From an uncultured Eubacteriales bacterium (GTDB lineage Bacteria > Acidobacteriota > Aminicenantia > Aminicenantales > Aminicenantaceae): a stretch of DNA of 64,000 bases. The stretch spans positions 26,263 through 90,262 of the forward strand of contig CAZWHQ010000010.1 in assembly GCA_964633715.1 (NCBI GenBank). The letters run 5' to 3'. Shown here piece after piece: positions 1-64,000 of this stretch. Under the pieces are notes generated by a model that saw nothing but the letters and a program-made list of their open reading frames with translations, had not been told where the DNA came from and did not search any database. Within the stretch, counting starts at the first letter, position 1. Each line of letters starts with the position of its first letter. The translations under genes and the position numbers were made by a program.

Positions 1-621
1 CTCTTCATCAATATATCGCTGTCCAAAATAGACATCTTCCATATCTTTTCGGTTCATCTCACCCTCACCGAGACCATCATCGTTAAGATAATCATTCAGA
101 TTTCCCCAATCCACCGGTCTTAATAACGAATCTTTTTTTAGTCTTTTAATGAGCTGGTTGGCCATCTCCTCTCTGGACACAAATTCCCATGAATTCGGTT
201 TAAAACTGTAAGTCTTCAAGGGAGTGCCAACGATCAATATGTCGCTGGGGACTAAAACATTGTTAAAAAAATGCCAGATCGCCTCTTCGACCTCGGGAAA
301 AACATCTCTTATCTCAAAGATGAGAACAAATTGCCTGGACAGTTGGGGAGAAAAGATCTTTTTTTTGTCTTGGGTATCGATCCTCGATTCCCCTCTTTTT
401 GCACTCGTCTTGTTTATCAGATACACGGCATCTATGGTTTGGAGAAAACCATTTTCATACAATTCGAAATCATCGATAGTCAAATCTCCCACAAATTTAG
501 CTCCATCATAAACCCTCACCGGGACTTCAATGTTCACAGCAACGGCTTCATGCTGGATTTCTTGGGCAGCAATAGTCAATCCAAGTATAAGAACGGCTAA
601 GAAGATAAAATGTTTTTTCAA
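1..621 (-). CDS. Secreted VWA-like (TIGR03436-type VWFA-related domain) protein, partial. The gene runs off the left edge; its N-terminus lies at 621.
   Basis: My own translation of the minus strand gives a stop-free frame from a TTG at 619-621, with GGAGG 10 nt upstream. The product starts MKKHFIFLAVLILGLTIAAQE, a signal peptide, followed by a VxVxVxVxDxxGxxVxxLTxDDFxLYENG block typical of the VWFA-related acidobacterial-type domain. The plus-strand track ORFs 224..600 are shadows of this gene. Confidence 0.45.
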   Translation of the reverse strand, partial: MKKHFIFLAVLILGLTIAAQEIQHEAVAVNIEVPVRVYDGAKFVGDLTIDDFELYENGFLQTIDAVYLINKTSAKRGESRIDTQDKKKIFSPQLSRQFVLIFEIRDVFPEVEEAIWHFFNNVLVPSDILIVGTPLKTYSFKPNSWEFVSREEMANQLIKRLKKDSLLRPVDWGNLNDYLNDDGLGEGEMNRKDMEDVYFGQRYIDEE

Positions 622-750
622 GCTGAATTCCCCCTCCTGATACAAATCATCATAATTTTCTTCTGCAATCTTTGTGCCAAGCACATCCAGGGTCACAGAG
701 AACTATTTGCCTGGATCTTTGTCCTCAGTTGATGGCAAATGTCTCCCAAA

Positions 751-1620
751 TTAATATTTTATATCGGTTTCAACCGTGAAAAATTTATAGTTATCATAGA
801 TGACGGTTGTCTTGGAAAGCGTAAATCGCTGTCCTCTGGAGAAAATGTAAATTTCTTCGACATAGTATTTATTGGGGAATCTGATTTTGTTTTTCTCAAA
901 ACCAAACTCAGAGACAAATACAATTTTAGGTTTGGCTTTAAATTCTTTTGCCGTCTGTTCTATCCCTTCATAATTTCCCATGGATTTCGGATTCCACTCA
1001 ATTTTCAAAATGCTAAAATCCTCTTTCCCTATCCAAATTTTCCCATATAAAGCATCAAATGCTTCCGGAAATTTTGGTGTCGCTTCAAGAATAACAGCTT
1101 GGTTCCCTTTATATTTAACGTCTTTGAGTTTCGTGTATTCATATTTTTCCTGCTGCTTCCGGCCAAGAAGACCAATTGGCCCAAAAATAATATACTTATG
1201 AAAAAAGCGCTTTGTTTTGAGCTGAGCGTTTTTTATGTAGGTGGATATGCCTTTTTGTTTTAATAATATTCTCTGCTCATCGATAACCCCTCCAAATCTT
1301 TTTAACTGATAATCATAGACATATATGTTCCTTTCATGAGGAGAAGAAACACGTCCCGACGCATTCAGCTGCATTCGTGTTATTCCAGCCCCTGTAGAAG
1401 TCAATCTGGAAGAAGGGGAATTATTGATAACCTCCGTAATTTTTTCTTCACAAACAAAATAGAGAGCTATATTATCTAGTCTTTCACAGTACTCTGCACA
1501 TTTTTCTAGTATTTTTTCTAAATCGTACTCAGCTTCTTTTTTAACGAATTCTGATCTGCCGGACAAGGGATTTAGAAGAAAGACAAAAAGGAGAACAATC
1601 TTAAGGAATTTGGATATCAT
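751..1620 (-). CDS. Hypothetical secreted protein, 289 aa. It sits directly upstream of the VWA-like gene on the same strand.
   Basis: ATG start with AAGGAG 6 nt upstream. N-terminal signal peptide MISKFLKIVLLFVFLLNPLSG. I recognise no catalytic motif. Confidence 0.5.
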   Translation of the reverse strand: MISKFLKIVLLFVFLLNPLSGRSEFVKKEAEYDLEKILEKCAEYCERLDNIALYFVCEEKITEVINNSPSSRLTSTGAGITRMQLNASGRVSSPHERNIYVYDYQLKRFGGVIDEQRILLKQKGISTYIKNAQLKTKRFFHKYIIFGPIGLLGRKQQEKYEYTKLKDVKYKGNQAVILEATPKFPEAFDALYGKIWIGKEDFSILKIEWNPKSMGNYEGIEQTAKEFKAKPKIVFVSEFGFEKNKIRFPNKYYVEEIYIFSRGQRFTLSKTTVIYDNYKFFTVETDIKY

Positions 1621-1686
1621 TCAATCTCCTTTTTATTTATTATATTCCAACCAGAATTGAAATCCAATTTTAAGATGACTAAAAAA

Positions 1687-1960
1687 GCATTTCCATTTCC
1701 ATGATATCAAGAATGAGTTCTGGAAAGTGATCAGAAATCACGCTACGTTTTTCCCAGCCTCCACCTGTAACCTGCAGTTGAGTCGAATGGACGTCGTCAT
1801 GTCTGTCTCCATGCACATTCGTATGTGATGGAGGCAGAATGCGTAAGGGTTCCGTTCGACTCTAGAATAAATACCATGCCCGCTCGTCCTCCAAACGGAT
1901 TTCTCCATCATGCTGTCCTAGTTCCCAGAACTCTAAATATAATCACGGAAATGGAAATGC
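1687..1960. repeat. 274-bp element bounded by 19-bp terminal inverted repeats (18 of 19 matching), MITE-like or structured-RNA-like, in a 530-bp intergenic spacer.
   Basis: The left repeat gcatttccatttccatgat lies at 1687-1705. The right repeat atcacggaaatggaaatgc lies at 1942-1960 and is its reverse complement with one mismatch. The interior is non-coding and contains internal hairpins such as ctccatgcacattcgtatgtgatggag. Confidence 0.4.
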
Positions 1961-2150
1961 TTAGGATGACTCACACAAACTCAGCTGAATGAACTCTATA
2001 AGAGCAATATTCTTTACACTCAGTAAAGAAGGCTTAAAAGCCGATAACTCAGAGTTACAAAAACCAGGGAATCTTCAATTACATTTAGTCGTAACTGTAA
2101 AAGCCATTACTCCAAGTCAACACACGAAATTTGTTTGTAACTATCAGTTA

Positions 2151-3056
2151 TTAAATCGGGAATTTGATCCTTGTCAACTCTTCGGAAATATCCCAGAGCT
2201 TTTGGGCTATCTCTTTATCATGTGAAGACTCATTCGAATTGACTTTTTTTGGATATCCCTTCTGTTCTTGCCATCCGGATGGGCCGTAATAATCATTTCC
2301 TTTGACATCAGCCGCTGTAGCGGCATAGAGTGTCGGCAGGGCTCCCATATCAATCCCCTGGGAAAAAAAATGATTGAGAAAACCCAATAGACCCACATGC
2401 CTCTGAAGATCTGTGGCCGTCCAACCGGGATGCGCAGCCACTGCGATTGTCTTCGATCCAATTTTTTCCAATTTCTCCTGCAGTGCATAGGTGAAATAAA
2501 GATTGGCGATTTTGCTGTCGCCGTAGGCCTTTGTTTTTTTGTACTTTCGCTTTTCCCAGTTGAGGTCATCAAAATCCAGCTTCCCATATCTGTGACCTGT
2601 ACTACTCACTGTGACAATACGTGAATTTTCTGTCTTTAAAAGCAGGTCCAAGATTTGACCCGTCAGGGCAAAATGCCCCAGATGATTTGTCCCAAATTGG
2701 AGTTCAAATCCATCGGTGGTTTTGGAGTAGGGCGGCATCATGACACCGGCATTATTGATCAGCAAATCCAGTCGCGAATATTTTTTTTTGAATTCTTCGG
2801 CAAAAAAGCCCACCAACTTTAAGCTGGCCAGATCCAGTTCCATAACCTTTGCATCTGCATTTGGATGTGTTTCCTTTATTTTTTCTAGAGCCGCCTGACC
2901 TTTGTCCAAATTCCTGACGGCGATTACCACCGCAGCATTTTTAGCCGCAAGCACACGAGCCGTCTCGTAACCGATCCCGCTGCTGGAACCCGTGACAATG
3001 GCTACCCGACCTTTTTGATCGGGAACATCGTGGCTGTCCCATTTCTGTTGTGACAT
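2151..3056 (-). CDS. Short-chain dehydrogenase/reductase (SDR) family oxidoreductase.
   Basis: TGSSSGIG Rossmann motif near the N-terminus and a YxxxK-type active-site region. Similar to the retinol dehydrogenase / WWOX-like SDR subfamily. Confidence 0.85.
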   Translation of the reverse strand: MSQQKWDSHDVPDQKGRVAIVTGSSSGIGYETARVLAAKNAAVVIAVRNLDKGQAALEKIKETHPNADAKVMELDLASLKLVGFFAEEFKKKYSRLDLLINNAGVMMPPYSKTTDGFELQFGTNHLGHFALTGQILDLLLKTENSRIVTVSSTGHRYGKLDFDDLNWEKRKYKKTKAYGDSKIANLYFTYALQEKLEKIGSKTIAVAAHPGWTATDLQRHVGLLGFLNHFFSQGIDMGALPTLYAATAADVKGNDYYGPSGWQEQKGYPKKVNSNESSHDKEIAQKLWDISEELTRIKFPI

Positions 3057-3187
3057 GTCACTCTCCTCTACATGTAATTTGATATTCTAATTTAAACGAT
3101 CCTTTGAAAATATACTATACTTTCTAGCAGATTTCTTTCTTTCCCTAAATTTGTTGAAGGAATAAGAAGGATGAGGTAATAATAGAC

Positions 3188-4657
3188 ATGAACAAAGGGA
3201 GAAAAACCATGAGATGGCTAAAAATTGTCCTGCTCCTAACACTTTTAACGAGCAGCTGTGTTTCCAATAATCCTCCGGAACCCTACGGAACGGTCCCGAC
3301 CGAACGCCAGCTTATCTGGCACAATATGAAGTACCATGCGTTTATCCACTTTGGGCCCAATACATTTACCGATATCGAATGGGGGCATGGAGACGAGTCC
3401 CCCGATGTCTTCAATCCCTCTGAATTGGACTGCCGCCAATGGGCCAAAGTCATTAAGGACGCCGGTATGAAGGGGGCCATTATCACAGCCAAACACCATG
3501 ATGGATTTTGCCTCTGGCCTTCGGCGTACTCGACGCATACAGTCCGCGAGAGCCAATGGCGAAACGGAAAAGGCGATGTCCTCAAAGAACTGTCAGAAGC
3601 CTGCCGGGAGTTTGGAATAAAATTTGGCGTCTATCTCTCCCCCTGGGACAGGAACCACCCCACCTATTTCACAAATGCATACAACTCGGTGTTTAAAAAA
3701 ATGCTGGAGGAGGTCCTGACCAATTACGGCGATGTGTATTATGTGTTTTTCGATGGCGCCTTCAGCGTCGGGCCAAACGGGAAACGGCAGGAATACGATT
3801 GGGCAGGTTTTACCGAGGTCGTCCGCCGATGCCAACCTAACGCTGTGATATTCAGTGATGGGGGACCCGATGTCCGCTGGATTGGAAATGAAAGAGGATA
3901 CGCGTCCGAAACAAACTGGTGCACCGTAAGAAAGGACACTTTTTATCCCGGAATTGGAGGCGTCAACGACCAGCTGCTCACCGGCCATGAAGACGGCGAA
4001 CTGTGGATTCCCTCTGAAGTCAATACCTCCATCCGCCCAGGCTGGTTCTATCACAAAGAGGAAGATAACAGAGTAAAATCACTGAAAAGGCTCATTGACA
4101 ACTACTATCATTCAGTCGGGATGAATGGCAATTTTCTTTTAAATCTTCCGCCTGATACAAGAGGCCTCATCCATGAGAACGACATCCAGAGATTGATGGA
4201 GCTTAAGGCCTATCTGGATGAGGCTTTTTCACTCAACCTTGCTCTTGATGTCCGTGCGAATGCAACACAAACAAGAGGAAAATCCTTCAGCGCAAACAAA
4301 GCCGTCGATGGGAATCCCGATACCTATTGGGCCCCAAAGGATGATGTTTTAGAGGCGTCAATAGAGCTGGATTTTGGTTTGCCCAAAGAAATCAATGCCC
4401 TGCTTATCCAAGAATATATCCCATTGGGCCAGCGGGTGAAATCCTTTTCAGTTGAAGCCCAAATAGACGATAAATTTCAACAAATCGCCACCGGGATCAC
4501 TATTGGAAACCGCAGAATAGTCAAATTCAACTCGATTTTAACACAGAAAATAAAAATAAATATCTTTGCTAAGGCCTGTCCTTTGATTAGCAACATCGAA
4601 GTCTATCATGTCCCTGAGATAGATGAGAGCCCAGCCCCTCAGAAAGAGGTGATGTAA
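3188..4657 (+). CDS. GH29 alpha-L-fucosidase with a C-terminal F5/8 type C (discoidin) domain. It is probably a lipoprotein.
   Basis: Contains HFGPNTF, the block AKHHDGFCLWPS characteristic of GH29, and ANKAVDGNPDTYWAP characteristic of a discoidin domain. The signal LLLTLLTSSC is present. An alternative start at 3209 (MRWLK) has AGGGAG upstream. Confidence 0.8.
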   Translation: MNKGRKTMRWLKIVLLLTLLTSSCVSNNPPEPYGTVPTERQLIWHNMKYHAFIHFGPNTFTDIEWGHGDESPDVFNPSELDCRQWAKVIKDAGMKGAIITAKHHDGFCLWPSAYSTHTVRESQWRNGKGDVLKELSEACREFGIKFGVYLSPWDRNHPTYFTNAYNSVFKKMLEEVLTNYGDVYYVFFDGAFSVGPNGKRQEYDWAGFTEVVRRCQPNAVIFSDGGPDVRWIGNERGYASETNWCTVRKDTFYPGIGGVNDQLLTGHEDGELWIPSEVNTSIRPGWFYHKEEDNRVKSLKRLIDNYYHSVGMNGNFLLNLPPDTRGLIHENDIQRLMELKAYLDEAFSLNLALDVRANATQTRGKSFSANKAVDGNPDTYWAPKDDVLEASIELDFGLPKEINALLIQEYIPLGQRVKSFSVEAQIDDKFQQIATGITIGNRRIVKFNSILTQKIKINIFAKACPLISNIEVYHVPEIDESPAPQKEVM

Positions 4658-4674
4658 AGTCTCTTTGTTGAAGA

Positions 4675-6246
4675 TTGAAAATGCCCCTAAAGAGGAGAGA
4701 TTTTTTAAAGCTCACGGCCGCGGGTCTGTCAGGACTAGCTCTCCCGCTCAACTTTTCCTGCAGAAACCGCAGAGGCCGTCCCAATATTCTCCTCATCTGT
4801 GTGGATGACCTGCGCCCGGAGCTGGGATGTTATGGTCAAGAGTTTATCAAGTCTCCGCACCTAGACTCTCTCGCTCAAGAAGGTATTGTTTTTTCTCGAC
4901 ATTTTATTCAGGCCCCGACATGCGGCCCCTCGAGGTACAGCCTTTTAACAGGTCTGCGCCCCAGGACTAAAGCGGAGCTGAATAATGCTTTTATGGAAAA
5001 TAACTTTTATAAAAGACCGGAAACAGAAATTCCTGAAACTTTTATACACCATTTCAAGCGCAACGGTTACTTAACAGTAGGGATCGGCAAGATCAGCCAT
5101 ACTCCTGACGGCCGGATCAGAAAAGACAATTCAACATTGGAGCTGCCCTACAGTTGGGATGAGATGCTCAGTGAAAAGGGGCCTTGGGGCGGAGGATTTG
5201 ACACCTTTTTTGCCTATGCCAGCGGGGAAAGCCGGGCAAGTTTGAAGTTTCAGGTTCCTCCGTATGAGTGTGCCGACGTCCCTGACGAAGGGTATCCGGA
5301 CGGATTAAACGCAAATCTGGCTGTCCGGAAACTCAAGGAACTTTCCGTCAAGGACAAACCCTTTTTGCTGGCTGTGGGATTCTACAAACCCCACCTGCCT
5401 TTTAATTCTCCAAAAAAATACTGGGATCTCTATAAACGCCAAAACATATCTTTGTCTCCCAATCCTGATGTGCCAGTCAACACTTCATTGGACCTCCTGC
5501 ATGACAGCCGTGAATTTTTCGGCAACTACCAAAAGGGAAAAGAATATGGAGCGAGAGGAAAAAAGATCAGCGAGGCGTATGCCCGAGAAATTCGTCATGC
5601 CTACTTTGCAGCCGTAAGCTATGTCGATGCTCAAATTGGAAAGGTTCTCGACAATTTAAAGGATCTCGAATTGGACAAGAATACCATTGTCGTCCTATGG
5701 GGAGACCACGGATGGCATTTAGGCGACCACACGATATGGGGGAAACACAGCCCATTTGAACGGTCCACCCACAGCCCGCTTATTATCAAATTCCCCGGCA
5801 TGAAGAGGTCCGGAATCAGCACAAGAGCACTGACAGAAACAATCGATATCTATCCAACACTCTGCAGTCTAACAGGAATTCATCCTCCCCCCGGCCTCGA
5901 GGGAAAAAGCCTTATCAAAATTCTGGATGAGCCGCAGACAGATGGAAAACAGGCCGTCTACAGCTACCAGAATAACCGCATTTCCATGAGGACAGACCGC
6001 TTCCGACTTGTCGCCCAGTATGAAGAGGACCGCCCTTGGACATTTGCCCTGTTTGATCACCAGGCCGATCCCTATGAAACAATAAATATTGCCGAAGACC
6101 ATAAAGATATCGTCGAACAATTACTGCCGCTGCTGAATGAAGGCAACACAGGGATTATCCCAAAAATTGATTTGACAAAGAATGGGGATGGATCTCAAAA
6201 AATTTGCCCCGATAATCAATCCTGTGGTATGTTCAAACCAGAATAA
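4675..6246 (+). CDS. Sulfatase, formylglycine-dependent, iduronate-2-sulfatase-like, with a Tat signal.
   Basis: The N-terminus has a Tat motif RRDFLK. ILLICVDDLRPELGCYGQ closely resembles the iduronate-2-sulfatase N-terminus. The C-x-P-S-R formylglycine motif is present as CGPSR. Confidence 0.85.
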   Translation: MKMPLKRRDFLKLTAAGLSGLALPLNFSCRNRRGRPNILLICVDDLRPELGCYGQEFIKSPHLDSLAQEGIVFSRHFIQAPTCGPSRYSLLTGLRPRTKAELNNAFMENNFYKRPETEIPETFIHHFKRNGYLTVGIGKISHTPDGRIRKDNSTLELPYSWDEMLSEKGPWGGGFDTFFAYASGESRASLKFQVPPYECADVPDEGYPDGLNANLAVRKLKELSVKDKPFLLAVGFYKPHLPFNSPKKYWDLYKRQNISLSPNPDVPVNTSLDLLHDSREFFGNYQKGKEYGARGKKISEAYAREIRHAYFAAVSYVDAQIGKVLDNLKDLELDKNTIVVLWGDHGWHLGDHTIWGKHSPFERSTHSPLIIKFPGMKRSGISTRALTETIDIYPTLCSLTGIHPPPGLEGKSLIKILDEPQTDGKQAVYSYQNNRISMRTDRFRLVAQYEEDRPWTFALFDHQADPYETINIAEDHKDIVEQLLPLLNEGNTGIIPKIDLTKNGDGSQKICPDNQSCGMFKPE

Positions 6247-6297
6247 ATTAAATTTTTGACTTAATAGAAAGGACTTTTACATAAAGGAGAATCAAAA

Positions 6298-6546
6298 ATG
6301 GATGACAAACAGAAAAAATTTGAATGTGCCCACTGCGGCTTCACCGCTGACAACAAATTCACAGGGGATATCTGCCCCGATTGTGGATTGACATTCTGGA
6401 AATGCGGCAACTGTGGATTTCTCCATACTGCGGCTGCTCCACCCAACACATGCCCATCATGCAAACAAAAATGTGAGTTCCGAAATGTCTCATGTTACAC
6501 ACCTGACTGTGGGGGACCGGGCAAAGTGGATCCCCGTTTAGTCTAA
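6298..6546 (+). CDS. Small rubredoxin-like double zinc-ribbon protein, 82 aa.
   Basis: Four CxxC knuckles are present: CAHCG, CPDCG, CGNCG and CPSC. Two of them are the CPxCG form typical of rubredoxin. AAGGAG lies 8 nt upstream of the ATG. Confidence 0.55.
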   Translation: MDDKQKKFECAHCGFTADNKFTGDICPDCGLTFWKCGNCGFLHTAAAPPNTCPSCKQKCEFRNVSCYTPDCGGPGKVDPRLV

Positions 6547-6624
6547 ATCACAACTGCAGATTGACCCCATATCTCCGGTGTGCTAACTTATCCTTCAAGC
6601 TAATTAAACCTGGAGGAAAAAAAC

Positions 6625-7035
6625 ATGGCTAAAATTGAATGGGACAACAGCTTATCCATTGGCGTGGATATAATTGATGAGCAGCACAAAATGCTCATCC
6701 AAAAATTAAAAGATCTTTCCGATGCTTTCCAGATGGGACTCGAACAGAACAAAATGCTGAAGACCATAGATTTTATGATCGATTATACCGACTTTCACTT
6801 CTGTGAGGAAGAGAACCTCATGGCTAAGCATAAGTATCCGGGATTAGAAGCACAAAAAAAACAGCACAGGGAATTTCAGGAAACACTGAGCCATATATTG
6901 GAGGACTATCAGGATGAGGGCCCAACCAAGGCTCTGGCAACGTCTATCAACGTTTTTTTGCTCAACTGGTTAATCAATCATATCAAAGGTGTTGATGTCC
7001 AAATCGGAAAATTTTTATCTGACAAAACGAGCTAG
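6625..7035 (+). CDS. Hemerythrin-like (bacteriohemerythrin) protein.
   Basis: The N-terminus MAKIEWDNSLSIGVDIIDEQHKML is hemerythrin-like. His and Glu ligand spacing (H..H..E..H..H..D) is conserved. A strong RBS GGAGG is present. Confidence 0.8.
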   Translation: MAKIEWDNSLSIGVDIIDEQHKMLIQKLKDLSDAFQMGLEQNKMLKTIDFMIDYTDFHFCEEENLMAKHKYPGLEAQKKQHREFQETLSHILEDYQDEGPTKALATSINVFLLNWLINHIKGVDVQIGKFLSDKTS

Positions 7036-7074
7036 AACTCACAAAGATCCTTTGATTCGAGACAGGTCAAAAAA

Positions 7075-8967
7075 ATGAAAGAATTAAAGCTGTTCGGTAC
7101 CAAAATTATCGATGACGTCTTTACCGACGAAATTTCTTTTTTTAAGCCTAAATTTGAGGTGGATTATGACGCCTATGTGGAAAGACTCTGGAAGGCCAAT
7201 CCGGAGCTCCACAAAATCCTCAAAAACGCGGATGACTTGGAGGCCGCAAGGGATGGTGTCTTTTCCTATCTGGAGCAAGCCGAACGAGAAATATTCGCTG
7301 TGGACAACGATCTCCATATTTTGGAAAAGGCTACCGTGAGGGAAGGAATCCGTGCTTTTAAAAGTATAATCGGTCCGGTCAATGAATACCGCACCGAAGT
7401 GTCTGCCCTGGATATCTTGTGGAAGTTGGCTCAGGACACAAAAGACGACATCAGAACAGAAGTTTCTGTAGGATTTTTAATGGAATTTATCAATCTGTTC
7501 CGGAGTGTCATCGGTCAATCCAATATCTATCATGAGAATGGTGAGGTCAAAAAACATATTCCCGACTTTTTAAAGCTCGAGGGACTTGCAGCAGCTCAGG
7601 CGAGAACGGACATCCTGGATGAATTGGGTTCAACTGTAAAGAAATATTTTAAAAAATATCCTTCCGGACTCGAAGACGAAGTGATTTTTTGGCGAAAAGA
7701 AAATAAGACAAAAATACTCCATTATTTTGGAGGAAAAGAGGCAGATTGGAACGATTATAAATGGCATCTCAAACATGTTATCAGTGATTCCAAACCGCTT
7801 CTGGATCTCATCGAACTGACCAAAAATCAAAAAAATGCCATCGAAAAAGCCAATCTCAACAAAATACCCTTTGGGATCACACCCTACTATCTCAGCTTGA
7901 TGGATTCAAATATCTCCATCGGTTATGATCACGCTATTCGCGCACAGGTGATCCCTCCAAAAAAATACGTGGACTCGATGTCCGAACACCGGGAGGAACG
8001 GAACACCTTTTTTGATTTTATGGGAGAACATGACACCTCTCCACAGGATTTGATCACACGCCGCTATCCCTTAATTTCGATCTTAAAGCCCTTTAATACA
8101 TGCGCACAGATCTGCATCTACTGCCAGCGCAACTGGGAGATCGAACGGGTATTGGATCCAAAAGCCACGGCCTCGAAAGAACAGATCGATTTAGCCCTGG
8201 ACTGGTTTGATGACCACAAAAGTGTCGGAGACATTTTGATAACAGGCGGAGATCCTGTCGTGATGAAAGACAATCAATTGGAGAGGATTTTAGACATCCT
8301 AGCCAAGAAAAAACACATCTACCGCATCCGACTCGGAACAAGGACACCGGTTGTCCTTCCCATGCGCTGGACCGACGACTTGATCAAGATTGCCGCCAAA
8401 TATCACGATCCTCCACGAAGAGAGATTGCCGTCGTCACACATTTTGAACATCCCTACGAAATCACCCCGGAGAGCTTGGAGGCCGTTCAAAAAATTCGAA
8501 AAACCGGGATCGGTGTCTATAACCAGGTCGTCTTCACCATGGAAAATTCCCGGCGTTTTGAACTGGCAAAGCTCCGCTGGGACTTAAAATCCATCGGCGT
8601 GGATCCTTACTACACATTCAACATGAAAGGAAAAGAGGAAACCCAACAGTATATGGTCCCCATTGCACGAATTTTGCAGGAAAGGAAGGAGGAGGCCCGG
8701 CTGCTGCCCGGACTGGACCGCACAGACGAACCTGTTTTTAATGTGCCTAAATTGGGGAAGAACCATCTGCGCTCCTGGCAGGATCACCGCTTAGTGATGA
8801 TTCTGCCCAATGGCTCTCGAGTCTATGAATTTCATCCTTGGGAAAAAAACATTGCTCCGGTTCCACCATATAATTATATCGATGTTCCTATCTACGATTA
8901 CCTGGAAGAGTTGGCGGCCCGGGGTGAAAATATACGGGATTACCGGACAATCTGGTTTTATTATTAG
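7075..8967 (+). CDS. KamA-family radical SAM aminomutase, unusually long at 630 aa, with an extra N-terminal domain of about 220 aa.
   Basis: The CxxxCxxC cluster motif is present as CAQICIYC. The TPYYLSLMD, RAQVIP and ITGGDPVVM blocks match lysine 2,3-aminomutase family cores. The N-terminal 220 aa have no KamA counterpart. Confidence 0.8.
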   Translation: MKELKLFGTKIIDDVFTDEISFFKPKFEVDYDAYVERLWKANPELHKILKNADDLEAARDGVFSYLEQAEREIFAVDNDLHILEKATVREGIRAFKSIIGPVNEYRTEVSALDILWKLAQDTKDDIRTEVSVGFLMEFINLFRSVIGQSNIYHENGEVKKHIPDFLKLEGLAAAQARTDILDELGSTVKKYFKKYPSGLEDEVIFWRKENKTKILHYFGGKEADWNDYKWHLKHVISDSKPLLDLIELTKNQKNAIEKANLNKIPFGITPYYLSLMDSNISIGYDHAIRAQVIPPKKYVDSMSEHREERNTFFDFMGEHDTSPQDLITRRYPLISILKPFNTCAQICIYCQRNWEIERVLDPKATASKEQIDLALDWFDDHKSVGDILITGGDPVVMKDNQLERILDILAKKKHIYRIRLGTRTPVVLPMRWTDDLIKIAAKYHDPPRREIAVVTHFEHPYEITPESLEAVQKIRKTGIGVYNQVVFTMENSRRFELAKLRWDLKSIGVDPYYTFNMKGKEETQQYMVPIARILQERKEEARLLPGLDRTDEPVFNVPKLGKNHLRSWQDHRLVMILPNGSRVYEFHPWEKNIAPVPPYNYIDVPIYDYLEELAARGENIRDYRTIWFYY

Positions 8968-8976
8968 CCGTATTTT

Positions 8977-10062
8977 TTATGCGGCTTGCAGTTCAGCCAG
9001 CAGCCCAGTAATGAGGTCTTTTACTTTGACTATCTTATTAAGGCGATAGGCATTCTGTCCACAGAAAATAAGTCCATGTTCCACATCTCCAAAATAGGAG
9101 TTGAGGAGAGCGCGGGCAATGCAGTATTTCGCTGTACTTACTTTACAGAGCGTCAGGCACCGGTAGGGGCACTTGACCTTGAGCTTCCCTTTAATATCTA
9201 TGTTCTTAAGGAACTTGTTATAGATAGCCCGCCCCGGCATACCAACAGGACTTTTAATGATGGTGATGTCTTCCTCTGTGGCATCAAGGTAGGCCTGTTT
9301 AAACTCCTGAGAAACATCACACTCATCGGTGCAAACAAAACGTGTGGCCATCTGAACCCCGGAAGCACCCATTGATATCATTCGAGCAATGTCTTTTCCG
9401 GTAAATATCCCTCCGGCCGCGATGACAGGAATTTTCTTTCCCTGTTTATCTTCAAAGGGTTTGATGGTCTCCAAAATCTGAGGGAGGAGAATTTCCAGAG
9501 AATACTTTTCCGGTTCCTCAAGCTGCTCCACAGAAAAGCCAAGGTGCCCTCCTGCCAAAGGGCCCTCAAGAATCAATGCATCAGGGATTCGTCCATATCG
9601 TTTATCCCAGGATTGGAGAACAAGCCTGGCGACTCTGGCCGAGCTCACAATCGGAACAAGATTCACCGATGTATCATTGACAGTAGCAGGGAGTTTTATG
9701 GGAAGTCCGGCGCCATAAATGATAATTTTTATGCCTTCCCTTACAGCAGCCAGGATCATATCATCCACATTGGAGAGTACTCCCATAAAATTCACGGCCA
9801 AATGGCCATCTGTTTTACTTTTTGCCTTTCGAATCTCCCTGATTAGCGATTCTCTGGATTCACTCTCATAGTCTTTTATTCCGGCTTTTACGTTTCCCAG
9901 TCCAACACTCGCAATGGTTCCTATCGCTCCTGTATCAGCCACAGCTGCCGCCAGAGAAGAGAGAGACACTCGCACACCCATTCCCCCCTGTATGATCGGG
10001 ATGTCAGCAGTGATCGAGCCAATTTTTAATTTCGGAATATCCACACAATCTTTCCTAAACAT
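8977..10062 (-). CDS. Nitronate monooxygenase / 2-nitropropane dioxygenase family flavoprotein (FabK-like TIM barrel).
   Basis: Contains PIIQGGMGVRVS, AAGGIFTGKDIARMISMGASGVQMATRF and a GAGLP block. The track start at 10074 is a TTG. I prefer the ATG at 10062. Confidence 0.75.
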   Translation of the reverse strand: MFRKDCVDIPKLKIGSITADIPIIQGGMGVRVSLSSLAAAVADTGAIGTIASVGLGNVKAGIKDYESESRESLIREIRKAKSKTDGHLAVNFMGVLSNVDDMILAAVREGIKIIIYGAGLPIKLPATVNDTSVNLVPIVSSARVARLVLQSWDKRYGRIPDALILEGPLAGGHLGFSVEQLEEPEKYSLEILLPQILETIKPFEDKQGKKIPVIAAGGIFTGKDIARMISMGASGVQMATRFVCTDECDVSQEFKQAYLDATEEDITIIKSPVGMPGRAIYNKFLKNIDIKGKLKVKCPYRCLTLCKVSTAKYCIARALLNSYFGDVEHGLIFCGQNAYRLNKIVKVKDLITGLLAELQAA

Positions 10063-10160
10063 TTTTTTTCGCAAGGGATTTTTAATTAAATTATACGATT
10101 TTTTTTCTGAAATTCAATAGTTTTCTCGATTTTTCACGTCACTCAGAACTTATTTCCAAG

Positions 10161-11498
10161 CTATTGACCTTCAATACAGTAGAGATTTTTATATCCGCGC
10201 AGAAACAACTGGTTTCCGACAACAACGGGTGAAGCGTTAAAATTGTCATCCAGTTGGTTTTTTGCCAGTATGTCAAAATTGGGGCCGTGTTTGATCACAA
10301 AGGCCATTCCATTTTGTCCAAGGATGATGATTTTGTTGCTGGCCACAATGGGGGACGCGAAAATATTCCCCATTCCTTCAAGCCGCTGATTGCTGTAGAA
10401 AGCTTTCCCTGTTTTTGCATCAAAGCAGGAGAGGATACCATTATTGCTCTTGAGAAAATACAGGGAATCTTCGAAGAGCAGAGGAGAAGGTGCATAAGGT
10501 GTATCTTGATCAAATTTCCAAATGATCGCATCCGTACCGGTGATGTTCCCCTTGGCCTCGGAAAGACGAATGGCCAGAAGCGCATTTCCTCGATAACCGC
10601 TCATCAGATAGACAACCCCCTTGGCTTCCACCGGCATGGGGATGGCGTTCATTGTCATTCCGGCACATTCCCAGATCAGATCTCCGGTGGCAAGATCATA
10701 GCTCCGGATCAGTGCCGTTGCGCTGGTGATCACCTGAGGTTTTCCATTGTTTTCAACAATCAAAGGTGAAGCCCAGGAAGTTCCTTCATCGCGGTCGACT
10801 TTCCAAATGTCCTTTCCCGTCTTTTTATCGAGAGCGATGATGAACGACTGCCCCTCATGGTCCCATGTGACGACAATTTTATCGCCGTAGAGGGCAGGAG
10901 AACTGCCTTCACCAAAATTCATTCTTTTCTTCAACTGGCCAAAATCCCGATCCCATTTGACATGGCCCTCCATGTCCAGACAATACAGTCCCCGGGAACC
11001 AAAGTAGGCATAGATGTGTTCGCCGTCTGTCAGAGGAGAATTTGAGGCCCAGCTGCCGAACTGGTGCGTCCCTTCCTGAGGCCATTCTTCCTTGACTGTT
11101 GTCTGCCAGAGGATTTTCCCGTCATTCCGGTCCAGAGCCATCACAACAAACTTATGGATTTTATTCGTCCTCGATGAGGGCATCCCGCGGCCTTGTGCAG
11201 TACCTCCAGCCGGCTCTTCGGGTTGGCCCTCTTTTTCGGTCTCCACGGCCGTGGTCAGATAGATTCTATTTCCCCAGATGATAGGGGTGGAATGGCCCTT
11301 CCCAGGGATGGCGATTTTCCATTTGATATTTTTTGTCTCGCTCCACTCAGATGGGAAATTTCCATTGGGAGAGACACCGTTGTCAAGAGGACCCCGCCAC
11401 TGCGGCCAGTTATTTTCGATGTCCGCCCCATTCTCATAAGCTAAAAAAAAGCTCGAACAGACGACTAAAAGACTCATCAACAAAGCAAATTTTTTCAT
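10161..11498 (-). CDS. PQQ-like beta-propeller repeat protein (BamB-like fold), secreted; paralog 1 of 6 in this window.
   Basis: Signal peptide followed by the N-terminal NWPQWRGP motif and PIIWGNRIYLTTA. Repeated W/G-rich blade signatures follow. AAGGAG lies upstream. Confidence 0.75.
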   Translation of the reverse strand: MKKFALLMSLLVVCSSFFLAYENGADIENNWPQWRGPLDNGVSPNGNFPSEWSETKNIKWKIAIPGKGHSTPIIWGNRIYLTTAVETEKEGQPEEPAGGTAQGRGMPSSRTNKIHKFVVMALDRNDGKILWQTTVKEEWPQEGTHQFGSWASNSPLTDGEHIYAYFGSRGLYCLDMEGHVKWDRDFGQLKKRMNFGEGSSPALYGDKIVVTWDHEGQSFIIALDKKTGKDIWKVDRDEGTSWASPLIVENNGKPQVITSATALIRSYDLATGDLIWECAGMTMNAIPMPVEAKGVVYLMSGYRGNALLAIRLSEAKGNITGTDAIIWKFDQDTPYAPSPLLFEDSLYFLKSNNGILSCFDAKTGKAFYSNQRLEGMGNIFASPIVASNKIIILGQNGMAFVIKHGPNFDILAKNQLDDNFNASPVVVGNQLFLRGYKNLYCIEGQ

Positions 11499-11527
11499 TC
11501 TTGTGGATCTCCTTATAAATTGTGGAA

Positions 11528-12901
11528 CTATTCTGCAATACAGTACAAATGGGTTGATGTTCGGATAAAAAGCTGTGATCCTGAGACGGCTGGGGACGCC
11601 AGTGTATAACTCCCGTCAAGCTCATTCGTTGCAAGAAGTTTGAATTCCTTCCCTACAGAAATAATGGATGTCACGGCTCTTTCATTGATGATATAGAGTT
11701 TCCCATCCGAAAGAATGGGAGAGGCGCTCACGATTGCCTCCGTAGTAGATTCCGGTCCCCATATTTGTTCTCCTGTTTTTGCGTCCAGACATGTCACAAG
11801 GCCTCTGTCATCGACCATATAAAAATATGTGCCGTCACAGACCGTGGAGGGAACATCCGGGCCGGCTGCCCCTTCATATTTCCAGACCAGATGGCTCTCC
11901 GTGATGTCTCCTGTCCCTCCGACCTTAAGAGCCAGAAGAGGTTTTTTCCGGGAGGGCGCATAGATTATTCCATCCACAACAATCGGCGTGGGAACGATGC
12001 GGTAATTTGAGCGCTTTAGAGGATTTAATCCGGCGGCCCGCCAGATCTCTTTTCCTGTCTTAAAATCATGGCCTGTGACATAATCCCCTCCCGAGATAAC
12101 GATCTGCGTCTGTCCCCGGTATTGAAGGACAACGGGAGTCGTGTAAGCATCGGGGGATTCCCTTTCTGCATCCGTCGGGCGCTCCTGATGCCACAGGACT
12201 TTTCCTGACTTGGCCTCAAAGGAAACGATATAAGAGGGGTCATCCGTGCGCATCCCATGGAGGACCTCAACAATGAGGCTGCCATCGTGCAGCAGCGGTG
12301 AAGATCCATAACCCCAATTGTGACCAAAGGGACCGTAGTCTTTTTGCAGATCTTTTTTCCAGATTGATTTACCGTCCATATCAAAACAAAAGATTTTGCC
12401 CGTCCCGGTCACTACCCACACATTTTGCCCATCTGTAACAGGAGAAGGCGTAGAGTCGTTTTGTTTGTTGTGTACCTGGTTTTTATTATCCAGCTCTCTC
12501 TGCCAGAGAATCTTCCCATCCTTTTTGGAAATACAGAGTAAAAACAGTTTTGATCCTCCAGGATCCCTGCCGGGCCTCCGGCTTCTTTGAGTGCCCTGAG
12601 CTTGTTCTTTCTGTGCAGGCTTTTCGGAAGGGCCAGGTTCAGGACTGGATTCTGCTTTGGATGGAGATGTGATAAATATCCGGTTGCCCCAAATAATAGG
12701 AGTTGCCGCACTCCAAGAAGGCAGTTCTGTTTTCCAGACTATATTTTCAGTGAGACTCCACTTCATGGGAAGGTTTACGGCATCGGTGATTCCGTTATGA
12801 AGAGGTCCTCTCCAATGAGGCCAATTTTCTTCAGCCTGGAGATATCCAAAAACACCAAAAAGGGCCACTATTGAGGCCAGGGTCAAAATCAATTTCTTCA
12901 T
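11528..12901 (-). CDS. PQQ-like beta-propeller repeat protein, secreted; paralog 2, in tandem with paralog 1.
   Basis: Carries NWPHWRGPLHNG and PIIWGNRIFITSP motifs. A Ser/Pro/Glu-rich linker insert is present. Confidence 0.75.
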   Translation of the reverse strand: MKKLILTLASIVALFGVFGYLQAEENWPHWRGPLHNGITDAVNLPMKWSLTENIVWKTELPSWSAATPIIWGNRIFITSPSKAESSPEPGPSEKPAQKEQAQGTQRSRRPGRDPGGSKLFLLCISKKDGKILWQRELDNKNQVHNKQNDSTPSPVTDGQNVWVVTGTGKIFCFDMDGKSIWKKDLQKDYGPFGHNWGYGSSPLLHDGSLIVEVLHGMRTDDPSYIVSFEAKSGKVLWHQERPTDAERESPDAYTTPVVLQYRGQTQIVISGGDYVTGHDFKTGKEIWRAAGLNPLKRSNYRIVPTPIVVDGIIYAPSRKKPLLALKVGGTGDITESHLVWKYEGAAGPDVPSTVCDGTYFYMVDDRGLVTCLDAKTGEQIWGPESTTEAIVSASPILSDGKLYIINERAVTSIISVGKEFKLLATNELDGSYTLASPAVSGSQLFIRTSTHLYCIAE

Positions 12902-12966
12902 TTACCTTCTCCTGATTTTACTCACTTGGATGTTAAAAACACTTTTTATTTAGACGCAGAAAAGAT

Positions 12967-15900
12967 CTATTCCTTTCTTAAAGCTGGAGAAAGATCTTCT
13001 TTTAAGGCCATTTTCGCCGCTAAATACGTCCACAATGCTCCATTGAGACCAACTATAATAAATACTATAAGTATAGTAGGATAAGGGATTTCAGCACCCG
13101 GTGTCAACAGGGAAGGCAGAGTCGCCATGAGTGCCGCCAAAATTCCATATAAAATGCCAGCCGCTAGAAGTGTTATATGCTCGGACAAAACGATGGCCTG
13201 AATCGATTTTTTCGAAAAACCAACAGCACGGAGCAGGGCCAATTCTCCCTGGCGTTCTTTGATATTGCGCCAAACAACAATCCCCAATCCAAAACTTCCC
13301 AGCAGCAGGCCAAAACTCCCAAGAATAAGAAATATGGACAGATAGGTGTTCTGAACGGCATTAAACTCTGCCAACCGATTCGGTGCAGACATAATATCTA
13401 ATCCCAAATCCTGCATAGCCCAGGCTAGTTCATCCAAAGCTTCTCCACTATTCTCGGGTGAACTGTCAACAAGAAAAATTCTGTAGCCACTGACTGAAGG
13501 ATATTTCTGGATAAAGGCCTCCTCAGAAATGATGACATTCCCCTGGAAGATTGAGTTGGATAATCCCCCGACCAATTTGATTTGGAAATTTTGCCCCCTT
13601 TCATCCACATAGGTCAGAGAGTCTCCTACGGATTTACCTAATGCCCAAACAATGACCGACAAATCTGCAACCGCCGGCACAAGGCCATCTTCCAATTGGC
13701 TATCGAGAACTGACCAAGGATTATCCGGATCGACATCCCCTGAAGTTTCGGCAAAAGTAAAGGCTCCTCTCTCTTCGAATTGTTTGGGATTGACTCCGAT
13801 CAACTGTGGATTTGTGACCTGATTGAGATTCAGGCAGCTCGCGTCATCTCCCTCTTTCACCCGGAATTGTACATATCGGAGGTCTAAAGAACGAACCTTT
13901 TCCAATCCGTAAAATTGCTGACCCTTTGTGCTGTTGAGATCATAAAGGACAGGAATTGAACTTTCCCCAAAAAGCGCAAATCCTCCTGTTCCGGATTCTC
14001 TTTTGTTGGCATCTTTGAAAGAATTGAGCCGGTTGGCCCCAACTGTAAATACAATGAACAATCCGCAGGCAAGGAGCCCGATTAGAGTGACACTGCGCAG
14101 GCGTTTTCTAGCGTTGTTCCGGATCCCGATGCGCAACAGGCTGAGCCGGGAGGACTTTTTCGGTCTGCCGATCCTCAACAGCAGGGCATTTGTCAGCGCC
14201 ATCCCACCTGTCAAAAGCAGCGTTCCCGAAATAAAAAACACCATAAAAGCCTTACCCCCCGTGCCAAAATTCGTAAAAAGCAAAAGGAGGCATACTGCGA
14301 CCACGCAGGCCAATCCAAAAACCAAACTTTTTTTTGGTCTTTTTTTACCCAAGCTGTCAAGCTTTGTTTGGCCTCTCTGCAGTGCGGCTGCAGATTGTCT
14401 GACCTGTCTTCTGGTCACCAGCCAGATTGTCAAAAAAGCGACAACACTCCCTATCAATACACCCAATAGAATGGAAAACACTCTAAGATGAATAAAAAGC
14501 ACAGATGTTCCCACAGCAGCCTGCCATACAGTTTTGAGTGCAAAAAGAACAACCTGATTGTAGATCACTCCCAAAAGAGCACCCAAAATACTGCTGACCG
14601 TGATTAGCACGGCGCCTTCAAAAAGCACCAGTCGTCTCACGCTCTTTTTCGAAAATCCCAGTGCGAGATACAGACCAATTTCTTCAGACCTTTTCTCTGT
14701 ATTAAAACCAAACAGCAGTCCTGTCAGCAACAATGCGGCTAAAACTATAAAAAAGCTCAATCCTAAAAAAAGCTCGGAAAAACTTACTGATTGTGAACTC
14801 GCCTGAAGACCGGTCTCCTTGACCGCCTGAAAGACAAATCCAAGATTGGCCGGATCCAAAACTTCTCTCAGTTTGTATTCGAGATTATTTTTATCTAAAT
14901 CCCGAAACCGGACAGCGGTGAAACTTCCAAACCTGTTGGTCCACATCTCTTGTGCCGCTTCCAGAGACACAAAAGCTTTTGGAGTTCCTCCGAAATTATC
15001 CCAATAGTCCTCATCCTTATCTCGGATTTTATCCAAATCAATAGGGATGCCGGGATTCCAGTCACGGCAGTTATCCTCTCCGGCCAACCCTGGAAAATCA
15101 GGAAGGAGATCTTTGTCAGCATAAGGCCCTTGAATAGAAACAACGTCTTTAACCTTGAAGGTCGACGTTTTTTCCTTCAAATCACGCCCTGGCCCCAACA
15201 CATAATATGTCAACTGGATATTGTCTCCCCCTCTAGCTGAGATATCTTGGGACAGCCAATCATTTATAATAATATCATCCTCTCCCATTTCAGCCGGAAC
15301 TTGAGGCATTCCAGGAGCGGAGACAAATGAGTAGGGCGCCGCTCTTGCCCCAAAGCGTATTTCATTAACAAAATAGGTTAGTACAGGTTGGGCTCCAGGA
15401 AAAAGTTGCAGGACTGTCTCCGCAATAGTGGAATCCAGAAAAATTCGATTTGATCTGAGTTCTAAAACATCAGGCTCAGAAACCTTCCGAACGTCCAGAC
15501 CAGCATCATCCAGGATCCACCTCTTTTTAAAGGCCTCATTGAGAGTGAGGATATCCAGCGGGTTGTTTTTTCGTTCCCCCACAAGCAAAACATTTGCTCG
15601 ATTGGGCAGACCCATTTCCTGAGACAAAAAAGAGATGGACACAAATACAGTCATAGGGGCGATCTGATCTGCCCTGAGATGAAACCGACCAAATTCTTCA
15701 TCTGATGCCACCGCCTTTATCCGGAAACGTCTCGCAAGCGATGACTCAGAATCCAATGCAAGAGGAGCATCCTTTGGCATGGCATCCAGTTTTTCCGCTC
15801 GCAGAAGGATTTCATCTCCGGCCTGGACACCCAATCGATTTGCCAGTTGACGGTTGACAACCGCCTCCTCAGGAGAGAGAGCCCCATAAATATCTTGGCC

Positions 15901-16260
15901 GCTGCTCAATTGACTAAAACGATCATCCACACCTAAAACTTGAATGCGGTTAATCCGGCGAGCCCCCCCATCGGCAACAGCGATTCCCCTTGTTTGAAAC
16001 AGAGGGGCAACAGGAGTGCCGAGATCATTCGAAAGATCATCTGCCAGTTGAGTCCGGAAAAAACGGTCACCCGAAGACAGGGCAAATTCAGTTTGTCCAA
16101 GTCTGTCCAACACGATCTGCCGGAGACTGAAGCGCACAGAATCCCCAATGACAAATGAGCCCACCAAAATGGCCGTGCTGACCATGGCTCCCAACACAAC
16201 CCACCGATGACTTTTGCGATAGTGAATCAGACTGCGGAATATAAGTTTTTTAAAATTCAT
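12967..16260 (-). CDS. Large ABC transporter permease with two FtsX domains (YbbP-like), 1097 aa.
   Basis: Two FtsX-type four-TM bundles are separated by large periplasmic domains. Its stop lies 5 bp before the ATPase gene. Confidence 0.8.
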   Translation of the reverse strand: MNFKKLIFRSLIHYRKSHRWVVLGAMVSTAILVGSFVIGDSVRFSLRQIVLDRLGQTEFALSSGDRFFRTQLADDLSNDLGTPVAPLFQTRGIAVADGGARRINRIQVLGVDDRFSQLSSGQDIYGALSPEEAVVNRQLANRLGVQAGDEILLRAEKLDAMPKDAPLALDSESSLARRFRIKAVASDEEFGRFHLRADQIAPMTVFVSISFLSQEMGLPNRANVLLVGERKNNPLDILTLNEAFKKRWILDDAGLDVRKVSEPDVLELRSNRIFLDSTIAETVLQLFPGAQPVLTYFVNEIRFGARAAPYSFVSAPGMPQVPAEMGEDDIIINDWLSQDISARGGDNIQLTYYVLGPGRDLKEKTSTFKVKDVVSIQGPYADKDLLPDFPGLAGEDNCRDWNPGIPIDLDKIRDKDEDYWDNFGGTPKAFVSLEAAQEMWTNRFGSFTAVRFRDLDKNNLEYKLREVLDPANLGFVFQAVKETGLQASSQSVSFSELFLGLSFFIVLAALLLTGLLFGFNTEKRSEEIGLYLALGFSKKSVRRLVLFEGAVLITVSSILGALLGVIYNQVVLFALKTVWQAAVGTSVLFIHLRVFSILLGVLIGSVVAFLTIWLVTRRQVRQSAAALQRGQTKLDSLGKKRPKKSLVFGLACVVAVCLLLLFTNFGTGGKAFMVFFISGTLLLTGGMALTNALLLRIGRPKKSSRLSLLRIGIRNNARKRLRSVTLIGLLACGLFIVFTVGANRLNSFKDANKRESGTGGFALFGESSIPVLYDLNSTKGQQFYGLEKVRSLDLRYVQFRVKEGDDASCLNLNQVTNPQLIGVNPKQFEERGAFTFAETSGDVDPDNPWSVLDSQLEDGLVPAVADLSVIVWALGKSVGDSLTYVDERGQNFQIKLVGGLSNSIFQGNVIISEEAFIQKYPSVSGYRIFLVDSSPENSGEALDELAWAMQDLGLDIMSAPNRLAEFNAVQNTYLSIFLILGSFGLLLGSFGLGIVVWRNIKERQGELALLRAVGFSKKSIQAIVLSEHITLLAAGILYGILAALMATLPSLLTPGAEIPYPTILIVFIIVGLNGALWTYLAAKMALKEDLSPALRKE

Positions 16261-16264
16261 TTTT

Positions 16265-16954
16265 TCAGAGTAATTTCAGATCCCCATCCTGAAGGCTGTA
16301 CACCTTGCCCATTAACCGAGCCATTTCTATTGAATGCGTGACTGTGATAAGGGCCACACCTTCCTCCTTGTTCAGATCTACAAGCAGATGGCCGAGCTTT
16401 TCCGAGGAGACTTTATCCAAGGATCCCGTTGGCTCATCAGCAAGGATCAGTTTGGGTGTATTGATAAGAGCCCTGACAACCGCCACCCTCTGCATCTCTC
16501 CTCCCGACAGCACAGCCGGAAAAAAGTCCAAACGTTCTTTTAGCCCGACTTTTTCAAGAAGGATTTTAGCCCTATTCATGACCTCTTCATCCGTTCTTTT
16601 CCCTCCGAAAGGTATCGTGGGGATGAGCACATTTTCCAAAACAGTGCATTGAGGGAGAAGATGATGGAGCTGAAATATAAATCCGATCTCCCTGTTTCTT
16701 ATGGCTGACAGTTCAGCGTCATCAAGATCTGCCAGGTTTTTCCCACTAAAAAAAACTTGTCCTGATGTGGGTTTATCCAGAGCACCTATTATATTGAGGA
16801 GAGTGCTCTTCCCTGATCCTGAAGGCCCTACCACAGCAACTGATTCACCCGCTTCTATTTGAAAGGATATGTTTTCCAGGACTGTCATTGCCTTTTGATC
16901 CGATTGGCCTTCAAATGATTTTGTAATTTTTTTGAGTTCAAGCAACATCGTCAT
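16265..16954 (-). CDS. ABC transporter ATP-binding protein (MacB/LolD/YbbA-like).
   Basis: Walker A GPSGSGKST, signature LSGGEMQRV and Walker B ILADEPTGSLD are all present. Confidence 0.9.
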   Translation of the reverse strand: MTMLLELKKITKSFEGQSDQKAMTVLENISFQIEAGESVAVVGPSGSGKSTLLNIIGALDKPTSGQVFFSGKNLADLDDAELSAIRNREIGFIFQLHHLLPQCTVLENVLIPTIPFGGKRTDEEVMNRAKILLEKVGLKERLDFFPAVLSGGEMQRVAVVRALINTPKLILADEPTGSLDKVSSEKLGHLLVDLNKEEGVALITVTHSIEMARLMGKVYSLQDGDLKLL

Positions 16955-18224
16955 AAATCCTCGCTATATTTTTCGCCATTGAGTCTATGGAAAACTGTTC
17001 CATAACCACCCGATGCCCCTCCTCTGCCATTTTTTGGACTCTATCCGGATCGACAAGCAGAGAACCCAGGGCATCGGCCAGCCGTTCACTCGTGTTTGGA
17101 TCGTAGAGGATTCCTCCGTTTGTCCTTTCGATGAATTCCGGATAGCAGCCCACATTTGGCTGCACAACCGGAACACCAGCGGCCAGCGCTTCGACCTGAT
17201 AGGCCCCAAAAGCTTCACCACTGGGGACAGGAACAGAAAGAAGCGTCAAGGATTTGAGAAATTGGACACGACTAAACTTTTCAAAATCCTTGAATATCTG
17301 GACATCACTCCCAAATCCATTCTTCGAGATTTTATCCAATTGTGCGTTAACATAAAATTTGTCGTCACCCGAATATCCTCCTGTCAGGTGAAGTCGAAGG
17401 TCTTTAAAGCGATTGTCTTTTTTGAGCTGAATAAAAGCGCCCACCAGTATCCCAAGACCAAAATACTCAGACATCCTGCACATGTACCCAATGACTGGAG
17501 GATCAAAGGGAAGGGGGGATTTCACATAGCCATCCAGGCATAGGCCTCCGTAAATAACTTTGATTTTTTCTGCGGGGATTTTCAGCTGCTGTTGAGATTT
17601 CTCGGAATAAAACCGGCTGGCGGTCACAAAGAGATCGACGTCTGCTGCCTTTTTGGCCATCAGATTCCATACCTGTTCCTGATAAGGTTTTTCCATCAGG
17701 TCCACCCACTCGTTCTCATCTTGAAGGGAACACACAACGCTTACACCAAGCTCACTTTTAAGTCTATGCGCCAATCCGAGCAAGAGGGCATTGGATAAAT
17801 GGACAACATCGGGAGCGATTTCATTTTCGAGATACTGGATGAGATGCTCCAACTCGGAAGCCTGCCGCCCCGTTTCTCCGTGAAGCATGGAAAGCGTCAT
17901 ATCCTCAAGCCCTGCTGCCCTTGTAGATCCAGACTTTTTTGCCGCGATGTTCAGCAGAATCTTAGAATCAAAAAACCGCTCCAACCATGCGGGCGCATGC
18001 CTGTAGAACGGTAGTTTTTCCTTCAAATAGACATTGATCGCCCCATAGAATACTGGAGTCCCAGTGATTTTTTCGCTGCTATCCAGATTTGTTGGGAGAT
18101 ACATAGGCATGCTGACAACATCATGATCCAATGAGATAAGCGATTTGAGGAGCGCCGCATCTCTAAAACAATTTTGGCAGTAGAATGTCAATCCCGATCC
18201 TGGTGTAATATACACAATTTTCAT
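16938..18224 (-). CDS. Glycosyltransferase family 4 (GT-B, group 1).
   Basis: Has the C-terminal EAFGAYQVEALAAGVPVV motif typical of GT4. It overlaps the downstream ATPase gene by 17 bp and the upstream propeller gene by 4 bp (ATGA), consistent with translational coupling. Confidence 0.8.
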   Translation of the reverse strand: MKIVYITPGSGLTFYCQNCFRDAALLKSLISLDHDVVSMPMYLPTNLDSSEKITGTPVFYGAINVYLKEKLPFYRHAPAWLERFFDSKILLNIAAKKSGSTRAAGLEDMTLSMLHGETGRQASELEHLIQYLENEIAPDVVHLSNALLLGLAHRLKSELGVSVVCSLQDENEWVDLMEKPYQEQVWNLMAKKAADVDLFVTASRFYSEKSQQQLKIPAEKIKVIYGGLCLDGYVKSPLPFDPPVIGYMCRMSEYFGLGILVGAFIQLKKDNRFKDLRLHLTGGYSGDDKFYVNAQLDKISKNGFGSDVQIFKDFEKFSRVQFLKSLTLLSVPVPSGEAFGAYQVEALAAGVPVVQPNVGCYPEFIERTNGGILYDPNTSERLADALGSLLVDPDRVQKMAEEGHRVVMEQFSIDSMAKNIARIYDDVA

Positions 18225-19381
18225 GACTGTTCTCCAAAGGCATAAACTCGGCCATCTTCTGATCCAATAACAACGAGTCCTCCGGCCACAGCAGGACTTC
18301 CGATAATGGCTCCACCGATTTCATAGGACCAGATTTTTTCCCCATCTTTGAGATTCAAGATGTACAGCCTGCCGTCAATCGATCCGAAAATGACTTTATC
18401 GCTCGAAACAACAGGGGATCCGTCTATTTCATCCAAAGTCTGAAATTCCCACAACTTTTCACCTGAATTTCTGTCCACACAGTGCAGATAACCATCACGG
18501 GAGCCAATGATCACCCTGTCTTTCGTGACAGCCGGGGAAGAAAAAAATGGACCGGGATGGTTTTTATCCTCATATGTCCACACGATTTGTTCAGCGATAA
18601 GATCAATAGCCACCAATTGATTATCATAATGGCCAAGATAGGCCAAATTGTCAACAAGAGCGGCCGACCCGGGGATATAGGAACCCGCCCAAACTTCCCC
18701 TGTTTTTGTCCCATCAGAAACAGAGATAATATGAAGGATTTCATCACATCCACCAAAGATGACATGTGTGCCATCTGTGGATGGAGCACCATTGATAAAA
18801 TTTTCAGTTTCATATTCCCAGATGAGTTCTCCCGTGATTGAATTCAAACAATACATCCTATTGTCGTAGCTGCCTACGAGAATCCTTGCTTCTGGATTGT
18901 TTGGACTAATCACCCAATTGGCTGATCCATAAATAGAGCTGCCGCACTTATATCTCCAGAGCTCCTGCCCGGTGAGGGCATCCAAACAAAGGAATTCTCC
19001 ACTCAAATTTCCAATATAGACCGCATCTTGAAACAGAAGTGGCGAGGCTTCGATATCATCTTCTGTGTCAAAGGTCCATATCTGGCGGCCGGTGAGAAAA
19101 TCGAGTGAATAGACTTTTCCATCCGTAGATCCGATATAAACATTCCCGTTGCCGAGGACGGGAGACGAAATGATGTATGACTCTGTATTGAAGGACCAGA
19201 GAAGAGACAGCTCATCCGGGACTTGATCCTCTGCGATCCCGGTCAAGGCTGAATCCCCGCGAAAAATCGGCCAACTCACACTATCCACATCCAAAATCCT
19301 TTCCCCTACATCTTTTTTGGCACACGTGTACACCAGCAGAGGGAGGATCAAAAGAAAAAAAATATATTTAATCTTGCACAT
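18221..19381 (-). CDS. PQQ-like beta-propeller repeat protein, 386 aa, secreted; paralog 3.
   Basis: Signal peptide followed by repeated blade motifs with YxG and GxxDGxxY patterns. The N-terminal WPxWRGP motif of the other paralogs is replaced by WPIFRGD. Confidence 0.7.
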   Translation of the reverse strand: MCKIKYIFFLLILPLLVYTCAKKDVGERILDVDSVSWPIFRGDSALTGIAEDQVPDELSLLWSFNTESYIISSPVLGNGNVYIGSTDGKVYSLDFLTGRQIWTFDTEDDIEASPLLFQDAVYIGNLSGEFLCLDALTGQELWRYKCGSSIYGSANWVISPNNPEARILVGSYDNRMYCLNSITGELIWEYETENFINGAPSTDGTHVIFGGCDEILHIISVSDGTKTGEVWAGSYIPGSAALVDNLAYLGHYDNQLVAIDLIAEQIVWTYEDKNHPGPFFSSPAVTKDRVIIGSRDGYLHCVDRNSGEKLWEFQTLDEIDGSPVVSSDKVIFGSIDGRLYILNLKDGEKIWSYEIGGAIIGSPAVAGGLVVIGSEDGRVYAFGEQS

Positions 19382-19609
19382 AATCTTTTCCCTCTAAGAA
19401 AACATTTGAATCCTTATAAAATAAAAATATAAGCGTAAGGGTGTACAGTGAAAAAGGTGGTATGGAGGCTGAAGCGAGCATGGTTTCCGGTCGAAGACCG
19501 GAAGAGCGAAGCCGGAATCCAGCCGTTGTTCCTCGCTGGGGAAAAACGAGCGTGCCTTTAAGCTGTATTCCCTGAGCATTATTTTTTATTTTATGAGGTC
19601 TTAAATTTT

Positions 19610-21193
19610 TCATTCTTTTGTTCTGTCCAGCCAGGAAAGCGCGGCCGTCGGGCAGGACGTCACGCATTCCTCGGCCACTTTTTCCAATCCTTCGCTGAGC
19701 GGTTTCCCAAACGGCGTGTCCACATGGACATCAAAACCGCGTTTTACAAACGTCAAACCGAGATGTTCTCCTGATTGTTTGGTGATCTGCACACACAAAC
19801 CACATTTGATACATTTTCCCGGTTCATAGATCACAAGATCATGTTGAATAACTTTACTGAGAGTTTTTCGTTGAGAAAAATGGAACCGCCGTTGGTTTGA
19901 ATCGTACTCTTCGGCATACTGCCTCAGCTTGCATGAATTGGATTTCCGGCAGTCACAGCCAAAACAGCGTGAAGACTCCAGAACGGCCTCTTCTTTTGAA
20001 TACCCTATCTCGAATCCACTCCCATATGTTAATCGTTGAAGCTCTTGTGCCTCTTTGAGCAGTTCGGCTGTGTCTTCTTTGCTGATTTTTCCAAGAATGG
20101 AATTAAAATTTCTGGACGGGCCGGTTTGTCTTTCACCTTTGAGAAACCGGTTGGCGGAATCTGCTAGAAATTTTCCATGCGCCGAAGCACGGATGGCCAT
20201 CCGGGATTCTGACACGGCATTCCCTCCGGCAAAAACACCGGGAATACTGGTTTCAAATGTTTTTCGATTTATAGAGATTCCCTTGTTAGACAAGGACAAT
20301 GCTGACCTGCCCAACAGTTCAGGATTAAAGGTCCCAAGAGCCAATACAATCGTTTCATAATCTGATCTTAACTTGTCCCACTGCAGGTCTTTCCCAAGGG
20401 ATCGTTCCAAAAAAAACTTGACTCCCAACTCGGCGATGCGTTCGATCTCAGCATCGAGTACTTTCCTGGGCAACATATCCTCTGAAACTCCGTAACGAAG
20501 TTTACCGCCGGGCAGCGGATTTTGATCATAAATATGACAGGCATGGCCATATTGAGCAAGATAATAGGCCGCAGAAAGACCTGCCGCTCCGGCCCCAAGG
20601 ATAGCCACAGTTTTCCCAGAGCTGGATTTAACATATGGCCGGAAGGGAGAATTTTTAGCCAAATCCACGTCGGCCACATATCGTTTCAGAGAACATATTG
20701 AGACAGAATCATCAAAGGATTTTCTGTGGCACCCTTTTTCACATGGGGCAGAGCAAATCCGTCCCAATATTGCAGGAAGTGCAATATTTTTTTTGACGGT
20801 GATAAGAGCTTCCTCAAACTGCCCGTCTTTAATCTGCCGGATCATAAGTGGAATATTCATCTGGGCCGGACAAGCGCGAAGACAAGGGGCATCACAGTCC
20901 CCAATATGTTCGCTCAACAAAAAATCCAAGGCATCCTTTCTGGCCTCCCTTACCTTTTCGCTGTTTGTTTCGATCTTCAATCCTTCGGATAAAAGGGCCG
21001 AACAGGACGGGATCAACCGGTCCGACTGGATATCGTGAACGACACAGATCATGCACGAGGTCGTGGGATCATATCCCTTAAGATGACACAACGTAGGGAT
21101 GTGAATATCCAAGCCTGCAGCCGCTTCAAGGATCGTGCTATCACTAGGGACAGACACATTCAAATTGTTGATCGTGATGTTGACGTTCTTCAT
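19610..21193 (-). CDS. Fe-S flavoprotein: an N-terminal 2Fe-2S ferredoxin plus a GltD-like NAD(P)H-binding pyridine-nucleotide oxidoreductase. It resembles StnA / glutamate synthase small subunit.
   Basis: N-terminal CHLKGYDPTTSCMICVV is a NuoG-type 2Fe-2S motif. The CDAPCLRACP Fe-S region is followed by the FAD/NAD(P) motif VAILGAGAAGLSAAYY and by GVFAGGNAV. A C-terminal Cys-cluster ferredoxin region follows. Confidence 0.75.
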   Translation of the reverse strand: MKNVNITINNLNVSVPSDSTILEAAAGLDIHIPTLCHLKGYDPTTSCMICVVHDIQSDRLIPSCSALLSEGLKIETNSEKVREARKDALDFLLSEHIGDCDAPCLRACPAQMNIPLMIRQIKDGQFEEALITVKKNIALPAILGRICSAPCEKGCHRKSFDDSVSICSLKRYVADVDLAKNSPFRPYVKSSSGKTVAILGAGAAGLSAAYYLAQYGHACHIYDQNPLPGGKLRYGVSEDMLPRKVLDAEIERIAELGVKFFLERSLGKDLQWDKLRSDYETIVLALGTFNPELLGRSALSLSNKGISINRKTFETSIPGVFAGGNAVSESRMAIRASAHGKFLADSANRFLKGERQTGPSRNFNSILGKISKEDTAELLKEAQELQRLTYGSGFEIGYSKEEAVLESSRCFGCDCRKSNSCKLRQYAEEYDSNQRRFHFSQRKTLSKVIQHDLVIYEPGKCIKCGLCVQITKQSGEHLGLTFVKRGFDVHVDTPFGKPLSEGLEKVAEECVTSCPTAALSWLDRTKE

Positions 21194-23544
21194 AATATTT
21201 TCACAGAATCAGTCTGGCAAACCTGCTTGCATGTCCCACATTTCGTGCATTTGTTTTGGTCGATGATGTGTCTTTGGTAGGGCACCGCTTGAATAGCACT
21301 CACTGGGCATTTCTGTGCACAGATCGTACAGCCTATGCATGACTCGTCAATAGAATATGTTATAAGGGCTGCACAGCGTTTGGCCGGGCACTTACCTTCT
21401 AAGTGGGCCTCATATTCTTCTCTGAAATACTTCAGTGTCGTGAGAACCGGATTTGGTGCTGTTTTCCCCAGCCCGCAGAGACTGCCCTGTTTTGTCTTGA
21501 GGGCGATCTCTTCCAATTTTGCCAGGTCTTTCTCTTGCCCTTTTCCAATACACAGGTCCTCGAGTATCTGAAGCATGTGTTTTGTCCCAATACGGCAGTA
21601 TGTGCACTTTCCACAGGACTGGCTGCAGATAAATTCCATAAAATAGCGGGCGATGTCCACCATGCAGTCCGAGTCGTCCATGACCAAAAGCCCCCCTGAA
21701 CCCATCATGGCACCAACTTTTTTTAGATCCTCATAATCCACACGCGTATGAGCCAATTCGGCTGGAATGCATCCTCCAGACGGCCCCCCGATCTGTACAG
21801 CTTTAAATTCTCTGTTGCTTTCGATACCTCCTCCAATATCCTCGACAATCTCCCGGATCGAGATGCCCATGGGAACTTCGATAAGCCCTCCCCTGGCAAT
21901 TTTCCCTGCCAGGGAAAAGACCTTTGTGCCTTTGCTCTGTGTTGTCCCTAATTTCGCAAATTCATCAGGTCCATTCCGGAAAATCCAGGGAACAGTGGCC
22001 AAAGTTTCACAGTTGTTAACCAGGGTCGAATGGCCCCAGAGCCCCTTTTGCGCAGGATAGGGAGGACGAAAACTTGGATTCCCCCTATGCCCTTCAATGG
22101 AGGCAATGAGTGCGGTTTCTTCCCCGCAGACAAAGGCACCAGCACCCTCCAAAATCTTTAATTCCAGAGAAAAGCCTTTCTCTAAAATATCCAGGCCCAA
22201 CAGCCCTTGTTCGCGGCTTTTTTTGAGCGCCTCTCTAACGCGCCGGACAGCCAGAGGATATTCTGCACGGATATAAAAATACCCTTCATGAGCCCCAACT
22301 GCGTAGGCGGCAAAAATCATGCCTTCGATAACCCGAAAAGGATAGGACTCCAGAATCATGCGGTCCATAAATGCCCCGGGATCACCCTCATCTCCATTGC
22401 AGATGATGAATTTTTTATCGTCTTTAGATTGGCGAACGATGTCCCATTTTTGTCCTGAAGAGAATCCCGCTCCTCCACGGCCTCTTAAGCCGCTGGTTTT
22501 TACACAATTGACTATCTCTTCTGGAGAATAATTGGAAAGACACCTGTCCAGAGCTTCAAATCCTCCTTTTGTGCGATACTCTTCAAGATCAAGAGGATCG
22601 ATCTGGCCAGAATTCTCTGTGGCGATGTGCTGCTGTCTCCCGAGAAAAGCTTGGATCTCCTTGTCCCGCCCATGCAGAGGATGCCGAGTGAATCCATTGG
22701 AATTTGGACTATCAAGAACATTTTCGATAAGTTGATAGGCTGCATTCTTTATGCGCTGAGGGAGAGATTTTGGTTTGTAATGTCTGAGAATGATGTTTTT
22801 GACATCTTCAGGCTGAACACTGTCATAGAGGACCGGCTCTTCACCTTGTGGACTCACTTCAAGAAGTGGTGTCCTGTGACACATGCCCACACATCCAACT
22901 CTTTTGACCTGTGTCTGAATCCCGGTTTCACGAAGGCTTTTTTCCAGCTCCTGCTGCACCCGGCTGCTGCCGCTGGCCACACAGCAGGAACCCAGCCCAA
23001 TCTTTATTTCTCCTCCATTGTTCGGCTTCGATTTCCGAGGGCCAGAGCTTTTTGCAGCCTGTCCCTGATTCAGGAGGAAATCTTTGAGGATATTCCCAAC
23101 CCCATCTGTTTGGACATGCCCATACGTCACATCATCGATCTGTACAACAGGAGCAATCGTACAGCAACCCAAACAGGCAATTTTTTGGACAGTAAATTGA
23201 CTTTTTGGATCGGTATCTCCATCTTCAGGAATATCCAATTCGCGAAGGAACGCATCATATACCAGGCCGGATCCTTTGACATGACAGGCTGTACCTGTAC
23301 ACACACGGATAATATGCTGACCGACAGGGGTATGGCGGAATTGAGAATAAAACGTCGACACTCCAAAAATGTCAGCGAATGTGATGTCTGTTTTTTCGCA
23401 GACCCGCTGGAGGGCCAGCTCTGGAAGATAATTATATTCATTTTGGATGGCATGAAGAAGGGGGATGACAGCGCCATTATTGGATCCGACATCATCGACA
23501 ATCCGGTCAATGAACGAATGGATGCGGTCCTTTTCCAGCTTCAT
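21190..23544 (-). CDS. Fused NuoE-like (2Fe-2S thioredoxin-fold) and NuoF-like (FMN, NADH-binding, 4Fe-4S) subunit with extra ferredoxin domains. It resembles HydB/HndC/StnBC type.
   Basis: The NuoE motif is CTGTACHVKGS. NuoF blocks include NGDEGDPGAFMDR and GAGAFVCGEETALIASIEGHRGNPSFRPPYPAQKGLWGHSTLVNNCET. C-terminal CxxCxxCxxxCP ferredoxin motifs are present. It overlaps the GltD-like gene by 4 bp. Confidence 0.8.
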   Translation of the reverse strand: MKLEKDRIHSFIDRIVDDVGSNNGAVIPLLHAIQNEYNYLPELALQRVCEKTDITFADIFGVSTFYSQFRHTPVGQHIIRVCTGTACHVKGSGLVYDAFLRELDIPEDGDTDPKSQFTVQKIACLGCCTIAPVVQIDDVTYGHVQTDGVGNILKDFLLNQGQAAKSSGPRKSKPNNGGEIKIGLGSCCVASGSSRVQQELEKSLRETGIQTQVKRVGCVGMCHRTPLLEVSPQGEEPVLYDSVQPEDVKNIILRHYKPKSLPQRIKNAAYQLIENVLDSPNSNGFTRHPLHGRDKEIQAFLGRQQHIATENSGQIDPLDLEEYRTKGGFEALDRCLSNYSPEEIVNCVKTSGLRGRGGAGFSSGQKWDIVRQSKDDKKFIICNGDEGDPGAFMDRMILESYPFRVIEGMIFAAYAVGAHEGYFYIRAEYPLAVRRVREALKKSREQGLLGLDILEKGFSLELKILEGAGAFVCGEETALIASIEGHRGNPSFRPPYPAQKGLWGHSTLVNNCETLATVPWIFRNGPDEFAKLGTTQSKGTKVFSLAGKIARGGLIEVPMGISIREIVEDIGGGIESNREFKAVQIGGPSGGCIPAELAHTRVDYEDLKKVGAMMGSGGLLVMDDSDCMVDIARYFMEFICSQSCGKCTYCRIGTKHMLQILEDLCIGKGQEKDLAKLEEIALKTKQGSLCGLGKTAPNPVLTTLKYFREEYEAHLEGKCPAKRCAALITYSIDESCIGCTICAQKCPVSAIQAVPYQRHIIDQNKCTKCGTCKQVCQTDSVKIL

Positions 23545-23550
23545 GGGATT

Positions 23551-25263
23551 TTATTTTCCAATGCAAAACAGATGTTTTATTCCACGAATAAAGATGCGGT
23601 TAAACATGAATGCGGGAATGGTCATGGCATCTTCTCCAAGTTCATTCTGGTTGATGAGTTCGAATTCCTTCTGAGCTTTAAAGATAGACATAACACCGTC
23701 CATATCCATGCAGTATATTTTATCTCCAGCTAAAATAGGGGACGAATAGAAGCCATCATCAAAGTCGTGGAACCAATATCTCTCTCCCGTTTTTGCGTCA
23801 AAGCAGGATACCGTCCCGAAGCTGGTCGGCATAAACACCAGGTCCCCGATAGCCACGGGACTGGAGACTTCGGAGAGGTCGTCGAGGACCTCCCAGACAA
23901 CTTCCGGCGTATCCCCGAGTTTTATCCCCACAAGCCTGGCGTAGTCGTTGACGGCAAACACCATACCGTCGGCATAGGCGGGTGAGGGGGCGACTTCCCC
24001 CATCATACACGCGACACGCCATAACTTCTGCCCGGTCCGTGGATCATGGGACATGACAAAGGGATTGGAGCTGAGGATCAATTCAAACCGGTTCCCCGTG
24101 TCAACAAGAATCGGCGAAGACCAGGAGATCTCCACTTCCCGAGGTTGGTCATACGCGACATCACCCGTTGCCGCCTTTAAACCCAGAACCCGGCCACCGG
24201 TGTTCTGGTCATAGGGGACGATCAGCAGATCCTGGTAGGTGATCAGTGAAGCCGAATGGCCGTAGTGGTTGTCGGGCACACCCAGATTTTTAGCCCAGAT
24301 TCTCTGTCCCTCGAAGTCGAGACAGGCCACATCGCCCGTGGCGAAAAGGGCGAACACCCTCTTTCCATCCGTGGTCATAGTGGGTGCGGCGTATCCCGTG
24401 TCCTGCCCGACATCGGGTTTGCGATCGGGCGTACCGGGGATATCGTTGAGCTCCGACTGCCAGAGAATCTCCCCTGAGTCGGCATCAAAACAGATGACAA
24501 CCTGAGTGTTTCTATCCGCGCCCGATAGGAAGATTTTCTTCCCCCATATAATGGGAGAATTGTACCCAGGGATAGGAATGGGTGTTGTCCAGAGGATGTT
24601 TTCCCCTGAAGTCCCGTCCCAGACGGTAGGAAAAGAGCCATCCGATGCAATTCCTATTCCTCCCGCCCCTCGAAAGCCGGGCCAGTTTGCTTTTTTCTCT
24701 TCTAAACTTGCATAGTCAGAGTCCCCGGAGCCGCCACTCCGGGCGACGCCGATTTTTTTAATTTCCGACTGGGAGAATACTCCGAGCAAAAGAGCGAGGA
24801 CAAACAGACCGACCCCACCAAAAACAATGTATTTTCGGGATAACAGTTTGTTCTCCCAGGTTTTCCCGGCATCGGAATCCGAGTTCAAATCAGGCAGCTG
24901 GGGTTGAAGTGAATGCATAAACTTGAGCGACAGAAGCAGCAACAGAACAAAGGCAAAGAGAAGGTAACTTCCCGTGCGGATTTGCCATTGGTAGGTGAAA
25001 TAGGCTTTCCTGGCCAGAAGATCGAGAGCGCGGATCTGCTCCTTGAGGGCCGTGTCCTGGGGATTGTCCTGAAGCTGGGCGATCAGCTGAGTGATGACCT
25101 CGCTGTTGAGAGGATCGTTGGATTTTGTCTGGAGATAGTTCGCGATCATCAGAACGCTGAGAATTCCGGCACACACCGCTGCAATCACCACAACCTTTTG
25201 GGCAATTCCATACCACAGACGTGTTGGATCTTTTTTTATGGTCTTGTCGTTTTGTCTATTCAT
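23551..25263 (-). CDS. Membrane-anchored PQQ-like beta-propeller repeat protein; paralog 4, with N-terminal TM helices.
   Basis: Contains NILWTTPIPIPGYNSPIIWGKKIFLSGA, and two N-terminal hydrophobic segments. The track start at 25413 would overlap the upstream gene by 146 bp. The ATG at 25263 (MNRQNDK) directly abuts the stop of the NapH-like gene. Confidence 0.65.
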   Translation of the reverse strand: MNRQNDKTIKKDPTRLWYGIAQKVVVIAAVCAGILSVLMIANYLQTKSNDPLNSEVITQLIAQLQDNPQDTALKEQIRALDLLARKAYFTYQWQIRTGSYLLFAFVLLLLLSLKFMHSLQPQLPDLNSDSDAGKTWENKLLSRKYIVFGGVGLFVLALLLGVFSQSEIKKIGVARSGGSGDSDYASLEEKKANWPGFRGAGGIGIASDGSFPTVWDGTSGENILWTTPIPIPGYNSPIIWGKKIFLSGADRNTQVVICFDADSGEILWQSELNDIPGTPDRKPDVGQDTGYAAPTMTTDGKRVFALFATGDVACLDFEGQRIWAKNLGVPDNHYGHSASLITYQDLLIVPYDQNTGGRVLGLKAATGDVAYDQPREVEISWSSPILVDTGNRFELILSSNPFVMSHDPRTGQKLWRVACMMGEVAPSPAYADGMVFAVNDYARLVGIKLGDTPEVVWEVLDDLSEVSSPVAIGDLVFMPTSFGTVSCFDAKTGERYWFHDFDDGFYSSPILAGDKIYCMDMDGVMSIFKAQKEFELINQNELGEDAMTIPAFMFNRIFIRGIKHLFCIGK

Positions 25264-25267
25264 CCCA

Positions 25268-26623
25268 TCAAGCCCTAAACTGTTTGATTTTTTTCTCACC
25301 GGTTCCCAAAGAATCGGCCTGTTCCTGCGTGAGCAGGCCCAGACGCACCTGTTCATACGGACAGTATGAAAAGCACCGGCCACAGCTGAGACAGGAGCCC
25401 TTGTCCACGTCATATTTGAGCTGCCGTTTGCGGCTGAAGAGGCCGATAAACTTCAGACAGATGACGAAACCGATAAAGCCTCCAAGGATCCATCCCCCGG
25501 TTTTGAACTGCTTCTGGATCGCTTTGGCTTCACTAAATAGCTCCTCGGTCGGTTTCCCCGAAGTGCGGAAGGCTTTGGTTTCATCGGTCATTTCTGTGCG
25601 CTGTCCGGAATTTTCGAGTAGAATTTCCTCGGCAAGAGAGACCGTGGCGTGCTGACGCGAAAGAGGAATGTTGAGAAGAGACCCCACCCAACCGGTACCA
25701 AATACCAGAAGCGGCAGGAGAATGAAAACCAGGGCCAAGCGGCGGATGTCCACATCCTTTCCCTTGGAGGGAGGGCCCTCATCGGCTTTTTGGATGGCTC
25801 CAAAGGGACAGGATTCTTCACACAACCGGCAGTTGTTGCACTCATCGGGAGTGATCGATACATGCCGTTTCGACAGGCGGGACATCCAGCTCAAGAGAAC
25901 TCCATAGGGACAGAGGAACCGGCAGTAGGGTCTGGCAATGACCGTCCCCAAAACCAGCATGGACATCCCAAAAATCACCATATTAAAATCCGCACCGAAA
26001 CGGAAAAAACCGATAAAAGGATCGTACTGACAGATGATAAAACCTGTTCCTGTGACCGCAAACAGCACGGCCAACCCCAGGTAGATATAGGGCAGCAGTC
26101 CGAGCACATTTTCCAGGCCTATGGAAACTCGGACAGGTTTGAGAACGACAACGTCCTGAATGGCGCCGAGCGGACAGACCGCCGCACAAAAAGTCCGGCC
26201 GTAAAAAAGCGCCACAAAGAGCGGCAGGATAAAAAAGACGATGACAGATACAGGGATGGCATAGGCGGGATTAAACAACGCCAAACTCACATTCTGGATG
26301 GCCCCGATTGAACAGACACATCCTCTCCTGATAAAGCCAAAGTACACCAGAGAAAACACCATCAGAATAAATATGTTGCGCCGTGATCTCAACTTGTAGG
26401 CAAAATAGGTCGCCAAAAACAACGCGGCCGCCAAAACAAAAATATCGACATACTCCCATACCGTGGCCCGGGGTGAAGGAGAGAGCAGCTCAGGCCGGAC
26501 ATATCCCGATTCAAAATCGGGTTTGGGAAAACGCTCTTGAATCTGAGAGAGGCCGAGGAGAGGGAGAAGCAACAACATCGATCCAAGAAATACTTTCACT
26601 CTGAACTGTCGTCTATTTTTCAT
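25268..26623 (-). CDS. NapH/MauN-family membrane polyferredoxin (4Fe-4S binding integral membrane protein).
   Basis: Two membrane-embedded CxxxCP motifs, CAAVCPLG and CRFLCPYG, are present. Cytoplasmic 4Fe-4S motifs CNNCRLCEESCP and CLSCGRCFSYCP are present. Several TM helices. The start is placed at MKNRRQF, 26623. The track ORF extends to 26839 with a non-signal-like extension. Confidence 0.7.
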   Translation of the reverse strand: MKNRRQFRVKVFLGSMLLLLPLLGLSQIQERFPKPDFESGYVRPELLSPSPRATVWEYVDIFVLAAALFLATYFAYKLRSRRNIFILMVFSLVYFGFIRRGCVCSIGAIQNVSLALFNPAYAIPVSVIVFFILPLFVALFYGRTFCAAVCPLGAIQDVVVLKPVRVSIGLENVLGLLPYIYLGLAVLFAVTGTGFIICQYDPFIGFFRFGADFNMVIFGMSMLVLGTVIARPYCRFLCPYGVLLSWMSRLSKRHVSITPDECNNCRLCEESCPFGAIQKADEGPPSKGKDVDIRRLALVFILLPLLVFGTGWVGSLLNIPLSRQHATVSLAEEILLENSGQRTEMTDETKAFRTSGKPTEELFSEAKAIQKQFKTGGWILGGFIGFVICLKFIGLFSRKRQLKYDVDKGSCLSCGRCFSYCPYEQVRLGLLTQEQADSLGTGEKKIKQFRA

Positions 26624-26634
26624 GGGATGGCACG

Positions 26635-27222
26635 TTATCCTTGGAGATAACTCTGGCTCTCGTCTCCTCTCAGAATATAGGGCCGGCTCGCCGGCACACG
26701 TTTCCACGCTTGAGAAGGACATCTCCGAGCGATCGAACATTCGTTGCAGTTTAAACAGCGGTCGTGTTTGTTCTGCAGATAGAGGGAACCGTTTCCGAAG
26801 GAGGCGCAGCCTTTCACGCATTTTCCGCAACCAATGCACAGTTCCTCGTCGAGGGTGTACTCAAAATAGGGTATTTCCACAAAGCTCCGCGTGATCGCCC
26901 CGGAGGGACAGAGCTGGCTCTCCGCCCCTGTGTCCCTGTCCTTGGCCCCAGGCTGAAGATACCCGCTGCACAAATCACAGTAGCCGCACATGGAAAAGGA
27001 GTGAACACATTTTACCGAAGATTGCGGAAGAACACAGTTGACCGCACACTTTTCACATTGAATGCAGATGTTGGGATCCAACTGCCAGACCATCTCTTCC
27101 GAAGACGACTTGCTGAACAAAATCCCTGCAAGGCCAGCGATAGTCAAACCGGTTATGGAATGAAGGCTCTTCCTGATAAAATCTCTTCGTTTTATCGGAT
27201 TTTTTTGCCCAGTTCTTTTCAT
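26635..27222 (-). CDS. NapG/MauM-family periplasmic ferredoxin with a Tat signal.
   Basis: Tat motif KRRDFIRK plus hydrophobic segment. Four 4Fe-4S cysteine motifs are present: CIQCEKCAVNC, CGYCDLCSGY, CIGCGKCVKGC and CLNCNECSIARRCP. Confidence 0.75.
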   Translation of the reverse strand: MKRTGQKNPIKRRDFIRKSLHSITGLTIAGLAGILFSKSSSEEMVWQLDPNICIQCEKCAVNCVLPQSSVKCVHSFSMCGYCDLCSGYLQPGAKDRDTGAESQLCPSGAITRSFVEIPYFEYTLDEELCIGCGKCVKGCASFGNGSLYLQNKHDRCLNCNECSIARRCPSQAWKRVPASRPYILRGDESQSYLQG

Positions 27223-27476
27223 TTACCCCCCCCAGCTTCCGACAATTTATTCCTTGCCTTTAGGGCTGAAGGTTTCTGGCAGTCAGAGATTTTCGAACAA
27301 TTCCTGCAGGGCAGATCTAAAGAACAGGATTCGCTTTTCCCGGAATTGGCCTGTCCTCTCCACCCCAGAAACAATCCCGAAAAGACGAGACCACTCAAGA
27401 CAACTGCCCTCATACCATCCTTTAAAAAATCACGTCTAGTTTTCACTTTTAATTGATTCCTCATTTGAAATCTCAC
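27219..27476 (-). CDS. Small Tat-signal protein with a Cys-rich C-terminus, about 80 aa, function unknown.
   Basis: Twin-arginine motif TRRDFLK and hydrophobic segment AVVLSGLVFSGLFLGW. Mature part CSLDLPCRNCSKISDC. 4-bp overlap with the NapG-like start. Confidence 0.35.
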   Translation of the reverse strand: MRFQMRNQLKVKTRRDFLKDGMRAVVLSGLVFSGLFLGWRGQANSGKSESCSLDLPCRNCSKISDCQKPSALKARNKLSEAGGGK

Positions 27477-28479
27477 CTTGTTGCTTTTCCTGTTCCTGAT
27501 TTTTTGTAAAAATCCGAACGAGTTTTTGTTTGGGATCCAGAATAAGTATCCTTTGGTCTGAATCCACGGCTAAATCCAGACCAACCGTGCCTTCGATAAA
27601 CTTGTCAGGTCCGGCTACAACGGACACCATCTCTCCAATCTGATTATAGACCTTAACTCTGGCTATCCCTTTTTCACTTGTTACAAAGGATCCATCTTCC
27701 AGAACAATAAAATGCGATGGATTACAGCAACCGCAGAATCCACCTATGTCCATGGAGAATTCTCCCCAAGAAGTCCTGAAACCTCCGTCCAATGTATAAT
27801 TTTCGAGTGAATGCCGGCCGGTGTCGGCTGCCCAGAGAAAACCATCCGGATCGACAGCCACATCGAAATACGGGCTGGGAATGATAAATCCAGGAACATC
27901 TTTGTCCTCGTCTTTCTCCCCAATTCTTTGAAGAAGGTTTCCATCTTTATCAAACTTCCAGACAATCAGATTTCCGGCATCGGCCACAAAGACAAATTTT
28001 TCCGACAGAGCTATCGAAGTGAAAATCGCGCCCGTACTCGGTGATTTCCAATTGGCTTTTTTTGTGCCGGACAAATCATAAACCTCAACAATATCATTCA
28101 TCCCAACATAGACATCACGATTGTTGTCGACTGCCAGACAGTGAACGGATTCGTCCACAGAAAAAGTGGATAAATGGATTCCATCCCTGCTGAAAATGAA
28201 AAATGTATTGTCCCCAGAGACATAGATGTTGTCCTCCGGCCCGACAGCAAGTCCGTAAACATGGGGCAGTTCGAGTGGAATTCGGCCAACCTCAGAAAAA
28301 TGAACAAGACTGGGATCACTCACCTTGAATCGATCTATGTCATATTCAAAAGGATTTTTCTGTTTTCTCAAAGAATTTTCACGGACAGCTCTGTAACCGA
28401 AAAAAAGAATTCCTGCCAAGGAGACAAGAATGATGATCCCCGTCAAAATCTGATTTTGTTTTGAACTGTTTCCTTTCAT
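27436..28479 (-). CDS. NHL-repeat (six-bladed beta-propeller) protein with an N-terminal membrane anchor.
   Basis: N-terminal TM segment ILTGIIILVSLAGILFFGY. Repeated blade motifs such as VYVSGDN, VYVGMND, VFVADAGN and LWAADTG are typical of NHL repeats. Confidence 0.6.
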   Translation of the reverse strand: MKGNSSKQNQILTGIIILVSLAGILFFGYRAVRENSLRKQKNPFEYDIDRFKVSDPSLVHFSEVGRIPLELPHVYGLAVGPEDNIYVSGDNTFFIFSRDGIHLSTFSVDESVHCLAVDNNRDVYVGMNDIVEVYDLSGTKKANWKSPSTGAIFTSIALSEKFVFVADAGNLIVWKFDKDGNLLQRIGEKDEDKDVPGFIIPSPYFDVAVDPDGFLWAADTGRHSLENYTLDGGFRTSWGEFSMDIGGFCGCCNPSHFIVLEDGSFVTSEKGIARVKVYNQIGEMVSVVAGPDKFIEGTVGLDLAVDSDQRILILDPKQKLVRIFTKNQEQEKQQGEISNEESIKSEN

Positions 28480-28487
28480 CGTTTTTC

Positions 28488-29924
28488 CTATTGCGGCCGT
28501 GCTCTCAAATCGATGCAGACCAAGTTGTGTGAATCCCTCGCCAAAAGCTGGCCGCGGACAATGGCTAGAGGCCCCCAGGCATCCACCCCATTGAGCACCT
28601 TGGCCTGCGCAAGCGGTTTGTATTCCGTGGCGCTGGCTTCGAAAACCGTCAATACGCCATCGTCACTCATGACAAAAAACTTGTCGTCGGCCACGATATA
28701 GGGGCCCAGGCCAAAACGGTGGGTTTTCCCGCTCGACCAGATAAAAGAGCTGATGTCATCGGGATTGACACAGACCATCTGGTTGCGGAGCGGCCCCGCA
28801 TCTTTGGGAAGAATCGAAAAGAGATGGCCTTTGTAATAGATGGGCGTCTGTTGCTCCGAGGCCATCCCCTCCTCCGGTTTTACGGACTGAAGGGCTTCGA
28901 CGCTAAAGACATCCCCTTCACGCGTTAACCTCACCATGAGGCTTCCCGCACCGTAGCCCGCCGTTAAGAATACCCTCCCGTCACCGATTGAAACAGGAGA
29001 AGGAGCAATTACGTTGTTGTTCCACAGTGTGGATTCGAACAGAACCTGACCGGCGGAATCCTCTTCCGCAGAGACGCCAATAAAACCGCCAAGGGCACAG
29101 TAGATGTACATCCTAACGCCATGGATGGTAAAGGGTAAAACCGACGAATGAGACATCCCCCATTGGTTTGGATTGGGGACTTCCCATACGATCTCCCCTG
29201 TTTCCAGATCCACTGCAATGAGGAGAGACGAGCCTCCGACTCCAATCACGGCCAGCGAACCGTCGATCAGAGGACACTGGCCGGTATACCAGAGCGGCTC
29301 TGGAGATTCATATTCTCTTTGAAGGTCAATCCCCCATTTAAAATCACCCGTAATCGCGTCTACACACATCACCTGGCATTTAGGGCCGATGGTCACCACA
29401 TATTTGTCTGTCACCGCGGGAACCGTCCGCGACATCCCATGGTTTCTTTTGATGTTGATCTCATAACCCCGCCGCCAGATTTCGGATCCGTCCTCGAAGG
29501 AAAAACAGCGCAGAATATCCGCCCGTTCTTCTTCATCGTAGTCGAGCACATAAATACATCCGTTGGCCACGACAGGACCCGCGTGCCCTTCCCCAAGAGC
29601 GATGGAGTATAAAATATCCGGCCCCGACTCCCCCCAAGAGTGAGATAGAGAAACATTTTCCCTGCTGATGTTGTCGTAGAAGGCACCGCGGAATCTCGGC
29701 CAACTCCCCTGCAAAGTTGAAGGCAGACCTTCGAATGACGTAAACAGGGCTCCAATCTCTACGGCTTCCCCCAGGCTGACAAAACCTTCAGGCCGGTTGT
29801 CCCTGCCCGGAAGGCCCTCGACAAAGTCTTTGACGGGATTGTGGTAAAACCACCAGCTCAAAAGGAACAGGGCAACAAATGCTGTCGCGGTGAAGGTTAT
29901 TCGTTGAAGAGTTTTTTCATTCAT
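28488..29924 (-). CDS. PQQ-like beta-propeller repeat protein; paralog 5, with an N-terminal anchor or signal.
   Basis: N-terminal hydrophobic segment, then repeated propeller blades. Related to the other paralogs but more divergent. It lacks the WPxWRGP motif. Confidence 0.65.
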   Translation of the reverse strand: MNEKTLQRITFTATAFVALFLLSWWFYHNPVKDFVEGLPGRDNRPEGFVSLGEAVEIGALFTSFEGLPSTLQGSWPRFRGAFYDNISRENVSLSHSWGESGPDILYSIALGEGHAGPVVANGCIYVLDYDEEERADILRCFSFEDGSEIWRRGYEINIKRNHGMSRTVPAVTDKYVVTIGPKCQVMCVDAITGDFKWGIDLQREYESPEPLWYTGQCPLIDGSLAVIGVGGSSLLIAVDLETGEIVWEVPNPNQWGMSHSSVLPFTIHGVRMYIYCALGGFIGVSAEEDSAGQVLFESTLWNNNVIAPSPVSIGDGRVFLTAGYGAGSLMVRLTREGDVFSVEALQSVKPEEGMASEQQTPIYYKGHLFSILPKDAGPLRNQMVCVNPDDISSFIWSSGKTHRFGLGPYIVADDKFFVMSDDGVLTVFEASATEYKPLAQAKVLNGVDAWGPLAIVRGQLLARDSHNLVCIDLRARPQ

Positions 29925-30045
29925 CTAACTAAAATTATTATAGCCCATATCCGCATCTCTTTTACACACTAATCCTATTGAATTACTTGAATAATCCAAG
30001 ATGAGTAATAGCGTTTTTTTGTTCGACACTTCAAGTACGCACTCT

Positions 30046-31407
30046 TTATTTCAGGCTTACGGCCACCAGATTGTGCTGGGTTCTGAAGTACAACCTGCCC
30101 TCTGAAATCGCGGGTGTGGCCAGCATTTTTTCATTCATGGAATTGGTCGCAAGGATCTCGAACTCCGGGCCGCCTTTGACAACATACACATTTCCCTCCT
30201 CGCTCGTGAAATACAGGTTTCCGCCGGACGCCACTCCTGAGGCGGCAAAGGCCTCCATCTTGGCCAGTTGCTCTTTGTAGACGGATTCACCCGTTTTCGC
30301 ATCGAAACAATTCAGCAGGCCGTTCCAGTTCATGTTATAGAGATATCCGTCGTAGACAAGAGGGGACGGAATGTAAGCCCCTCCCCGTTTTACACTCCAG
30401 ACAATCTTATCACTGGTAGTGGTGTCGGCATCGAGCGAGATATCTCCCTTCGCATCCAGCTTTATGGCATAAATCGGCGACAGTCGCCCGTGCGCCCCGT
30501 TGATGTACACCAAATCGCCCGCCACCACGGGAGTCGGGATGGGGATGTCTCCGCCGCCTGAAATCTTCCAGATCTCCTTTCCCGTCCGGAAGTCATAACT
30601 TCCGATGTGTTTAAAACCGTTGACAATGATCTGAGTATTTTGTTCGCCGACATAAATCGTTGGGGTGCTCCATGTGGGGTAATCCTCCCGAGGGGTTCGC
30701 CAGAGTTCTTTGCCCGTGGCAGCGTCCAGAGCCGCCAGAAAGGCGGTGTTCAGGGCGTCACACTGAACCACAACCACGCCCTTGTGGATGACGGGCGAAC
30801 TGGCAAATCCCCACTGGGCCGTGGGCATAGTAAAAAAAGCCGAATCCAAAAGCCCAAAATTCTTTTTCCAGAGCAGCTCCCCCTCCATGTCGTAGCAGTA
30901 GAGGCCTTCGGAGCCGAAAAAAGCCACAACGTGCTGCCCATCGGTCGCCGCCGTTGAGTTGGCGTGTGTGGCCATTGGATGGCGTTTGACTTTGGGCACT
31001 CCCTCGTACGCCGTCTTTTCCCAGAGGATCTCTCCGGAATTTTTATCCAGGCAGAAAACCTTCCATGTCTGCACGGAATTATCATAGACAGGAGTGACAC
31101 TCCCATAAAGGCCAGTTTTGAGTTCGGGAGATTCATTTTCACTGACTGCGGTCGTCACAAACAACCTGTCCCCCCAGATAATCGGGCTGGAATGGGCCAA
31201 CCCGGGAATGAGTGTTGTCCACAGGATGTTTTCCCCTGCCTCCCGGTTCCAGGACACAGGAAGAGGCGATCCCTCAACAAATCCGCGGGCGTAAGGGCCT
31301 CGGAAACTCGGCCAGTTTATCCCTTCATCTTTATTCTGGCCCATAGATACAAAACCAGTACACATCAGAATAAATAGGACTAACAAACATCTGTATACTC
31401 TTGACAC
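30046..31407 (-). CDS. PQQ-like beta-propeller repeat protein, secreted; paralog 6.
   Basis: Contains INWPSFRGPYARG and PIIWGDRLFVTTA motifs. The track start, a TTG at 31437, abuts a -10 box. I prefer the GTG at 31407 (MSRVYRCLLVLFILMCTGFVSMG, a clean signal peptide) with AGGAG about 10 nt upstream. Confidence 0.7.
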   Translation of the reverse strand: MSRVYRCLLVLFILMCTGFVSMGQNKDEGINWPSFRGPYARGFVEGSPLPVSWNREAGENILWTTLIPGLAHSSPIIWGDRLFVTTAVSENESPELKTGLYGSVTPVYDNSVQTWKVFCLDKNSGEILWEKTAYEGVPKVKRHPMATHANSTAATDGQHVVAFFGSEGLYCYDMEGELLWKKNFGLLDSAFFTMPTAQWGFASSPVIHKGVVVVQCDALNTAFLAALDAATGKELWRTPREDYPTWSTPTIYVGEQNTQIIVNGFKHIGSYDFRTGKEIWKISGGGDIPIPTPVVAGDLVYINGAHGRLSPIYAIKLDAKGDISLDADTTTSDKIVWSVKRGGAYIPSPLVYDGYLYNMNWNGLLNCFDAKTGESVYKEQLAKMEAFAASGVASGGNLYFTSEEGNVYVVKGGPEFEILATNSMNEKMLATPAISEGRLYFRTQHNLVAVSLK

Positions 31408-31437
31408 TATTGACTCTCTCCTTTGTATAGAACTCAA

Positions 31438-31466
31438 ATATTAGCAGAACCGGTGCGAAAGGACAA
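31438..31466 (-). promoter_or_regulatory. Putative sigma-70 promoter for the long minus-strand operon (TTGTCC-N17-TAATAT).
   Basis: Read on the minus strand, the -35 ttgtcc is the complement of 31461-31466, the spacer is 17 nt, and the -10 taatat is the complement of 31438-31443. It lies directly upstream of the first gene of the 21-kb co-directional array. Confidence 0.35.
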
Positions 31467-31496
31467 ACCTCCTTCCATCATGAGTTATCCCATTTG

Positions 31497-31524
31497 TTGA
31501 CTTAAAACCGGAAGGCCCTATAAA
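31497..31524 (+). promoter_or_regulatory. Putative sigma-70 promoter for the lipocalin gene (TTGACT-N16-TATAAA).
   Basis: The -35 ttgact is at 31497-31502, the spacer is 16 nt, and the -10 tataaa is at 31519-31524. RBS AAGGAGG at 31529-31535. ATG at 31542. Confidence 0.4.
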
Positions 31525-31541
31525 ATTATAAGGAGGCACTT

Positions 31542-32093
31542 ATGAAGAATTGGTTTTTGCTTATAATTATTCCTTTGGGATTTTTGTTTTTTCTTAGAGC
31601 AAGCCACGCGGTTTTGGATCCTCCAAAAACAGTCTCTTTTGTGGACTTAAATCGTTATACAGGGCTCTGGTACGAGATCTCAAAAATTCCCAACAGCTTT
31701 CAAAAAAAATGTGCGGCTGGGACTACGGCCGAATACAGCCTGAGGGAAGATGGCCGCATTCAGGCCGTCAATAAATGCTTCAAATCCGACGGAAGCCTAA
31801 AGCAGGCTACAGGTGTCGCTCGAATTGCCGATTCTGTAACCAAGGCCAAATTGGAAGTCAGTTTTGTGCGGATTCTTGGGAGAAACAGGTTTTGGGGAGA
31901 TTACTGGATCATCGAGTTGGATGAAGACTATCAATGGGTGATCATCGGTCATCCAAAGCGTAAATATGGATGGATCTTGAGCCGAACGCCGGAGATATCG
32001 GCTGAACTGAGACAACAACTCAAAAAGCGATTAAGGGCTCAGGGCTATGATCCGCAAAACTTTGTGGACACACCAAAAAAGAAGACTCTTTGA
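31542..32093 (+). CDS. blc: Bacterial lipocalin (Blc-like outer membrane lipoprotein).
   Basis: Signal peptide followed by YTGLWYEISKIPNSFQKKC, a lipocalin SCR1-like motif. Size 183 aa. Confidence 0.8.
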   Translation: MKNWFLLIIIPLGFLFFLRASHAVLDPPKTVSFVDLNRYTGLWYEISKIPNSFQKKCAAGTTAEYSLREDGRIQAVNKCFKSDGSLKQATGVARIADSVTKAKLEVSFVRILGRNRFWGDYWIIELDEDYQWVIIGHPKRKYGWILSRTPEISAELRQQLKKRLRAQGYDPQNFVDTPKKKTL

Positions 32094-32116
32094 GTACGCT
32101 GCAACAGATTTTAAGC

Positions 32117-35100
32117 TCAATTTAATGCAGCAAGGCTTTTATCTACAAGTTTTATCTGGATTTGAATCTCTTCGAGTTTGGCTTTTTCAGCTTCGACGAC
32201 TTCTGTTGGGGCTCTGCTGACAAAGCTGTCATTAGCCAATCTGGCTTTGGCTTTTTCAGATTCCTTCTCGAGTTTAGTACGCTGTTTCACCAGCCGTTCT
32301 CTTTCCCTATCCGGATCCACCGCCCCAATCAGGTAGATCTCCGTATTTCCAACTACCTGAGTAGTGGCCAGAGCCGGCCTTTCCACAGTGCTTGAGACCG
32401 TGAGTGAAGACAAGTTGGCCATGTGAAGAACCAATTTTTTTAATCGGTCCAAAACTATTGTTTCTTCATTTTCTGCCTTAATAAGGGCTTCAAAGGCTTT
32501 TCGGGGTGGAATGTTGTGCCGGGACCGGATGTCCCTGATGGAACGGATCACATCCTGAACCAAAGAAAAATTTGACTCGACTGTCGAGTCCTCCCAATCC
32601 GGAAAAGCGTTCGGCCATGTCGCATTTATCAACAGATCTGAGGAAGGAAGAGGTTCAAAAAGGCCTCGAATTGGGGATTGGATTTGGAGTCTCTCCCAGA
32701 GGACTTCGGTAATGTAGGGGACAAACGGATGAAAAAGCCGGAGAACCAAATCGATGGCCAGGGATAAAACCGTCCTTGCAACGGGTGCCGAATCTTCGCT
32801 CTTAAAGCGGGGTTTAATGAATTCCAGATACCAGTCACAGAGTTCCGACCAGAAAAATTCTCTGGCTTCACCAATAGCCGCAGAAGGATTATAGGCCTTA
32901 AGTTGAAAAGTGACTTTATCAATCACACGTGACAGTCGAGAGAGAATCCATCGATCTTCGGGCTCCAGCTGGTCTGGATCCAAAGGAGAAAAAGACAGCT
33001 CTCCAAGATTGATCAAGGCAAAACGAACCGCGTTCCAAAGTTTTGTGCAAAACGCACGCCCCACATCAAATCGCTCACTGATGATTTTGGCCATGGGCAT
33101 ATCCGGGATAGTGCCCAAGACGTCAAACTCTTCCCCGCTTCCGGGGCAGATATACGTAAAAATTGTCTGGCCGTGTTTGGCCGTAGCAAGATCGACCATC
33201 TCTCCCGTAAAAGGTGATATGGCCTGTACTGGCAGACGGATATCCTGTGTGCCTGTCTGCATGTCACAGAGAACATATCGCATAGCATCGGCCCCATATT
33301 TTTCGACGATATCCTCAGGATCGATGCCATTTCCCTTGCTTTTGCTCATCCGCTCGCCCTTGCCGTCCTGGATGTTGGCATGGATGAAACAGTCCGTGAA
33401 GGGGACATCACCCAGCAGGTAGAGCCCCATCATTTGCATGCGGGCCACCCAGAGTGTGATAATATCGCGTGCTGTGACAAGACAAGACCCTGGATAGTAG
33501 TATTCAAGACAGTTTTTGTTGCTGCCTTTTGCACCCAATGGTCTCTGTCCCTCGTCCACTAGAGCTGTTTCTGGATTAGGCCAACCTAGCGTGCTGAACG
33601 GCCAGAGAGAGGAGCTGAACCAGGTGTCGAGCACATCCGGATCTTGTTCTAGGCCAAGAGATTCCAGCCGATCGGCAAATTGTTCTTCGGCTTGACTGTC
33701 TCTGAGAGATACGAGCAGATCATATCTCCTGGTCTTTTCCAGTTTTCCTATTTCAACTAGGCTGTAAAGTTTTCCATCAGAATCAGCAATCCAACTCTGC
33801 AGCAAATCGCTTTGCGGAAGAGTCGCAACAATCTTTTCGATCTCGTCAGCAAAAAAGCTTTTATGCCAGATGGGAATCCTGTGGCCCCACCAGAGCTGGC
33901 GGCTTATACACCAGTCCCTTTTCTCAGCAAGCCAACTGCTGTATGTGCCTCCATAACGGGTATGATCGGGATAGAACGTCAACCGCCTTCCTGATGGCGT
34001 TTTGTACTCTCTTCCAACGGCATCGATAGCAGCCTGGGCAAGGCCGGCTGCACGAAATTCATTCTCTGTTTCGGCTCCACAGAGGATACCTCCATCCACA
34101 TCCCCCATATGGATAAACCACTGTTTGGAAAGATAGGGCTCTATCGGGCTTTTAGAACGGTCGGAATGACCGATTTCGATCTCTCTATCTTCTATATCCT
34201 CCATCAAACCCTGAGTTTCCAGGTCTGCAACAATTTGTGCGCGTGCGTCAAATCTGTCCAGTCCGCTGTAGGGACCTGCATTCTCATTGAGAGTTCCATC
34301 CGGATTTAATATATTGATAATGTCGATTTTATCCTTATGACGAATCCACACATCATAGTCATTAGGATCGTGAGCCGGGGTGACCTTGACACAACCAGAT
34401 CCGAGTTCCGGCTTGGCCCAAATGTCGAGGATTAGAGGGAGCTCTCTTTCTAAAAGCGGGAGCCTGACGTTTCGGCCGTCTTGGGCCATCTCTCTAAGTT
34501 TTAGAAGATGCGGGAGGAGGTCTCTCTTTTTCTCCTTTATGTCCTCCAACGTTTTTTCCAACTGCACCTTGTCCTTTTTCGGGGCGGATTTTATTCGTTT
34601 TGGCAGTTCGTGAAGAAGTCTGTCCAGTTCTTCTTCAGGATTAGGATGGCAGGCTACGGCTGTATCTCCCAACATGGTTTCGGGCCGAGTTGTCGCCACT
34701 GAGATAAATTCGGGCTCATCCGGTTTTGGATCGATAACTGGATATCGAATAAGCCAAAAATAACCCTGGATTTTTTCATAAATGATTTCATCATCACTGA
34801 CAGCGGTCTGCAGCTGACAATCCCAGTTGACCAAACGATCTCCACGAAAAATCAAGCCGTCACGGAACAGGCGGAAAAAAGCCTCCCTGACCGCCCTCGT
34901 ACAGACCGCATCCATAGTGAAACGCACACGGCTCCAATCACATGAACTCCCGATGATCTGCAGCTGCTCAATGATCCGCTGCTGGTATTCATCCTTCCAT
35001 GCCCAAATTCTTTCCACCAGCGCTTCGAGGCCAATATCATGCCGGGTTTTCTTTTCCAACTCGAAGAGCCTCTTTTCAACCACAGCTTGAGTGGCTATTC

Positions 35101-35392
35101 CGGCATGGTCGGTGCCCGGCATCCAAAGGGAATTATCCTTCATCATCCTATGCCAGCGAATCAAGAGGTCCTGCATAACGTTATCCATGGCATGCCCCAT
35201 ATGCAGGGCCCCGGTCACATTAGGCAGGGGCATCATGATGACATAAGAATTTTCCCGGCTGTCCGGAAGTGCAGCAAATGCATCGGAGTCCATCCACTTT
35301 TTATAAATTTGTTTTTCATAAGAAGAAAAATCAAAATGTATGGGAAATTTTTCTGATTTTTTTTCTGTGTCTTTTGATTCGTTATTTTTCAT
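32117..35392 (-). CDS. valS: Valine--tRNA ligase, 1091 aa.
   Basis: Class I HIGH motif HMGHAMDN and KMSKS motif KMSKSKGN. Long C-terminal coiled coil typical of ValS. There is an N-terminal extension of about 25 aa and internal insertions relative to the usual 880 aa. Confidence 0.95.
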   Translation of the reverse strand: MKNNESKDTEKKSEKFPIHFDFSSYEKQIYKKWMDSDAFAALPDSRENSYVIMMPLPNVTGALHMGHAMDNVMQDLLIRWHRMMKDNSLWMPGTDHAGIATQAVVEKRLFELEKKTRHDIGLEALVERIWAWKDEYQQRIIEQLQIIGSSCDWSRVRFTMDAVCTRAVREAFFRLFRDGLIFRGDRLVNWDCQLQTAVSDDEIIYEKIQGYFWLIRYPVIDPKPDEPEFISVATTRPETMLGDTAVACHPNPEEELDRLLHELPKRIKSAPKKDKVQLEKTLEDIKEKKRDLLPHLLKLREMAQDGRNVRLPLLERELPLILDIWAKPELGSGCVKVTPAHDPNDYDVWIRHKDKIDIINILNPDGTLNENAGPYSGLDRFDARAQIVADLETQGLMEDIEDREIEIGHSDRSKSPIEPYLSKQWFIHMGDVDGGILCGAETENEFRAAGLAQAAIDAVGREYKTPSGRRLTFYPDHTRYGGTYSSWLAEKRDWCISRQLWWGHRIPIWHKSFFADEIEKIVATLPQSDLLQSWIADSDGKLYSLVEIGKLEKTRRYDLLVSLRDSQAEEQFADRLESLGLEQDPDVLDTWFSSSLWPFSTLGWPNPETALVDEGQRPLGAKGSNKNCLEYYYPGSCLVTARDIITLWVARMQMMGLYLLGDVPFTDCFIHANIQDGKGERMSKSKGNGIDPEDIVEKYGADAMRYVLCDMQTGTQDIRLPVQAISPFTGEMVDLATAKHGQTIFTYICPGSGEEFDVLGTIPDMPMAKIISERFDVGRAFCTKLWNAVRFALINLGELSFSPLDPDQLEPEDRWILSRLSRVIDKVTFQLKAYNPSAAIGEAREFFWSELCDWYLEFIKPRFKSEDSAPVARTVLSLAIDLVLRLFHPFVPYITEVLWERLQIQSPIRGLFEPLPSSDLLINATWPNAFPDWEDSTVESNFSLVQDVIRSIRDIRSRHNIPPRKAFEALIKAENEETIVLDRLKKLVLHMANLSSLTVSSTVERPALATTQVVGNTEIYLIGAVDPDRERERLVKQRTKLEKESEKAKARLANDSFVSRAPTEVVEAEKAKLEEIQIQIKLVDKSLAALN

Positions 35393-35600
35393 TTTCTCTC
35401 TGAGTATTTCAGCGCAAATGACTGCACTAAAAGCAGTTAAGTTCAGCTATCTTACAATAGCCGTTTTTTGAAGTCAATGAAGAGAAGAACAGGAGGGATC
35501 GGATGTTGAGATGCGGCTCCTCTTTTTAATATAATCATAAAGACCTCAATCATTGTTCCCCTTAGGCATCTCGATGAAAAACACAATTGGGAGAAGGCAT

Positions 35601-35914
35601 TATGTCCTCAAACAACTACAAAATCATCAATCTGAGTGAAAATAATATCGACAAAAAGGATATCTGCTGTGGATTCTCCTAGAAAAAACTCGCTGAAGGC
35701 ACACGGCTACACATTTATCCACTGCTTCTGGGTATCCGGCCGCTATAAAAGACAGGGCCTCGGAACCAGGCTTTTGGATGAATGTATAAAGGATTCAGGA
35801 GAAAAGAATGGAATTGTCTGTGTGACCTCTAAAAAAGTCATGCCTTTTCTAACTGACAAAGGTTTTTTTTTAAAAAAGGAATTTATTAAGCTCGTACAAG
35901 AAAAGATGGTCTAA
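35601..35914 (+). pseudogene. Degenerate YoaP-like GNAT N-acetyltransferase remnant, with a frameshift plus an internal deletion.
   Basis: The frame from 35601 encodes MSSNNYKIINLSENNIDKKDICCGFS, the conserved N-terminal CCGF motif of YoaP-type GNATs. It then hits TAG at about 35679. The conserved core HGYTFIHCFWVSGRYKRQGLGTRLLDECIKD continues in the +1 frame, which is the track ORF 35636..35914. About 60 aa between the two blocks are missing. Confidence 0.5.
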
Positions 35915-36303
35915 AGTTCCCGTACACCCATCTGTTCAGCCTGAGGACACACAAACTTGGCATAACAGTGCAGACAGCCAATCTTGGAAAATATTATAAA
36001 GATGCGGAATATCAATAGTCCGACAAGAACCAGAAACACACAAAGGACTAGAAGAGAAAAGTGGAGAACAATGGCAGGGATCAAGGCCACAATGGGAGCA
36101 ACCAATGAAAACAAGTAAAGATTATTAGGACAAAGAAGTCCTTTGGAGCGATTAGGAAATTCATCATCATTCTGTTCCCGGGCGATTTTTCGAGAAACCA
36201 CATTGAGTCCCGATATACACAATCCTCCCTCCATTCTTCGATAGACACAGGAGGGACAGACTATTAGCGGCATCAGCACATACATCTCGCTAAAAGCAAA
36301 CAC
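35911..36303 (-). CDS. Hypothetical membrane protein, 130 aa, GTG start; possibly a truncated gene.
   Basis: Three hydrophobic segments. GTG start with no SD. The in-frame stop-free region upstream (36304-36432) also looks membrane-like but has no start codon. Confidence 0.3.
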   Translation of the reverse strand: MFAFSEMYVLMPLIVCPSCVYRRMEGGLCISGLNVVSRKIAREQNDDEFPNRSKGLLCPNNLYLFSLVAPIVALIPAIVLHFSLLVLCVFLVLVGLLIFRIFIIFSKIGCLHCYAKFVCPQAEQMGVREL

Positions 36304-36568
36304 AAGATAAAGTATTCCAAGTGAAGTGCTAACAGTTGTACGGCCGAAACCATAGATGATCCCAAATCCACTCAGCGAAAATGAAGAATTGTCGTGCCGT
36401 TGTAGATAAAAAGACTGGATAAAGGATACCTTTTATAGAGATTAGCCTTCGTTTTTTTTTGTCCGGGCATTATTCTATAAATGTAAACAGTTGATAACAC
36501 CTATCCAATATGATATCTCATAGAGACACGATGATAATCTCTCAAAACACCGAGACAAGGAGGTTAAG

Positions 36569-37921
36569 TTGAAAAGGCAATTTATAATCCTAACAGTACT
36601 ATTACTTACTCCACTCCTGGTTTTATGCGGGTATGATTTTGAAAATAAAGAATTTGCCGCACGGCGGGCCGCATTTATGGAACAAATTTCAGACGGAATC
36701 GCGATTATTCTTGGGGCCAACACCCCCACAGGAGACAGTCACTTTACTCAAACCAACGATTTTTACTATTTTACCGGAGTCGAAATTCAAAATGCGTTCC
36801 TCATCATCGATGGCCTGAACAAAGAAAGCCACATTTTTTTTGACCTCAGTGAAGATGGAGCTCGCGGTGAAGGCCTCCCTATTGAACTCGTTGACAATCC
36901 CGCTGAATTCACAGGGATTGAAAGAACCTATCCACTCGATCGTTTTTCATCCGTCCTCACACGGCTGAGTATGCAGACTCCTATTTTTTATACAGCCTTT
37001 AAACCCGGAGAGATCAGCATGGTCAATACCAATGAAAAGTTCAATTCTCTGCAGCGGACCATGACTATGAATATCTGGGATGGCCGGCTCACACGAGAGC
37101 TGCAGTTTGTTAAAAACCTCAAGGACAAATTTCCACAGATTACGGTCAAAGACTGCTCTCCTCTCATCTGGAATATGCGAAAAATCAAATCTCCCTCTGA
37201 AATCAATTTTATCCGCCGAGCAGCACAACTGGGAGTTGAGGCACACAAAGTCTTTATCGAGGCCACTGGCCCAGGGGTCAGTGAAAAAGAACTGGCTGCT
37301 TTGTTTACATACACATGTATGAGAAACGATGCCAGGGATTTGGCCTACAACGTGATCATTATGTCCGGCCCTAACCATAAATATGGTCACTACCATATAT
37401 ATGACCGGACGCTCGAGGATGGGGATTTTATCATTTTAGATGCGGGTCCGGATGTCGGATACTACAATGCGGACGTGTCCAGCACATTCCCCGCCAACGG
37501 CCGATTTTCACAAAAGCAAAAAGAAATCTACGTACTCGCTTATGGAATTTATGTCACCTGCCTTGAAAACTACAAGCCGGGAATAACATTCAAAGACGTA
37601 GGGAACAAAGTGCGGGAACACCTCATTAAAAACGGCTTTGATCCTGAGGAGCGAAGATTCAGGGGATTCATCCGCTACGGAGGATACAACCACTCCATCG
37701 GTATGGCCACACATGATCCCATGGGCTCGTTCGCCGGGCCAGATGAAAAACTCCAACCCGGTTTTGTCTTTGCCTGTGACATCAATATGCCCTACCCAGA
37801 CCAGGAAATGGGGATTCGTATCGAGGACACCATAGTCATCACGGAAGATGGCTACGAAAACCTGTCCCAGGGGCTTCCGCGATCATTAAAAGAGATTGAA
37901 GCCTTTATGAAAAAGAAATAA
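36569..37921 (+). CDS. M24 family metallopeptidase (Xaa-Pro aminopeptidase-like), secreted.
   Basis: TTG start with AAGGAGG 7 nt upstream. Pita-bread fold metal-ligand blocks HYHIYDRTLEDGDFIILDAG and DVSSTFP, GMATHD, and EDTIVITEDG. N-terminal signal peptide. Confidence 0.85.
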   Translation: MKRQFIILTVLLLTPLLVLCGYDFENKEFAARRAAFMEQISDGIAIILGANTPTGDSHFTQTNDFYYFTGVEIQNAFLIIDGLNKESHIFFDLSEDGARGEGLPIELVDNPAEFTGIERTYPLDRFSSVLTRLSMQTPIFYTAFKPGEISMVNTNEKFNSLQRTMTMNIWDGRLTRELQFVKNLKDKFPQITVKDCSPLIWNMRKIKSPSEINFIRRAAQLGVEAHKVFIEATGPGVSEKELAALFTYTCMRNDARDLAYNVIIMSGPNHKYGHYHIYDRTLEDGDFIILDAGPDVGYYNADVSSTFPANGRFSQKQKEIYVLAYGIYVTCLENYKPGITFKDVGNKVREHLIKNGFDPEERRFRGFIRYGGYNHSIGMATHDPMGSFAGPDEKLQPGFVFACDINMPYPDQEMGIRIEDTIVITEDGYENLSQGLPRSLKEIEAFMKKK

Positions 37922-38028
37922 ATATTCCAACAAGAAAAGATTAGATATGAAAAAAAAGAGCCGCCTATGCGGCCATTAAAGAGGTCAAGGAAAGAATTTA
38001 ATCTTAAGGTCTCATTAGGAGGGAAAAA

Positions 38029-39612
38029 ATGAAAAGACGGCAGTTCATTCATTCAGTTGGAATGGGCGTGGCCGCAATGGCTTTGCCCGGATGTCTGAAT
38101 AAAACAAAAACAGCTCAACAAAAACCCAATATTTTATTCATCATGACAGACGACCATGCCTCCCATGCTATCAGCAGCTACGGAAGCCGTATCAACACAA
38201 CACCCAATATCGACCGCATTGCAAATGAAGGCGTGAGATTCGAAAATTGCTTCTGCACCAACGGTATCTGTGCGCCGAGCAGAGCTGTTATCCTCACCGG
38301 AAAACACAGCCATCTCAACGGACTCCGGGATAACAGCCAGGTCTTTGACGGCACACAGCAGACATTCCCCAAACTTCTTCAGCAGGCCGGATACCAGACT
38401 GTTATGCTCGGCAAGTGGCACCTCAAGAGCGATCCCACAGGCTTTGACTACTGGAATATCCTTCCCGGCCAAGGCCAGTATTACAATCCCGATCTGATCG
38501 AGATGGGAGAACGGAAAAAGCACACCGGCTATGTGACAGATCTCATTACAGATATCGCCCTAGACTATCTTGAAAATAAACGGGACAAAGAGAAACCCTT
38601 TATGATGATGCTCCACCACAAGGCTCCTCACCGTAACTGGCAGCCTGCCCCTCGGCACCTGACCATGTATGACGACGTCAAGTTTCCTGAACCGGACACA
38701 CTCTTCGATGATTATTCCAACCGCTCGAAGGCAGCGGCTGAGCAGGAGATGTCGCTTCGAGACCACATGCAGGAGGCCTATGATCTGAAAATGGAACCTG
38801 CGCCTAAACGACTCAATGATGAACAGCGGGCTGCATGGGAAGCGGCCTACGGGCCCAAGAGAGAGGCCTTCGAACGGGATAATCCGCAGGGCGATGACCT
38901 CGTGCGGTGGAAATACCAACGGTATATGCAAGATTACCTGGGCTGCATAGCCGCCGTAGACGAAAATATCGGGCGCGTGCTGGACTTTCTGGAATCATCC
39001 AGTCTGGCAGAGAACACAATTGTGCTCTACACATCAGATCAGGGATTTTATTTGGGTGACCATGGCTGGTTCGACAAGCGCTTCATGTACGAAGAATCCC
39101 TCCGGATGCCTTTATTAGCCATGTCTCCAGGAAAAACAAGACCAGGATCGACCAACGCCGAACTGGTCCAAAATCTCGATTTTGCCCCAACTTTCCTCGA
39201 ACTGGCCGGAGTGGATATCCCAAAAGACATGCAGGGCCTATCCCTGGCAGGTTTTCTGCAAAACAAATCCCCCGGTAGGTGGAGGGAATCCATCTATTAC
39301 CACTACTACGAATACCCTGCTGTCCACATGGTGAAACGTCACTATGGCATCCGGACGAAACAATACAAACTCATGCACTATTATCACGATATCGATGCCT
39401 GGGAATTGTATGATTTAAAAAACGATCCACACGAACTCAACAATGTTTATGACAATCCAGACTATGCCGCTGTTATCACGGAGCTTAAGGCCGAACTGAA
39501 GCGGCTTCAAACAATGTATGGGGATTCAGACGAATTATCACAGAAACTCCTCGCAGAGGATATGGAAAGAAGGCGTAAGGCTCAGGAAGCCCGCAAAAAG
39601 AAATTAATTTAA
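38029..39612 (+). CDS. Sulfatase, formylglycine-dependent, with a Tat-like signal.
   Basis: Contains [20 protein letters not shown], the CAPSR formylglycine motif in [18 protein letters not shown], and GKWHL. The N-terminus [22 protein letters not shown] is Tat-like. Confidence 0.85.
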
Positions 39613-39693
39613 TCTTCTTTGGAGGAACGGTACAGAGAATAGACAAATCCTCCTATACAAACACCGAAGATTAAAATCATCGTGATTAGGGTT

Positions 39694-41214
39694 TCAATTT
39701 CCATTATTTTCACTAAACATTTTTTTTGTGATGACTTTATTAAAGACGATAAACACGGTTATGGCCACAGCCCACTGAAAGAGGACCGTGCCCACCGAAG
39801 TTGTAGCAAATATCTTCAACCAATTTCCCGGATTGGCAGAATAGCTGTCCCAGAACCACCAGACAAGCATGGCCACTAATTGGAGAGGCAGAAAAAACAT
39901 CACGAGGTAATCAAACCATTTTCCAATCTTGATCTTTTTCTCAGAAGTGGAAATGATCTCTTCACGGAACTTCTTTGGTCCAACTTTTAATACAAGGATT
40001 ATCAGGAACGCTCCACTCACCATGAGTCCAAGCCCCCACACCCAATCCTGATTGTTAAAAAAGCCGATACTGATAGCAGAAGGAAGTCCCATAAGAAAAC
40101 ATCCTGCACCAACAATGACCACCGCTTTTTTTCTTGTGAGACCAGAGTCGATAAAAATTCTGCTTATAAGCTCAAGCTGAGCAATCAATGAGGAAAAGGC
40201 GGCAAAACATAGAGCCAAAAAGAAAAGGGCGAGAAAAAAGGAACCCGAGGGGATTTTCGAAAAGAGAATAGGGAGCCATTTAAAGGTCAATCCTTCATTG
40301 CCTTGCTGCATGACTCCAATGACACTCTCTTTGGCCATGTTTTGACCAGCAAAAAAAGAAAAAACTGTTGGGATAACCACAAGGGCAGCCAGGAGAGAAG
40401 CGACATAGTCTCCGAATCCAAGAGTCGTAGAGGTCAAGACGGGATTTTCTTTTCTCCGGGAGTAAACTCCATAGGTCAGCATCAAACCCCATCCTGCGCC
40501 TGTGGACCAGGCAGCTTGACTCAATGCGTTCAACCAGATTTTTAGATTCCCCAGCTGCGAGAGATTTGGAGAAAAAAGAAAATTCAATCCCTGTACAGCA
40601 CCCGGAAGAGTTAAAGAGCGAGCCACCGCGATCAGCAGCAGAATAAGAAGAGAAGGGATAAGAATCTTGTTGGCCCTTTCAATGCCTTTGATTACTCCAA
40701 AATAGATGATCGAACATCCGATAAAAATAGCAATAAAATGAAAGGCCACCGGTTCCCATGAAGATTGGAAGGCCTCCCAATACTGATTGGGCTCTTTTTT
40801 GATCAATCCTTGAAAACATGTGGCAAAAAAATATTTCACACACCAGCCTGTGACAACAGTGTAATAAAATGTGATAGCGGCAGTCACAAAGGTGACAAAC
40901 GTCCCCATCCATGCAAAATTTTTTCCCATCAGTTTTCCAAAAGAACCAACCACTCCCATACGGGTTTTTTTCCCAATGGACAATTCAATGGTCAGCAGAG
41001 GCAGGGCCCAGACGAAAAGAAAAATAATCCAAGCGATCATGAATGCACCGCCGCCGTACTGAGAGACAATCCGAGGAAAACGCCACAGGTTCCCCGTGCC
41101 CACAGCCATTCCCAAACCCGCAAAAATGATTCCCCAGCGTGAAAAGGATTCTTTTTTACTCATGTCAAGAACTTTACTTATAGGGACATGTTCTGTCAAA
41201 TAAAAATAATTCAA
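39694..41214 (-). CDS. Sodium-dependent transporter, NSS (SNF) family.
   Basis: Contains GLGMAVGTGNLWRFPRIVSQYGGGAFMIAW, the NSS signature. About 12 TM helices. Confidence 0.85.
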   Translation of the reverse strand: MNYFYLTEHVPISKVLDMSKKESFSRWGIIFAGLGMAVGTGNLWRFPRIVSQYGGGAFMIAWIIFLFVWALPLLTIELSIGKKTRMGVVGSFGKLMGKNFAWMGTFVTFVTAAITFYYTVVTGWCVKYFFATCFQGLIKKEPNQYWEAFQSSWEPVAFHFIAIFIGCSIIYFGVIKGIERANKILIPSLLILLLIAVARSLTLPGAVQGLNFLFSPNLSQLGNLKIWLNALSQAAWSTGAGWGLMLTYGVYSRRKENPVLTSTTLGFGDYVASLLAALVVIPTVFSFFAGQNMAKESVIGVMQQGNEGLTFKWLPILFSKIPSGSFFLALFFLALCFAAFSSLIAQLELISRIFIDSGLTRKKAVVIVGAGCFLMGLPSAISIGFFNNQDWVWGLGLMVSGAFLIILVLKVGPKKFREEIISTSEKKIKIGKWFDYLVMFFLPLQLVAMLVWWFWDSYSANPGNWLKIFATTSVGTVLFQWAVAITVFIVFNKVITKKMFSENNGN

Positions 41215-41300
41215 GGAAATTTTAGCATTACAGGGCCAGTCGTGTTATGATTCAGGATAATTGGGATAATTTCAGATTTAATTGAAGAAGGAGTGAATCG

Positions 41301-41693
41301 ATGGATTTTAACATTCCAGTGAATGTTTCTTCCAGTCAATCACTGATTGTGGATCAAGAGCATACAGCAAAAATCCTTGGATCGGGACAGGTCGAAGTAC
41401 TGGCCACTCCAATGATGATCGCACTCATGGAATCAGCAGCGCTCATTGCGGCACAAGTCTATCTTCCTCATGATTGGACAACAGTGGGCACCAAAGTCAA
41501 TATCGAACACCTTCGACCAACTCCGCTGGGGAAACGGATCTCAGCCAAGGCCACTCTTGTGAAAATTGATGGGCGGAGACTCCATTTTCAGGTCGAGGCC
41601 CGCGATAATCATGGCCTCATCGGACAGGGAACGCATGAGCGTTTTGTCATTCAGAACGAAAAGTTTATGAATAAGGTCAACGGCCAAAAATAA
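41301..41693 (+). CDS. Hotdog-fold thioesterase (FlK / 4HBT-like).
   Basis: 130 aa. The pattern LGSGQVEVLATPMMIALME...TVGTKVNIEHLRPTPLG matches the thioesterase superfamily. Confidence 0.7.
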   Translation: MDFNIPVNVSSSQSLIVDQEHTAKILGSGQVEVLATPMMIALMESAALIAAQVYLPHDWTTVGTKVNIEHLRPTPLGKRISAKATLVKIDGRRLHFQVEARDNHGLIGQGTHERFVIQNEKFMNKVNGQK

Positions 41694-41718
41694 AAATCTG
41701 CCGTTTCGTTCTATTTTT

Positions 41719-43605
41719 CTAATTGCCTACCTTAATATTGACTCGTTTCTTGTCCATTCCTCCATTTTTAGACTGGATAGTCAATTCCACCCAGCCCGAA
41801 GAACCGTTTATCTCAACCAAAGCACAAAATCGAAGAGTCTGCTTTCCCTGGAGCCGGAATTCGGCCGCTCCTTTGATCATCGCTTCACTTGAAGTGGTGT
41901 TATTCAGAGGATCGACAATTGTTGAACCCTTCGGGATGTCGACGACAGTGATATTGTTCGAGGAACTGAGCGTAAGTTTATCCTTGACTGCTCTTTTGAG
42001 CTGAACGGACCTATCTGAGGCAGTGGGATATACCCTGTCGTTTTTGACCTTCACTTCAATCCAGTACAAGTTTTGAGTCGCCGGTGTAACGGTCACTTCA
42101 TCGATCTCGACTTTCGGAAACTGACTGGCACAGTAAAGGACATACTGAGTATTTTTGAATGTTTCCTGCTCGATGTACCTGGAGGGAGGCGTCCGCTGTG
42201 TGTGTTTTTTCTGGGATCCACCTATCCAGATCTCCCCCAAATCAGGATGGTTGAACTTGTGCGGATTGATCCATCCTTCACCTGCCAGTTCGATATCGAT
42301 CCATTTGAGGGTTTCCTCATCTGTAACTCTCCCGTCACCGTTCTCGTCAGCATCAAAGGCCGGAGATCCCCACAATTCAATAAGATAGGAATAGGCTCCA
42401 AGCATGTAATAGGTTGTTGCATGGGCTTGTCCGCTGAGCCCTGCAATCGTTGCCCGGTAATTTTTCAGGATACGTGCTCCCATTGTTGCTATCTCTGTTT
42501 GAACATTCATGTCGTGCTGGTAAATGGGAGCCACCTGGCGGTCGAATAGCTGCGCGTATTTATTTGTTTGGCGCATGGCTTCCAAGCGCTGCACCATTAT
42601 TTGCTGCTGGCGCTGCTGCTGCTGAGCGGTTTGGGTCCTTGCCTGTACAGCCGGAGGGGCCTGGAACATGATGATCCGACCTGTGTTGTGGTAGTGAAAA
42701 CTGGCAAAAATATTGGGATGGGCCAGTTGAAATTCGACGACATTTCGGGTTTCAGGTTCAGAGAGGGGATAAAATTCACCTGCTTGAAGAGTCCAACCAT
42801 ACGGGGTGTTTCTGTTTGGATCAGGACCTCCTATATCATCCTCGTTGATCATCCCGTCGCCGTCATTATCAAATCCCTCAGAACCGATCCTTCGGAATCT
42901 GAGAACATCTTCCTTCTCATCTATAACCGGCACAAAACGGCGTTTATCGGGAGAAAGTTTGTAAGTTCCCTCTGGATCCTCGATGTACATGGTGGAAAGT
43001 TCACCGTCACCGTCGACATCCTCAGTCTGATCCTCATCATACAGCCCGTCCTTGTCATTGTCCTCAGGTCGATAAGGTTCCCGGGGATTATTGGGTGTAT
43101 TAGGAAAGGCCACAAATGAGTCGTTGGCATCCACATTCAAACCGGGAAGGATGTAAAATGTCGTGCTGTTGACGATATCATAAACGTAAGGATCATAGTC
43201 ATATCTCGTCAGCAGGTACCACATAATATAAAGCGAGCACATGACTCCATTGACCTCGTTTCCGTGTATAGCCCCATCGACCCACATCGCACGCTTGGAT
43301 GCATGATCTCCCGTTGATTTGGCGGTAATGGTGATGAGGTATTGATCACGGCCCATCCGGCTCTTGCCGATGCTTTCGATATCTGCCAAATGGGGATACT
43401 TTTTCTGGATATCGTGCAAAATCTTGGTCCAATCCGCATAGGAATAATATTGCTTCCAGCTTATGGGAAAGTCCAGTTCTCCATGGTATCCGCCAGGACT
43501 TTTCTGAAGTTTCTTCTGTGCAAAAACCACTGGAGAAAAACAGATCAAAAGGAAAAGGGCTAAGGATGCGGCTGTAATGGTTTTTAAAATAGTTTTCTTG
43601 TTCAT
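41719..43605 (-). CDS. M14 family zinc carboxypeptidase, secreted, with C-terminal beta-sandwich domains.
   Basis: Signal peptide. The M14 zinc-binding HxxE motif is present as IHGNEVNG. Confidence 0.8.
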   Translation of the reverse strand: MNKKTILKTITAASLALFLLICFSPVVFAQKKLQKSPGGYHGELDFPISWKQYYSYADWTKILHDIQKKYPHLADIESIGKSRMGRDQYLITITAKSTGDHASKRAMWVDGAIHGNEVNGVMCSLYIMWYLLTRYDYDPYVYDIVNSTTFYILPGLNVDANDSFVAFPNTPNNPREPYRPEDNDKDGLYDEDQTEDVDGDGELSTMYIEDPEGTYKLSPDKRRFVPVIDEKEDVLRFRRIGSEGFDNDGDGMINEDDIGGPDPNRNTPYGWTLQAGEFYPLSEPETRNVVEFQLAHPNIFASFHYHNTGRIIMFQAPPAVQARTQTAQQQQRQQQIMVQRLEAMRQTNKYAQLFDRQVAPIYQHDMNVQTEIATMGARILKNYRATIAGLSGQAHATTYYMLGAYSYLIELWGSPAFDADENGDGRVTDEETLKWIDIELAGEGWINPHKFNHPDLGEIWIGGSQKKHTQRTPPSRYIEQETFKNTQYVLYCASQFPKVEIDEVTVTPATQNLYWIEVKVKNDRVYPTASDRSVQLKRAVKDKLTLSSSNNITVVDIPKGSTIVDPLNNTTSSEAMIKGAAEFRLQGKQTLRFCALVEINGSSGWVELTIQSKNGGMDKKRVNIKVGN

Positions 43606-45746
43606 CTTGCACCTCCACTTTTAATGTCCAGTTCTTTGACTTTTGTGCCGCCCTTCTGCGAAGTAAAAACAATCTTAAGTGGTGTATCCCCCTCTACAGC
43701 AATCAGCCATTTTACAGTGCGTTTTGCGCCTGGTTGGTTGACTTGAGTCGGTTGAAATCGCGACCCAAACCGCCTCTGCATTTGCATAGGCATAGCCGGC
43801 ATCATCTGCTGCATTTGAGGTTGTCCCTGGCTAGAACCTGCAGCCCCTCTCCCTGAAAAACCGGGAATACTCATGGTTCCCTCCAACACACCGAGCTGTT
43901 GAAAGGCCGTTCCCTGTAAATATGTGATTTTGTCGCGATCCCCAACAAGCCAGACCACATCCTGTCTGTTTTCAGGGATCTGGGCGCCCCTTGCAATATG
44001 AGTGGCCAATTTCCCTTTGTTCTCAATGGTTGCCGTCACTTCAACTATTTTGTACCTTCCAACTGATTTTCCTTTTTTAACTGTCACTTGATCACCTTTC
44101 TGAGCCACGTCAGCCTCACTGGCATTATTTGCCGTATAAAGTACTTTCGCCTTGGCATCACTGATGACGATATCTGGTTGAAGTCCAGCTCTAAAAAGCT
44201 CAAACTTCCAGTGATTATCACAGACGTATCGTAAAGGGTCCCCAGGCAGTGCATTGCTCTGGTATTTGGGAATCCATCCGCCAATCTCACCTTCACCCAA
44301 TTCAGGATGGTTATAGGCCTTCCAGGGGACAAACAATTTGCCCCCATATTTTTCATCCTGGTATTTCATCAGAGCTCTTTGTTGACCTGTCCTGCCACTC
44401 TGGCCTTCAAGCTGGGGAAAATCCTTTATATCTTTCGCCGGATTCCAGAGTTCAGTGGTTAAAGCATAAATCCCAAGCTGCACATACATCCAATCGGTGG
44501 CCATCCCATAGGAATACCTTTGGTCGCGGTCTTCGTTGTAGCTAACCCTCCAGCCCCGGGGAAGATCATAACCGCGCATAAGGTCATATTTGTTGCTGCC
44601 CGGTGCTTTGAGTTCGGCCTTCAGCGCAGGGATCTTTGCGGGGGACTTCCAGGCTTCGGGAACCTCTTCACCAATGATTTCCAGGTACTTCTTACCCATA
44701 ATAAAGTCTAAAATAGCCACATCTTTGGGATGCATGGCGGTATGCGGGGCCGTCCCCATGGGCCTGTAGGTAAATCCACCAGAAGTATGGTAGTTCTGGG
44801 CTAAAAGGATGTTCGTATGGTTCATAAAAAATTCGGCCTGGGCATGAACCTCCGGAGAAGAGGTCGGGTAAGCGCCAGAACCCCCTGGCATGGTGTCATT
44901 CCACCATCCCTCGGGATAATTGCGATTGAGATCGATTCCTCTCTCCGGATCTTCTCCGTGTTTTCCATCGCCATCGTTATCCTTATCTTCCCGAATAACA
45001 GAATACCGCTGCTTTTCAGTTTTTTCATTCTGTCCAACCCGAACCATTATACGAGGATCTTCATCATCGAGAATATAACCGCCTTCTGGATCTTTGTAGC
45101 GGAATTGTGTGATAAAACCGTCCCCATTCAAATCATCAAGGTCATCCTCATTGATCTTGCCATCTCCATCATCATCAATTTTTTGGCTGTTCTGTCTCTG
45201 CGATATTCCTCTTTCAACACTATTGTAGAGTCCATCCGGATTGACAACCGGGCAGATGTAAAATGTTTGGTTATCAATAATCCGTGTGATTTCCTGATCC
45301 GATCCGTAACCGGAAACCAGTTTATCGATGGAATAAAGGCAAACCTCTGTTCCTGTGTACTCATTCCCGTGTGTGGTTCCACAAATCCAGAAGCCAGGTT
45401 TTCCCTGGTATGGCTTCATAGGTTTAACATTTTTCACATTTTCCTTGCGCGGATTACGCAGCTGCACATGGGCATCGATTGTGGTGCCTTTGTTCATGTT
45501 AGATATGACCAGCACATAAATCGACCGCCCCATCGTGCTTTTCCCAATCTCAAGAAGAGCCGTGATGTTTGGGTAGGCCTTAGCCACATCCTTGACGTAC
45601 TGCACAGTCCCGTTGTAGCCATGGTAGTCATCGAAGCTAATGGGAACTTTTTGTGCGGCAAAAACTGAGGTGGATGTCAAAATAAACACAAACATCAATG
45701 CCGCAACTGAAAAAAGCCTGAAAAATCTAGATAAGTTATACTTCAT
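43602..45746 (-). CDS. M14 family zinc carboxypeptidase, secreted; tandem paralog.
   Basis: Signal peptide. The zinc-binding motif is GTTHGNEYTG. It overlaps the downstream M14 gene by 4 bp. Confidence 0.8.
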   Translation of the reverse strand: MKYNLSRFFRLFSVAALMFVFILTSTSVFAAQKVPISFDDYHGYNGTVQYVKDVAKAYPNITALLEIGKSTMGRSIYVLVISNMNKGTTIDAHVQLRNPRKENVKNVKPMKPYQGKPGFWICGTTHGNEYTGTEVCLYSIDKLVSGYGSDQEITRIIDNQTFYICPVVNPDGLYNSVERGISQRQNSQKIDDDGDGKINEDDLDDLNGDGFITQFRYKDPEGGYILDDEDPRIMVRVGQNEKTEKQRYSVIREDKDNDGDGKHGEDPERGIDLNRNYPEGWWNDTMPGGSGAYPTSSPEVHAQAEFFMNHTNILLAQNYHTSGGFTYRPMGTAPHTAMHPKDVAILDFIMGKKYLEIIGEEVPEAWKSPAKIPALKAELKAPGSNKYDLMRGYDLPRGWRVSYNEDRDQRYSYGMATDWMYVQLGIYALTTELWNPAKDIKDFPQLEGQSGRTGQQRALMKYQDEKYGGKLFVPWKAYNHPELGEGEIGGWIPKYQSNALPGDPLRYVCDNHWKFELFRAGLQPDIVISDAKAKVLYTANNASEADVAQKGDQVTVKKGKSVGRYKIVEVTATIENKGKLATHIARGAQIPENRQDVVWLVGDRDKITYLQGTAFQQLGVLEGTMSIPGFSGRGAAGSSQGQPQMQQMMPAMPMQMQRRFGSRFQPTQVNQPGAKRTVKWLIAVEGDTPLKIVFTSQKGGTKVKELDIKSGGAR

Positions 45747-45786
45747 TGCAGACTCCCTCCTGTTAGATTTTGAAACGATTTATAGA

Positions 45787-45820
45787 ATAATCCATCCTCT
45801 TAAGATGTATGATGGATTAT
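45787..45820. repeat. Perfect 10-bp inverted repeat with a 14-nt spacer (ataatccatc N14 gatggattat) in the M14 promoter region.
   Basis: Read directly: 45787-45796 and 45811-45820 are exact reverse complements of each other. No adjacent U-tract is present, so it is more likely an operator than a terminator. Confidence 0.4.
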
Positions 45821-45916
45821 ATCGAAAAATTATCGAAAGAGGGAAGGAAAACTTTTTTATAGTGGGATGAATTCTGGAAGAATCACATTATTAGTGGGTA
45901 CACAGCCGTTTGATCG

Positions 45917-46168
45917 CTATTGAATGAAGCGCTGCCAACGCCTGGTTGTGATATCACTTTTAACCATCTCAACCAATTCCTGTACAGGCTCTTTATCTAG
46001 GAAATCTTTGGCATTCCATTTTTTTGGAATTTTGATCTGATGCCGAAAACCGCTAGCAGGGTAATTATATAAAAAAGCAACAACATTGATGATTTGATTT
46101 TCACAGTATACCCGGATCTCGTAGTTCTTGTCTTTAAAAGGCATCTTATATTTTTTATAAAGCAGCAT
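45917..46168 (-). CDS. Small hypothetical protein, 83 aa, in an AT-rich islet.
   Basis: The ORF has a start and no family I can name. It is paired with the upstream 72-aa ORF. Confidence 0.3.
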   Translation of the reverse strand: MLLYKKYKMPFKDKNYEIRVYCENQIINVVAFLYNYPASGFRHQIKIPKKWNAKDFLDKEPVQELVEMVKSDITTRRWQRFIQ

Positions 46169-46195
46169 TTTTATCTGTTTTATGTTTCACAGAGC

Positions 46196-46414
46196 CTATA
46201 ACTCGAATTCCTCAGACTCAGCATTCTCAAATCTCTCTTTGCATTTTCCCAATTCCTTATTGACGGCTTCCCATATTTTATTGAGTTGCTTTTCATTCCA
46301 TTTGTACATACGCTTGTTTGCACATTGTGATAACTTCCTTAGACTTTCGAGGACAAGTTGAACCCGTTTTTCTGCAATGCGTTTAAAGCGCTGCTCTTTG
46401 GTTTCGCCTTTCAT
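46196..46414 (-). CDS. Small basic hypothetical protein, 72 aa, possibly a DNA-binding regulator or antitoxin.
   Basis: Lys/Arg/Glu-rich and predicted helical (MKGETKEQRFKRIAEKRVQLVLESLRKLS). AGGATC lies upstream. No named family. Confidence 0.35.
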   Translation of the reverse strand: MKGETKEQRFKRIAEKRVQLVLESLRKLSQCANKRMYKWNEKQLNKIWEAVNKELGKCKERFENAESEEFEL

Positions 46415-46470
46415 AGATCCTCCATTTTGAACTATAATTTATACACCATTCAATCTCTATCACTATTATA

Positions 46471-46514
46471 AATATAATGTTTTTTTATATAATGTCGATA
46501 TATTTAATATAATG
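46471..46514. repeat. Three direct copies of ATATAATG, spaced 16 and 19 nt apart, in the divergent promoter region.
   Basis: Copies are at 46472-46479, 46487-46494 and 46507-46514. They lie between the small-ORF pair and the aminotransferase gene. Confidence 0.35.
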
Positions 46515-46596
46515 ATAATCAAATGACTCACAAAACGGGAATTTCTCCTGTTCTTTGACCCAGCTTTTTTTCATATGATATATTTATTCATAGCAA

Positions 46597-47880
46597 ATGG
46601 AGAGAGAAAAAATGAAAAAAGAATATGAAAAAGGCCTGTATTCCAAAGAGTTAATGGAAAAAATCAGGAGCCGGTTTATATATGTCGATAGGGATCCCTA
46701 TTCGGTTAAACGGATTTTCTTTGAAGCCGCTTCAGGCTCCTTAAGACCAAAAACAGTCATCGAAGCAATGGAAAAAGAGACATGTCTGCCTGACCAGCAA
46801 GGAAGAGCGAATCCCGGATCCAACCACTCAGTTGAGGTCACGGCCAAAGGGATTGAAGACCTCATGATCTTTTTCGGGGCAAAATCCGGGCAAACTATTC
46901 CAGGGTGGAGCAGCAGCCATGTGATATACCGCATCACAAATGCGGTTCTCTCCACAATCCCCGGAACCAATGTTGTGACGACTGGCCTGGATCATGCTTC
47001 GGTCCGCAGCGCCATAACCCAGTTTGCCGCGAAGTATGGGAAAGAGGAGCGTATTGCCGAACCCAATCAAGAAACAGGTTCCGTCTCTCTGGATACAATT
47101 TTCGAAAAAATTGATCAGGACACCTGTTTTCTTGCTGTCATTCATGCCTCTAACGTTACCGGTGAAATCTATGATGTAAAAACCATTGTCAAAGAGGCCA
47201 GGAAGATAAAAGCTGATTTGTGCATCATGGTTGATGGAGTTCAGTATTCGCCAACCGATCTGATTGACGTCGAAGATATTGGAGCTGATGCTTATGTCAT
47301 AGCGCCGTATAAGAACTATGGTGTTAAAGGATGTGGATATGCCCACGTCTCAGATCGACTGGCAAAACTTCCGCATTGGAAATACGTTTTTAAGCCCGAA
47401 ACAAGTTGGGATATCGGTGGTGTAGAACATCAATCCTATGCAGCCTGGTCAGCTGTGGTGGACTATCTGTGCTGGCTTGGCGGCCATTTTACGGATTCCA
47501 CAGATCGACGCGCCCTGATTGTCGCGGCCATGAAAAGCATAAAGGCCCATTCGACAGGCCTGCTATCCACACTCATTTATGGAACGGATAAAATTGAAGG
47601 CTTCAAGGATATGAAGCATGTCACCGTCTATGGAATGGGGGAAGATCTAACAAGACATGTTTGTCTAGTAGGATTTAACCTGAAGGGAATTGAATCCACT
47701 CGAGGTTGTCAACTCTACAGAGACAAGCAGCTCAGGCTTCATGCCCCGGGACAAGATCCGTTTTTTGCGGCCATGCTTAAACAGCTCGATATACAGAGCT
47801 TTATCAGATTGTCAGCATGCCATTATAATTCACCCGAGGAGATAGAGCTTTTTCTCAAGGCTACCGCAAGTTTTGCCTAA
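46597..47880 (+). CDS. Aminotransferase class V-fold PLP-dependent enzyme (cysteine desulfurase / isopenicillin-N-epimerase-like).
   Basis: Length and block order match class V. The candidate PLP lysine lies in APYKNYGVKGCGY. HASNVTGEIYD and DGVQYSP blocks are present. Confidence 0.65.
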   Translation: MEREKMKKEYEKGLYSKELMEKIRSRFIYVDRDPYSVKRIFFEAASGSLRPKTVIEAMEKETCLPDQQGRANPGSNHSVEVTAKGIEDLMIFFGAKSGQTIPGWSSSHVIYRITNAVLSTIPGTNVVTTGLDHASVRSAITQFAAKYGKEERIAEPNQETGSVSLDTIFEKIDQDTCFLAVIHASNVTGEIYDVKTIVKEARKIKADLCIMVDGVQYSPTDLIDVEDIGADAYVIAPYKNYGVKGCGYAHVSDRLAKLPHWKYVFKPETSWDIGGVEHQSYAAWSAVVDYLCWLGGHFTDSTDRRALIVAAMKSIKAHSTGLLSTLIYGTDKIEGFKDMKHVTVYGMGEDLTRHVCLVGFNLKGIESTRGCQLYRDKQLRLHAPGQDPFFAAMLKQLDIQSFIRLSACHYNSPEEIELFLKATASFA

Positions 47881-47921
47881 CAGGAGAAAAAACGGAATGG
47901 GATCTTGGAAGAGAGGTGCAG

Positions 47922-47950
47922 TTGCGAAAATACTTTTTTTTCACTATAAT
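47922..47950 (+). promoter_or_regulatory. Sigma-70 promoter TTGCGA-N17-TATAAT upstream of the cytochrome P460 gene.
   Basis: The -35 ttgcga is at 47922-47927, the spacer is 17 nt, and the consensus -10 tataat is at 47945-47950. RBS AAAAGGAG precedes the ATG at 47986. Confidence 0.5.
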
Positions 47951-47985
47951 ATCTATATGATGACTCAAGTATAAAAAGGAGCCCA

Positions 47986-48462
47986 ATGAAAAAAGCACTT
48001 ATAAGCACTTGTGCAATTTTGGCAGTGACCTTTCTAGCTGCCCATGCCCTAGAAGACAAGATGCCGGGTCCCAATGCCGCAGAATTCTGGACCTATATCA
48101 CCGAAACTTCTCCCTATACAGAGTGGAAGTCCTGGGATGATTTTTCAGGCATCCAGCCCAGCAACTCTCCACACGGAGCCTTTGTCAGGGTCTATGTGAA
48201 CGATAACCTGTATAAAGCCGCAAGTACCCCAGTTCCCAATGGTTCTATCATTGTCAAGGAAGGCTACAACAAAGACAAAAAAATGTCAGCTCTCACGGTG
48301 ATGTACAAGATCAAGGACTATAACTCCGAGGCCGGAGACTGGTATTGGGCCCGTTTTAACACAGATGGAAAAGGCGGCCCGGAGGGAAAAGTAGCCATGT
48401 GCATCGGCTGCCACAAGCCCAAAGCCAACAACGACTACATTTTTGTCCACCAGATCAAATAA
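47986..48462 (+). CDS. Cytochrome P460 family protein (a periplasmic mono-heme c protein with a single C-terminal CXXCH).
   Basis: Signal peptide. The blocks FVRVYVND, GSIIVKEGYNKDKK, GDWYWARF and the C-terminal CIGCHKPKANNDYIFVHQ align by eye with the CytL / P460 pattern, which is FHNVYID, TVKELVS, GNWAFYIF and CAACHKENAKTDMVFTQ. Confidence 0.7.
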   Translation: MKKALISTCAILAVTFLAAHALEDKMPGPNAAEFWTYITETSPYTEWKSWDDFSGIQPSNSPHGAFVRVYVNDNLYKAASTPVPNGSIIVKEGYNKDKKMSALTVMYKIKDYNSEAGDWYWARFNTDGKGGPEGKVAMCIGCHKPKANNDYIFVHQIK

Positions 48463-48493
48463 AAAAACTGACATTTCAGCCCTAAACAATAAA

Positions 48494-48525
48494 CTTCCTT
48501 CACAAGGAAGATTAACGCTTTTTTT
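48494..48525 (+). terminator. Weak candidate intrinsic terminator after the P460 gene.
   Basis: Stem cttcctt / aaggaag of 7 bp with loop cac, then 8 nt, then a T7 run at 48519-48525. Low GC and spaced, so low confidence. Confidence 0.25.
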
Positions 48526-48578
48526 AAGTCTAAAGGTATAAAACTGGAAATGAACAGAATGTTTTTAGAGGAGCTAAT

Positions 48579-49247
48579 ATGAAAATATTCCAAAAAAAAT
48601 CTATTCCATTTTTATTAATTTCAGCCTTGTTTGTCATGTCCATATCCCTCATCAGCTATTCAACCAGGGCTCAAAATGAGGATCTCGATGCTCGAGTCAA
48701 GGAATTTCTCGACAGCCACTATTGGGGCAGAGGCAATATGAACGTGCCAAAAGTAGACGGTCAGACCTTACATGACATCATCGTCAAAAACGGATATATA
48801 AGAGCCCTTGAGATCGGAACATCGACCGGCCATTCCGGGACATGGATCGCCTGGGCACTGAGCAAGACAGGAGGCAAATTGATCACCATCGACATCGATC
48901 AACGTCGGCACAATGAAGCTCTGAAAAACTTCGAAGAAGCGGGACTTTCTGAATTCATCGATGCACGGCTCGGAGATGCTCATGAAATCGTCCCCGCTCT
49001 TGATGGCCCTTTTGACTTTGTCTTCAGCGATGCGGATAAGTACTGGTACAAAAACTATTTGATTGCCGTGCTCCCTAAACTGGAAGTCGGCGGCTGCTAC
49101 ACGACGCACAATGTCTCCATGAGGAGATATGGAAGAGGGGGAGGAAGCGGTGATTACATGGATTACCTGCTCAATTTGCCCAACTTGGAAACGACGGTTG
49201 ACGAGCGGGGGGGAGGCCTCTCTATCAGCTACAAAAAGTCAAAATAA
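48579..49247 (+). CDS. Class I SAM-dependent O-methyltransferase (catechol / caffeoyl-CoA OMT family 3), with an N-terminal signal or anchor.
   Basis: The SAM motif is LEIGTSTGHSGTWIA. The acidic residues DIDQ and FDFVFSDADK are typical of family 3 OMTs. Confidence 0.8.
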   Translation: MKIFQKKSIPFLLISALFVMSISLISYSTRAQNEDLDARVKEFLDSHYWGRGNMNVPKVDGQTLHDIIVKNGYIRALEIGTSTGHSGTWIAWALSKTGGKLITIDIDQRRHNEALKNFEEAGLSEFIDARLGDAHEIVPALDGPFDFVFSDADKYWYKNYLIAVLPKLEVGGCYTTHNVSMRRYGRGGGSGDYMDYLLNLPNLETTVDERGGGLSISYKKSK

Positions 49248-49253
49248 AGTGAT

Positions 49254-49520
49254 TTAAATATCCTGGCTGAATTCTCTGGCTAAATCAGCTTCTGCGGCTA
49301 TATATCCAAATGACGCCCAACCCTTGCTTTTAAGTATTCTTTCATAAATTTCCTTGGCCCTAGCCTTGTTTCCATTATAAAAATAGTGATTCGCCACCCC
49401 ATATTCGACAGCCGCGTTCGCTGAATCAGACAAATCCTTATCAAAAATGTCTTCCTCGGACAGTTCACCTTTGTAAAATAGACAAAGGTCAAAATAGGCC
49501 ATATTCTCAATAATATTCAT
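49254..49520 (-). CDS. Hypothetical protein, 88 aa.
   Basis: ORF only, no motif. Confidence 0.25.
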   Translation of the reverse strand: MNIIENMAYFDLCLFYKGELSEEDIFDKDLSDSANAAVEYGVANHYFYNGNKARAKEIYERILKSKGWASFGYIAAEADLAREFSQDI

Positions 49521-49603
49521 GCCGAAACCTCCGCTGATTTGACAATCCTTACAAATCCAGTTAAGTAATAGTTGATGATATATTACATAAAAGGATAAAA
49601 AAA

Positions 49604-50566
49604 ATGAAAAAAATTCTGATTGGTGGAGCAGGAGGTTTTATAGGGGGACACCTGGCTTCTGCTCTTTTAAAAAAAGGGCACACAGTCAGAGCTGTGGACA
49701 TAAAGCCCGTTGCTGAATGGTATCAATCTTTTCCTGATGCAGAGAATCTTGTTTTAGATTTAAGGGAAAAGGAAAACTGCTACCAAGCTGCTGAAAATTG
49801 TGACGAAGTGTACAACCTCGCGGCCGATATGGGGGGGATGGGATTTATTGAAAACAACAAGGCCCTCTGCATGATCAGTGTATTGATCAACACCCATCTC
49901 TTAATGGCAGCAAGAGACAAAGGCGTCAATCGCTATTTTTATGCCTCTTCCGCCTGTGTTTACAATGCCGAAAGGCAGATGGAGACGGACAATCCCGGAT
50001 TAAAAGAATCCGATGCCTATCCAGCCATGGCAGAGGACGGGTACGGTTGGGAAAAACTGTTCAGCGAAAGGATGTGCCGTCATTTCCGTGAAGATTTTGG
50101 GATAACAACACGTGTACCCCGGTTTCACAATGTCTACGGTCCTCACGGCACCTATGACGGCGGCAGGGAAAAGGCTCCGGCAGCCATCAGTCGTAAAGTG
50201 ATCCAAGCCCAGTTGGACGGAAGTGATGAGATTTTTATTTGGGGGGACGGCCTTCAAACCCGAAGTTTTATGTACATCGACGACTGCATAGAAGGAATCG
50301 ACAAAATCATGTACAGCGATATTGAAGAACCGATCAATCTCGGCAGCAGTGAAATGGTCAGCATCAATGAGCTAGTTGATATGGTCGAAGAAATTGCCGG
50401 CGTTAAACTTAAAAGAAATTACCAACTGGACGCCCCAAAAGGTGTCCGCGGCAGGAACAGTGACAACACCTTGATCCAGAGTTATCTCCACTGGGAACCA
50501 TCCATTCCCCTGTTTGAGGGAATGAAAAAGACCTTTGAATGGATTAAAGGGGAGATGACAAAATAG
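49604..50566 (+). CDS. NAD-dependent epimerase/dehydratase, GDP-mannose 3,5-epimerase-like.
   Basis: Rossmann motif GGAGGFIGGHL. The catalytic block YASSACVYNAERQMETDNPGLKESDAYPAMAEDGYGWEKL closely parallels the GME core YASSACIYPEFKQLETN..LKESDAWPAEPQDAYGLEKL. Confidence 0.75.
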   Translation: MKKILIGGAGGFIGGHLASALLKKGHTVRAVDIKPVAEWYQSFPDAENLVLDLREKENCYQAAENCDEVYNLAADMGGMGFIENNKALCMISVLINTHLLMAARDKGVNRYFYASSACVYNAERQMETDNPGLKESDAYPAMAEDGYGWEKLFSERMCRHFREDFGITTRVPRFHNVYGPHGTYDGGREKAPAAISRKVIQAQLDGSDEIFIWGDGLQTRSFMYIDDCIEGIDKIMYSDIEEPINLGSSEMVSINELVDMVEEIAGVKLKRNYQLDAPKGVRGRNSDNTLIQSYLHWEPSIPLFEGMKKTFEWIKGEMTK

Positions 50567-50611
50567 AACTCAGTCACTGAAACTGCGATATTATTAAAAC
50601 CTAGCTGATTT

Positions 50612-52318
50612 TTACTCTTCAATTATCCTCAAATACTTATAAATGGGATACACGATGGAGTGTTTTTCAGCACCAAGATCTTTGAGGTAATCATTCAATA
50701 GATTCCAGCCGACGAACCCATCTCCGATTTGGGGTTCGAGGCAGTAAAAAGCCATATTGGCCAGAGGTTGGGCTAAATCGATTTGGAATGTGCCGGCAGG
50801 AAATTCCTTGCGCTCCGATTTAAAAAAGCCACCTTCCAGCTTGGTCATGTTATAACCACCTTTTCTTATGGGCAGCAACTTGTCGATGATGAATTCTTCG
50901 CCGCTAACGGTTATGGGCTTATCGAGAACCGTTATTTTAATATTGTGAATCCGCAGTTTTTCCAAGACAAATTCCATGTCAGCCGGTATCAGATACCCTC
51001 GGGGAACCATTGCTTCTTTAGTGCCAACCGGTTTGGTGACCAGCTCCACATCATGGATCAATTCCGGCGGTTCGTTTTCGATGTGTCTCTGCCGAACGCT
51101 GGTGCCTGGAATTATTTCTGATGGGATATTTTGATAGGCGTAAATATCAAATTTTCCGTAGGATTCGTAAATGCCTTCGACATAGTTTTTTAAATGACCA
51201 GTTTCGGCTTCGGTTTGAACCTTGTTCACCACCTCTTCATCTGCCTGGAGACAAACCTGCTGCATCTCTTCCCCGTGTTGGTAACTGTATTCCAACAGTT
51301 CCCGCATATAGACATACTGGCTGTAAATTTTCTTTTCGAATGATTCATACCCCGGTGTTTCCACCAAAATCGACATGCGGTTTCGCAGGCCATAACCGCT
51401 GACCATGAATTTCCCTTCCGTTGACCAGATGGAATTATCGTGAGTGAATTCTGTGGGAGGCCAGCCGCGGTCCAGACCGGCGTGAAAATGAATCTCGATG
51501 CCGCCGTTCTCTCGGGTCATATTCCTTAGGGCGGGAAATATTTTTTCAGTGACGTAGCCGCGCGGCCCCGGATGAGCTGTTGTCACATTGGACGCGGCCT
51601 GCACAATAGCATAGCCGTGCCTCGCTCCCCCCATGCGGTGAGTATCGTGAATAATTATGGGATCCCATGTATTAAATATATTCTGATACGCACCCTGCAT
51701 ATTGGTGGTTTCCAGTTTAATGGCATCACGATTGACATCATATCCCTGGGCATTTTGCCGAGTCCCGGATAGTTTAGGCAAACCATCGCTGACACTTAAT
51801 GTTTCACCGCCATCAAGATTAAAATTGGGACAACTCAAAATGATCAGATTATCCAGCCAGTAGTTTTTTTCTCCAAACAGGATATCCCGCATCAACATCA
51901 GCATGGCCTCCTTGCCCTCACATTCACTGGGATGAATGCCGCCCTGCAGATAAACAACCATCTTTCCAGAACGTTGAGCCTCTCGTGCCGATGTAATTCT
52001 GGGATTGGCCATAACAATGACCGGACAGCTTCTCCCCCGGTCGCTGACAAACATACTAAATACATGGACATTTTCACTCTTCCATTTGAGTGTAGTAAAA
52101 TAGTCCAATATATCTTGAGTGGTGGCTGTGCGGGCAAAACTGGTCTTTTCAACCGGTGTTCTAAGATTCTCCTCCCAGTCACCATTCCACCCCATCGGAA
52201 CTTCGCTGCCCCAGTAAATATTCTTCTCTTGAGCTTCGGCTAAGGGTGCCACCAAAAGACACACAACAAGCAAAACAAAACAAGCAAATGATTTTCTCAC
52301 TTTAATCTCCTTCAACAT
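50612..52318 (-). CDS. M14 family zinc carboxypeptidase, secreted; third M14 in the window.
   Basis: Signal peptide at MLKEIKVRKSFACFVLLVVCLLVAPLAEA, the preferred start at 52318. The track start at 52567 adds an unlikely 83 aa. M14-like blocks AMLMLMRDIL and NLDGGE are present. Confidence 0.7.
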   Translation of the reverse strand: MLKEIKVRKSFACFVLLVVCLLVAPLAEAQEKNIYWGSEVPMGWNGDWEENLRTPVEKTSFARTATTQDILDYFTTLKWKSENVHVFSMFVSDRGRSCPVIVMANPRITSAREAQRSGKMVVYLQGGIHPSECEGKEAMLMLMRDILFGEKNYWLDNLIILSCPNFNLDGGETLSVSDGLPKLSGTRQNAQGYDVNRDAIKLETTNMQGAYQNIFNTWDPIIIHDTHRMGGARHGYAIVQAASNVTTAHPGPRGYVTEKIFPALRNMTRENGGIEIHFHAGLDRGWPPTEFTHDNSIWSTEGKFMVSGYGLRNRMSILVETPGYESFEKKIYSQYVYMRELLEYSYQHGEEMQQVCLQADEEVVNKVQTEAETGHLKNYVEGIYESYGKFDIYAYQNIPSEIIPGTSVRQRHIENEPPELIHDVELVTKPVGTKEAMVPRGYLIPADMEFVLEKLRIHNIKITVLDKPITVSGEEFIIDKLLPIRKGGYNMTKLEGGFFKSERKEFPAGTFQIDLAQPLANMAFYCLEPQIGDGFVGWNLLNDYLKDLGAEKHSIVYPIYKYLRIIEE

Positions 52319-52429
52319 CAAATAGGAATCCTTCTTCTGACGACAGGGTTCCCTTGATAAAAATTGTGCCTCTATTATTCCTGAATTTATGGTAAAAATG
52401 CAATAATCAGAAAAAATTGATACCATGAG

Positions 52430-52458
52430 GGAATAAATAGGATCAACCTGTTGTCTAA
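52430..52458 (+). promoter_or_regulatory. Possible ECF-type autoregulated promoter GGAATA-N17-GTCTAA.
   Basis: The AAC-containing -35 ggaata is at 52430-52435. The -10 gtctaa is at 52453-52458. It lies immediately upstream of the sigma-factor reading frame. Speculative. Confidence 0.25.
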
Positions 52459-52574
52459 TTGAGTGTTGAAACAGAAGGCCAAAGATCCAAGAGACATTCG
52501 AGGAGTGGACACTGAACGAACGGGAACTGCTCAACAAAGCAAGGAAGGGGGACCATACCGCCTTCAAGGAAATA

Positions 52575-53057
52575 GTGCTAAAAAATGAAAATCAGGTGGC
52601 AGCAACGGTGATTGGGATGCTGGGACACTGCACAGAGGCCGAAGATATCGGTCAGGAGACATTTATTAGATTTTATAAGTCATTGGACAAATTTAGAGGA
52701 GAATCCAGCATCAGCACGTATCTGATACGCATCGCCATAAATCTTTCTCTGAACGAAATCAAACGACGCCAGCGCCGCCGCAAACATATTTCTGATAATT
52801 TAGAAGATGGGATGGACAACATTCCAGGGAAAACTGTTTCAAAGAATAGGAGTGAAACAAGAGAGATTGTCAATCAGGCCATTCAAAAATTAGAGCCAAA
52901 ATTCCGTTCTGTACTCGTTTTACGACTCATCCTGGGCTACACCTCGCAGGAAACTGCAAAACTTCTAAAGCTGCCAATGGGAACGGTTCTTTCCAGGCTG
53001 ACCCGGGCACAGATGAAACTTAAAGATATATTGACTCCATCTTATGGGGGAGAATAA
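52575..53057 (+). CDS. ECF-family RNA polymerase sigma factor (sigma-70 regions 2 and 4).
   Basis: Region 2 DIGQETFIRFYKSLDKF and region 4 HTH TSQETAKLLKLPMGTVLSRL are present. The track start is the GTG at 52575. Conserved region 2.1 sequence (EEWTLNERELLNKARKGDHTAFKEIV) continues in frame upstream to a stop at 52467, but I see no canonical start codon there. Confidence 0.8.
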   Translation: MLKNENQVAATVIGMLGHCTEAEDIGQETFIRFYKSLDKFRGESSISTYLIRIAINLSLNEIKRRQRRRKHISDNLEDGMDNIPGKTVSKNRSETREIVNQAIQKLEPKFRSVLVLRLILGYTSQETAKLLKLPMGTVLSRLTRAQMKLKDILTPSYGGE

Positions 53058-53489
53058 ATGAAGACATCGGGGAAATCTTACAAAAAAGTCCTCAAGCTTC
53101 TCTACAGGTCTTTTGATACCGAACTAAGCAAAAAGAAAATTTTGCGACTGGAAAAAGCGCTCAATGAATTAAAAGATCTTAGAGTTGAAAAAGGGCTTAT
53201 TCAATCCAGGCGACAGGCTGTTGTAGACAGTGCCAAAAGAGCCTTTAGACCTTATTTTGCCGACCGGGTGATGGCCCATGTTGCCGCAATCGGAGATAAA
53301 AAGGAACCACAAGAGTCTTTCTATGACGCTCTGATGTTTGGATTCAAACGCCTGGCTCTTGTCGGAGCCCTGGTTATGATTATTTTGCTATTTTTCAATG
53401 TTTTTCAAGGGCGAATTATTCCTGTGAATGAAGTTTTTTTTGCTTCAGATTTTACACTCGAAGAGATTTTAAATCTGCCGATTCTTTAG
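53058..53489 (+). CDS. Putative membrane-anchored anti-sigma factor, 143 aa.
   Basis: Its ATG overlaps the sigma-factor stop (TAAATG). It has a single TM segment LVGALVMIILLFFNVF. Position and topology fit an anti-sigma factor. No strong motif. Confidence 0.45.
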   Translation: MKTSGKSYKKVLKLLYRSFDTELSKKKILRLEKALNELKDLRVEKGLIQSRRQAVVDSAKRAFRPYFADRVMAHVAAIGDKKEPQESFYDALMFGFKRLALVGALVMIILLFFNVFQGRIIPVNEVFFASDFTLEEILNLPIL

Positions 53490-53499
53490 GGAGAGAGAA

Positions 53500-54150
53500 A
53501 TGAATGTTAAGACAAAAACATATTTAATCATTATTTTTACACTGATTACTGGAATCGTCATCGGCGCATTGATTAACAGAGCCCTTCTGCAGGATCGCGT
53601 CCAGCGTGTCTTTTCGATGCGGAGTCCAAATGTTCTGACTCAATCCTACCTGGAGATCCTCAACCCCGATCCCGAACAGCGAGAACAAATCAAAGAGATT
53701 CTGGAGAGGAACGGCCAGGTTATGGATGACATTCGCTCAAAATCCCGCGAGGACCTGGAATCGGCCATGACTGCGATGATGGCCGAACTGGAATCTGTCC
53801 TCACCGCGGAACAGATCGAGAAGCTCAAAGAAAGATCCTCTCGAGGCCGCATGCCCTTCGGCAGGCCATTTGAAGAAGTTGAACTTGCCTTTCTTTCCTC
53901 AGAACTGGAGCTTACAGACGAGCAAGCTTCAAAACTGGCAACGATCCTTGAAGAATTCAGAATGCAGCCTCCGGACAAAAAGATCCCTGGAAGACCTGAT
54001 GAAATGAGGACAAATTTCAGGGGGCGAATGGATAAAAGAGAAGAGGAAATAAAAAAGATACTGAACGATGAGCAGAAACAAAAGTACGAGGAGCTCATAA
54101 AAGAACGCCGGAAAAAACCTCCGGAGGAGTTTCGATTCTTTCCCTACTGA
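53500..54150 (+). CDS. CpxP/Spy/ZraP-family periplasmic protein (LTxxQ motif) with a Glu/Arg/Lys-rich tail.
   Basis: N-terminal anchor or signal. The LTAEQIEKL and LTDEQASKL repeats are the LTxxQ motifs of the Spy/CpxP family. Confidence 0.55.
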   Translation: MNVKTKTYLIIIFTLITGIVIGALINRALLQDRVQRVFSMRSPNVLTQSYLEILNPDPEQREQIKEILERNGQVMDDIRSKSREDLESAMTAMMAELESVLTAEQIEKLKERSSRGRMPFGRPFEEVELAFLSSELELTDEQASKLATILEEFRMQPPDKKIPGRPDEMRTNFRGRMDKREEEIKKILNDEQKQKYEELIKERRKKPPEEFRFFPY

Positions 54151-54238
54151 ATTAATCAGGGAATAAAATCCCGAATCTGATTGTCTAACCTTTGTGAAAC
54201 CATTACATTCGTGTTCCTATCTCCTTCTCTGTTCCTTT

Positions 54239-54276
54239 AGGGCCGGGATTTTCCTCCTCCACCCCGGCCTTTTTTT
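54239..54276 (+). terminator. Rho-independent terminator after the sigma / anti-sigma / CpxP-like operon.
   Basis: GC stem ggccggg (54241-54247) and cccggcc (54263-54269) with a 15-nt loop, followed by T7 at 54270-54276. Confidence 0.6.
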
Positions 54277-54474
54277 CACCTCTTCAAAATGAAAGAAATC
54301 AAAGTCAGTTTTGAGACGATACTCAATCTGATCTTTATTATCACGGTTTTGCTCCTCCTTTTTCTTTAGCCGGCCTCACAATTTCTTCAACTCATAGGCT
54401 CCATTGGAATAAACTCCACGGTTCAGGTGTCTAACCAATGTTATGAAGAAACACATTCAGAAAGGAGCAGAAAA

Positions 54475-55758
54475 ATGAAAAAGAAAGTCGTATTCGGGTC
54501 AATTCTTTTACTGGTAGCAACTAGCGTTGTTTTGGGATTTGCACTTTTTCGCAACGATAAAAGCGACATTTCCCTTTTTAAGACCGAGGTCATTGAACGA
54601 GGCAATGTTGAAAACGAGGTTATCACAACAGGAACACTCAATCCTGTAATGCAGGTCGATGTCGGCAGCCAGGTTTCCGGGATCATTAAAGAAATTTATG
54701 TAGATTTTAATTCTCTTGTCACAAAAGATCAGGTTCTCGCAATATTGGATCAATCCGTTTTTTTAACAAAACTGAACCAGAACAAGGCCAACTTTCAAAG
54801 CGCTGAAGCATCTCTGGAGAAAGCCCAAATCACTCTCGAAAATCTAGAGAAAAAACACGACCGGTATGCTGAACTTTTTAAGAAAGATCTCGTGTCTTAC
54901 GAAGAAATGGAAACCATAGAAACGCAGTTCTTCAATGCAAAGGCCGATCTCAAATCCACAGAAGCCAAGCTCTCCCAAGCGCAGTCACAGCTTGAAGCAA
55001 GCCAGGTCGATCTCACATACACGATCATTAAATCACCTGTCGATGGAGTGGTCATCGATAGAAAAGTTAACGTGGGACAGACGGTAGCGGCAAGCATGCA
55101 GACCCCCGTGCTCTTTCGTATTGCTCAGGACTTAAGCCAGATGCAGGTAGAATGCAGCATCGATGAGGCTGACATCGGGATCGTCAGGGAAGGACAGGAT
55201 GTCCGATTCTCTGTGGATGCCTATCCCGATGAAAATTTTATCGGAACAGTCAGTCAGGTTAGATATTCACCTGTCATCACTCAGAATGTTGTCACATACA
55301 CAACACTTGTTGCTGTAGAAAATCCAAATCTCAAACTCCTGCCTGGAATGACAGCTACTGTGTCCATTATAGTCGCTCAAGCCGATGACGTTCTGCTCAT
55401 TCCGAATGCAGCCCTTCGGTACTCTCCCCAGTTCGATGAAAAGGATTTGGCGCAGATTAAGGAAGATCGAAGGAAAGAAGGCTCTGAATCGGATATGAGT
55501 CCCTCTAAAAAGAGGAATATTGAAGGTCCAAGTCAGAACAGAGAGGAAAGTCAACGTATATGGATTTTGGATGAAAACAACAATTTGAAACCAATCCCCG
55601 TTAAAACCGGCGTAACCGATAACTCTTACTCCGAATTGATAGAAGGACATCTGGAAGAAGGGCAGTCTATCATCACAGGAGAAGAAGTCACAAATGCTAA
55701 AACTCCAAACTCAAATTCCAGCAGCTCCATGAACCAGATGATGAGGATGATGCGCTAG
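54475..55758 (+). CDS. Efflux transporter periplasmic adaptor subunit (HlyD / MacA family).
   Basis: Start MKKKVVFG with AAAGGAG 8 nt upstream (the track start at 54427 is unlikely). It has a signal anchor, a coiled-coil hairpin region, and the lipoyl/beta-barrel blocks VSGIIKEIYVDFNSLVTKDQVL and YTIIKSPVDGVVIDRKVNVGQTV. Confidence 0.8.
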   Translation: MKKKVVFGSILLLVATSVVLGFALFRNDKSDISLFKTEVIERGNVENEVITTGTLNPVMQVDVGSQVSGIIKEIYVDFNSLVTKDQVLAILDQSVFLTKLNQNKANFQSAEASLEKAQITLENLEKKHDRYAELFKKDLVSYEEMETIETQFFNAKADLKSTEAKLSQAQSQLEASQVDLTYTIIKSPVDGVVIDRKVNVGQTVAASMQTPVLFRIAQDLSQMQVECSIDEADIGIVREGQDVRFSVDAYPDENFIGTVSQVRYSPVITQNVVTYTTLVAVENPNLKLLPGMTATVSIIVAQADDVLLIPNAALRYSPQFDEKDLAQIKEDRRKEGSESDMSPSKKRNIEGPSQNREESQRIWILDENNNLKPIPVKTGVTDNSYSELIEGHLEEGQSIITGEEVTNAKTPNSNSSSSMNQMMRMMR

Positions 55759-55769
55759 AAGGAAAGACA

Positions 55770-56990
55770 ATGAACATCACAAAAACAGCACATGTATCGC
55801 TCCATGCCCTATCACGGAATAAAATGCGTTCTTTCCTAACTGCCCTGGGAATCATCATTGGTGTCGGTGCTGTGATCGCCATGGTCAGTATTGGTCAGGG
55901 GGCAAAAGAGCAAGTGGAAAAAACATTCAGCTCGTTGGGAACAAATGTTCTTACTATCCGTCCTGGAAGTTCGTCTTTTCGAGGTGTTTCCGGAGGAACA
56001 GGAACAACCTACTCCCTAACAAACGCGGATGCCCAAGCTATCCATGATGAGTGTGAGGCCGTATTGGCCGTCTCTCCCAGTGTGTCAACACGCACACAAG
56101 TTATATACGGAAACAAAAACTGGAACACATCTATTCAAGGCACCAGTGAAGATTATCCTCTTATTAAAAATTGGGACATTTCCGAAGGCATATTCTTTGA
56201 CGAATCCATGGTTAAATCCGGACAAAAAGTTTGTGTCCTAGGGCAGGATGTCAGTAAGAGCCTTTTTGAAAACTCAGATCCCATTGGGCAGATAATCCGT
56301 ATAAAAAACATCCCTTTTAAAGTTCTTGGAGTTCTGGAGCAAAAAGGCGAGGCCGGGGGCTGGGGCAGTCAGGACGACATGATTCTTATCCCCTACACAA
56401 CAGCTCAGCGCCGACTTCTCGGCACTGTGGATACCCTTCAATCCATAGAGCTATCAGCTATCTCAGCCGAGCTCACAAATGATGCCCAAAAACAAATTGA
56501 AGAACTCCTCAGGATCAGGCACAGAATCGCCCCTGGTTCTGAAGATGATTTTAATGTTCGGAATATGACAGATATCGCAGAAGGGGCCACAGAATCTACG
56601 AAGGTTCTTACTCTCCTTCTCGGAGGAGTGGCTTCAGTTTCACTTCTCGTTGGAGGAATCGGGATCATGAATATCATGCTGGTGTCTGTCACAGAGCGGA
56701 TTAGGGAGATAGGCATCCGGATGTCTGTAGGCGCCAAAGAAAAGGATATCCTGATGCAATTTATGGCTGAAGCTATCGTTCTGAGCGTATGTGGAGGTTT
56801 CATTGGCATTATTGTAGGCCTATCTGGATCAAAACTCATTTCACAGATAGCCGGATGGCCAACCATTATTTCTATCGGAGCCATGGTTCTGGCTTTTTGC
56901 TTTTCAGCAGCTGTAGGGATCTTTTTCGGTTTTTACCCGGCCCGCAAAGCTTCAAGGCTCGATCCAATTGTAGCCTTGAAATACGAATAA
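55770..56990 (+). CDS. MacB-type ABC transporter permease (FtsX family) without an ATPase domain.
   Basis: Has an N-terminal TM, a large periplasmic domain, and a C-terminal three-TM FtsX domain with the block TERIREIGIRMSVGAKEKDI. Confidence 0.85.
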   Translation: MNITKTAHVSLHALSRNKMRSFLTALGIIIGVGAVIAMVSIGQGAKEQVEKTFSSLGTNVLTIRPGSSSFRGVSGGTGTTYSLTNADAQAIHDECEAVLAVSPSVSTRTQVIYGNKNWNTSIQGTSEDYPLIKNWDISEGIFFDESMVKSGQKVCVLGQDVSKSLFENSDPIGQIIRIKNIPFKVLGVLEQKGEAGGWGSQDDMILIPYTTAQRRLLGTVDTLQSIELSAISAELTNDAQKQIEELLRIRHRIAPGSEDDFNVRNMTDIAEGATESTKVLTLLLGGVASVSLLVGGIGIMNIMLVSVTERIREIGIRMSVGAKEKDILMQFMAEAIVLSVCGGFIGIIVGLSGSKLISQIAGWPTIISIGAMVLAFCFSAAVGIFFGFYPARKASRLDPIVALKYE

Positions 56991-57055
56991 AAAAAGAAGT
57001 GGATGAAGGAATAGAGGAGGAAAATAAAATCTAATTTATTGTAGGAGGACTGTAC

Positions 57056-59536
57056 ATGAGAATTGCAGCACTGACTCTTTTTTCTCTTTTTCTTCTTTTT
57101 TGTCTTAATCCGGCCTATGCCCAGACTGGAAAAATCCAAGGAACCGTTACATTGGAGGACGGAGAAGGACTGCCCGGAGTGGCCATCACCATTGAGGGGA
57201 CAAAAATGGCCACTTTTACTGATACAAACGGATTCTTCTCTCTTACAGGAATAACCCAGGGAGAGGTCACGCTTGTGGCTGAGTTGGAAGGCTTTGAAAA
57301 GATGAGGCGGACAGTTTTAGTCCAAAATGCAACAACAATCGTTGTCAATTTCACAGTAGAAATGCTTAAAATTTCAGAAGAGGCCGTTGTTGTGGCTGAA
57401 AAGCCGCTGCTCAGCAATACCGAAGAAATCAGCGAAACTATCCTGACGCCCTCTCAAATTTCCACTCTTCCAAGTCTGGGGGAAAAGGACATCTTCCGGG
57501 CCTTTCAGCTTTTACCTGGGATCAGTGGAAGCAATGAAGCATCATCTGGGCTCTATGTCAGAGGTGGGACTCCTGACCAAAACTTGATTCTGTATGACGG
57601 TTTTACGATATACCATGTCGATCACCTCTTCGGCTATTTCAGCGCTTTTAATATGGAGGCAGTAGAAGCGGTCCGGCTGAACAAAGGCGGATATTCAGCC
57701 AAATACGGAGGACGCCTATCGAGTATCGTGGAGCTTTACGGAAAGACCGGAAGCCCCACGGAATTCCACTTCGGCGCTGGACTCAGCATGCTCAGCGTAA
57801 ACGGTTACGCCGAAATCCCTCTTTTTAAGAAAGGATCGCTAGTGATTGCAGCACGCAGATCGTTTCAGAGCCCACTCTACAACAACATAGCCGACATGTT
57901 CGAAAATGAGCAGGGAGGAATGATGGCCAGGCAGCGTCCCGGCGGAGGACGTTTCGGTTCCACGTATGAATCCGATCCCTCTTCCTATTTCTATGATCTG
58001 AATGCAAAAGCTGAAATTCTTATCTCGTCCAAGGACACTTTCTCTCTGAGTTTCTACAACGGGAAAGATGACCTGGATAATTCCCGCACTATGACCACAC
58101 CTTCGATGATGGCGGATAGAGGAATGACCATGGAAGGAGAGGTGGTTGACGTTACAGAATGGGGAAACACAGGATTGAGCTTCCAGTGGGAAAGGAGCTG
58201 GAACCAATCGTTCTACAGCCAGTTTACAGCGGCCTATTCAAATTACTTTAATAACCGTGACAGAACCAACTCCACGACCATTTCTTTTGATCCTGATTCA
58301 GGTATAGAACCACCCCCATGGATGAACACAGACCAACCCCGAAGTTTTGAACGCGGTTCGATCGAGGATAACGATCTCAGCGATCTTACCTTTCGTCTGG
58401 ATAACAGTCTCGATATCGCCTCAAATAACCGTTTGGAATTCGGGATCCAGGTGACAGCAAACCACGTTACCTACGATTATGAACTAGACCAGTTTCAGGA
58501 AGAAAACGAAAACATAACAGAGAACCTTCAGCCCGGTGGCAGAAGACAACTCGTGGGCATCCTGGACCGAGAAGATGAAGGAACGCTATACGCTTTTTAC
58601 CTGCAGGACAGATGGACTCTTTCTGACAAACTGACTATTACACCAGGACTGCGTGTCACTTATTTTGATTTGACAGAAGACTGGTATTACGAGCCAAGAT
58701 TCTCCTTCAACCTTAAGCTGACAGATACATTCCGGTTCAAGGGGGCTTGGGGAAATTATTATCAATTCGCCAAAAAAGTGGTTAGAGAGGATATGATGCA
58801 GAGCAACAGGGAGTTTTGGGTTTTATCGGATAAAGACAACATTCCTGTGGGTGCGGCGACTCATCATATCGCCGGCGTGAGTTATGAAACCGATGAGTTC
58901 CTGATCGACATCGAGGGATATTATAAAGATCTTACTGGGCTGTCAGAGTTCGCCCTCAGGTTTACTCCAGTGTCAACCGAGGAAGACTACAATCAGTTCT
59001 TTTATGAAGGAACTGGAATCGCCAAAGGCATCGAGCTGCTGCTCCAGAAAAAATTCGGGGATTATACAGGATGGCTGGCCTACACATTGGGTCAAGTGAA
59101 GTATGAATTCCCAGATCTAGAAGATAGACCTTTCCCGGCTCTCCAGGACCAAACCCATGAATTCAAAATGGTCAACAGCTTTACACTAGGGAGCTGGACT
59201 CTGGCAGGAACATGGATTTATGCGACTGGAAAACCGTATACAGAACCTGAAGGAATCGAAAGCACAGAAATATTTTCCGGCCGGACGATAGACCGAGTGG
59301 TTATGGGAGATAAAAACGGTGCCAGGCTGCCTGCATACCATCGCATGGACCTGTCCGCCACTCTCGACTTCGAGCTGTGGGCTGGAGAGGCACAACTGGG
59401 TTTAACCGTTTTTAATGCCTATGACCGGAAGAACGTCTGGTATAAAGAATTCGATGTCATCGAAGGCGAAATAATCGAGAACAATTTTAACCTCATGGGT
59501 TTGACATTCAACCTGTTTTTCAATATTAAATTTTAA
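57056..59536 (+). CDS. TonB-dependent outer-membrane receptor with an N-terminal carboxypeptidase-regulatory-like domain.
   Basis: Signal peptide. The CarbopepD_reg block is QTGKIQGTVTLEDGEGLPGVAITIEG...TDTNGFFSL. The plug motif is YVRGGTPDQNLILYDGFTIY. The C-terminus ends in an aromatic residue (NIKF), typical of outer-membrane beta-barrels. Confidence 0.75.
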   Translation: MRIAALTLFSLFLLFCLNPAYAQTGKIQGTVTLEDGEGLPGVAITIEGTKMATFTDTNGFFSLTGITQGEVTLVAELEGFEKMRRTVLVQNATTIVVNFTVEMLKISEEAVVVAEKPLLSNTEEISETILTPSQISTLPSLGEKDIFRAFQLLPGISGSNEASSGLYVRGGTPDQNLILYDGFTIYHVDHLFGYFSAFNMEAVEAVRLNKGGYSAKYGGRLSSIVELYGKTGSPTEFHFGAGLSMLSVNGYAEIPLFKKGSLVIAARRSFQSPLYNNIADMFENEQGGMMARQRPGGGRFGSTYESDPSSYFYDLNAKAEILISSKDTFSLSFYNGKDDLDNSRTMTTPSMMADRGMTMEGEVVDVTEWGNTGLSFQWERSWNQSFYSQFTAAYSNYFNNRDRTNSTTISFDPDSGIEPPPWMNTDQPRSFERGSIEDNDLSDLTFRLDNSLDIASNNRLEFGIQVTANHVTYDYELDQFQEENENITENLQPGGRRQLVGILDREDEGTLYAFYLQDRWTLSDKLTITPGLRVTYFDLTEDWYYEPRFSFNLKLTDTFRFKGAWGNYYQFAKKVVREDMMQSNREFWVLSDKDNIPVGAATHHIAGVSYETDEFLIDIEGYYKDLTGLSEFALRFTPVSTEEDYNQFFYEGTGIAKGIELLLQKKFGDYTGWLAYTLGQVKYEFPDLEDRPFPALQDQTHEFKMVNSFTLGSWTLAGTWIYATGKPYTEPEGIESTEIFSGRTIDRVVMGDKNGARLPAYHRMDLSATLDFELWAGEAQLGLTVFNAYDRKNVWYKEFDVIEGEIIENNFNLMGLTFNLFFNIKF

Positions 59537-59548
59537 GGAGAAGAAATC

Positions 59549-60406
59549 ATGAAGAAAGAATGTAGAAAGAATATCTTTTGCGTAAATCCCAGGGCCATTA
59601 TCGGGATATGTGTCTTAGGTTTGATCGCTCTTTTTTTCACATCCTGCGCGAGTTTGGAATTGCAAAGTTCTTGGAAAAACAGCGACATTTCAATCGACGG
59701 AAAGAGCGATGACTGGGTGGGACATTTAATGTATGTGGACAACCAGAATATTTCCATTGGAGTGATGAACGACACAAACTATCTCTACGCCTGTGTGGTC
59801 GCTGAAGACCAAATTTTGATCAGCAAGATTATGAGACAGGGAATGACCCTGTGGTTCAATCCGGAAGGTGGAAAGAACAAATTTTTTGGCATCAAATACC
59901 CAAAAGGAAGAGAGGACATGCCACAAGAGGACAGGGAAAACATGAGGCCAGGCACTAAGGCCGATCCTCAAAATCGGAGGCGGGAACTCTTGGCCATCTC
60001 TAACGAAGTCGAAATCTTGCAGGAAAGAAAAGTCCCTATCCAAAGGACCACAGATAACTTAAAAGGGATCGAAGTGTTCTTAAACAGATCGACTGGATTG
60101 ATTGTGTACGAAATTAAAGTTCCGCTTCAAACTGATACCGAGCATCCTTTCGCCATCAATGCTCAAGAAGGAACCGAGATTGGCATCGGAATTGAAGTGC
60201 CGAAAATGACCCTAACCATGAACAGGCCTGCAGGAGGTATGGGCGGAGGTGGCATGGGTGGCCGAGGCGGAGGCATGGGCGGTCGAGGCGGTGGTATGGG
60301 AGGTGGAGGTATGGGCGGCCGCAGTGGAGGCATGACCGGACAACGGACGAACATGCAGAAAAGCATCAAAATCTGGGCTGTAGTCGGGCTGGCCACAGCA
60401 AAATAA
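59549..60406 (+). CDS. Lipoprotein with a C-terminal Gly-Met-rich GGMGG tandem-repeat tail.
   Basis: Lipobox-like LFFTSC. The C-terminal stretch is GGMGGGGMGGRGGGMGGRGGGMGGGGMGGRSGGM. The globular N-terminal domain is unrecognised. Confidence 0.55.
   Translation: MKKECRKNIFCVNPRAIIGICVLGLIALFFTSCASLELQSSWKNSDISIDGKSDDWVGHLMYVDNQNISIGVMNDTNYLYACVVAEDQILISKIMRQGMTLWFNPEGGKNKFFGIKYPKGREDMPQEDRENMRPGTKADPQNRRRELLAISNEVEILQERKVPIQRTTDNLKGIEVFLNRSTGLIVYEIKVPLQTDTEHPFAINAQEGTEIGIGIEVPKMTLTMNRPAGGMGGGGMGGRGGGMGGRGGGMGGGGMGGRSGGMTGQRTNMQKSIKIWAVVGLATAK
60229..60336 (+). repeat. In-frame coding tandem repeat encoding GGMGG(R/G) units.
   Basis: Read directly: ggtatgggcggaggtggc atgggtggccgaggcggaggc atgggcggtcgaggcggtggt atgggaggtggaggt atgggcggccgc. 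The minus-strand Pro-rich ORF 60163..60396 is its shadow. Confidence 0.7.
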
Positions 60407-60478
60407 TCACAGATTTTTATAATTCTTTGTACTAGAATGAAATAACATTGATTGAAGAGTATATAAGGGTAAGAGAAC

Positions 60479-63400
60479 TTGGCTAATTTTTACTTTGTCG
60501 GACGGATCGCCTTTTACGAAGCCAGGCTGTTGATGCGGTCATGGGGATTCCGTTTGTTCGCAGGTCTTGTTTTGATTATCCTCGCTATCGTCAATATCGC
60601 CATTGCCACACCCGCCTTTTACACGCCTTATTTCATGAGATCTCTCTCAGGCTTCTTGCCCTTAAACAGCCTTAAACTCTTTAATGTCTTCCAGGGAATC
60701 ATCGTCGCCTTTATGGCCACGGAATTTTTCAAGCGAGACAGACGGCATGACTCCGTCCAAGTGGTCTTTGCCCGTTCCTTTACCAATGTAGAATATTATC
60801 TAGGAAAAGCCCTGGGGATTTTTTCGGTGTTTCTTCTGCTCAATCTGGCCGTGCTGTTGTCAACTATTGCTATACACATCTTCTTTTCAAATACGCCTTT
60901 TATGCTGCAGCCCTATCTTTTGTACACACTGCTGATCTGTCTGCCCACGCTTATATTTATGATCGGCCTGTCTTTTTTTCTGTCCTCGCTCCTTAAAAGC
61001 CAGGTCGTGGTTTTTCTGGTGCTTCTGGCCTATTCCTTCCTTGTCCTGATCTTTTTGGGGACACCTTTTTTTGGCCTGTTGGATTCTTATGCGTTTTACC
61101 TGCCCCTTATGTGGTCGGACTTTATCGGTTTAGGGAACATCAGCGCTGTCCTGCTCATCCGCCTATCCTATGTGTTTCTGGGCTTAAGTTTTATTTTTGT
61201 CTCCCCCCTGCTTTTCAAACGGCTGAGGCAGTCAGCACTTTCAAATATCGTTGCGGGATCCCTCTCCGCCCTGTTTATGATTTTGGCTCTTGTTTTCGGC
61301 TTCAAATCCATGAGCGGTTTTTACGCCGACAGAGAATTCCGGCAGCAGCTTAAAGCTTTAAACCAGGAAATCGTGGGAATGCCGGTTTTAACGGTTTCGG
61401 ATTACAACATTGAGCTGGAACATTTAGGGGAAACAATCAATGTCTCTGTGGATATGAAGATGACAAATAACACACCGGCATCTATGGATTCTTTTTGGTT
61501 AACGCTAAATCCCGGACTTGAGGTTCAATCGATAACCTGGAAAGGCAATCCGCTTAAATTCAGCCAGGATAAACATCTCATCCACATCACTCCTTCCTCT
61601 ACAGTGGAACCTGGCCATTCACTCGACCTGAACATAGAATATACAGGCCAAGTCGATGAACGCTATTGTTTCCTCGATATCGACAGCAGCCGCTACGAAA
61701 ACCGGTTCCGTCTCTGGCTCTACGATATCCCCAAACACTATGCCCTGGTCACATCCGACTATGTCCACCTCACGCCGGAATCCGGCTGGTATCCAGTACC
61801 CGGGCTCTCCACAGGAAAAGCCTTCCCTGCTCCAGCCGCACCTCAATTCTCTACATATTCCCTTTCAGTTTTAACCTCTGAGGGGCAAACCGTCATTTCC
61901 CAAGGAATTCGTGAAACGCGATTTGAAAACGGACAGACCTGGCACTCATTCAAATCCGAAACAAAACTGCCGCAGATTTCACTCACGATCGGTCTCTACG
62001 AAAAAAAAGAAATCCAGGTCGATGACATCCATTACTCTGTCTACGTTCATCCCGGACATGATTATTTCACACCTTTTCTGGATGAACTGGGCGAAAATCT
62101 GCCGAACATAATACGCGAACAAAAGGATGAATACGAGGTGGTTCTCGGTTTGGACTATCCCTACAAACAGATCTCTCTTGTGGAAGTGCCGATCCACATC
62201 TACAGCTATCAGCGGCTCTGGACCGTGGCCTATGAAACCGTACAGCCCCAACTTGTTTTTCTCCCGGAAATGGGAACCTTCTGCAGCAATGCAGACTTCG
62301 AGGGCCAGGCCCGCAACTGGGAGAAATGGGGAAAATTCAAGAAAGGCGGCCCTGTCCCTCTCTCAGAAGTCCAGTCCTACTTCCTCGTCCAATTTATCAG
62401 ATCGAATCTGCTGAATGAAGGAAGTGAACAGCTGGGCTACATCAAAGGAGAGGGAATTGTAATCACCTTTCAGGCAGATATCGAACCGCAGTTCGAAGTC
62501 TTCCCGAACTTTGTCTCTTACTCCACATATTTTTCCTCGAGTGACTGGCCCGTGCTTAATGTGGCCTTCGAATCCTATATAAGGGAACGCTTTTCCCCGC
62601 CCCAGATAATGGGTAAACGAGGCGGCTTGGGTATCTCCAGAGAAGAGGAGACCAACCTGGATTTGAAGGATTTATCCCTGTCCGCGATGCTGGAGAATTC
62701 AGAAATTGAGGCAGCCGCCATCAATGACGCTCTCCATGCCAAGGGAAAAATGCTCCTGACTTTACTCGAAGCTCAAAGTGCAGATGTGGATTTTAATTTT
62801 TGGATGACTGATTTTCTAAAACAAAACAGATTCCGCACGATCTCTCAACAGGATTTAAGTGATTTCCTGTCGACATATTTTGAACTCAATCTTCCCGAAA
62901 TTATCGATCCCTGGTACACGGACAGCCAAATCCCCGGCTATATTTTCGGGGATGTCGAGAGCTATGATGTCATCGACAGAGAAAGAACCTGGACTCAGAT
63001 CAATTTCAAGGTCGCCAATCCAACCGCTGTGGATGGTGTCATAAAAATTGATTTGCGCTACCGATCGAATAAAAATTCAAAGAACGTCCAGGGGGGCCAA
63101 AGCGACTACTCCAAAGCCCTTCTTGTTCCTGCCGAGACAACGATTGACTTGGGGATATCACTTGACCAACCGCCAGCCTTGATGACCATCGACACCTTTG
63201 TGTCTCAAAATATTCCTGCACTCATCAACGTGCCTTTTTTGGGGAAACAATCTCAACGTGAGGGCGAGCCGTATGACATGGAAACGACAAAGCCCTATGA
63301 TCCTTTGGATTTTATCAGCCGCAGTGAAACCATCGTCGATAATGAAGATGAGGGATTTAAAATCCTCAGTACAACTAAGAAGAGCTGGCTCAGCCGCACA

Positions 63401-63934
63401 CTAAAGAACTTGTTCGGAACAAGAGAAGAGGAATCTCCATTCACGCTTATGAACGTGTACGATCCCCCCGCCTTCTGGTCGCTCTCGGCCAACCAGCAGT
63501 TTTACGGACAAATCATCCGTTCGGCCTATTTAAAAAAAGCCGGTGATGGAGACGATTCTGTAGCCTGGAATGTGGAACTCGAGGAAGGGGGCAGCTATGA
63601 CATTTTCTTCTATAACAGCATCCCCCTCAGGATGCTTAAGGAGATTGAGATGAGTCGGGCCGGTAAAAATACGGGGAAATCAAATTCTACTTCAGGGATA
63701 AGAGGACGATTCAATCGCGGTCCCGGAAAAAGGACCTTTAAAATACCTCATCTATATGGGACGGATGAAGTGGAGATCGATCTTTTGAGTGCCGAGCAGG
63801 GTTGGAACTTTATTGGATCATTCCAGCTGGATGCCGGGCCAAACAAAGTTGAACAGACCGATAAAAACGACACTCTCTATGTTTTGGCCGATGCCATAAA
63901 ATGGGTGAAAAGAAAGGAAACGGAAGAAATTTGA
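60479..63934 (+). CDS. ABC-2-type permease domain (about 270 aa, 6 TM) fused to an extracytoplasmic domain of about 880 aa. 1151 aa in total.
   Basis: The N-terminal hydrophobic helices have the ABC-2 family topology. The rest is soluble-looking. I could not find HEXXH or any other catalytic motif. TTG start. Confidence 0.55.
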   Translation: MANFYFVGRIAFYEARLLMRSWGFRLFAGLVLIILAIVNIAIATPAFYTPYFMRSLSGFLPLNSLKLFNVFQGIIVAFMATEFFKRDRRHDSVQVVFARSFTNVEYYLGKALGIFSVFLLLNLAVLLSTIAIHIFFSNTPFMLQPYLLYTLLICLPTLIFMIGLSFFLSSLLKSQVVVFLVLLAYSFLVLIFLGTPFFGLLDSYAFYLPLMWSDFIGLGNISAVLLIRLSYVFLGLSFIFVSPLLFKRLRQSALSNIVAGSLSALFMILALVFGFKSMSGFYADREFRQQLKALNQEIVGMPVLTVSDYNIELEHLGETINVSVDMKMTNNTPASMDSFWLTLNPGLEVQSITWKGNPLKFSQDKHLIHITPSSTVEPGHSLDLNIEYTGQVDERYCFLDIDSSRYENRFRLWLYDIPKHYALVTSDYVHLTPESGWYPVPGLSTGKAFPAPAAPQFSTYSLSVLTSEGQTVISQGIRETRFENGQTWHSFKSETKLPQISLTIGLYEKKEIQVDDIHYSVYVHPGHDYFTPFLDELGENLPNIIREQKDEYEVVLGLDYPYKQISLVEVPIHIYSYQRLWTVAYETVQPQLVFLPEMGTFCSNADFEGQARNWEKWGKFKKGGPVPLSEVQSYFLVQFIRSNLLNEGSEQLGYIKGEGIVITFQADIEPQFEVFPNFVSYSTYFSSSDWPVLNVAFESYIRERFSPPQIMGKRGGLGISREEETNLDLKDLSLSAMLENSEIEAAAINDALHAKGKMLLTLLEAQSADVDFNFWMTDFLKQNRFRTISQQDLSDFLSTYFELNLPEIIDPWYTDSQIPGYIFGDVESYDVIDRERTWTQINFKVANPTAVDGVIKIDLRYRSNKNSKNVQGGQSDYSKALLVPAETTIDLGISLDQPPALMTIDTFVSQNIPALINVPFLGKQSQREGEPYDMETTKPYDPLDFISRSETIVDNEDEGFKILSTTKKSWLSRTLKNLFGTREEESPFTLMNVYDPPAFWSLSANQQFYGQIIRSAYLKKAGDGDDSVAWNVELEEGGSYDIFFYNSIPLRMLKEIEMSRAGKNTGKSNSTSGIRGRFNRGPGKRTFKIPHLYGTDEVEIDLLSAEQGWNFIGSFQLDAGPNKVEQTDKNDTLYVLADAIKWVKRKETEEI

Positions 63935-64000
63935 AAAAAGACTGTCTAAATAAATAAACCCGATCTCCAAACTGAAAAGGGAGAATTGAACATGGATATA

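Follow-up and report, generated by a model that had tools for sequence, protein, structure and literature searches.

Gene content of the locus

Nine open reading frames, A to I, occupy the minus strand between positions 19610 and 31437 of the window, the 64,000-nucleotide stretch of DNA analysed here. An initial, sequence-only reading had described nine co-directional genes in this interval. All nine were present and their domains were borne out by HMM searches. Beyond position 19610 the same-strand run extends, via K, L, M, N, O, P and Q, to 8977. The features are listed below.

A, 30046-31437, minus strand: secreted G-type PQQ_2 propeller paralogue; lineage-specific accessory
B, 28488-29924, minus strand: N-terminally membrane-anchored periplasmic 8-bladed PQQ_2-type beta-propeller; core
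C, 27436-28479, minus strand: membrane-anchored periplasmic 6-bladed NHL propeller with GCCNP loop; core
D, 27219-27464/27476, minus strand: small twin-arginine 4-Cys protein; frequent accessory
E, 26635-27222, minus strand: Tat-signal periplasmic polyferredoxin; core
F, 25268-26623, minus strand: polytopic membrane polyferredoxin of the Fer4_5 / NapH-NosR superfamily; core
G, 23551-25263, minus strand: three TM helices and a periplasmic PQQ_2-type propeller; core
H, 21190-23544, minus strand: cytoplasmic fused BfuC-BfuB; core
I, 19610-21193, minus strand: cytoplasmic truncated BfuA of NfnA/StnC type; core
K, 18221-19381, minus strand: lipoprotein-type BamB-like/ACSF4-type 8-bladed propeller; frequently linked
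L, 16938-18224, minus strand: GT4 glycosyltransferase; frequently linked
M, 16265-16954, minus strand: LolD/MacB-type ABC ATPase; frequently linked
N, 12967-16260, minus strand: 1097-aa duplicated FtsX-type permease; frequently linked
O, 11528-12901, minus strand: secreted 'NWPxWRGP' PQQ_2 propeller paralogue
P, 10161-11498, minus strand: secreted 'NWPxWRGP' PQQ_2 propeller paralogue, B-type

Genes F and G start at internal ATG codons, not as the 523-aa GTG ORF and the 620-aa ORF, respectively. Tight packing (11 bp or less, or overlap) is confined to B to I. Briefly, the intervals are 8 bp (B-C), 11 bp (E-F), 4 bp (F-G) and 6 bp (G-H); C overlaps D, and the D-E and H-I overlaps are 4 bp. Junctions this short, 4-11 bp or overlapping, suggest that translation is coupled. 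The gap between A and B is 121 bp, with TATAAT 13 nt 5' of the B ATG. The spacing first claimed, 6 bp or less or small overlaps, is exceeded at A-B, B-C and E-F. Between I and K the gap is 228 bp. Given the A-B and I-K gaps, the run need not all share one transcript.

Conservation across phyla

Synteny was surveyed using 80 homologues of F as the anchor, and counts refer to loci with enough flanking sequence. Neighbourhood conservation had been named as a check by the sequence-only reading. The order B-C-(D)-E-F-G-H-I is kept in essentially all of the 80 loci, which are independent of one another. These represent at least nine phyla: Aminicenantes/Acidobacteriota, KSB1, Latescibacterota, Calditrichota, Bacteroidota, Verrucomicrobiota, Kiritimatiellota, Planctomycetota and Omnitrophota. 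Strict anaerobes are included, as are aerobic Planctomycetota. The core consists of B (53/54 loci), C (54/54), E (67/67), F, G (67/68), H and I. Gene D is frequent; a D-like ORF lies 5' of E in 43/65 loci by a relaxed pattern. It is lacking in about one third of loci and absent from Verrucomicrobiales-type arrangements. Gene A is confined to Aminicenantes-like loci. Hence, of the nine-gene unit originally proposed, B to I stands as a conserved module, whereas A is lineage-specific and the run continues with K-L-M-N.

A priori, chance alone could have placed a NapGH-like pair beside a soluble Nfn/Hnd-like enzyme and BamB-like genes unrelated to either in this genome, but nothing beyond that possibility speaks for it. 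Against this, the order of the seven core genes is unchanged in about 100% of loci from at least nine phyla, at 33-90% protein identity, and in one MAG the module is present twice, as L041 and L064. The synteny data already refute chance juxtaposition, to which we assign a negligible probability. We confirmed that B to I are one conserved module, beyond chance.

All-versus-all clustering of neighbouring ORFs found no further conserved partner, indicating that the module is self-contained. The run had been noted to encode no cytochrome c, molybdopterin or copper protein. Consistent with this, no partner of the cytochrome, molybdopterin, copper or flavinylation kind is conserved around the module loci. 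Similarly, nap, mau or nos genes never adjoin the module in the surveyed loci.

The cytoplasmic pair H and I

Neither H nor I has a predicted TM helix. In Pfam/NCBIfam searches H matched 2Fe-2S_thioredx, Complex1_51K, NADH_4Fe-4S and two Fer4 domains, which agrees with its earlier description as a fused NuoE-NuoF-like subunit. The layout is BfuC (NuoE-like 2Fe-2S) fused to BfuB, the latter comprising a thioredoxin-like 2Fe-2S region, an FMN/NADH site, a 4Fe-4S site and a C-terminal 2x[4Fe-4S] region. The best PDB matches were 9bov_B (734 bits), 9n5u_B NfnB, 8oh5_B and HydB, with E values of 1e-170 to 1e-219 against NfnB, StnB and HydB. Entry 9bov is the Csac Nfn structure, in which 9bov_B is NfnB (PMC11829005). 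H has the full set of Bfu core features, and all its cluster and FMN motifs are kept in 63 orthologues.

Protein I matched Fer2_4, Fer4_20 and an FAD Rossmann domain. It retains the N-terminal 2Fe-2S region, Fer4_20 clusters, FAD Rossmann domain and C-terminal Fe-S region, and aligned to residues 2-313 and 427-670 of 9bov_A and to residues 1-291 and 450-671 of 8oh5_C. Residues 249-404 of NfnB (4ylf_B) have no counterpart in I. Orthologues of I are 474-582 aa long, and the FAD-binding 'GG(D/N)' motif is conserved in part only. Because the NAD(P)H-binding subdomain is missing, NADPH would not be a substrate at the I site. We rejected a Stn/Nfn transhydrogenase since I has neither this subdomain nor the large C-terminal domain. 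The Stn/Nfn/Hnd-type complex suggested earlier is thus retained in part: H-I has a Bfu core and is closest to Stn/NfnABC, but I is without the NADPH subdomain. In Csac NfnABC, the FAD terminates the chain FAD-A7-A6-A3-A2-A1-B1 (PMC11829005).

The membrane protein F and exported proteins E and D

Protein F matched Fer4_5 (48.8 bits, cutoff 22) and Fer4. It has about seven predicted TM segments and is 46-83% identical between phyla; the F and G reading frames overlap in several loci. Invariant motifs are ERFPKPDF, GCVC, two CX3CP, C-YDPF and two CxxCxxCxxxCP. The CxxCxxCxxxCP motifs are separated by a TM hairpin and both are predicted to face the cytoplasm. Conversely, GCVC and C-YDPF are predicted on the periplasmic side. 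Related NapH-like proteins were previously proposed as modular trans-membrane electron relays (PMC8238504).

Protein E has an RRDF motif, Fer4 family matches and 17 Cys in four ferredoxin-type groups. The RRxF motif and every Cys group are at least 90% conserved among 74 sequences. With 16-17 conserved Cys, E plausibly carries 4x[4Fe-4S]. Protein D, of about 81-85 aa, contains TRRDFLK followed by C-x6-C-x2-C-x6-C, with ..P.A; its RR.F and four Cys are kept in 21 orthologues, and the twin-arginine stretch would act as a signal or as an anchor. No Pfam or NCBIfam family matched D. The assignment of E and F to the NapG/MauM and NapH/MauN families was not upheld. Briefly, E had no match to the NapG/MauM model TIGR00397, and F scored 50.6 bits against TIGR02163 napH (cutoff 213) and 42.5 bits against NosR (cutoff 1000).

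The module might instead be coupled to quinone. Here, F would provide a NapH-like quinol/quinone site, with no direct trans-membrane Fe-S relay. The H-I pair would act as an NADH:quinone oxidoreductase, either non-pumping or, like EtfABCX, bifurcating, and the pool of quinol would supply E and the propellers in the way that NapGH supplies NapAB. Membership of F in the Fer4_5/NapH superfamily fits this scheme, and NapH is regarded as a quinol-interacting subunit (PMC8238504). Bfu complexes predicted to reduce quinone exist, such as Nuo-Bfu (PMC9304861). A precedent for NADH bifurcation to menaquinone and ferredoxin is EtfABCX (PMC10734219). However, F falls far under the NapH cutoff and differs from NapH in TM count. 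The extra invariant periplasm-side GCVC and C-YDPF motifs suggest that F has redox centres at both membrane faces. Furthermore, with quinol as the donor there would be no need for H and I, which are kept in 56/56 and 47/49 loci, respectively. We consider quinone coupling unlikely.

The periplasmic propellers

Proteins A, B and G matched Pfam PQQ_2 while C matched NHL. One N-terminal TM helix, with an N-in charge bias, is found in each of B and C, and G has three. The N-in anchors of B, C and G place the propellers outside. As B, C and G are Sec-type anchored, any cofactor would be inserted outside the cytoplasm. Between phyla, B orthologues are 43-79% identical. Eight motifs are invariant (GEGHAGP, KRNHGMSRT, PLWYTGQCP, MSHSS, GYGxGS, SEQQTP, RFGLGP and DAWGP) and all sit in D-to-A or B-to-C loops, that is, on the top face. 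A putative pocket in B or C is deduced from the loops that bear conserved residues; the top face could equally be a protein-protein interface.

The NHL family of C comprises 932 representative clusters at E<=1e-30. The GCCNP vicinal-cysteine motif is present in 146/150 representatives, and no domain fusions occur among the top 150. Protein G defines a second propeller subfamily, with conserved DTGYAAPT, NxYGH and N-terminal membrane region; A groups with it in clustering.

The propellers could also act as electron donors. In that case, one or more would oxidise a periplasmic substrate, in the manner of a quinoprotein, and electrons would pass via E and F to H-I for bifurcation onto NAD+ and ferredoxin. 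Bfu enzymes work in both directions, and the electrons that they bifurcate normally come from a third substrate of mid potential (PMC9304861, PMC11829005), and NapH-like genes adjoin the PQQ alcohol dehydrogenase gene ExaA in 172 genomes (PMC8238504). Conversely, PQQ-dehydrogenase family models scored 18-37 bits against a cutoff of 480, which also tells against the quinoprotein dehydrogenase envisaged initially. None of the module genes encodes a low-potential donor, be it a hydrogenase, a formate dehydrogenase or another enzyme. Propeller chemistry that is PQQ-based or metal-free is far too oxidising for reduction of NAD+ or ferredoxin, and inward electron movement opposes the membrane potential. 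Electron import is, we believe, most improbable.

Linked downstream genes

Gene K encodes a protein with matches to Beta-prop_ACSF4 (Pfam, 210 bits) and PQQ_2, and an N-terminus that ends in a Cys lipobox-like sequence. It occurs in 24/40 loci with enough downstream flank, in changed order (L-K-M) in some Kiritimatiellales. Protein L matched Glycos_transf_1 and Glyco_transf_4, with generic GT4 similarity only in NCBIfam; its gene lies 3' of I or 5' of B in 30 loci. Proteins M and N matched ABC_tran and FtsX; M scored 253 bits for LolD, below cutoff, and the ADOP-type permease match of N was weak. The M-N pair is 3' of the module in Aminicenantes, KSB1, Latescibacterota, Calditrichota and Bacteroidota, and 5' of B in Sedimentisphaerales/Anaerohalosphaeraceae. 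In many lineages K-L-M-N can be counted with the module, though they are missing from about 40% of loci. Proteins O and P matched Pfam PQQ_2, and extra B/P/O-type paralogues (about 25% identity) also lie 5' of B in many other loci.

A hint of envelope biogenesis, over catabolic redox chemistry, comes from the GT4 and ABC genes. Taken further, the propellers may be BamB-like scaffolds or chaperones that assemble or mend a component of the outer envelope together with the glycosyltransferase and the MacB/Lol-type ABC transporter. Reducing power for maturation would be all that the redox chain supplies, for instance by DsbD-like cysteine reduction or CcoG-like metal reduction before insertion. 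Linkage of K-L-M-N in 19-24/40 loci with enough flank, outlasting rearrangement (for instance L-M-N-B... in Sedimentisphaerales), is consistent with this. So too is the module's presence in aerobes and anaerobes alike. The nearest structural neighbours of B are BamB and BamB-like Rv3035; those of C include NHL domains (from SOQ1 and NHLRC2) that adjoin thioredoxin-like domains. However, a complete redox core stands without K-L-M-N within 10 kb in the loci of Verrucomicrobiales, Stieleria, Rhodopirellula and Pirellulaceae. Scores of A, B and G with the BamB models, at 22-56 bits, fall short of the 285 cutoff, and B has invariant polar residues (His, Arg, Glu, Gln, Asp) of catalytic appearance. 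As a housekeeping thiol reductant, a Bfu-type core of some 20 Fe-S clusters would also be very costly. A primary role in envelope biogenesis or maintenance is therefore doubtful.

A proposed electron path and comparison with known systems

No account of this gene cluster was found in the searchable literature, as the sequence-only reading had supposed, and the module looks like an undescribed route for electrons into the cell envelope. We infer a trans-membrane electron conduit from synteny, predicted topology and the domains present. On balance, though not by much, we think it probable that B, C, (D), E, F, G, H and I form one membrane-spanning redox complex carrying NADH electrons out to the propellers. 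This model supposes a physical complex, outward electron flow, use of ferredoxin and a thiol-based terminal reaction. Outward electron movement runs with the membrane potential. This, and the lack of an obvious low-potential periplasmic donor in the module, favours the outward direction.

In the cytoplasm, NADH would be oxidised at the FMN of H, in the Bfu 'flavobicluster' core. Reduced ferredoxin is probably a second electron source, since H retains the C-terminal 2x[4Fe-4S] ferredoxin-docking domain. Occurrence in both strict anaerobes and aerobic Planctomycetota makes a ferredoxin-dependent confurcating mechanism awkward. The Fe-S wire of I would then carry electrons to its terminal FAD. 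Without an NADPH pocket this FAD must swap electrons with another partner, most plausibly the cytoplasmic 2x[4Fe-4S] domain of F. As a NapH/NosR-superfamily protein, F would pass electrons through the membrane to Tat-exported E, plus D where present. The path would end at the propellers B, C and G, most likely with the invariant vicinal Cys-Cys of C as acceptor site; B and G may offer conserved top-face pockets to an envelope substrate. Genes K-L-M-N would be a frequently linked accessory set.

E and F do not belong to the NapG and NapH families but are analogues, or relatives at the superfamily level. Likeness to Stn/Nfn/Hnd systems is limited to the Bfu core; I differs from StnC and NfnA in having neither the NAD(P)H-binding Rossmann subdomain nor the large C-terminal domain. 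Ferredoxin oxidation by H would resemble HydABC and NfnABC in the confurcating direction.

Organisation of the gene run

The nine genes under study, A to I, lie on the minus strand. Internal start codons match the upstream neighbours. Hence, the boundaries of A to I are as listed here. The list continues with the open reading frames (ORFs) past I.

Genes of the run and downstream ORFs (window coordinates, strand, description)
A, 30046-31437, minus, PQQ_2 propeller
B, 28488-29924, minus, PQQ_2 propeller
C, 27436-28479, minus, NHL propeller
D, 27219-27464/27476, minus, small Cys protein
E, 26635-27222, minus, polyferredoxin with a twin-arginine motif
F, 25268-26623, minus, membrane polyferredoxin
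G, 23551-25263, minus, PQQ_2 propeller
H, 21190-23544, minus, fused BfuC-BfuB
I, 19610-21193, minus, NfnA/StnC-like BfuA
K, after the I-K gap, minus, lipoprotein propeller
L, past K, minus, GT4 glycosyltransferase
M, past L, minus, LolD/MacB-type ATPase
N, past M, minus, duplicated FtsX permease of 1097 aa
O and P, 10161-12901, minus, two more propellers
Q, past O and P, minus, FabK/NMO-like gene

All nine minus-strand ORFs noticed in an earlier, sequence-only reading were found between 31437 and 19610. That reading described a tight run ending at 19610. From B to I the junctions are indeed gaps of 4-11 bp or overlaps. However, A and B are 121 bp apart, with TATAAT 13 nt ahead of the ATG of B, and same-strand genes go on past 19610, beyond a 228-bp gap between I and K. 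ORF J (19368-19667, minus strand, 99 aa), which overlaps the end of I, is probably spurious and was treated so; it has no family match and no counterpart in 80 related loci. In the I-K gap (19480-19520, minus strand) an 8-bp stem without mismatches is closed by a TTCG tetraloop (TTCCGGTC-TTCG-GACCGGAA), and no T-run follows it. An internal attenuator, a processing site and a repeat element are all possible readings. In other loci the gap is 7-60 bp only. A 368-aa ORF antisense within H (22627-23733, plus strand) is almost certainly a codon-bias by-product of the opposite strand. Rfam and tRNA scans of the whole window were both empty.

The nearest relatives of the window are Aminicenantes MAGs. 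It is 99.9% identical to a JGI metagenome contig (3300002231 KVRMV2_100016110; locus L001). Despite this identity, comparison of L001 with window positions 17442-38470 gives 18 gap openings, and the L001 gene calls break G into 299 + 194 aa and I into 446 + 74 aa. These indels are probably assembly or sequencing errors in one version. Flanking regions (3188-6246 and 38029-39612) encode an alpha-L-fucosidase with an F5/8 type C domain and two sulfatases with SGSH_C, which fits degradation of sulfated fucose-containing glycans. The host phyla of the module are mostly sulfatase-rich polysaccharide degraders. Elsewhere, the window encodes a KamA-family radical SAM aminomutase-like protein (7075-8967, plus strand; TIGR00238, 329 bits) whose N-terminal extension (~210 aa) is unusually long, three large M14 zinc-carboxypeptidase paralogues (41719-45746 and 50612-52567, minus strand) and a second MacB-type exporter set (HlyD, MacB_PCD/FtsX) with a TonB-dependent receptor (54427-59536). 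The sole haem-type protein noticed in the window is a small cytochrome P460-family protein (47986-48462, plus strand), 16 kb from the module. Its gene is not kept near the module in other loci.

Conservation of the neighbourhood

Using an alignment of F homologues (65-83% identical), we retrieved 80 loci from species-representative genomes. Every window protein was run against these by tblastn. The order B-C-(D)-E-F-G-H-I occurs nearly everywhere. Per-gene counts were restricted to loci with enough flank.

Occurrence of core genes among loci with flank
B, 53/54
C, 54/54
E, 67/67
G, 67/68
H, 56/56
I, 47/49

We exclude chance adjacency as an explanation. Conservation of the neighbourhood is far stronger than the sequence-only reading could know. 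That reading took the nine genes as one module; B to I are conserved, but A is not core and K to N are added at the other end. The loci fall in Aminicenantes/Acidobacteriota, KSB1, Latescibacterota, Calditrichota, Bacteroidota (Perlabentimonas gracilis, Draconibacterium, Tenuifilaceae, Paludibacter), Verrucomicrobiota, Kiritimatiellota (Pontiellaceae isolates), Planctomycetota (Stieleria magnilauensis, Rhodopirellula sp. SM50, Phycisphaerae) and Omnitrophota. In Verrucomicrobiales, C is just upstream on the opposite strand. A small D-like ORF precedes E in 43 of 65 loci, while A is limited to Aminicenantes-like loci. Genes K, L and M are downstream in 19-24 of 40 loci. In Sedimentisphaerales, L-M-N are instead ahead of B. 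Hence, their link to the module survives rearrangement. With such companions in view, the module might be an envelope-biogenesis machine, its redox chain serving maturation only. We consider this possible, at lower probability than the outward electron transfer proposed below.

All-versus-all clustering of 981 neighbouring ORFs from the 80 loci gave no further conserved family. Among the conserved neighbours there was no cytochrome, molybdopterin or copper enzyme, FMN_bind or ApbE, and no protein of the cluster has a CxxCH haem motif. The earlier claim that cytochrome, molybdopterin and copper partners are missing is thus borne out. Likewise, NapA, NosZ and MauA/B were absent from the window ORFs scanned and from the conserved neighbours. 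Consistent with the sequence-only reading, the ferredoxin pair is never adjacent to a canonical nap, mau or nos cluster in the 80 loci.

One MAG, CAZBBA01 ('uncultured Rikenellaceae'), has two complete B-I copies (L041 and L064), each preceded by several extra O/P-type propeller paralogues. This hints at paralogous modules of differing specificity. Aminicenantes-like modules (70-85% identity) also occur in records titled 'uncultured Eubacteriales bacterium' (L002, L006, L007, L010, L012). For these MAGs the label is probably a taxonomic mislabel.

H and I have a Bfu-type core

Profile searches of H identified a NuoE-like 2Fe-2S domain, a thioredoxin-like 2Fe-2S domain, an FMN/NADH domain, NADH_4Fe-4S and two C-terminal Fer4 domains. 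The same searches matched A, B and G to PQQ_2 and C to NHL repeats, so the earlier NuoE/NuoF and PQQ_2 assignments hold. Residues 1-156 of H match 2Fe-2S_thioredx/NuoE (166 bits) and correspond to BfuC. This is fused to BfuB, all domains of which are found in residues 180-784: thioredoxin-like 2Fe-2S, FMN/NADH, NADH_4Fe-4S (B1) and a C-terminal 2x[4Fe-4S] domain (B3/B4). H aligns end to end with NfnB, StnB and HydB. Its top solved relatives are 9bov_B (Caldicellulosiruptor NfnB, 734 bits), 9n5u_B (archaeal NfnB), 8oh5_B, which we take to be StnB of Sporomusa ovata, and several HydB. Ordinary NuoF gives about half the score and lacks the C-terminal ferredoxin domain. The Cys, GRGG and NGDEGDPGAF motifs of H are kept in 63 orthologues, as are the BfuC Cys motifs.

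I contains Fer2_4, Fer4_20, an FAD-type Rossmann motif and a C-terminal Fe-S region. Its top relatives are the corresponding A subunits (9bov_A, 8oh5_C, 9n5u_A). The identity of 9BOV/9BP5 as Caldicellulosiruptor NfnABC was confirmed (PMC11829005). Alignment of I with NfnA (9bov_A) is split: residues 2-312 align with 2-313 and residues 280-518 with 427-670. With T. maritima NfnB (4ylf_B), alignment covers 46-249 and 404-462 of the latter. The segment without counterpart, 249-404, is the NADPH-binding Rossmann subdomain. At 527 aa, I ends at a position equivalent to ~residue 670 of 9bov_A and 8oh5_C. Hence, the C-terminal ~500 residues of NfnA/StnC, a large HydA/Fdh-like domain in proteins of 960-1180 aa, are missing. 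All orthologues of I are 474-582 aa and so truncation is a family trait.

In NfnABC the wire runs FAD-A7-A6-A3-A2-A1-B1, with FAD at the far end accepting hydride from NADPH (PMC11829005). I keeps the Fe-S wire and the GxGxxG FAD-type Rossmann motif but the NADPH pocket is gone. Therefore, the flavin of I must exchange with another partner. Without the NADPH subdomain and the C-terminal domain, I has no third-substrate site of known type. For the same two absences we rejected a Stn/Nfn transhydrogenase. A Hnd hydrogenase was rejected because the H-cluster is lacking: no cluster protein matches the hydrogenase large-domain Pfam, and the hits of FeFe_hydrog models are confined to the N-terminal Fe-S part of I (148 bits, cutoff 765). 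The sequence-only reading had proposed a Stn/Nfn/Hnd-type NAD(P)H module. That type holds at the level of the Bfu core only; the NADPH site is missing. Judged by their sequences, H and I are Bfu-type at the core, and neither transhydrogenase nor hydrogenase.

Membrane and exported Fe-S proteins

Hydropathy and charge bias predict that H and I are cytoplasmic and that the propellers of B, C and G are outside the membrane. Between them would be F, E and D. F has ~7 transmembrane (TM) helices by hydropathy, with a TM hairpin inserted between the ferredoxin motifs. Invariant Cys motifs occur on both faces; these are two CX3CP motifs plus GCVC and C-YDPF. ERFPKPDF and GFIIC[QR]YD serve as a signature of the F family. 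Only the superfamily domain Fer4_5 is passed (48.8 bits, cutoff 22). Scores were far lower than the cutoffs of the NapH/MauN model TIGR02163 (50.6 bits against 213.05), the NapH model NF007013 (48.1 against 234) and the NosR model (42.5 against 1000).

E contains RRDF, and its 17 Cys fall in four ferredoxin-type groups; conservation is 90% or higher throughout. The NapG/MauM model TIGR00397 is absent among its NCBIfam matches at E<=0.01. Likeness to NapG/MauM is limited to the Tat motif and the multi-ferredoxin Cys pattern. The NapG/NapH assignments of the sequence-only reading therefore survive only as Fer4_5 superfamily membership of F; the curated NapH and NapG models failed. We rejected canonical NapGH, MauMN or NosGH/NosR identity, since curated HMM cutoffs were missed and catalytic partners are absent. 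Several of the earlier family assignments need to be lowered to superfamily or analogue.

D reads TRRDFLK, a hydrophobic stretch, then C-x6-C-x2-C-x6-C, and has no family match. The mature part is ~35-40 aa, with four Cys and no conserved Trp. These features make a TTQ/CTQ-type cofactor impossible, and a small subunit of that type was rejected.

The propellers

C belongs to a family of 932 representative clusters (50% identity) at E<=1e-30. The top 150 are all ~310-420 aa, with no fusions, and 146 of them contain F-x-G-C-C-N-P. In an AF2 prediction (pLDDT 82), C folds as a six-bladed NHL propeller. Confidence is low at residues 240-251; they form a flexible loop just N-terminal of GCCNP and including its first Gly-Cys. 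Extra Lys/Arg after the TM helix of the window protein led us to consider a cytoplasmic C. This was rejected because, across the family, the N-terminal flank is more positive. Tat-like or cleavable signals in some members also count against it. P0375 and P0500 are representatives in which a Tat-like signal (SRRIFLRRG) or a cleavable signal peptide stands in place of the TM anchor. Proteins with a Tat signal would be expected to leave the cytoplasm folded, possibly with a cofactor already loaded. We also rejected C as a clade III (lactonase-type) NosZ. Only 2-3 His are conserved, compared with the multi-histidine CuZ ligand set, and the reported hosts (Nitrospirota, Nitrospinota, Desulfobacterota, Myxococcota, Pseudomonadota) differ from the phyla of the module.

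B is 43-79% identical across phyla. All eight of its invariant motifs map to D-to-A or B-to-C loops in the DSSP strand order. This secondary structure would place them on the top face, where they surround the central channel. Scores against the PQQ-dehydrogenase models TIGR03075/TIGR03074 (cutoff 480) were 35.6 bits for A, 17.9 for B, 36.5 for G and 102 for K. These four proteins share only the fold with PQQ-dependent alcohol/glucose dehydrogenases. A quinoprotein-type dehydrogenase, an option in the sequence-only reading, gains no support from the 17.9-36.5 bits for A, B and G. The BamB models TIGR03300/NF008351 (cutoff 285) gave 55.8 (A), 21.7 (B), 52.7 (G) and 153.6 bits (K). Unlike lipoprotein BamB, B and G are anchored in the inner membrane by TM helices, according to hydropathy. 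The periplasmic propellers look like enzymes or specific partners rather than generic scaffolds. Tandem secreted propeller paralogues with 'NWPxWRGP' are found at 10161-12901 of the window and upstream of B in many loci (for example L026, L033, L038 and L041). The tandem paralogues are ~25% identical to B or G and fall in two subfamilies, B/P-type and G/A/O-type.

A proposed route for electrons

We suggest that H oxidises NADH. It probably also takes electrons from reduced ferredoxin, because the B3/B4 ferredoxin-docking domain is kept. Electrons would pass from H to I and then to the cytoplasmic ferredoxin domain of F. With Cys motifs on both faces, F would carry them over the membrane to Tat-exported E (and D) and so to B, C and G. 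The likeliest terminal acceptor would be the vicinal cysteines of C. Two points favour outward flow in our reasoning: it follows the membrane potential, and the module encodes no periplasmic enzyme that could donate low-potential electrons. The reverse, a periplasmic dehydrogenase feeding electrons inward, is possible but has a lower probability. Outward flow leads to a tentative proposal, which we hold as possible rather than probable. The module may be the first Bfu-type complex with a trans-membrane Fe-S relay as its third module. Electrons from NADH and reduced ferredoxin would be pooled in it and sent out at low potential to new membrane-anchored, cofactor-poor propeller reductases, with a centre including the GCCNP Cys-Cys.

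The seven-gene core keeps its synteny from Acidobacteriota to Planctomycetota and Bacteroidota. Its hosts Aminicenantes, Latescibacterota, KSB1, Calditrichota and Kiritimatiellales dominate anoxic sediments. If true, the wiring would add a new 'third module' to the Bfu family, which may match a clade left unassigned in 2022, and a cytoplasmic donor to the NapH-like relay class. It would also give an enzymatic role to the 'PQQ-like/BamB-like' propellers of PVC/FCB bacteria, which form very large, unannotated families. The Bfu-relay reading, if true, would further mean a new envelope-directed electron sink or reductase common to the FCB group, PVC group and Acidobacteriota, whose hosts include many abundant sediment polysaccharide degraders. 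Cultured strains with the module exist (Stieleria magnilauensis, Rhodopirellula sp. SM50, Perlabentimonas gracilis, Pontiellaceae isolates). Hence, the hypothesis is directly testable. The sequence-only reading held the combination to be undescribed; searchable literature likewise yielded no description of the cluster, nor any role of its propellers. The appeal of the module is that known kinds of parts are newly combined, with breadth, a self-contained architecture and testability in cultured hosts.

Comparison with known systems

H has the complete BfuC + BfuB core of NfnABC/Stn and BfuABC (HydABC etc.), but here BfuC and BfuB are fused. From the N-terminal 2Fe-2S through the Fer4_20 clusters and FAD domain to the next Fe-S region, I is like NfnA/StnC; it lacks the NADPH subdomain and the C-terminal HydA/Fdh-like domain, which accounts for about half of NfnA/StnC. 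Unlike BfuABC, the pair always comes with a membrane polyferredoxin, a Tat ferredoxin and periplasmic propellers. The idea that the third module of Bfu enzymes varies, and may even be membrane-bound, already exists. A survey of the family described no member of the present kind and left 17-18 BfuB clades unassigned (PMC9304861).

NapGH (periplasmic nitrate reductase) and NosGH (clade II nos clusters) likewise combine a Tat-exported multi-[4Fe-4S] ferredoxin with a polytopic membrane protein having two CX3CP and two cytoplasmic ferredoxin motifs. In both, the pair serves a periplasmic enzyme, as proposed here. For Nos this enzyme is a beta-propeller with an ABC-type accessory system, resembling the module. 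However, E has no NapG/MauM match and F is far under the NapH cutoff, with its ~7 TM helices, the hairpin splitting its ferredoxin motifs and extra invariant Cys motifs. NapA/B, NosZ and cytochromes are absent from the module, and the conserved His of C are too few for a CuZ-type site. A quinone-coupled, NapGH-like arrangement would draw on the shared architecture, and we consider it possible. It has a lower probability than the relay proposed above. The predicted electron source here is a dedicated NADH flavoprotein, not quinol.

Fer4_5 membrane Fe-S (NapH-like) proteins have been proposed as modular trans-membrane relays to varied extracytosolic oxidoreductases (Meheust et al. 2021, PMC8238504). 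F shares this relay concept with flavinylated NapH-like systems (NosR, PceC/RdhC). Unlike these, the module and its conserved neighbours have no FMN_bind or ApbE. A Tat polyferredoxin replaces the flavinylated domain and a cytoplasmic Bfu-type donor would be hard-wired to the relay. MauM/MauN with methylamine dehydrogenase is alike in its ferredoxin pair, propeller subunit and small Cys-rich subunit with a twin-arginine-type leader. However, other mau genes are absent and the MauM/N family models failed.

DsbD/CcdA and MsrPQ are functional analogues only, with no relationship of sequence or fold. In them, reducing power from the cytoplasm or membrane is passed outward to periplasmic proteins that reduce thiols or sulfoxides, and the invariant vicinal cysteines of C would suit such an acceptor role. 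Whereas those systems run on thioredoxin and cysteine relays, or on quinol and haem b, the module would use an Fe-S chain fed by an NADH flavoprotein.

Follow-up and report, generated by a model that had tools for sequence, protein, structure and literature searches.

In the sigma-E/RseA/RseB system of E. coli, the gene for an autoregulated ECF sigma factor shares its operon with those for a single-pass anti-sigma factor and a third, periplasmic component; the system directs a regulon of periplasmic and outer-membrane (OM) biogenesis factors, and employs sigma-dependent small RNAs (RybB, MicA and MicL) as its repressing arm (PMC9438474). A comparable arrangement is found on the plus strand of the window (the whole stretch of DNA analysed, 64,000 nucleotides), where the predicted regulon includes BamA in some relatives and the repressing arm would be a candidate RNA. 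Unlike the sigma-E system, this locus has an anti-sigma factor of the RsiW/zf-HC2 type rather than RseA, an LTXXQ gene rather than RseB in third position, a promoter of the form GGAAT-N18-GTCTAA, and a regulon containing MacAB, a CarboxypepD_reg barrel and the GM family; its host lineages are Aminicenantes, Calditrichia and KSB1. By gene order it can be likened to ECF281 and ECF290 (formerly ECF20) and to CnrYXH of Cupriavidus metallidurans, in which an anti-sigma factor at +1 is followed by a PF13801/LTXXQ-type periplasmic protein at +2 (PMC7826278). However, the anti-sigma factor here lacks the Zn-finger Cys/His residues of the ECF281 partners and, in contrast to ECF290, has no RskA match in Pfam, while compared with CnrYXH the putative sensor lacks conserved metal ligands and there is no cnr/czc-type RND pump. 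The Cpx system (CpxP and CpxQ) likewise has an LTXXQ-family gene whose 3' end carries an RNA of ~60-80 nt ending in the gene's terminator, with the protein and RNA arms induced together (PMC9438474), as may also be the case here. Control in the present locus would nevertheless lie with an ECF sigma factor rather than CpxAR, and the candidate RNA has its own promoter (in six genomes), whereas RNase E cleavage is the sole source of CpxQ; the two showed no resemblance in sequence, and the seed here is anti-Shine-Dalgarno-like. Finally, MacAB-TolC likewise pairs a MacA-type adaptor with a permease that combines the periplasmic core domain of MacB and an FtsX four-helix bundle, but here a nucleotide-binding domain (NBD) is neither fused nor adjacent, no TolC-like gene was identified in the cluster, and the next gene encodes a TonB-type barrel.

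The locus is best interpreted as a self-contained, autoregulated ECF regulon through which an uncultivated Aminicenantes-type bacterium responds to cell-envelope stress, an interpretation with a probability of roughly 70% in which expression is inferred from sequence. Its genes encode, in order, the ECF sigma factor, anti-sigma factor, LTXXQ protein, MacA, MacB-type permease, TonB-dependent barrel and GM lipoprotein; every gene that an earlier note on this DNA had listed for the plus strand was found, in the order claimed. The motif GGAATA-N17-GTCTAA occurs exactly three times in the 64 kb, always inside 52.4-54.5 kb, compared with an arithmetic expectation of ~0.008 exact copies in 2 x 64 kb for such a 12-base-specified pattern, and the three identical promoters share the fuller form GGAATAAA-N13-kkTGTCTAA. 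P1 (52430..52458; GGAATAAA-N15-TGTCTAA) lies 5' of the sigma gene and is predicted to be autoregulatory, P2 (54160..54188) is situated 10 nt past the LTXXQ stop codon, and P3 (54406..54434; matrix score 25.3) stands 5' of macA. These predicted promoters would head three units: the sigma/anti-sigma/LTXXQ operon, a CU-rich non-coding unit of ~80 nt, and macA-macB permease-barrel-GM. The earlier note had treated the genes as one regulatory unit under the ECF sigma factor and had proposed looking for the motif in front of 54475 (macA) and 59549 (GM). It is present exactly before macA, at 54406; it is absent before GM here, where GM is operonic, 12 nt past the barrel gene, yet it lies directly before GM in other genomes. 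Its recurrence before GM, barrel and macA orthologues in dozens of genomes agrees with the single-unit claim.

A promoter matrix built from the sigma-upstream sites of relatives alone retrieved 143 sites in 3.17 Mb, compared with 2.3 in shuffles. Sigma-cluster ORFs follow 71/143 of these sites (a P1-type motif precedes 69 of 85 sigma orthologues), and most of the remainder precede GM (13), periplasmic LTXXQ genes (10+3), macA (9) or the barrel gene (6); it is the matrix sites together with these non-sigma targets that argue for a conserved, autoregulated ECF regulon. The same promoter and gene families occur together in >100 loci from Aminicenantes, Calditrichia, KSB1 and unassigned metagenome contigs. 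The sigma/anti-sigma/LTXXQ trio is near-universal among 80 sigma-anchored loci and is linked to GM in GM-anchored loci, and the whole cluster with all three promoters is common to three genomes (the window, L134 and L135). P3, which is found in both of these relatives, resembles, along with its 5'UTR, the barrel-gene promoter of L002 and L055. By Pfam, the 77 proteins of the predicted regulon comprise LTXXQ (13), MacA-type (10), ABC_tran (8), barrel (6-7), MacB (5) and BamA (2) members, among others; in L003 and L004, the ECF promoter is followed by GM and, 7 nt further on, by BamA. Such content (LTXXQ proteins, MacAB, OM barrels and BamA) fits the envelope-stress part of what had been described as an envelope-stress or metal-responsive efflux island; the metal part was not supported, and "efflux island" overstated the role of MacAB.

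The ECF sigma factor (52512..53057, 181 aa) matched Sigma70_r2 (52.8 bits), r4_2 (38 bits) and TIGR02937 (93 bits). Conservation extends over its 21 N-terminal residues, which are read in frame but offer no ATG, GTG or TTG, and the CTG at 52512 is preceded by the Shine-Dalgarno (SD) sequence GAGGAG-N6. A CTG with an SD recurs at the homologous position in seven relatives (L005, L006, L011, L054, L055, L134 and L135), and more distant ones have GTG there; the previously assigned start, GTG 52575, is replaced, the conserved N-terminus being encoded from CTG 52512. The next protein (53058..53489, 143 aa) is a predicted single-pass anti-sigma factor with a transmembrane (TM) segment at residues 99-117 and no Cys. 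Although the window protein itself has no Pfam match and no significant hit alone, its family stands at +1 after sigma in about 60 loci, zf-HC2 is matched by 13 of 41 orthologues (RseA_N, weakly, by one), and the family profile found the RsiW anti-sigma domain as its marginal best match in PDB (E 0.047). The orthologues (RsiW, zf-HC2), rather than any Pfam match of the window protein, uphold the earlier anti-sigma call and suggest a class I anti-sigma domain without Zn ligands.

The third product (53500..54150, 216 aa) is an LTXXQ (Spy/CpxP-like) periplasmic protein anchored in the membrane by an N-terminal TM segment, as is the CnrX sensor. It reached 36.8 bits against PF07813 (cut-off 24.3), and among its orthologues 19/32 matched LTXXQ and 11/32 matched Metal_resist, PF13801; the best PDB match of the family profile was Spy (E 1.6e-4). 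The earlier account was said to stand or fall with LTXXQ family membership in an HMM search and with a shared promoter motif and co-regulation; with the family membership and the motif both found, it is left intact on these points. The protein is a candidate sensor or modulator.

The MacA-type periplasmic adaptor (54475..55758, 427 aa; HlyD_D23) scored 171 bits against TIGR01730 (cut-off 94.9), and its ATG at 54475, downstream of P3, has the SD AAGGAG. In the MacB-type permease (55770..56990, 406 aa; four TM segments), MacB_PCD (187 bits) and FtsX (73 bits) were recognised and ABC_tran was not found by Pfam; alignment covers residues 259-646 of the 648-position MacB model, the part past the NBD. 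The absence of an NBD and of an adjacent cognate ATPase, as originally reported, is confirmed. The ATPase-less macA-macB pair also occurs in L134, L135, L025, L102 and L106, and more distant relatives of the regulon have the order macA-ATPase-macB. A single ABC ATPase ORF was found in the 64-kb window (16265-16954), and it had been suggested as a donor; it directly adjoins its own 1097-aa permease, which has two FtsX-matching stretches, and is therefore not an orphan. The MacB permease would have to use an ATPase encoded elsewhere. As to an efflux island, in the close relatives L055 and L002 the same promoter drives barrel-GM with no macAB between.

The TonB-dependent-type OM barrel (57056..59536, 826 aa) contains Plug and TonB_dep_Rec_b-barrel domains behind an N-terminal CarboxypepD_reg domain. 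It is followed by the GM lipoprotein (59549..60406, 285 aa), a predicted DOMON/CBM9-like beta-sandwich in which the signal peptide with conserved Cys and the GGMGGR repeats bear out its earlier description as a Gly-Met-repeat lipoprotein. A disordered Gly/Met/Arg-rich insert occupies residues ~223-268, ahead of the last strand. With about 5,800 clusters and no Pfam model, GM constitutes a large uncharacterised DOMON/CBM9-like family, which is a new point here. Compared with EbdC-gamma, NxrC and the CBM9 of xylanase 10A, it shows 6-18% sequence identity and has an insert of 25-55 residues and a lipoprotein signal. The GM family has no invariant Met or His and its Lys is only near-invariant, and thus there is no conserved haem-ligand pair like that of EbdC or cellobiose dehydrogenase. 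Disordered (G)nM repeats are also present in the C-terminal tails of GroEL, which face the folding chamber and help substrate folding (PMC4379175). The likeness is one of composition and not of homology: GM is periplasmic or outer-membrane whereas GroEL is cytosolic, and its repeats form an internal loop with interspersed Arg rather than a tail. A function for GM can only be guessed at from its composition and its neighbouring genes. It is not tied to the sigma factor everywhere, since relatives in Bacteroidota, Acidobacteriota and Desulfobacterales lack such a promoter; several of these adjoin histidine kinase/response regulator genes.

Between P2 and the terminator lies a candidate ECF-dependent small RNA of ~80 nt (54195..54278, plus strand; 5' end estimated from the promoter), a unit that, like P2 at 54160, the earlier note had overlooked. 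It consists of a CU-rich, anti-Shine-Dalgarno-like single strand, a GC hairpin (54240-54269) with a UCCUCCUCC loop, and a U-run, and its predicted fold has -17.1 kcal/mol (z -2.07). The sigma operon ends at the same hairpin (U-run to 54276; -15 to -17 kcal/mol), so the strong terminator previously placed at 54239-54276 is real; a consensus terminator scan missed it because the loop is 15 nt. No conserved ORF lies between P2 and the terminator, and the unit has no Rfam match. L002, L134 and L135 retain the element, at a mean column identity of 77%, while identity of the LTXXQ protein encoded beside it is no more than 59-64% in the latter two; looser conservation extends to L101, L070, L060, L065, L011, L005 and L076. 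In a strict pattern search of 3.2 Mb, all six intergenic matches lay directly 3' of an LTXXQ gene, and six genomes have the element with its own promoter past the stop codon. The middle promoter and the terminator may therefore delimit a sigma-dependent small RNA, a design with precedents (PMC9438474).

A mechanism can be proposed in which the sigma factor, translated weakly from its CTG start, would be held at the inner membrane by the single-pass, RsiW-like, zinc-less anti-sigma factor. The LTXXQ protein, tethered alongside in the periplasm, would serve as sensor or modulator in the manner of CpxP, RseB or CnrX, most likely responding not to metal ions but to envelope proteins that have misfolded or been mislocalised. 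Freed sigma would amplify its own operon and induce the MacA/MacB extrusion module, the OM barrel and GM, whose flexible GGM/RGG-type loop is suggested to bind non-native envelope proteins. It would also induce the small RNA, whose CUCCUU and UCCUCCUCC stretches could pair with Shine-Dalgarno regions and lower envelope-protein synthesis, providing a non-coding arm comparable to RybB, MicA and MicL of sigma-E or CpxQ of Cpx.

Two other roles for the protein components have been weighed. It is improbable that the locus is a Cu/Ag/Zn-responsive efflux and sequestration island, in which a CnrX/ZraP-like LTXXQ sensor would bind metal and free sigma, MacAB and the barrel would pump the metal out or keep it from entering, and Cu(I)/Ag(I) would be bound by the Met-rich lipoprotein. 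ZraP, too, has a Gly/Met-rich tail, and the GM insert has a median of 6 Met per protein, but with 40% Gly, 11% Arg, 9% Met, 3% Asp, 0.9% His and 0% Cys it makes a poor cation site. The ligands of CnrX and ZraP are His; in the LTXXQ family, by contrast, His shows no conservation (the window and L055 proteins have none) and Cys is absent from the window protein and 39/40 orthologues. PF13801 does match 10/77 regulon proteins as well as the LTXXQ orthologues mentioned above, MacA has sub-threshold matches to CzcB/CusB models, and a link with heavy-metal stress is assumed for ECF281 and ECF290, groups whose +2 gene encodes a PF13801 protein (PMC7826278). Nevertheless, RND, P-type ATPase, multicopper oxidase and CusF-type families are missing from the 25 most frequent Pfam families of the 77 regulon proteins, and the presence of BamA and of several Spy-like proteins among the regulon members suggests protein-folding stress instead. 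The presence of a TonB-dependent receptor gene in the same cluster as an ECF sigma gene is also the classic signature of FecI/FecR/FecA-type nutrient uptake, in which the barrel would be a sensor-transducer and sigma would answer substrate binding at the OM. The barrel is indeed a direct promoter target (the ECF promoter lies directly 5' of its orthologues in L002, L055, L011, L070 and L101), but domain content largely refutes this reading, which is very unlikely to be correct: Pfam found no FecR in the anti-sigma factor and no STN in the barrel, whose N-terminus is CarboxypepD_reg instead, the RsiW/zf-HC2-like anti-sigma factor has a periplasmic tail of only ~25 residues, and a barrel is missing altogether from many sigma-anchored loci.

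For P2 and its hairpin, a role other than a regulatory RNA is conceivable though doubtful: P2 could be a redundant or decaying promoter copy, or could provide a leader for a small ORF and, by read-through, macA. The sigma operon needs the terminator hairpin anyway, CU-rich 3' regions could serve other roles, and covariation in the stem is modest (3/7 pairs). P2 is missing from the close relative L055, and no promoter could be recognised with the CU-rich hairpin of L005, L011, L060 and L076. However, P2 has the top matrix score among the window matches listed (32.4), its spacer is kept at the homologous sites of L002, L134 and L135, and L101 and L070 have independent, analogous sites in its place; moreover, the CU-rich single strand and C-rich loop are conserved, and a plain terminator needs neither. 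The small ORF 3' of the terminator (54289..54369, plus strand) encodes a hydrophobic 26-aa peptide (MKEIKVSFETILNLIFIITVLLLLFL) and appears to be an optional component, since L011 and L076 encode homologous peptides in the corresponding place and L134, by eye in the DNA, has one without a canonical start codon. In L135, P2 and the element are kept, the small ORF is absent and P3 follows within about 25 nt, so that P2 would serve neither the ORF nor macA there, in agreement with a sigma-dependent small RNA.

The macA unit probably runs on into a 1151-aa membrane protein (60479..63934, plus strand), which is probably the last operon gene seen in the window. The protein carries a large extracytoplasmic part besides six TM segments at its N-terminus, and it ends in Golvesin_C; having no ABC-2 Pfam match and no HEXXH, it does not conform to the ABC-2 fusion previously suggested. 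The order GM-big115x-ABC ATPase is conserved in L001, L134, L135, L136 and L137, and the ABC ATPase partner of the 1151-aa protein should be encoded just past the window.

From 52.4 kb to the end of the window, every long open reading frame lies on the plus strand, and Pfam and NCBIfam assignments agree with the gene set proposed in the earlier note, save for the start of the sigma gene and some details. The cluster opens with an ECF sigma factor (181 aa from CTG 52512; Sigma70_r2 52.8 bits, Sigma70_r4_2 38 bits, TIGR02937 93.2 vs 42.9), which comprises regions 2 and 4 only in about 180 residues and fits an ECF (group 4) sigma-70 protein. It is followed by a 143-aa anti-sigma candidate (53058-53489), which has no family match of its own and a single transmembrane segment close to its C-terminus, and by a 216-aa Spy/CpxP-like protein with an N-terminal transmembrane anchor (53500-54150), whose proposed membership of the LTXXQ family is borne out by an HMM match to PF07813 (36.8 bits against a gathering threshold of 24.3). 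Downstream lie a MacA-type adaptor (427 aa, from 54475; TIGR01730 171 bits), a MacB-type permease (406 aa, four transmembrane segments; MacB_PCD 187 bits, FtsX 73 bits), a TonB-dependent-type outer-membrane barrel (826 aa, 57056-59536; CarboxypepD_reg, Plug 42.3 bits, TonB_dep_Rec_b-barrel 68.9 bits), a Gly/Met-rich lipoprotein with GGMGGR repeats and no family match (GM; 285 aa, 59549-60406), and a 1151-aa membrane protein with six N-terminal transmembrane segments and a Golvesin_C end. The last of these lacks an HEXXH motif, and PDB sequence searches with it and with the barrel returned nothing. Pfam reported CarboxypepD_reg at the N-terminus of the barrel, no STN domain within it and no FecR family in the anti-sigma candidate, so the set does not have the features of a FecA-type transducer. 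No tRNA and no known Rfam family were found in the window. Divergent from the sigma gene, an M14-type carboxypeptidase (50612-52300, minus strand) lacks an ECF promoter of its own; its position is kept in L055 and L134, two of the relatives' loci used for comparison (88-90% identity).

The conserved N-terminus of the sigma factor offers no ATG, GTG or TTG as a start codon (window 52470-52575). It is encoded from CTG 52512, which is preceded by the Shine-Dalgarno sequence GAGGAG-N6 and stands at the position of a GTG in Calditrichia and KSB1 relatives; the start at 52575 given previously is revised accordingly. The same CTG is found in L005, L006, L011, L054, L055, L134 and L135; four codons before it, L005 and L011 have a stop in frame. 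Because the start codon is CTG, gene callers mis-start this gene, and the copies in L134 and L135 were called from a later start to give 154 aa.

The bipartite motif GGAATA-N17-GTCTAA occurs in three zero-mismatch copies in the 64-kb window, all on the plus strand: P1 (52430-52458) before the sigma gene, P2 (54160-54188) 10 nt past the stop codon of the LTXXQ gene, and P3 (54406-54434) before macA. By simple arithmetic, about 0.008 exact matches to the 12 specified bases would be expected by chance, and four additional matches with two mismatches each are at chance level. A promoter shared by the sigma gene and macA had been anticipated, and the motif is exact before both, with an extra copy at 54160; directly before 59549, where a further copy had been suggested, it is absent, and here the GM gene, beginning 12 nt past the barrel gene, belongs to an operon. 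The extended consensus reads GGAATAAA-N13-kkTGTCTAA. GGAAT-N18-GTCTAA is present upstream of the window sigma gene and of 69 of the 85 sigma orthologues, and the sigma factor is predicted to be autoregulated through this -35/-10 promoter. A weight matrix trained solely on the sites upstream of sigma orthologues retrieved 143 sites in 3.17 Mb of loci, compared with 2.3 in shuffled sequence. Seventy-one of them precede ORFs of the sigma cluster, and the remainder lie mostly before GM (13), a periplasmic LTXXQ gene usually located ahead of GM (10), macA (9) and the barrel (6), with further sites before other LTXXQ-like genes and a lipoprotein/OMP pair. Among the 77 proteins of the predicted regulon, Pfam counts are led by LTXXQ (13) and Metal_resist (10), two models that can match one and the same protein, followed by MacA-type adaptors (10), ABC ATPases (8), CarboxypepD_reg barrels (6-7), MacB (5) and BamA (2). 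A GGAAT...TCTAA string in the macB/barrel gap (57007-57033) was rejected as a promoter, its spacer being 2 nt short and its score under the matrix threshold. A consensus promoter/terminator scan (21 found vs 15.5 expected; 14 vs 12.5) was uninformative and missed the real hairpin.

Two sets of loci were compared, namely 53 genome loci anchored on GM and 80 metagenome loci anchored on the sigma factor, the latter all with identities to it of 51% or more. Among the named genomes, Candidatus Aminicenantaceae MAGs are closest, with Calditrichia, KSB1, TA06, Zixibacteria, Marinimicrobia and others further away. The trio of sigma, anti-sigma and LTXXQ genes is near-universal in the sigma-anchored loci and recurs beside GM in the GM-anchored ones. 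L134 (sample SRR24923470) and L135 (JGI 3300033143) have the window's cluster, in the order epimerase, M14 peptidase, sigma, anti-sigma, LTXXQ, macA, ATPase-less macB, barrel, GM, large membrane protein and ABC ATPase, and each carries all three promoters. In L055 and L002, the same promoter stands directly ahead of the barrel-GM pair and macAB is missing. Since L134 and L135 share both cluster and promoters, and L055 and L002 do without macAB, the ECF regulon is, as far as sequence comparison can tell, real and conserved, with MacAB a frequent yet dispensable member. The regulatory reading of the earlier note is right, and the system amounts to a circuit of a known kind to which three things are added: a small RNA (a candidate), the CTG start of the sigma gene and the GM family. 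As a separate observation, members of a His-rich repeat family, with repeats ending in ..W-G-[IL]-E/D, lie directly behind ECF promoters (L089:11512-12255, L094:3586-4722, L128:5968-6921 and L132:11622-12737); the L132 member, which was scanned, has a type IX secretion C-terminal sorting domain.

The gene order matches that of groups ECF281 and ECF290, in which the ECF gene is followed by an anti-sigma factor at +1 and a PF13801/LTXXQ protein at +2 (PMC7826278). The partner of ECF281 is a ZAS and that of ECF290 is RskA; the window anti-sigma fits neither cleanly, its family being zf-HC2-like yet zinc-less, with RskA not reported by Pfam. Orthologues of the 143-aa protein share the pattern LLYRSFD..L...E...L..AL..S.ELR.E, a transmembrane segment and a periplasmic tail of about 25 residues. 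The best solved relative of the family profile is the RsiW anti-sigma domain (E 0.047), and zf-HC2 is matched by 13 of 41 orthologues (best 2.2e-5), the window protein itself being unmatched. The zinc ligands H-x3-C-x2-C are wanting, as there is no Cys in the window protein nor in most orthologues, so it is at best a zinc-less ASD. On position, topology and weak homology, it is accepted as the putative anti-sigma factor.

The earlier note took the set for an efflux island responding to envelope stress or metals. For the LTXXQ protein, PF07813 is matched by 19 of 32 orthologues, and Spy is the best match of the family profile (E 1.6e-4). Metal sensors of the CnrX/ZraP type carry conserved His ligands, with or without Cys/Met, in their periplasmic domain, whereas the window protein has 0 His and 0 Cys; the L055 protein likewise has no His. 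None of the invariant or near-invariant (≥90%) alignment columns is His or Cys, and His counts among the orthologues range from 0 to 11. Furthermore, no metal-pump family appears among the 25 most frequent families of the predicted regulon (77 proteins). With neither Cys nor conserved His in the LTXXQ protein and no metal pump among the frequent regulon families, the metal reading is unsupported.

Of the matrix hits listed in the window, P2 scores highest (32.4). Downstream of it come about 45 nt of CU-rich sequence (CCUAUCUCCUUCUCUGUUCCUUU), a hairpin with a 15-nt loop (AUUUUCCUCCUCCAC) and a U-run; hairpin (54240-54269) and U-run form a good intrinsic terminator, in agreement with the strong terminator noted earlier. 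The stretch from P2 to the terminator contains no conserved ORF, and a reading frame that opens at GTG 54194 and crosses the terminator was rejected as a gene, being unconserved in L002. A unit of the same build, with conserved promoter spacer, CU-rich strand, C-rich-loop hairpin and U-run, is present in L002, L134 and L135; its mean column identity is 77%, against 59-64% for the adjoining LTXXQ protein in L134 and L135. L101 and L070 have promoter-bearing versions of different sequence in the same place, and in L005, L011, L060, L065 and L076 promoter-less versions follow the LTXXQ stop. A strict pattern combining an anti-SD-like motif with a perfect GC stem and C-rich loop gave 14 matches on both strands of 3.2 Mb, of which 8 fall within ORFs of GC-rich loci, and all 6 intergenic ones (6/6) lie directly after an LTXXQ gene. 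In L135, P2 serves solely the short unit, since the next promoter lies no more than about 25 nt past the terminator. The unit thus combines its own promoter, an intrinsic terminator, the lack of a conserved ORF and a conserved single-stranded seed, and we read it as a candidate sigma-dependent small RNA that could also arise when the 3' end of the operon is processed. Analogues are the sigma-E-dependent MicL and CpxQ, which is derived from cpxP (PMC9438474).

Other short elements accompany these promoters. A 26-aa hydrophobic ORF (MKEIKVSFETILNLIFIITVLLLLFL; window 54289-54369) lies between the terminator and P3, with homologues in the same place behind an ECF promoter in L011 and L076; in L134, a homologue read from the DNA lacks a canonical start, and in L135 the ORF is absent. 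An HMM search for additional copies recovered just the three already known. The ORF may encode a small membrane protein belonging to the regulon. A second non-coding unit of about 190 nt, headed by an ECF promoter, occurs in L003 (18800-19050, minus strand) and L011 (1850-2098, minus strand), and was looked for in the window and found absent; its 3' part, about 85 nt of C-rich sequence, shows high conservation (..UCUCUUUUGCCGGyUGGGGAGA..CCCCCUUU.GCUGAC.ACAGCCGGC-UUUU).

None of the more than 800 homologues of GM carries a Pfam domain, and a profile search recovered 5,842 cluster representatives at E≤1e-3. Its AlphaFold model (pLDDT 77) shows a confident beta-sandwich, the fold of the DOMON/CBM9 superfamily, with a disordered insert at residues 223-268 followed by a final conserved strand. 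The invariant residues are mainly Asp, Gly, Trp and Tyr; Met and His are never invariant, and a haem-binding role was set aside for that reason. The insert is a family trait, composed of 40% Gly, 11% Arg, 9% Met, 3% Asp and 0.9% His, with no Cys; in Met-rich Cu(I)/Ag(I)-binding proteins (CopA/PcoA loops, CusF, CopK), Met clusters are usually accompanied by His or Asp. Most members keep a Cys where the signal peptide ends, which makes the assignment as a lipoprotein reasonable. In L003 (9926-13186) and L004 (9890-13138), GM stands behind an ECF promoter and is followed 7 nt on by a BamA homologue (POTRA and Omp85); BamA is also found near GM in L011, L026 and L031. Members in Acidobacteriota, Bacteroidota and Desulfobacterales have no such promoter and often lie beside a histidine kinase/response regulator pair. 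In L021, L026, L027, L046, L048-L050 and L052, from more distant phyla, GM without the ECF promoter lies near a HAMP-HisKA histidine kinase, accompanied in some by an OmpR-type response regulator, as if the same target had been put under a two-component system. GM would be an envelope protein induced under stress that makes contact with non-native proteins through its GGM/RGG loop; this working idea, based on composition and on an analogy with GroEL tails (PMC4379175), is the weakest link of the argument.

The reading that unites these elements is a tentative one, to which we give a probability of roughly 0.3: several uncultivated phyla would possess an envelope-stress response of undescribed shape, made up of a gated ECF sigma factor, a small RNA arm that mimics the anti-Shine-Dalgarno sequence, and GM. 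The sigma factor would be gated by the zinc-less anti-sigma and a tethered Spy-like sensor. The non-coding arm would be a small RNA family imitating the anti-Shine-Dalgarno sequence (CUCCUU/CCUCCUUU), whose members would start from a dedicated, sigma-dependent promoter located where the LTXXQ gene ends. GM, with its DOMON-like fold and GroEL-tail-like GGM/RGG loop, would be the signature protein target, and may act as a new periplasmic holdase or BAM accessory factor for unfolded outer-membrane proteins. To our knowledge, envelope-stress signalling is known almost solely from Proteobacteria and Firmicutes. For Aminicenantes, Calditrichia and KSB1, lineages of which few members or none have been cultured, the analysis provides a sequence-defined regulon, with a promoter matrix able to retrieve its own targets, a sigma/anti-sigma/LTXXQ switch and a candidate regulatory RNA. 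It also supplies functional context for the GM family, whose approximately 5,800 sequence clusters have no Pfam model and at most generic names. If the reading is true, this would be a second, independent LTXXQ stress gene with a 3'-end small RNA, after cpxP/CpxQ, and would suggest that the protein-plus-RNA design is a recurrent solution.

Of the 648 positions in the model of MacB, a type VII ABC transporter, the permease covers only 259-646, and its ATPase part is therefore missing. As had been noted, no cognate ATPase is adjacent: no ABC_tran ORF lies between 52.4 and 64 kb, and macB likewise lacks an adjacent cognate ATPase in L134 and L135. The macA-macB pair without ATPase is kept in the window and these two loci, and also in the Calditrichia-type L025, L102 and L106; more distant regulon members have the order macA-ATPase-macB. 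With the pair present in at least three genomes, it offers a concrete case in which to ask how MacB-type permeases share ATPases. The ATPase at 16265-16954, suggested earlier as a donor, was the sole ABC ATPase ORF recovered from the window; at 40-45% identity to the ATPases of macA-ATPase-macB loci, it belongs to the right type. It adjoins its own permease (1097 aa, two stretches matching FtsX) and so is already paired rather than spare. Its surroundings (10161-25413, minus strand) comprise, besides this ATPase and permease, four PQQ/BamB-like beta-propeller proteins and a glycosyltransferase, adjoin NADH-dehydrogenase-like Fe-S flavoproteins and are unrelated to the ECF regulon. The ABC ATPase that relatives carry beside the 1151-aa protein is only 29-31% identical to the one at 16265. 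The large membrane protein together with this partner, of about 310 aa, occurs in L001, L136, L137, L134 (10925-15432) and L135 (9152-13502); L001, L136 and L137 have a second paralogue, so that two large proteins flank the ATPase. Very likely, the contig continues with such a ~310-aa ABC ATPase just past position 64000.

Follow-up and report, generated by a model that had tools for sequence, protein, structure and literature searches.

A conserved disordered Gly/Arg/Met loop in a predicted CBM9/DOMON-like lipoprotein of a putative ECF sigma factor regulon

We found that a Gly/Met/Arg repeat encoded in a 64,000-nt stretch of bacterial DNA (the window, which is the whole stretch analysed) is, in the predicted structure, an internal loop between the last two strands of a beta-sandwich and not a tail. 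The protein that carries it belongs to a very large and widespread lipoprotein family without existing annotation, and its gene is a putative member of an ECF sigma factor regulon, as judged in silico from a promoter motif common to the autoregulated sigma gene and to its own operon. Our preferred reading, to which we give roughly an even chance, is that the lipoprotein belongs to an envelope-stress regulon and that its loop serves as a flexible, cationic binding arm. We infer this function from guilt by association and from composition; what the loop would bind, and towards which face of the outer membrane the protein would be oriented, are proposals of the same kind.

The lipoprotein, its predicted fold and its loop

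The lipoprotein gene (59549..60406, + strand) is an open reading frame of 285 aa with an ATG start and a strong Shine-Dalgarno sequence (AAGGAG), and it follows the stop codon of the upstream TonB-dependent receptor (TBDR) gene after a 12-nt gap. The signal peptide (59549..59647, +) ends in ...LIALFFTSC33 when read from the sequence, which fits a lipobox (F-T-S-C33), and a helix is modelled at residues 14-31. The Cys is invariant in the family (alignment A2), and the strict lipobox [LVI][ASTVI][GAS]C is present in 132 of the 266 full-length family members. The initial annotation had called the product a lipoprotein, and by its lipobox with Cys33 the window protein is indeed a predicted bacterial lipoprotein.

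The AlphaFold2 model of the window protein (mean pLDDT 81, pTM 0.74) is an all-beta sandwich of 11-12 strands that superimposes on CBM9 or DOMON structures. The nearest folds are the sugar-binding CBM9 and the haem-b-binding DOMON-type subunits; close structures include the CBM9 of T. maritima Xyn10A (PDB 1I82), the gamma subunit of ethylbenzene dehydrogenase (2IVF_C), NxrC (7B04_C) and BACUNI_03838 (4JPQ). On this model, the fold class is CBM9/DOMON-like, and neither a cupredoxin fold nor a CusF OB-type fold was found for the window protein. The core of the sandwich is encoded at 59654..60199 (+; aa 36-217) and contains a variable charged insert with lower-confidence helices (59903..60004, +; aa 119-152). 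The block-mean pLDDT of the insert is 65-74 across residues 121-150, its sequence and length vary between members (alignment A1), and its net charge is about -1.

The resemblance to this superfamily was seen in the fold and not in profile searches. The Pfam scan of the window protein gave zero families at E <= 0.1, the Pfam CBM9_1, CBM9_2 and DOMON profiles did not match it, and the NCBIfam scan gave zero matches. Alignment by hhalign with neighbouring CBM9-DUF5916 domains gave a probability of 8% (E 0.004), which is too weak for homology. A family profile compared with PDB sequences returned only non-significant low-complexity matches (the FUS RGG region, E 0.019; linkers; ZraP, E 0.93), and phmmer with the loop alone as the query returned zero matches. 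Unlike the CBM9/DOMON superfamily, the window protein is stand-alone and lipid-anchored, has no HMM-level match, and carries a 35-aa disordered Gly/Arg/Met loop before its last strand as well as the charged insert in the middle of the domain. The residues invariant in the family alignment (DG, W56, ND, Y80, W102 and YE) have the appearance of framework motifs. In the superfamily, a Trp pair clamps a sugar end in CBM9, and Met/His/Lys are the axial haem ligands in DOMON and EBDH-gamma; W56 and W102, together with the nearly invariant K111, may be part of a ligand site. The sugar- or haem-binding residues of the superfamily are not identifiable in the window family, and no conserved Met/His/Lys haem-ligand pair is evident in the alignment.

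The repeat itself (GGMGGGGMGGRGGGMGGRGGGMGGGGMGGRSGGM; aa 229-262; 60233..60334, +) consists of six Met-terminated units (AGGM, GGGGM, GGRGGGM, GGRGGGM, GGGGM and GGRSGGM) and forms the core of a disordered loop at aa 229-266. The initial annotation had quoted this string exactly as it is translated from the open reading frame, and had described it as a C-terminal tail of 40 aa encoded by an imperfect 15-21-nt tandem repeat. The tandem repeat is borne out by Tandem Repeats Finder, which called a period of 21 nt with 3.0 copies (60248-60309, 82% match, score 82) and a period of 15 nt with 2.3 copies. The length and the position, however, need correction, since the stretch is 34 aa long and is followed by 23 more residues, TGQRTNMQKSIKIWAVVGLATAK. 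These include the last beta-strand IKIWAVVG (60365..60388, +; aa 273-280), which is conserved family-wide as LKIWAxVQLA with W276 and L281 nearly invariant, and which in the model is docked into the beta-sandwich at a pLDDT of about 94 and closes it after the loop. Residues 229-266 fall below a pLDDT of 50, which agrees with the flexible arm that had been suggested.

The loop also contains RGG-GMGG-RGG at aa 239-248. A di-RGG motif is defined by at least two RGG with 0-4 residues between them, and the window protein carries one of the form RGG-X4-RGG; the RGG/RG assignment is membership of a compositional class and not of a homology family. Eukaryotic RGG/RG regions such as that of FUS likewise have Arg-Gly-Gly repeats with interspersed hydrophobic or aromatic residues, but the window protein belongs to the bacterial envelope, where it has no nucleic-acid context, and its usual interspersed residue is Met and not Tyr or Phe. 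Three other interpretations of this region were rejected. An antisense Pro-rich open reading frame (60163-60396) is the mere complement of the Gly codons. A folded polyglycine-II or PPII bundle does not fit, because a 3-residue helix does not keep step with units of 5 and 7 residues and because the pLDDT is below 50. A C-terminal sorting signal was discarded because the last strand falls short of the length of a transmembrane helix and is placed with confidence within the sandwich.

Conservation and length variation of the loop

A sequence search with the window protein found 817 homologues, and the beta-sandwich alone as the query found 2,882 cluster representatives (about 2,900). The hosts are Aminicenantes, Acidobacteriota and FCB-group bacteria, and all members come from uncultured MAGs. 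Among the matches listed, 120 of 120 homologues have the stretch between IGIGxExPK and LKIWAxVQLA. Of 143 representatives from many phyla, sharing no more than 50% identity, 128 have a Gly-rich loop in this place; since about 90% of diverse members carry such a stretch at an equivalent position, the repeat is more than chance. The initial annotation had raised the concern that homologues might lack the tail, and they keep the stretch.

The composition of the loop is also conserved across phyla. Across 208 members the loop (median 35 aa) is 61% Gly, 12% Met and 11% Arg, with 0.4% His, 0.9% Asp and 0% Cys. The centres of GGxGG motifs are Met in 44% of cases in the window clade and Arg in 36-37% family-wide. 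Met-Met spacing peaks at 7 and 5 and not at the distances of MxM or MxxM. Only 2 of the 128 diverse loops lack Arg, while 20 (16%) lack Met, and in some members Phe or Tyr stands in place of Met within the loop. The mean net charge is +4.4 for the loop and -5 for the core. Three homologues (P0032, P0053 and P0057) carry a JGI YgcG/TPM label, which probably reflects the Gly-rich stretch alone; a YgcG/TPM-domain identity was rejected, with no Pfam match to TPM_phosphatase.

Loop length ranges from 9 to 77 residues across the family, and the initial suggestion that repeat number varies between strains is supported by two pairs of homologues. The sole difference between P0024 and P0124 is an indel of 36 aa (108 nt) with a 15-nt direct repeat at its borders, and a 6-aa indel distinguishes P0065 from P0126. 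Slippage at the DNA repeat would make loop length evolvable. An assembly artefact, the other concern that had been raised, was rejected because the independent JGI assembly P0121 has an identical repeat, with 2 substitutions elsewhere, and because the loop is conserved across the family.

Gene neighbourhood and a shared promoter motif

All genes described here lie on the + strand of the window. An ECF sigma factor (52470..53057; Pfam Sigma70_r2, r4_2 and ECF) is preceded by an ECF-type promoter-like site at 52430..52457, which would provide autoregulation; its start had been listed as GTG 52575, and a homologous in-frame extension runs from 52470. Next to it lies a gene for a small membrane protein (53058..53489) that gave no match in the Pfam scan and clusters with the post-sigma gene of 14 loci. 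Its position, and only its position, suggests an anti-sigma role. The third gene encodes a membrane-anchored LTXXQ protein of the Spy/CpxP/ZraP family (53500..54150; Pfam PF07813 at 6.7e-9, with a weak NCBIfam CpxP match), which has zero His and zero Cys and whose Met cluster is not conserved. A further ECF-type promoter-like site, GGAATAAA-N-GTCTA (54406..54433), is found upstream of a same-strand string in which the lipoprotein gene is the fourth. This string starts with a MacA-like periplasmic adaptor (54476..55758; NCBIfam RND_mfp 3.4e-50 and MacA 8e-50; Pfam HlyD_D23), for which ATG 54476 is preferred to GTG 54427 as the start, and continues with a MacB-type permease (55770..56990) that has MacB_PCD and FtsX without a fused ATPase and with a TBDR that has an N-terminal CarboxypepD_reg domain (57056..59536; Pfam). 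A generic scan of 52-61 kb for sigma-70 promoters and terminators, which performed no better than on shuffled sequence, found no terminator between the TBDR and lipoprotein genes. Downstream of the lipoprotein gene lies a gene for a 1151-aa multi-pass membrane protein with an M1-peptidase-like region and Golvesin_C (60479..63934; Pfam). It adjoins the family gene only in L003, L009 and L018, the closest relatives, so a functional coupling to it was rejected.

We compared the neighbourhoods of family genes across loci. LTXXQ genes are the commonest immediate neighbour of the family: of the 78 loci that have enough upstream DNA, 22 have an LTXXQ gene immediately before the family gene in the same orientation, and Pfam matched LTXXQ in 22 of 80 immediate upstream neighbours and Metal_resist (PF13801) in 11 of 80. 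In four loci (L053, L054, L056 and L077), the sigma gene, the gene in the anti-sigma position, the LTXXQ gene and the lipoprotein gene are consecutive. A close TBDR homologue (39-83% identical along most of its length) adjoins the family gene in 12 loci in three arrangements, and CarboxypepD_reg is the top downstream Pfam family (9/75). The top Pfam families of the 155 immediate neighbours are LTXXQ, Metal_resist, methyltransferases and CarboxypepD_reg/Plug. MacA/MacB-type efflux genes occur no more than 6 kb away in 7 of 83 loci, and CBM9-DUF5916 outer-membrane proteins within 6 kb in 8 loci. Any regulon gene is found within 6 kb in 32 of 83 loci, and more than half show none. Among the best 25 Pfam families per flank, the 155 immediate neighbours showed no copper family (cupredoxin, CusF, CopC/D, HMA, P-type ATPase; cop/cus/pco), and neither MsrP/MsrQ nor any further Msr family was seen there.

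A de novo dyad count discovered the motif GGAAT(A/G)AA-N15-19-GTCTA, which is present at 3 sites in the window (52430, 54160 and 54406) compared to 0.48 expected, and 0 of 100 shuffles reached 3. The canonical ECF pattern nGAAC-N15-18-CGT is absent upstream of the sigma and LTXXQ genes. In 1.23 Mb of loci, 38 matches lie no more than 200 nt upstream of genes, including sigma (11), LTXXQ_MR (10), the lipoprotein gene (8), TBDR (3), other LTXXQ (2) and MacA (1). The 10 LTXXQ_MR sites precede pairs of LTXXQ_MR and lipoprotein genes, and the 8 sites directly precede the lipoprotein gene, among them those in L043, L046 and L054. As a consensus match, the GGAAT-N-GTCTA promoter is putative, and the regulon may also include a sigma-dependent small RNA with an anti-Shine-Dalgarno motif. 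A candidate transcript of about 85 nt lies at 54194-54280.

This arrangement resembles the sigma-E/Cpx envelope-stress regulons and the CnrYXH three-component ECF system. The common features are an ECF sigma gene accompanied by genes for a small membrane protein and for a helical protein of the periplasm that is anchored in the membrane, an autoregulated promoter motif, chaperone-type proteins of the periplasm together with proteins of the outer membrane, and perhaps a small RNA. It differs from them in its sigma group and its promoter; the E. coli sigma-E targets are unrelated in sequence to the regulon members found here, and the LTXXQ sensor is without conserved metal-ligand residues.

Possible roles of the loop

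In our preferred reading, the protein would be a lipid-anchored envelope protein whose CBM9/DOMON-like sandwich carries a conserved disordered loop of about 35 residues between its last two strands, and its gene would be a core regulon member of a conserved ECF sigma factor. The regulon would also comprise the gene in the anti-sigma position, the membrane-anchored LTXXQ protein, secreted or lipoprotein LTXXQ proteins of the Spy/CpxP/ZraP type, the CarboxypepD_reg TBDR and sometimes MacAB-type efflux genes. Upon envelope stress, the membrane-tethered sandwich domain would display the loop as a flexible binding arm, in which Gly would give reach and plasticity, Arg would give affinity for anionic partners (unfolded acidic outer-membrane proteins, LPS or phospholipid head groups, or acidic glycans), and Met, or Phe/Tyr in some lineages, would give malleable hydrophobic contacts. 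The lipoprotein would probably act jointly with the adjacent LTXXQ chaperone. The preference for Met over other hydrophobic residues, which reaches 44% of GGxGG centres in the window clade, is left unexplained by a purely generic hydrophobic-contact model. Another point against this reading is that the usual role of the CBM9/DOMON fold is the binding of sugars or haem, which may be what the protein primarily does, with a subordinate part for the loop.

The same physical logic can be recognised in the GroEL Gly-Met tails, the Sis1 G/M region and the Met-lined cradle of Spy. Client handling by GroEL needs the flexibility and hydrophobicity of its tails (PMC11978752; see also PMC12571646), and the chaperone activity of Spy requires its Met residues in reduced form, with repair by MsrPQ (PMC12503329). 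Both the (GGM)4M tails of GroEL and the G/M region of Sis1-type J-proteins are disordered low-complexity segments of Gly and Met. In contrast to both, the stretch described here is an internal loop with 23 residues after it, its units are of 5 or 7 and not 3 residues, it has about 11% Arg, and it belongs to a beta-sandwich lipoprotein of the cell envelope without an ATPase machine; Pfam finds no chaperonin domain, and the protein does not have a period-3 (GGM)n tail at a chaperonin C-terminus. The LTXXQ proteins Spy, CpxP and ZraP share the compartment and the type of envelope-stress regulon, and ZraP also has a Gly/Met-rich disordered end (GAGMGMGYGGCGGGGHMGMGHW in E. coli). In contrast, the lipoprotein is all-beta and has no PF07813 match, with the LTXXQ members as its neighbours, and where the ZraP tail carries His and Cys for Zn, the loop carries Arg.

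Metal binding is a weaker rival. The initial annotation had compared the tail to the copper proteins CopA/PcoA and CusF, and the Met-rich Cu(I) motifs of CueO/PcoA/CopA, CusF and Ctr1 do, like the loop, place several Met in a flexible part of an envelope protein. The Met thioethers of the loop would then bind Cu(I)/Ag(I), possibly Zn, and buffer the metal or hand it to a MacAB-type pump, the TBDR or the LTXXQ protein, with the ECF sigma/anti-sigma/LTXXQ trio as a CnrYXH-like metal sensor. We consider this unlikely, although Met is the commonest non-Gly residue of the loop in the window clade (12%) and although the window order of sigma factor, small membrane protein, membrane-anchored helical periplasmic protein and efflux pump is one that we take to be like that of cnrYXH-cnrCBA. 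The host lineages are probably anaerobic for the most part, and Cu(I) would then prevail. The copper analogy itself found no support: the fold is CBM9/DOMON-like and the neighbours include no copper family within the scope given above. The loop is cationic, which disfavours cation capture, and its Arg is as conserved as its Met. With Met spaced by 5 and 7 and almost no His, Asp or Cys, the loop is unlike the motifs of ZraP, CueO, PcoA or CusF, and Met is dispensable in part of the family, as the 20 Met-free loops and the members with Phe/Tyr instead show. The window LTXXQ protein likewise lacks His and Cys. What remains as a residual link to metal is the Metal_resist match of 11/80 upstream partners, the Gly/Met/His tail of the zinc-responsive LTXXQ protein ZraP, and the MacAB-type genes in 7/83 loci.

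In another rival, the CBM9/DOMON-like domain would capture a ligand, either a glycan or one of the haem/porphyrin type, on the cell surface or within the periplasm, and would hand it on to the co-encoded TBDR, with the loop as a mere flexible lid or tether. Surface glycan-binding and hemophore-like lipoproteins are precedents. The nearest folds fit such a role, the three gene orders in which a close TBDR homologue adjoins the lipoprotein gene in 12 loci are a classic sign of functional coupling, and CBM9-DUF5916 outer-membrane proteins are found nearby in 8 loci. This explanation is nevertheless improbable in our view, as neither Pfam CBM9/DOMON profiles nor profile-profile comparison with CBM9-DUF5916 (8% probability) link the families, the invariant residues look like framework with no evident haem-ligand pair, and the LTXXQ linkage (22/80) is stronger than the TBDR linkage (about 12/83). 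The conservation of loop composition across phyla would also be left unexplained.

That the exposed Met acts as an oxidant sink or switch, with Met-sulfoxide altering the loop, a periplasmic Msr repairing it, and the loop protecting or signalling to the envelope stress system, is very unlikely: host lineages that are probably anaerobic for the most part, many members with few or zero Met and no Msr family among the best 25 of the immediate neighbours stand against the many solvent-exposed Met of a disordered loop, the envelope-stress type of the regulon and the precedent of reduced Met and MsrPQ repair in Spy (PMC12503329).

Taken together, these results give the first structural and regulatory placement of a very large unannotated family in poorly studied phyla, whose lineages are abundant in sediments and subsurface. 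They outline a conserved ECF-sigma envelope-stress regulon, with a promoter motif, LTXXQ partners, a TBDR and a possible small RNA, which is heterologously testable, and they caution in annotation that 'Met-rich' need not equal 'copper'. The natural series of Gly/Arg/Met loops of 9-77 residues, with or without Met, could reveal the role of Gly-Met segments, which has long been debated for GroEL. As a bolder proposal, which we put forward with little confidence, the RGG/GGM-type disordered loop on its CBM9/DOMON scaffold would be the working part of an undescribed ECF-sigma envelope-stress system and, together with LTXXQ chaperones that have Arg/Met-rich tails, would hold unfolded outer-membrane proteins or anionic polymers of the envelope, or gather them into clusters; if true, this would be the first 'sticker-and-spacer' low-complexity quality control outside the bacterial cytoplasm.

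Gene, repeat and predicted fold of the lipoprotein

The lipoprotein gene at 59549-60406 (+ strand) starts with ATG and encodes 285 aa, and the 12-nt gap between the stop codon of a TonB-dependent receptor gene and this ATG contains AAGGAG, a strong Shine-Dalgarno sequence. The ORF and the repeat peptide quoted in the initial annotation are exact. The repeat covers residues 229-262 (nt 60233-60334) and consists of six units, each ending in Met (AGGM, GGGGM, GGRGGGM, GGRGGGM, GGGGM and GGRSGGM). It is thus 34 aa long and not 40 aa as first described, and it is not the C-terminus, since TGQRTNMQKSIKIWAVVGLATAK comes after it. Tandem Repeats Finder reported a period of 21 with 3.0 copies (82% match, score 82) and a period of 15 with 2.3 copies. 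The repeat uses a mixture of Gly codons (GGC 10, GGT 8, GGA 7, GGG 0) and its G+C content is 69% compared to 44% for the remainder of the gene, and therefore the repetition is primarily at the protein level. An assembly artefact had been considered; the homolog P0121, from an independent assembly and with two substitutions elsewhere, has an identical repeat, which shows that the repeat is no artefact of this contig. The Pro-rich 77-aa ORF on the minus strand (60163-60396; PPPIPPPRPPMPPP) is the mere complement of the Gly codons and was rejected as a gene.

Pfam and NCBIfam scans of the protein gave no match. A word-index homology search found 817 proteins, 260-315 aa in length, all lacking a Pfam domain and nearly all labelled hypothetical, from Aminicenantes, Omnitrophota and similar metagenome-assembled genomes (MAGs). 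When only residues 33-224 were used as the query of a full HMMER scan, so that the low-complexity stretch was excluded, 2,882 cluster representatives passed E <= 1e-3, of which 1,607 also passed E <= 1e-10. Scanning one genome per species gave 98 loci encoding the family, all in MAGs from uncultured hosts, with Aminicenantes dominant and the other hosts being Acidobacteriota, Ignavibacteria, KSB1, Zixibacteria, Calditrichia, Latescibacterota, Omnitrophota, Bacteroidota, Rhodothermales and Eisenbacteria.

The AlphaFold2 model (36-sequence alignment; mean pLDDT 81, pTM 0.74) has a signal helix at residues 14-31 that ends at the lipobox F-T-S-C33, in agreement with the original assignment as a lipoprotein, followed by a beta-sandwich at residues 36-217 (mostly pLDDT >90) with a charged insert of lower confidence at residues ~119-152. 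Residues 229-266 have pLDDT <50, and the last strand at residues 273-280 (pLDDT ~94) returns into the sandwich; therefore, the "tail" is a disordered loop between the last two strands. The flexible arm proposed in the initial annotation is thus retained as a disordered segment but not as a tail. Its predicted fold places the protein in the CBM9/DOMON-like class, as a lipid-anchored domain of this kind whose last two strands are separated by the disordered loop. It matches no curated sequence family. When aligned by hhalign with the CBM9-DUF5916 domains of neighbouring proteins, the IDG..W, ND..LY and WFDP motifs were aligned despite a probability of 8%; with this score and no Pfam match, a sequence-level relationship to CBM9 is too weak to claim. 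The protein was also compared with LTXXQ (Spy/CpxP/ZraP-type, PF07813), GroEL, YgcG/TPM and copper proteins and lacks a defining feature of each; the name "YgcG", which JGI gave to a few homologs, is probably due to the Gly-rich stretch only.

Composition and length of the loop across the family

The Gly-rich stretch between the IGIGxExPK strand and the LKIWAxVQLA strand was kept in 120/120 homologs among the matches listed, and its absence from homologs, an objection foreseen in the initial annotation, was not observed there. Measured over 208 members, loop length ranges from 9 to 77 aa with a median of 35 aa, and the composition is 61% G, 12.4% M, 10.8% R, 4.3% P and 3.2% S, while His (0.4%), Asp (0.9%) and Cys (0%) are scarce. 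The x of GGxGG is most often Met (44%) or Arg (36%), with Phe at 4%, and Met-Met spacing has maxima at 7 and 5. The mean net charge is +4.4 for the cationic loop and -5 for the acidic core. Among 143 diverse representatives at <=50% identity, a Gly-rich loop of 12 aa or more is present at the equivalent position in 128 (G 55%, R 11.5%, M 8.5%, P 8%); 2 of these loops are without Arg and 20 without Met. The other 15 lack a Gly-rich run of that length; among their tails listed, Arg, Pro, Ser and Glu are abundant ahead of the last strand. Phe or Tyr replaces Met in some lineages, such as GGRGGFGGGRGGFGG in locus L071 and GGYGGRGG in homolog P0091. Since Arg is near-universal and Met is missing or swapped in some loops, what stays constant across the family is a long, flexible loop of Gly and Arg, in which Met is a strongly preferred yet replaceable hydrophobic residue, especially abundant in the clade of the window.

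Variation in repeat number had been predicted, and loop length indeed differs among members of 90%-identity clusters: the sole difference between the homologs P0024 (261 aa) and P0124 (297 aa) is a 36-aa gap in the loop, and P0065 and P0126 differ by 6 aa within it. At the DNA level, copies of a 15-nt direct repeat, GGCATGGGCGGCCGT, mark the exact ends of the 108-nt difference of the first pair, and the other 186 aligned bases are identical. This pattern is characteristic of slipped-strand or repeat-mediated deletion/expansion. Since a 15-nt repeat is shorter than the usual assembler k-mers, true loop-length polymorphism is likelier than assembly collapse.

Gene neighbourhood and putative ECF sigma regulon

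In the window, the lipoprotein gene lies in a string of plus-strand genes encoding an ECF sigma factor (52470-53057; listed start 52575), a small membrane protein in the anti-sigma position (53058-53489), a membrane-anchored LTXXQ protein (53500-54150), a MacA-like adaptor (54476-55758), a MacB-type permease (55770-56990), the TonB-dependent receptor (57056-59536), the lipoprotein itself and a 1151-aa protein (60479-63934). The in-frame extension of the sigma ORF (52470-52575) is homologous to the N-termini of related sigma proteins (ERELLNKARKGDHTAFKEIV) and contains no ATG, GTG or TTG; either the start is non-canonical (CTG 52512 or ATC 52485) or the factor is truncated. This homology implies that the minus-strand M14 peptidase ORF at 50612-52567 is over-extended. 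For the MacA-like gene, ATG 54476, preceded by a good Shine-Dalgarno sequence (GAAAGGAG), is a more probable start than the listed GTG 54427, which overlaps a promoter-like site. The 1151-aa protein has a multi-pass membrane portion at its N-terminus, together with a weak M1-peptidase-like region and a Golvesin_C domain; in loci L003 and L009, two paralogs on either side of an ABC ATPase gene resemble an unusual ABC-2-type transporter.

Neither the sigma nor the LTXXQ genes are preceded by GAAC-N-CGT, the textbook ECF pattern. A dyad, GGAAT-N18/19-GTCT(A), was found upstream of 10-11/20 sigma genes and of 13/15 genes for LTXXQ_MR, a secreted LTXXQ subtype. In the window, GGAAT-N15-19-GTCTA occurs three times, always on the plus strand (0.48 expected; 0/100 shuffles reach 3): directly before the sigma ORF (52430-52457), before a candidate small RNA (54160-54187) and directly before MacA (54406-54433). 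In 1.23 Mb of locus sequence there are 59 matches, with ~24 estimated by chance, and 38 of them lie <=200 nt upstream of a gene, namely sigma (11), LTXXQ_MR with the lipoprotein gene next (10), the lipoprotein family (8), receptor (3), other LTXXQ genes (2), MacA (1) or anything else (3). In silico evidence suggests that the family belongs to an autoregulated regulon of a conserved ECF sigma factor. No terminator-like site was found between the receptor and lipoprotein genes in a scan of 52-61 kb, and on the simplest reading a putative transcript from the 54406 site carries the lipoprotein gene in fourth place. The longer form GGAAT(A/G)AA-N15-19-GTCTA, seen in loci L005-L077 and the window, delineates a putative ECF regulon over several phyla.

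The candidate ECF-sigma-dependent small RNA (54160-54282, +; ~85 nt) has a promoter-like site (GGAATAAA-N-GTCTAA, 54160-54188), after which come a body rich in C and U and, at 54241-54277, a G+C hairpin of 9 bp followed by a U7 tail, with anti-Shine-Dalgarno-like CCUCC motifs in loop and body and a predicted fold of -18.4 kcal/mol (z -2.8). Its sole Rfam match was CcsR1, below threshold (E 0.55). Its promoter and terminator pieces are conserved in locus L010 (65-90 and 155-192). A 26-codon hydrophobic mini-ORF (54290-54370, +; MKEIKVSFETILNLIFIITVLLLLFL) follows it, between two promoter-like sites.

Neighbourhoods were compared in 83 non-redundant loci by clustering ORFs of at least 90 aa. An LTXXQ gene lies directly upstream on the same strand in 22/78 loci with enough upstream DNA, and a Pfam scan of 80 immediate upstream neighbours found LTXXQ (22), Metal_resist PF13801 (11) and then SAM methyltransferases (7). 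The upstream LTXXQ proteins are of two unrelated subtypes, LTXXQ_MR (secreted, ~180 aa, Arg/Met-rich ends, mainly Aminicenantes-labelled loci) and a lipoprotein of ~325 aa in MAGs that are variously labelled or unassigned. The LTXXQ_MR proteins encoded directly upstream in L013-L037 and L055 have Arg/Met-rich low-complexity N- and C-termini, one of which in L014, GNRMFMRGGRGFSRMGNRGGFSMREGF, echoes the loop in composition. Genes for sigma factor, anti-sigma-position protein, membrane-anchored LTXXQ protein and lipoprotein are consecutive in L053, L054, L056 and L077, and in L014, L028 and L033 the LTXXQ-lipoprotein pair is convergent with the sigma unit. The commonest downstream neighbour is a CarboxypepD_reg TonB-dependent receptor (9/75), and in 12 loci the family adjoins a receptor gene closely homologous to that of the window (39-83% identity, covering most of the length), placed upstream, downstream or convergent. 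CBM9-DUF5916 outer-membrane proteins and MacA/MacB genes lie <=6 kb away in 8 and 7 loci, respectively. Many loci, such as L007 and L008, have none of these partners; partner linkage is frequent, not obligatory.

SAM methyltransferase genes (Methyltransf_25/11 or Methyltransf_3) lie immediately upstream in L001, L003, L015, L027, L065, L066 and L068; the window counterpart is at 48579-49247, and the L003 enzyme has an apparent N-terminal hydrophobic segment. A link between these enzymes and the Arg-Gly loop would be entirely speculative. In the close relative L003, the lipoprotein gene comes straight after the Methyltransf_3 gene, whereas in the window ~10 kb (49604-59536) separates them, with an epimerase, an M14 peptidase, the sigma/anti-sigma-position/LTXXQ genes, MacAB and the receptor; therefore, the regulon block was either inserted here or lost there. 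The window has three M14 zinc-carboxypeptidase-like genes (within 41719-45746 and 50612-52567, both minus strand), and such genes recur near the family in L003, L008, L015 and L030.

Proposed function

The protein is a membrane-tethered CBM9/DOMON-like domain with a conserved, disordered, cationic, variable-length Gly/Arg/Met loop, and its ECF-sigma regulon is rich in Spy/CpxP/ZraP-type and outer-membrane proteins. The known Gly-Met segments considered here are in chaperone-type proteins; Sis1 has a G/M region, and the ZraP tail of E. coli K-12 reads PRGAGMGMGYGGCGGGGHMGMGHW. For GroEL tails, genetics showed that hydrophobicity and flexibility are required (PMC11978752), and PPII propensity is reported in PMC12571646. 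Spy chaperone activity needs reduced Met in its cradle (PMC12503329), and protection of OMPs by Spy is described in PMC8546600. We infer that the loop would act as a flexible binding arm in envelope quality control.

It is unlikely that the loop binds metal through Met. The Met enrichment, the Metal_resist/ZraP kinship of the LTXXQ partners and the CnrYXH-like gene order followed by an efflux pump are consistent with such a metal arm, but Arg is conserved as much as Met, the net charge is positive, His, Cys and Asp are virtually absent, Met spacing is non-canonical, some members are Met-free, and the window's LTXXQ protein has no conserved ligand residues and no His or Cys. The original analogy with copper proteins was not borne out by the neighbourhood either, since cupredoxin, CusF, CopC/D, HMA and P-type ATPase are not among the best 25 Pfam families of either immediate flank. 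It is similarly doubtful that the protein captures ligands for the TonB-dependent receptor via its CBM9/DOMON domain: the fold and the persistent, though rearranged, receptor adjacency point this way, but the conserved loop composition would be left without explanation and linkage to LTXXQ is stronger than to the receptor. A redox-sensitive sink or switch made of loop Met, for which Spy/MsrPQ is a precedent, is improbable because Met-poor members exist and Msr families are absent from the best 25 Pfam families of either flank. Each of these three readings is compatible with the binding-arm model.

The anatomy and regulon of the family are solid, and the description as a whole, including the conserved loop and regulon membership, is very probably correct; the binding-arm mechanism is tentative, and we give the overall explanation about an even chance. 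The family itself, large and without annotation, appears new. So do the conserved insertion of a disordered Gly/Arg/Met loop into a CBM9-like scaffold and the family's membership of a conserved ECF-sigma/LTXXQ regulon that has a promoter motif of its own. In the binding-arm model, Gly would provide reach, Arg would attract anionic partners (unfolded acidic OMPs, LPS/lipid head groups or acidic glycans), and Met, or Phe/Tyr in some lineages, would make adaptable hydrophobic contacts; since LTXXQ_MR has Arg/Met-rich disordered ends, it and the lipoprotein may use similar chemistry.
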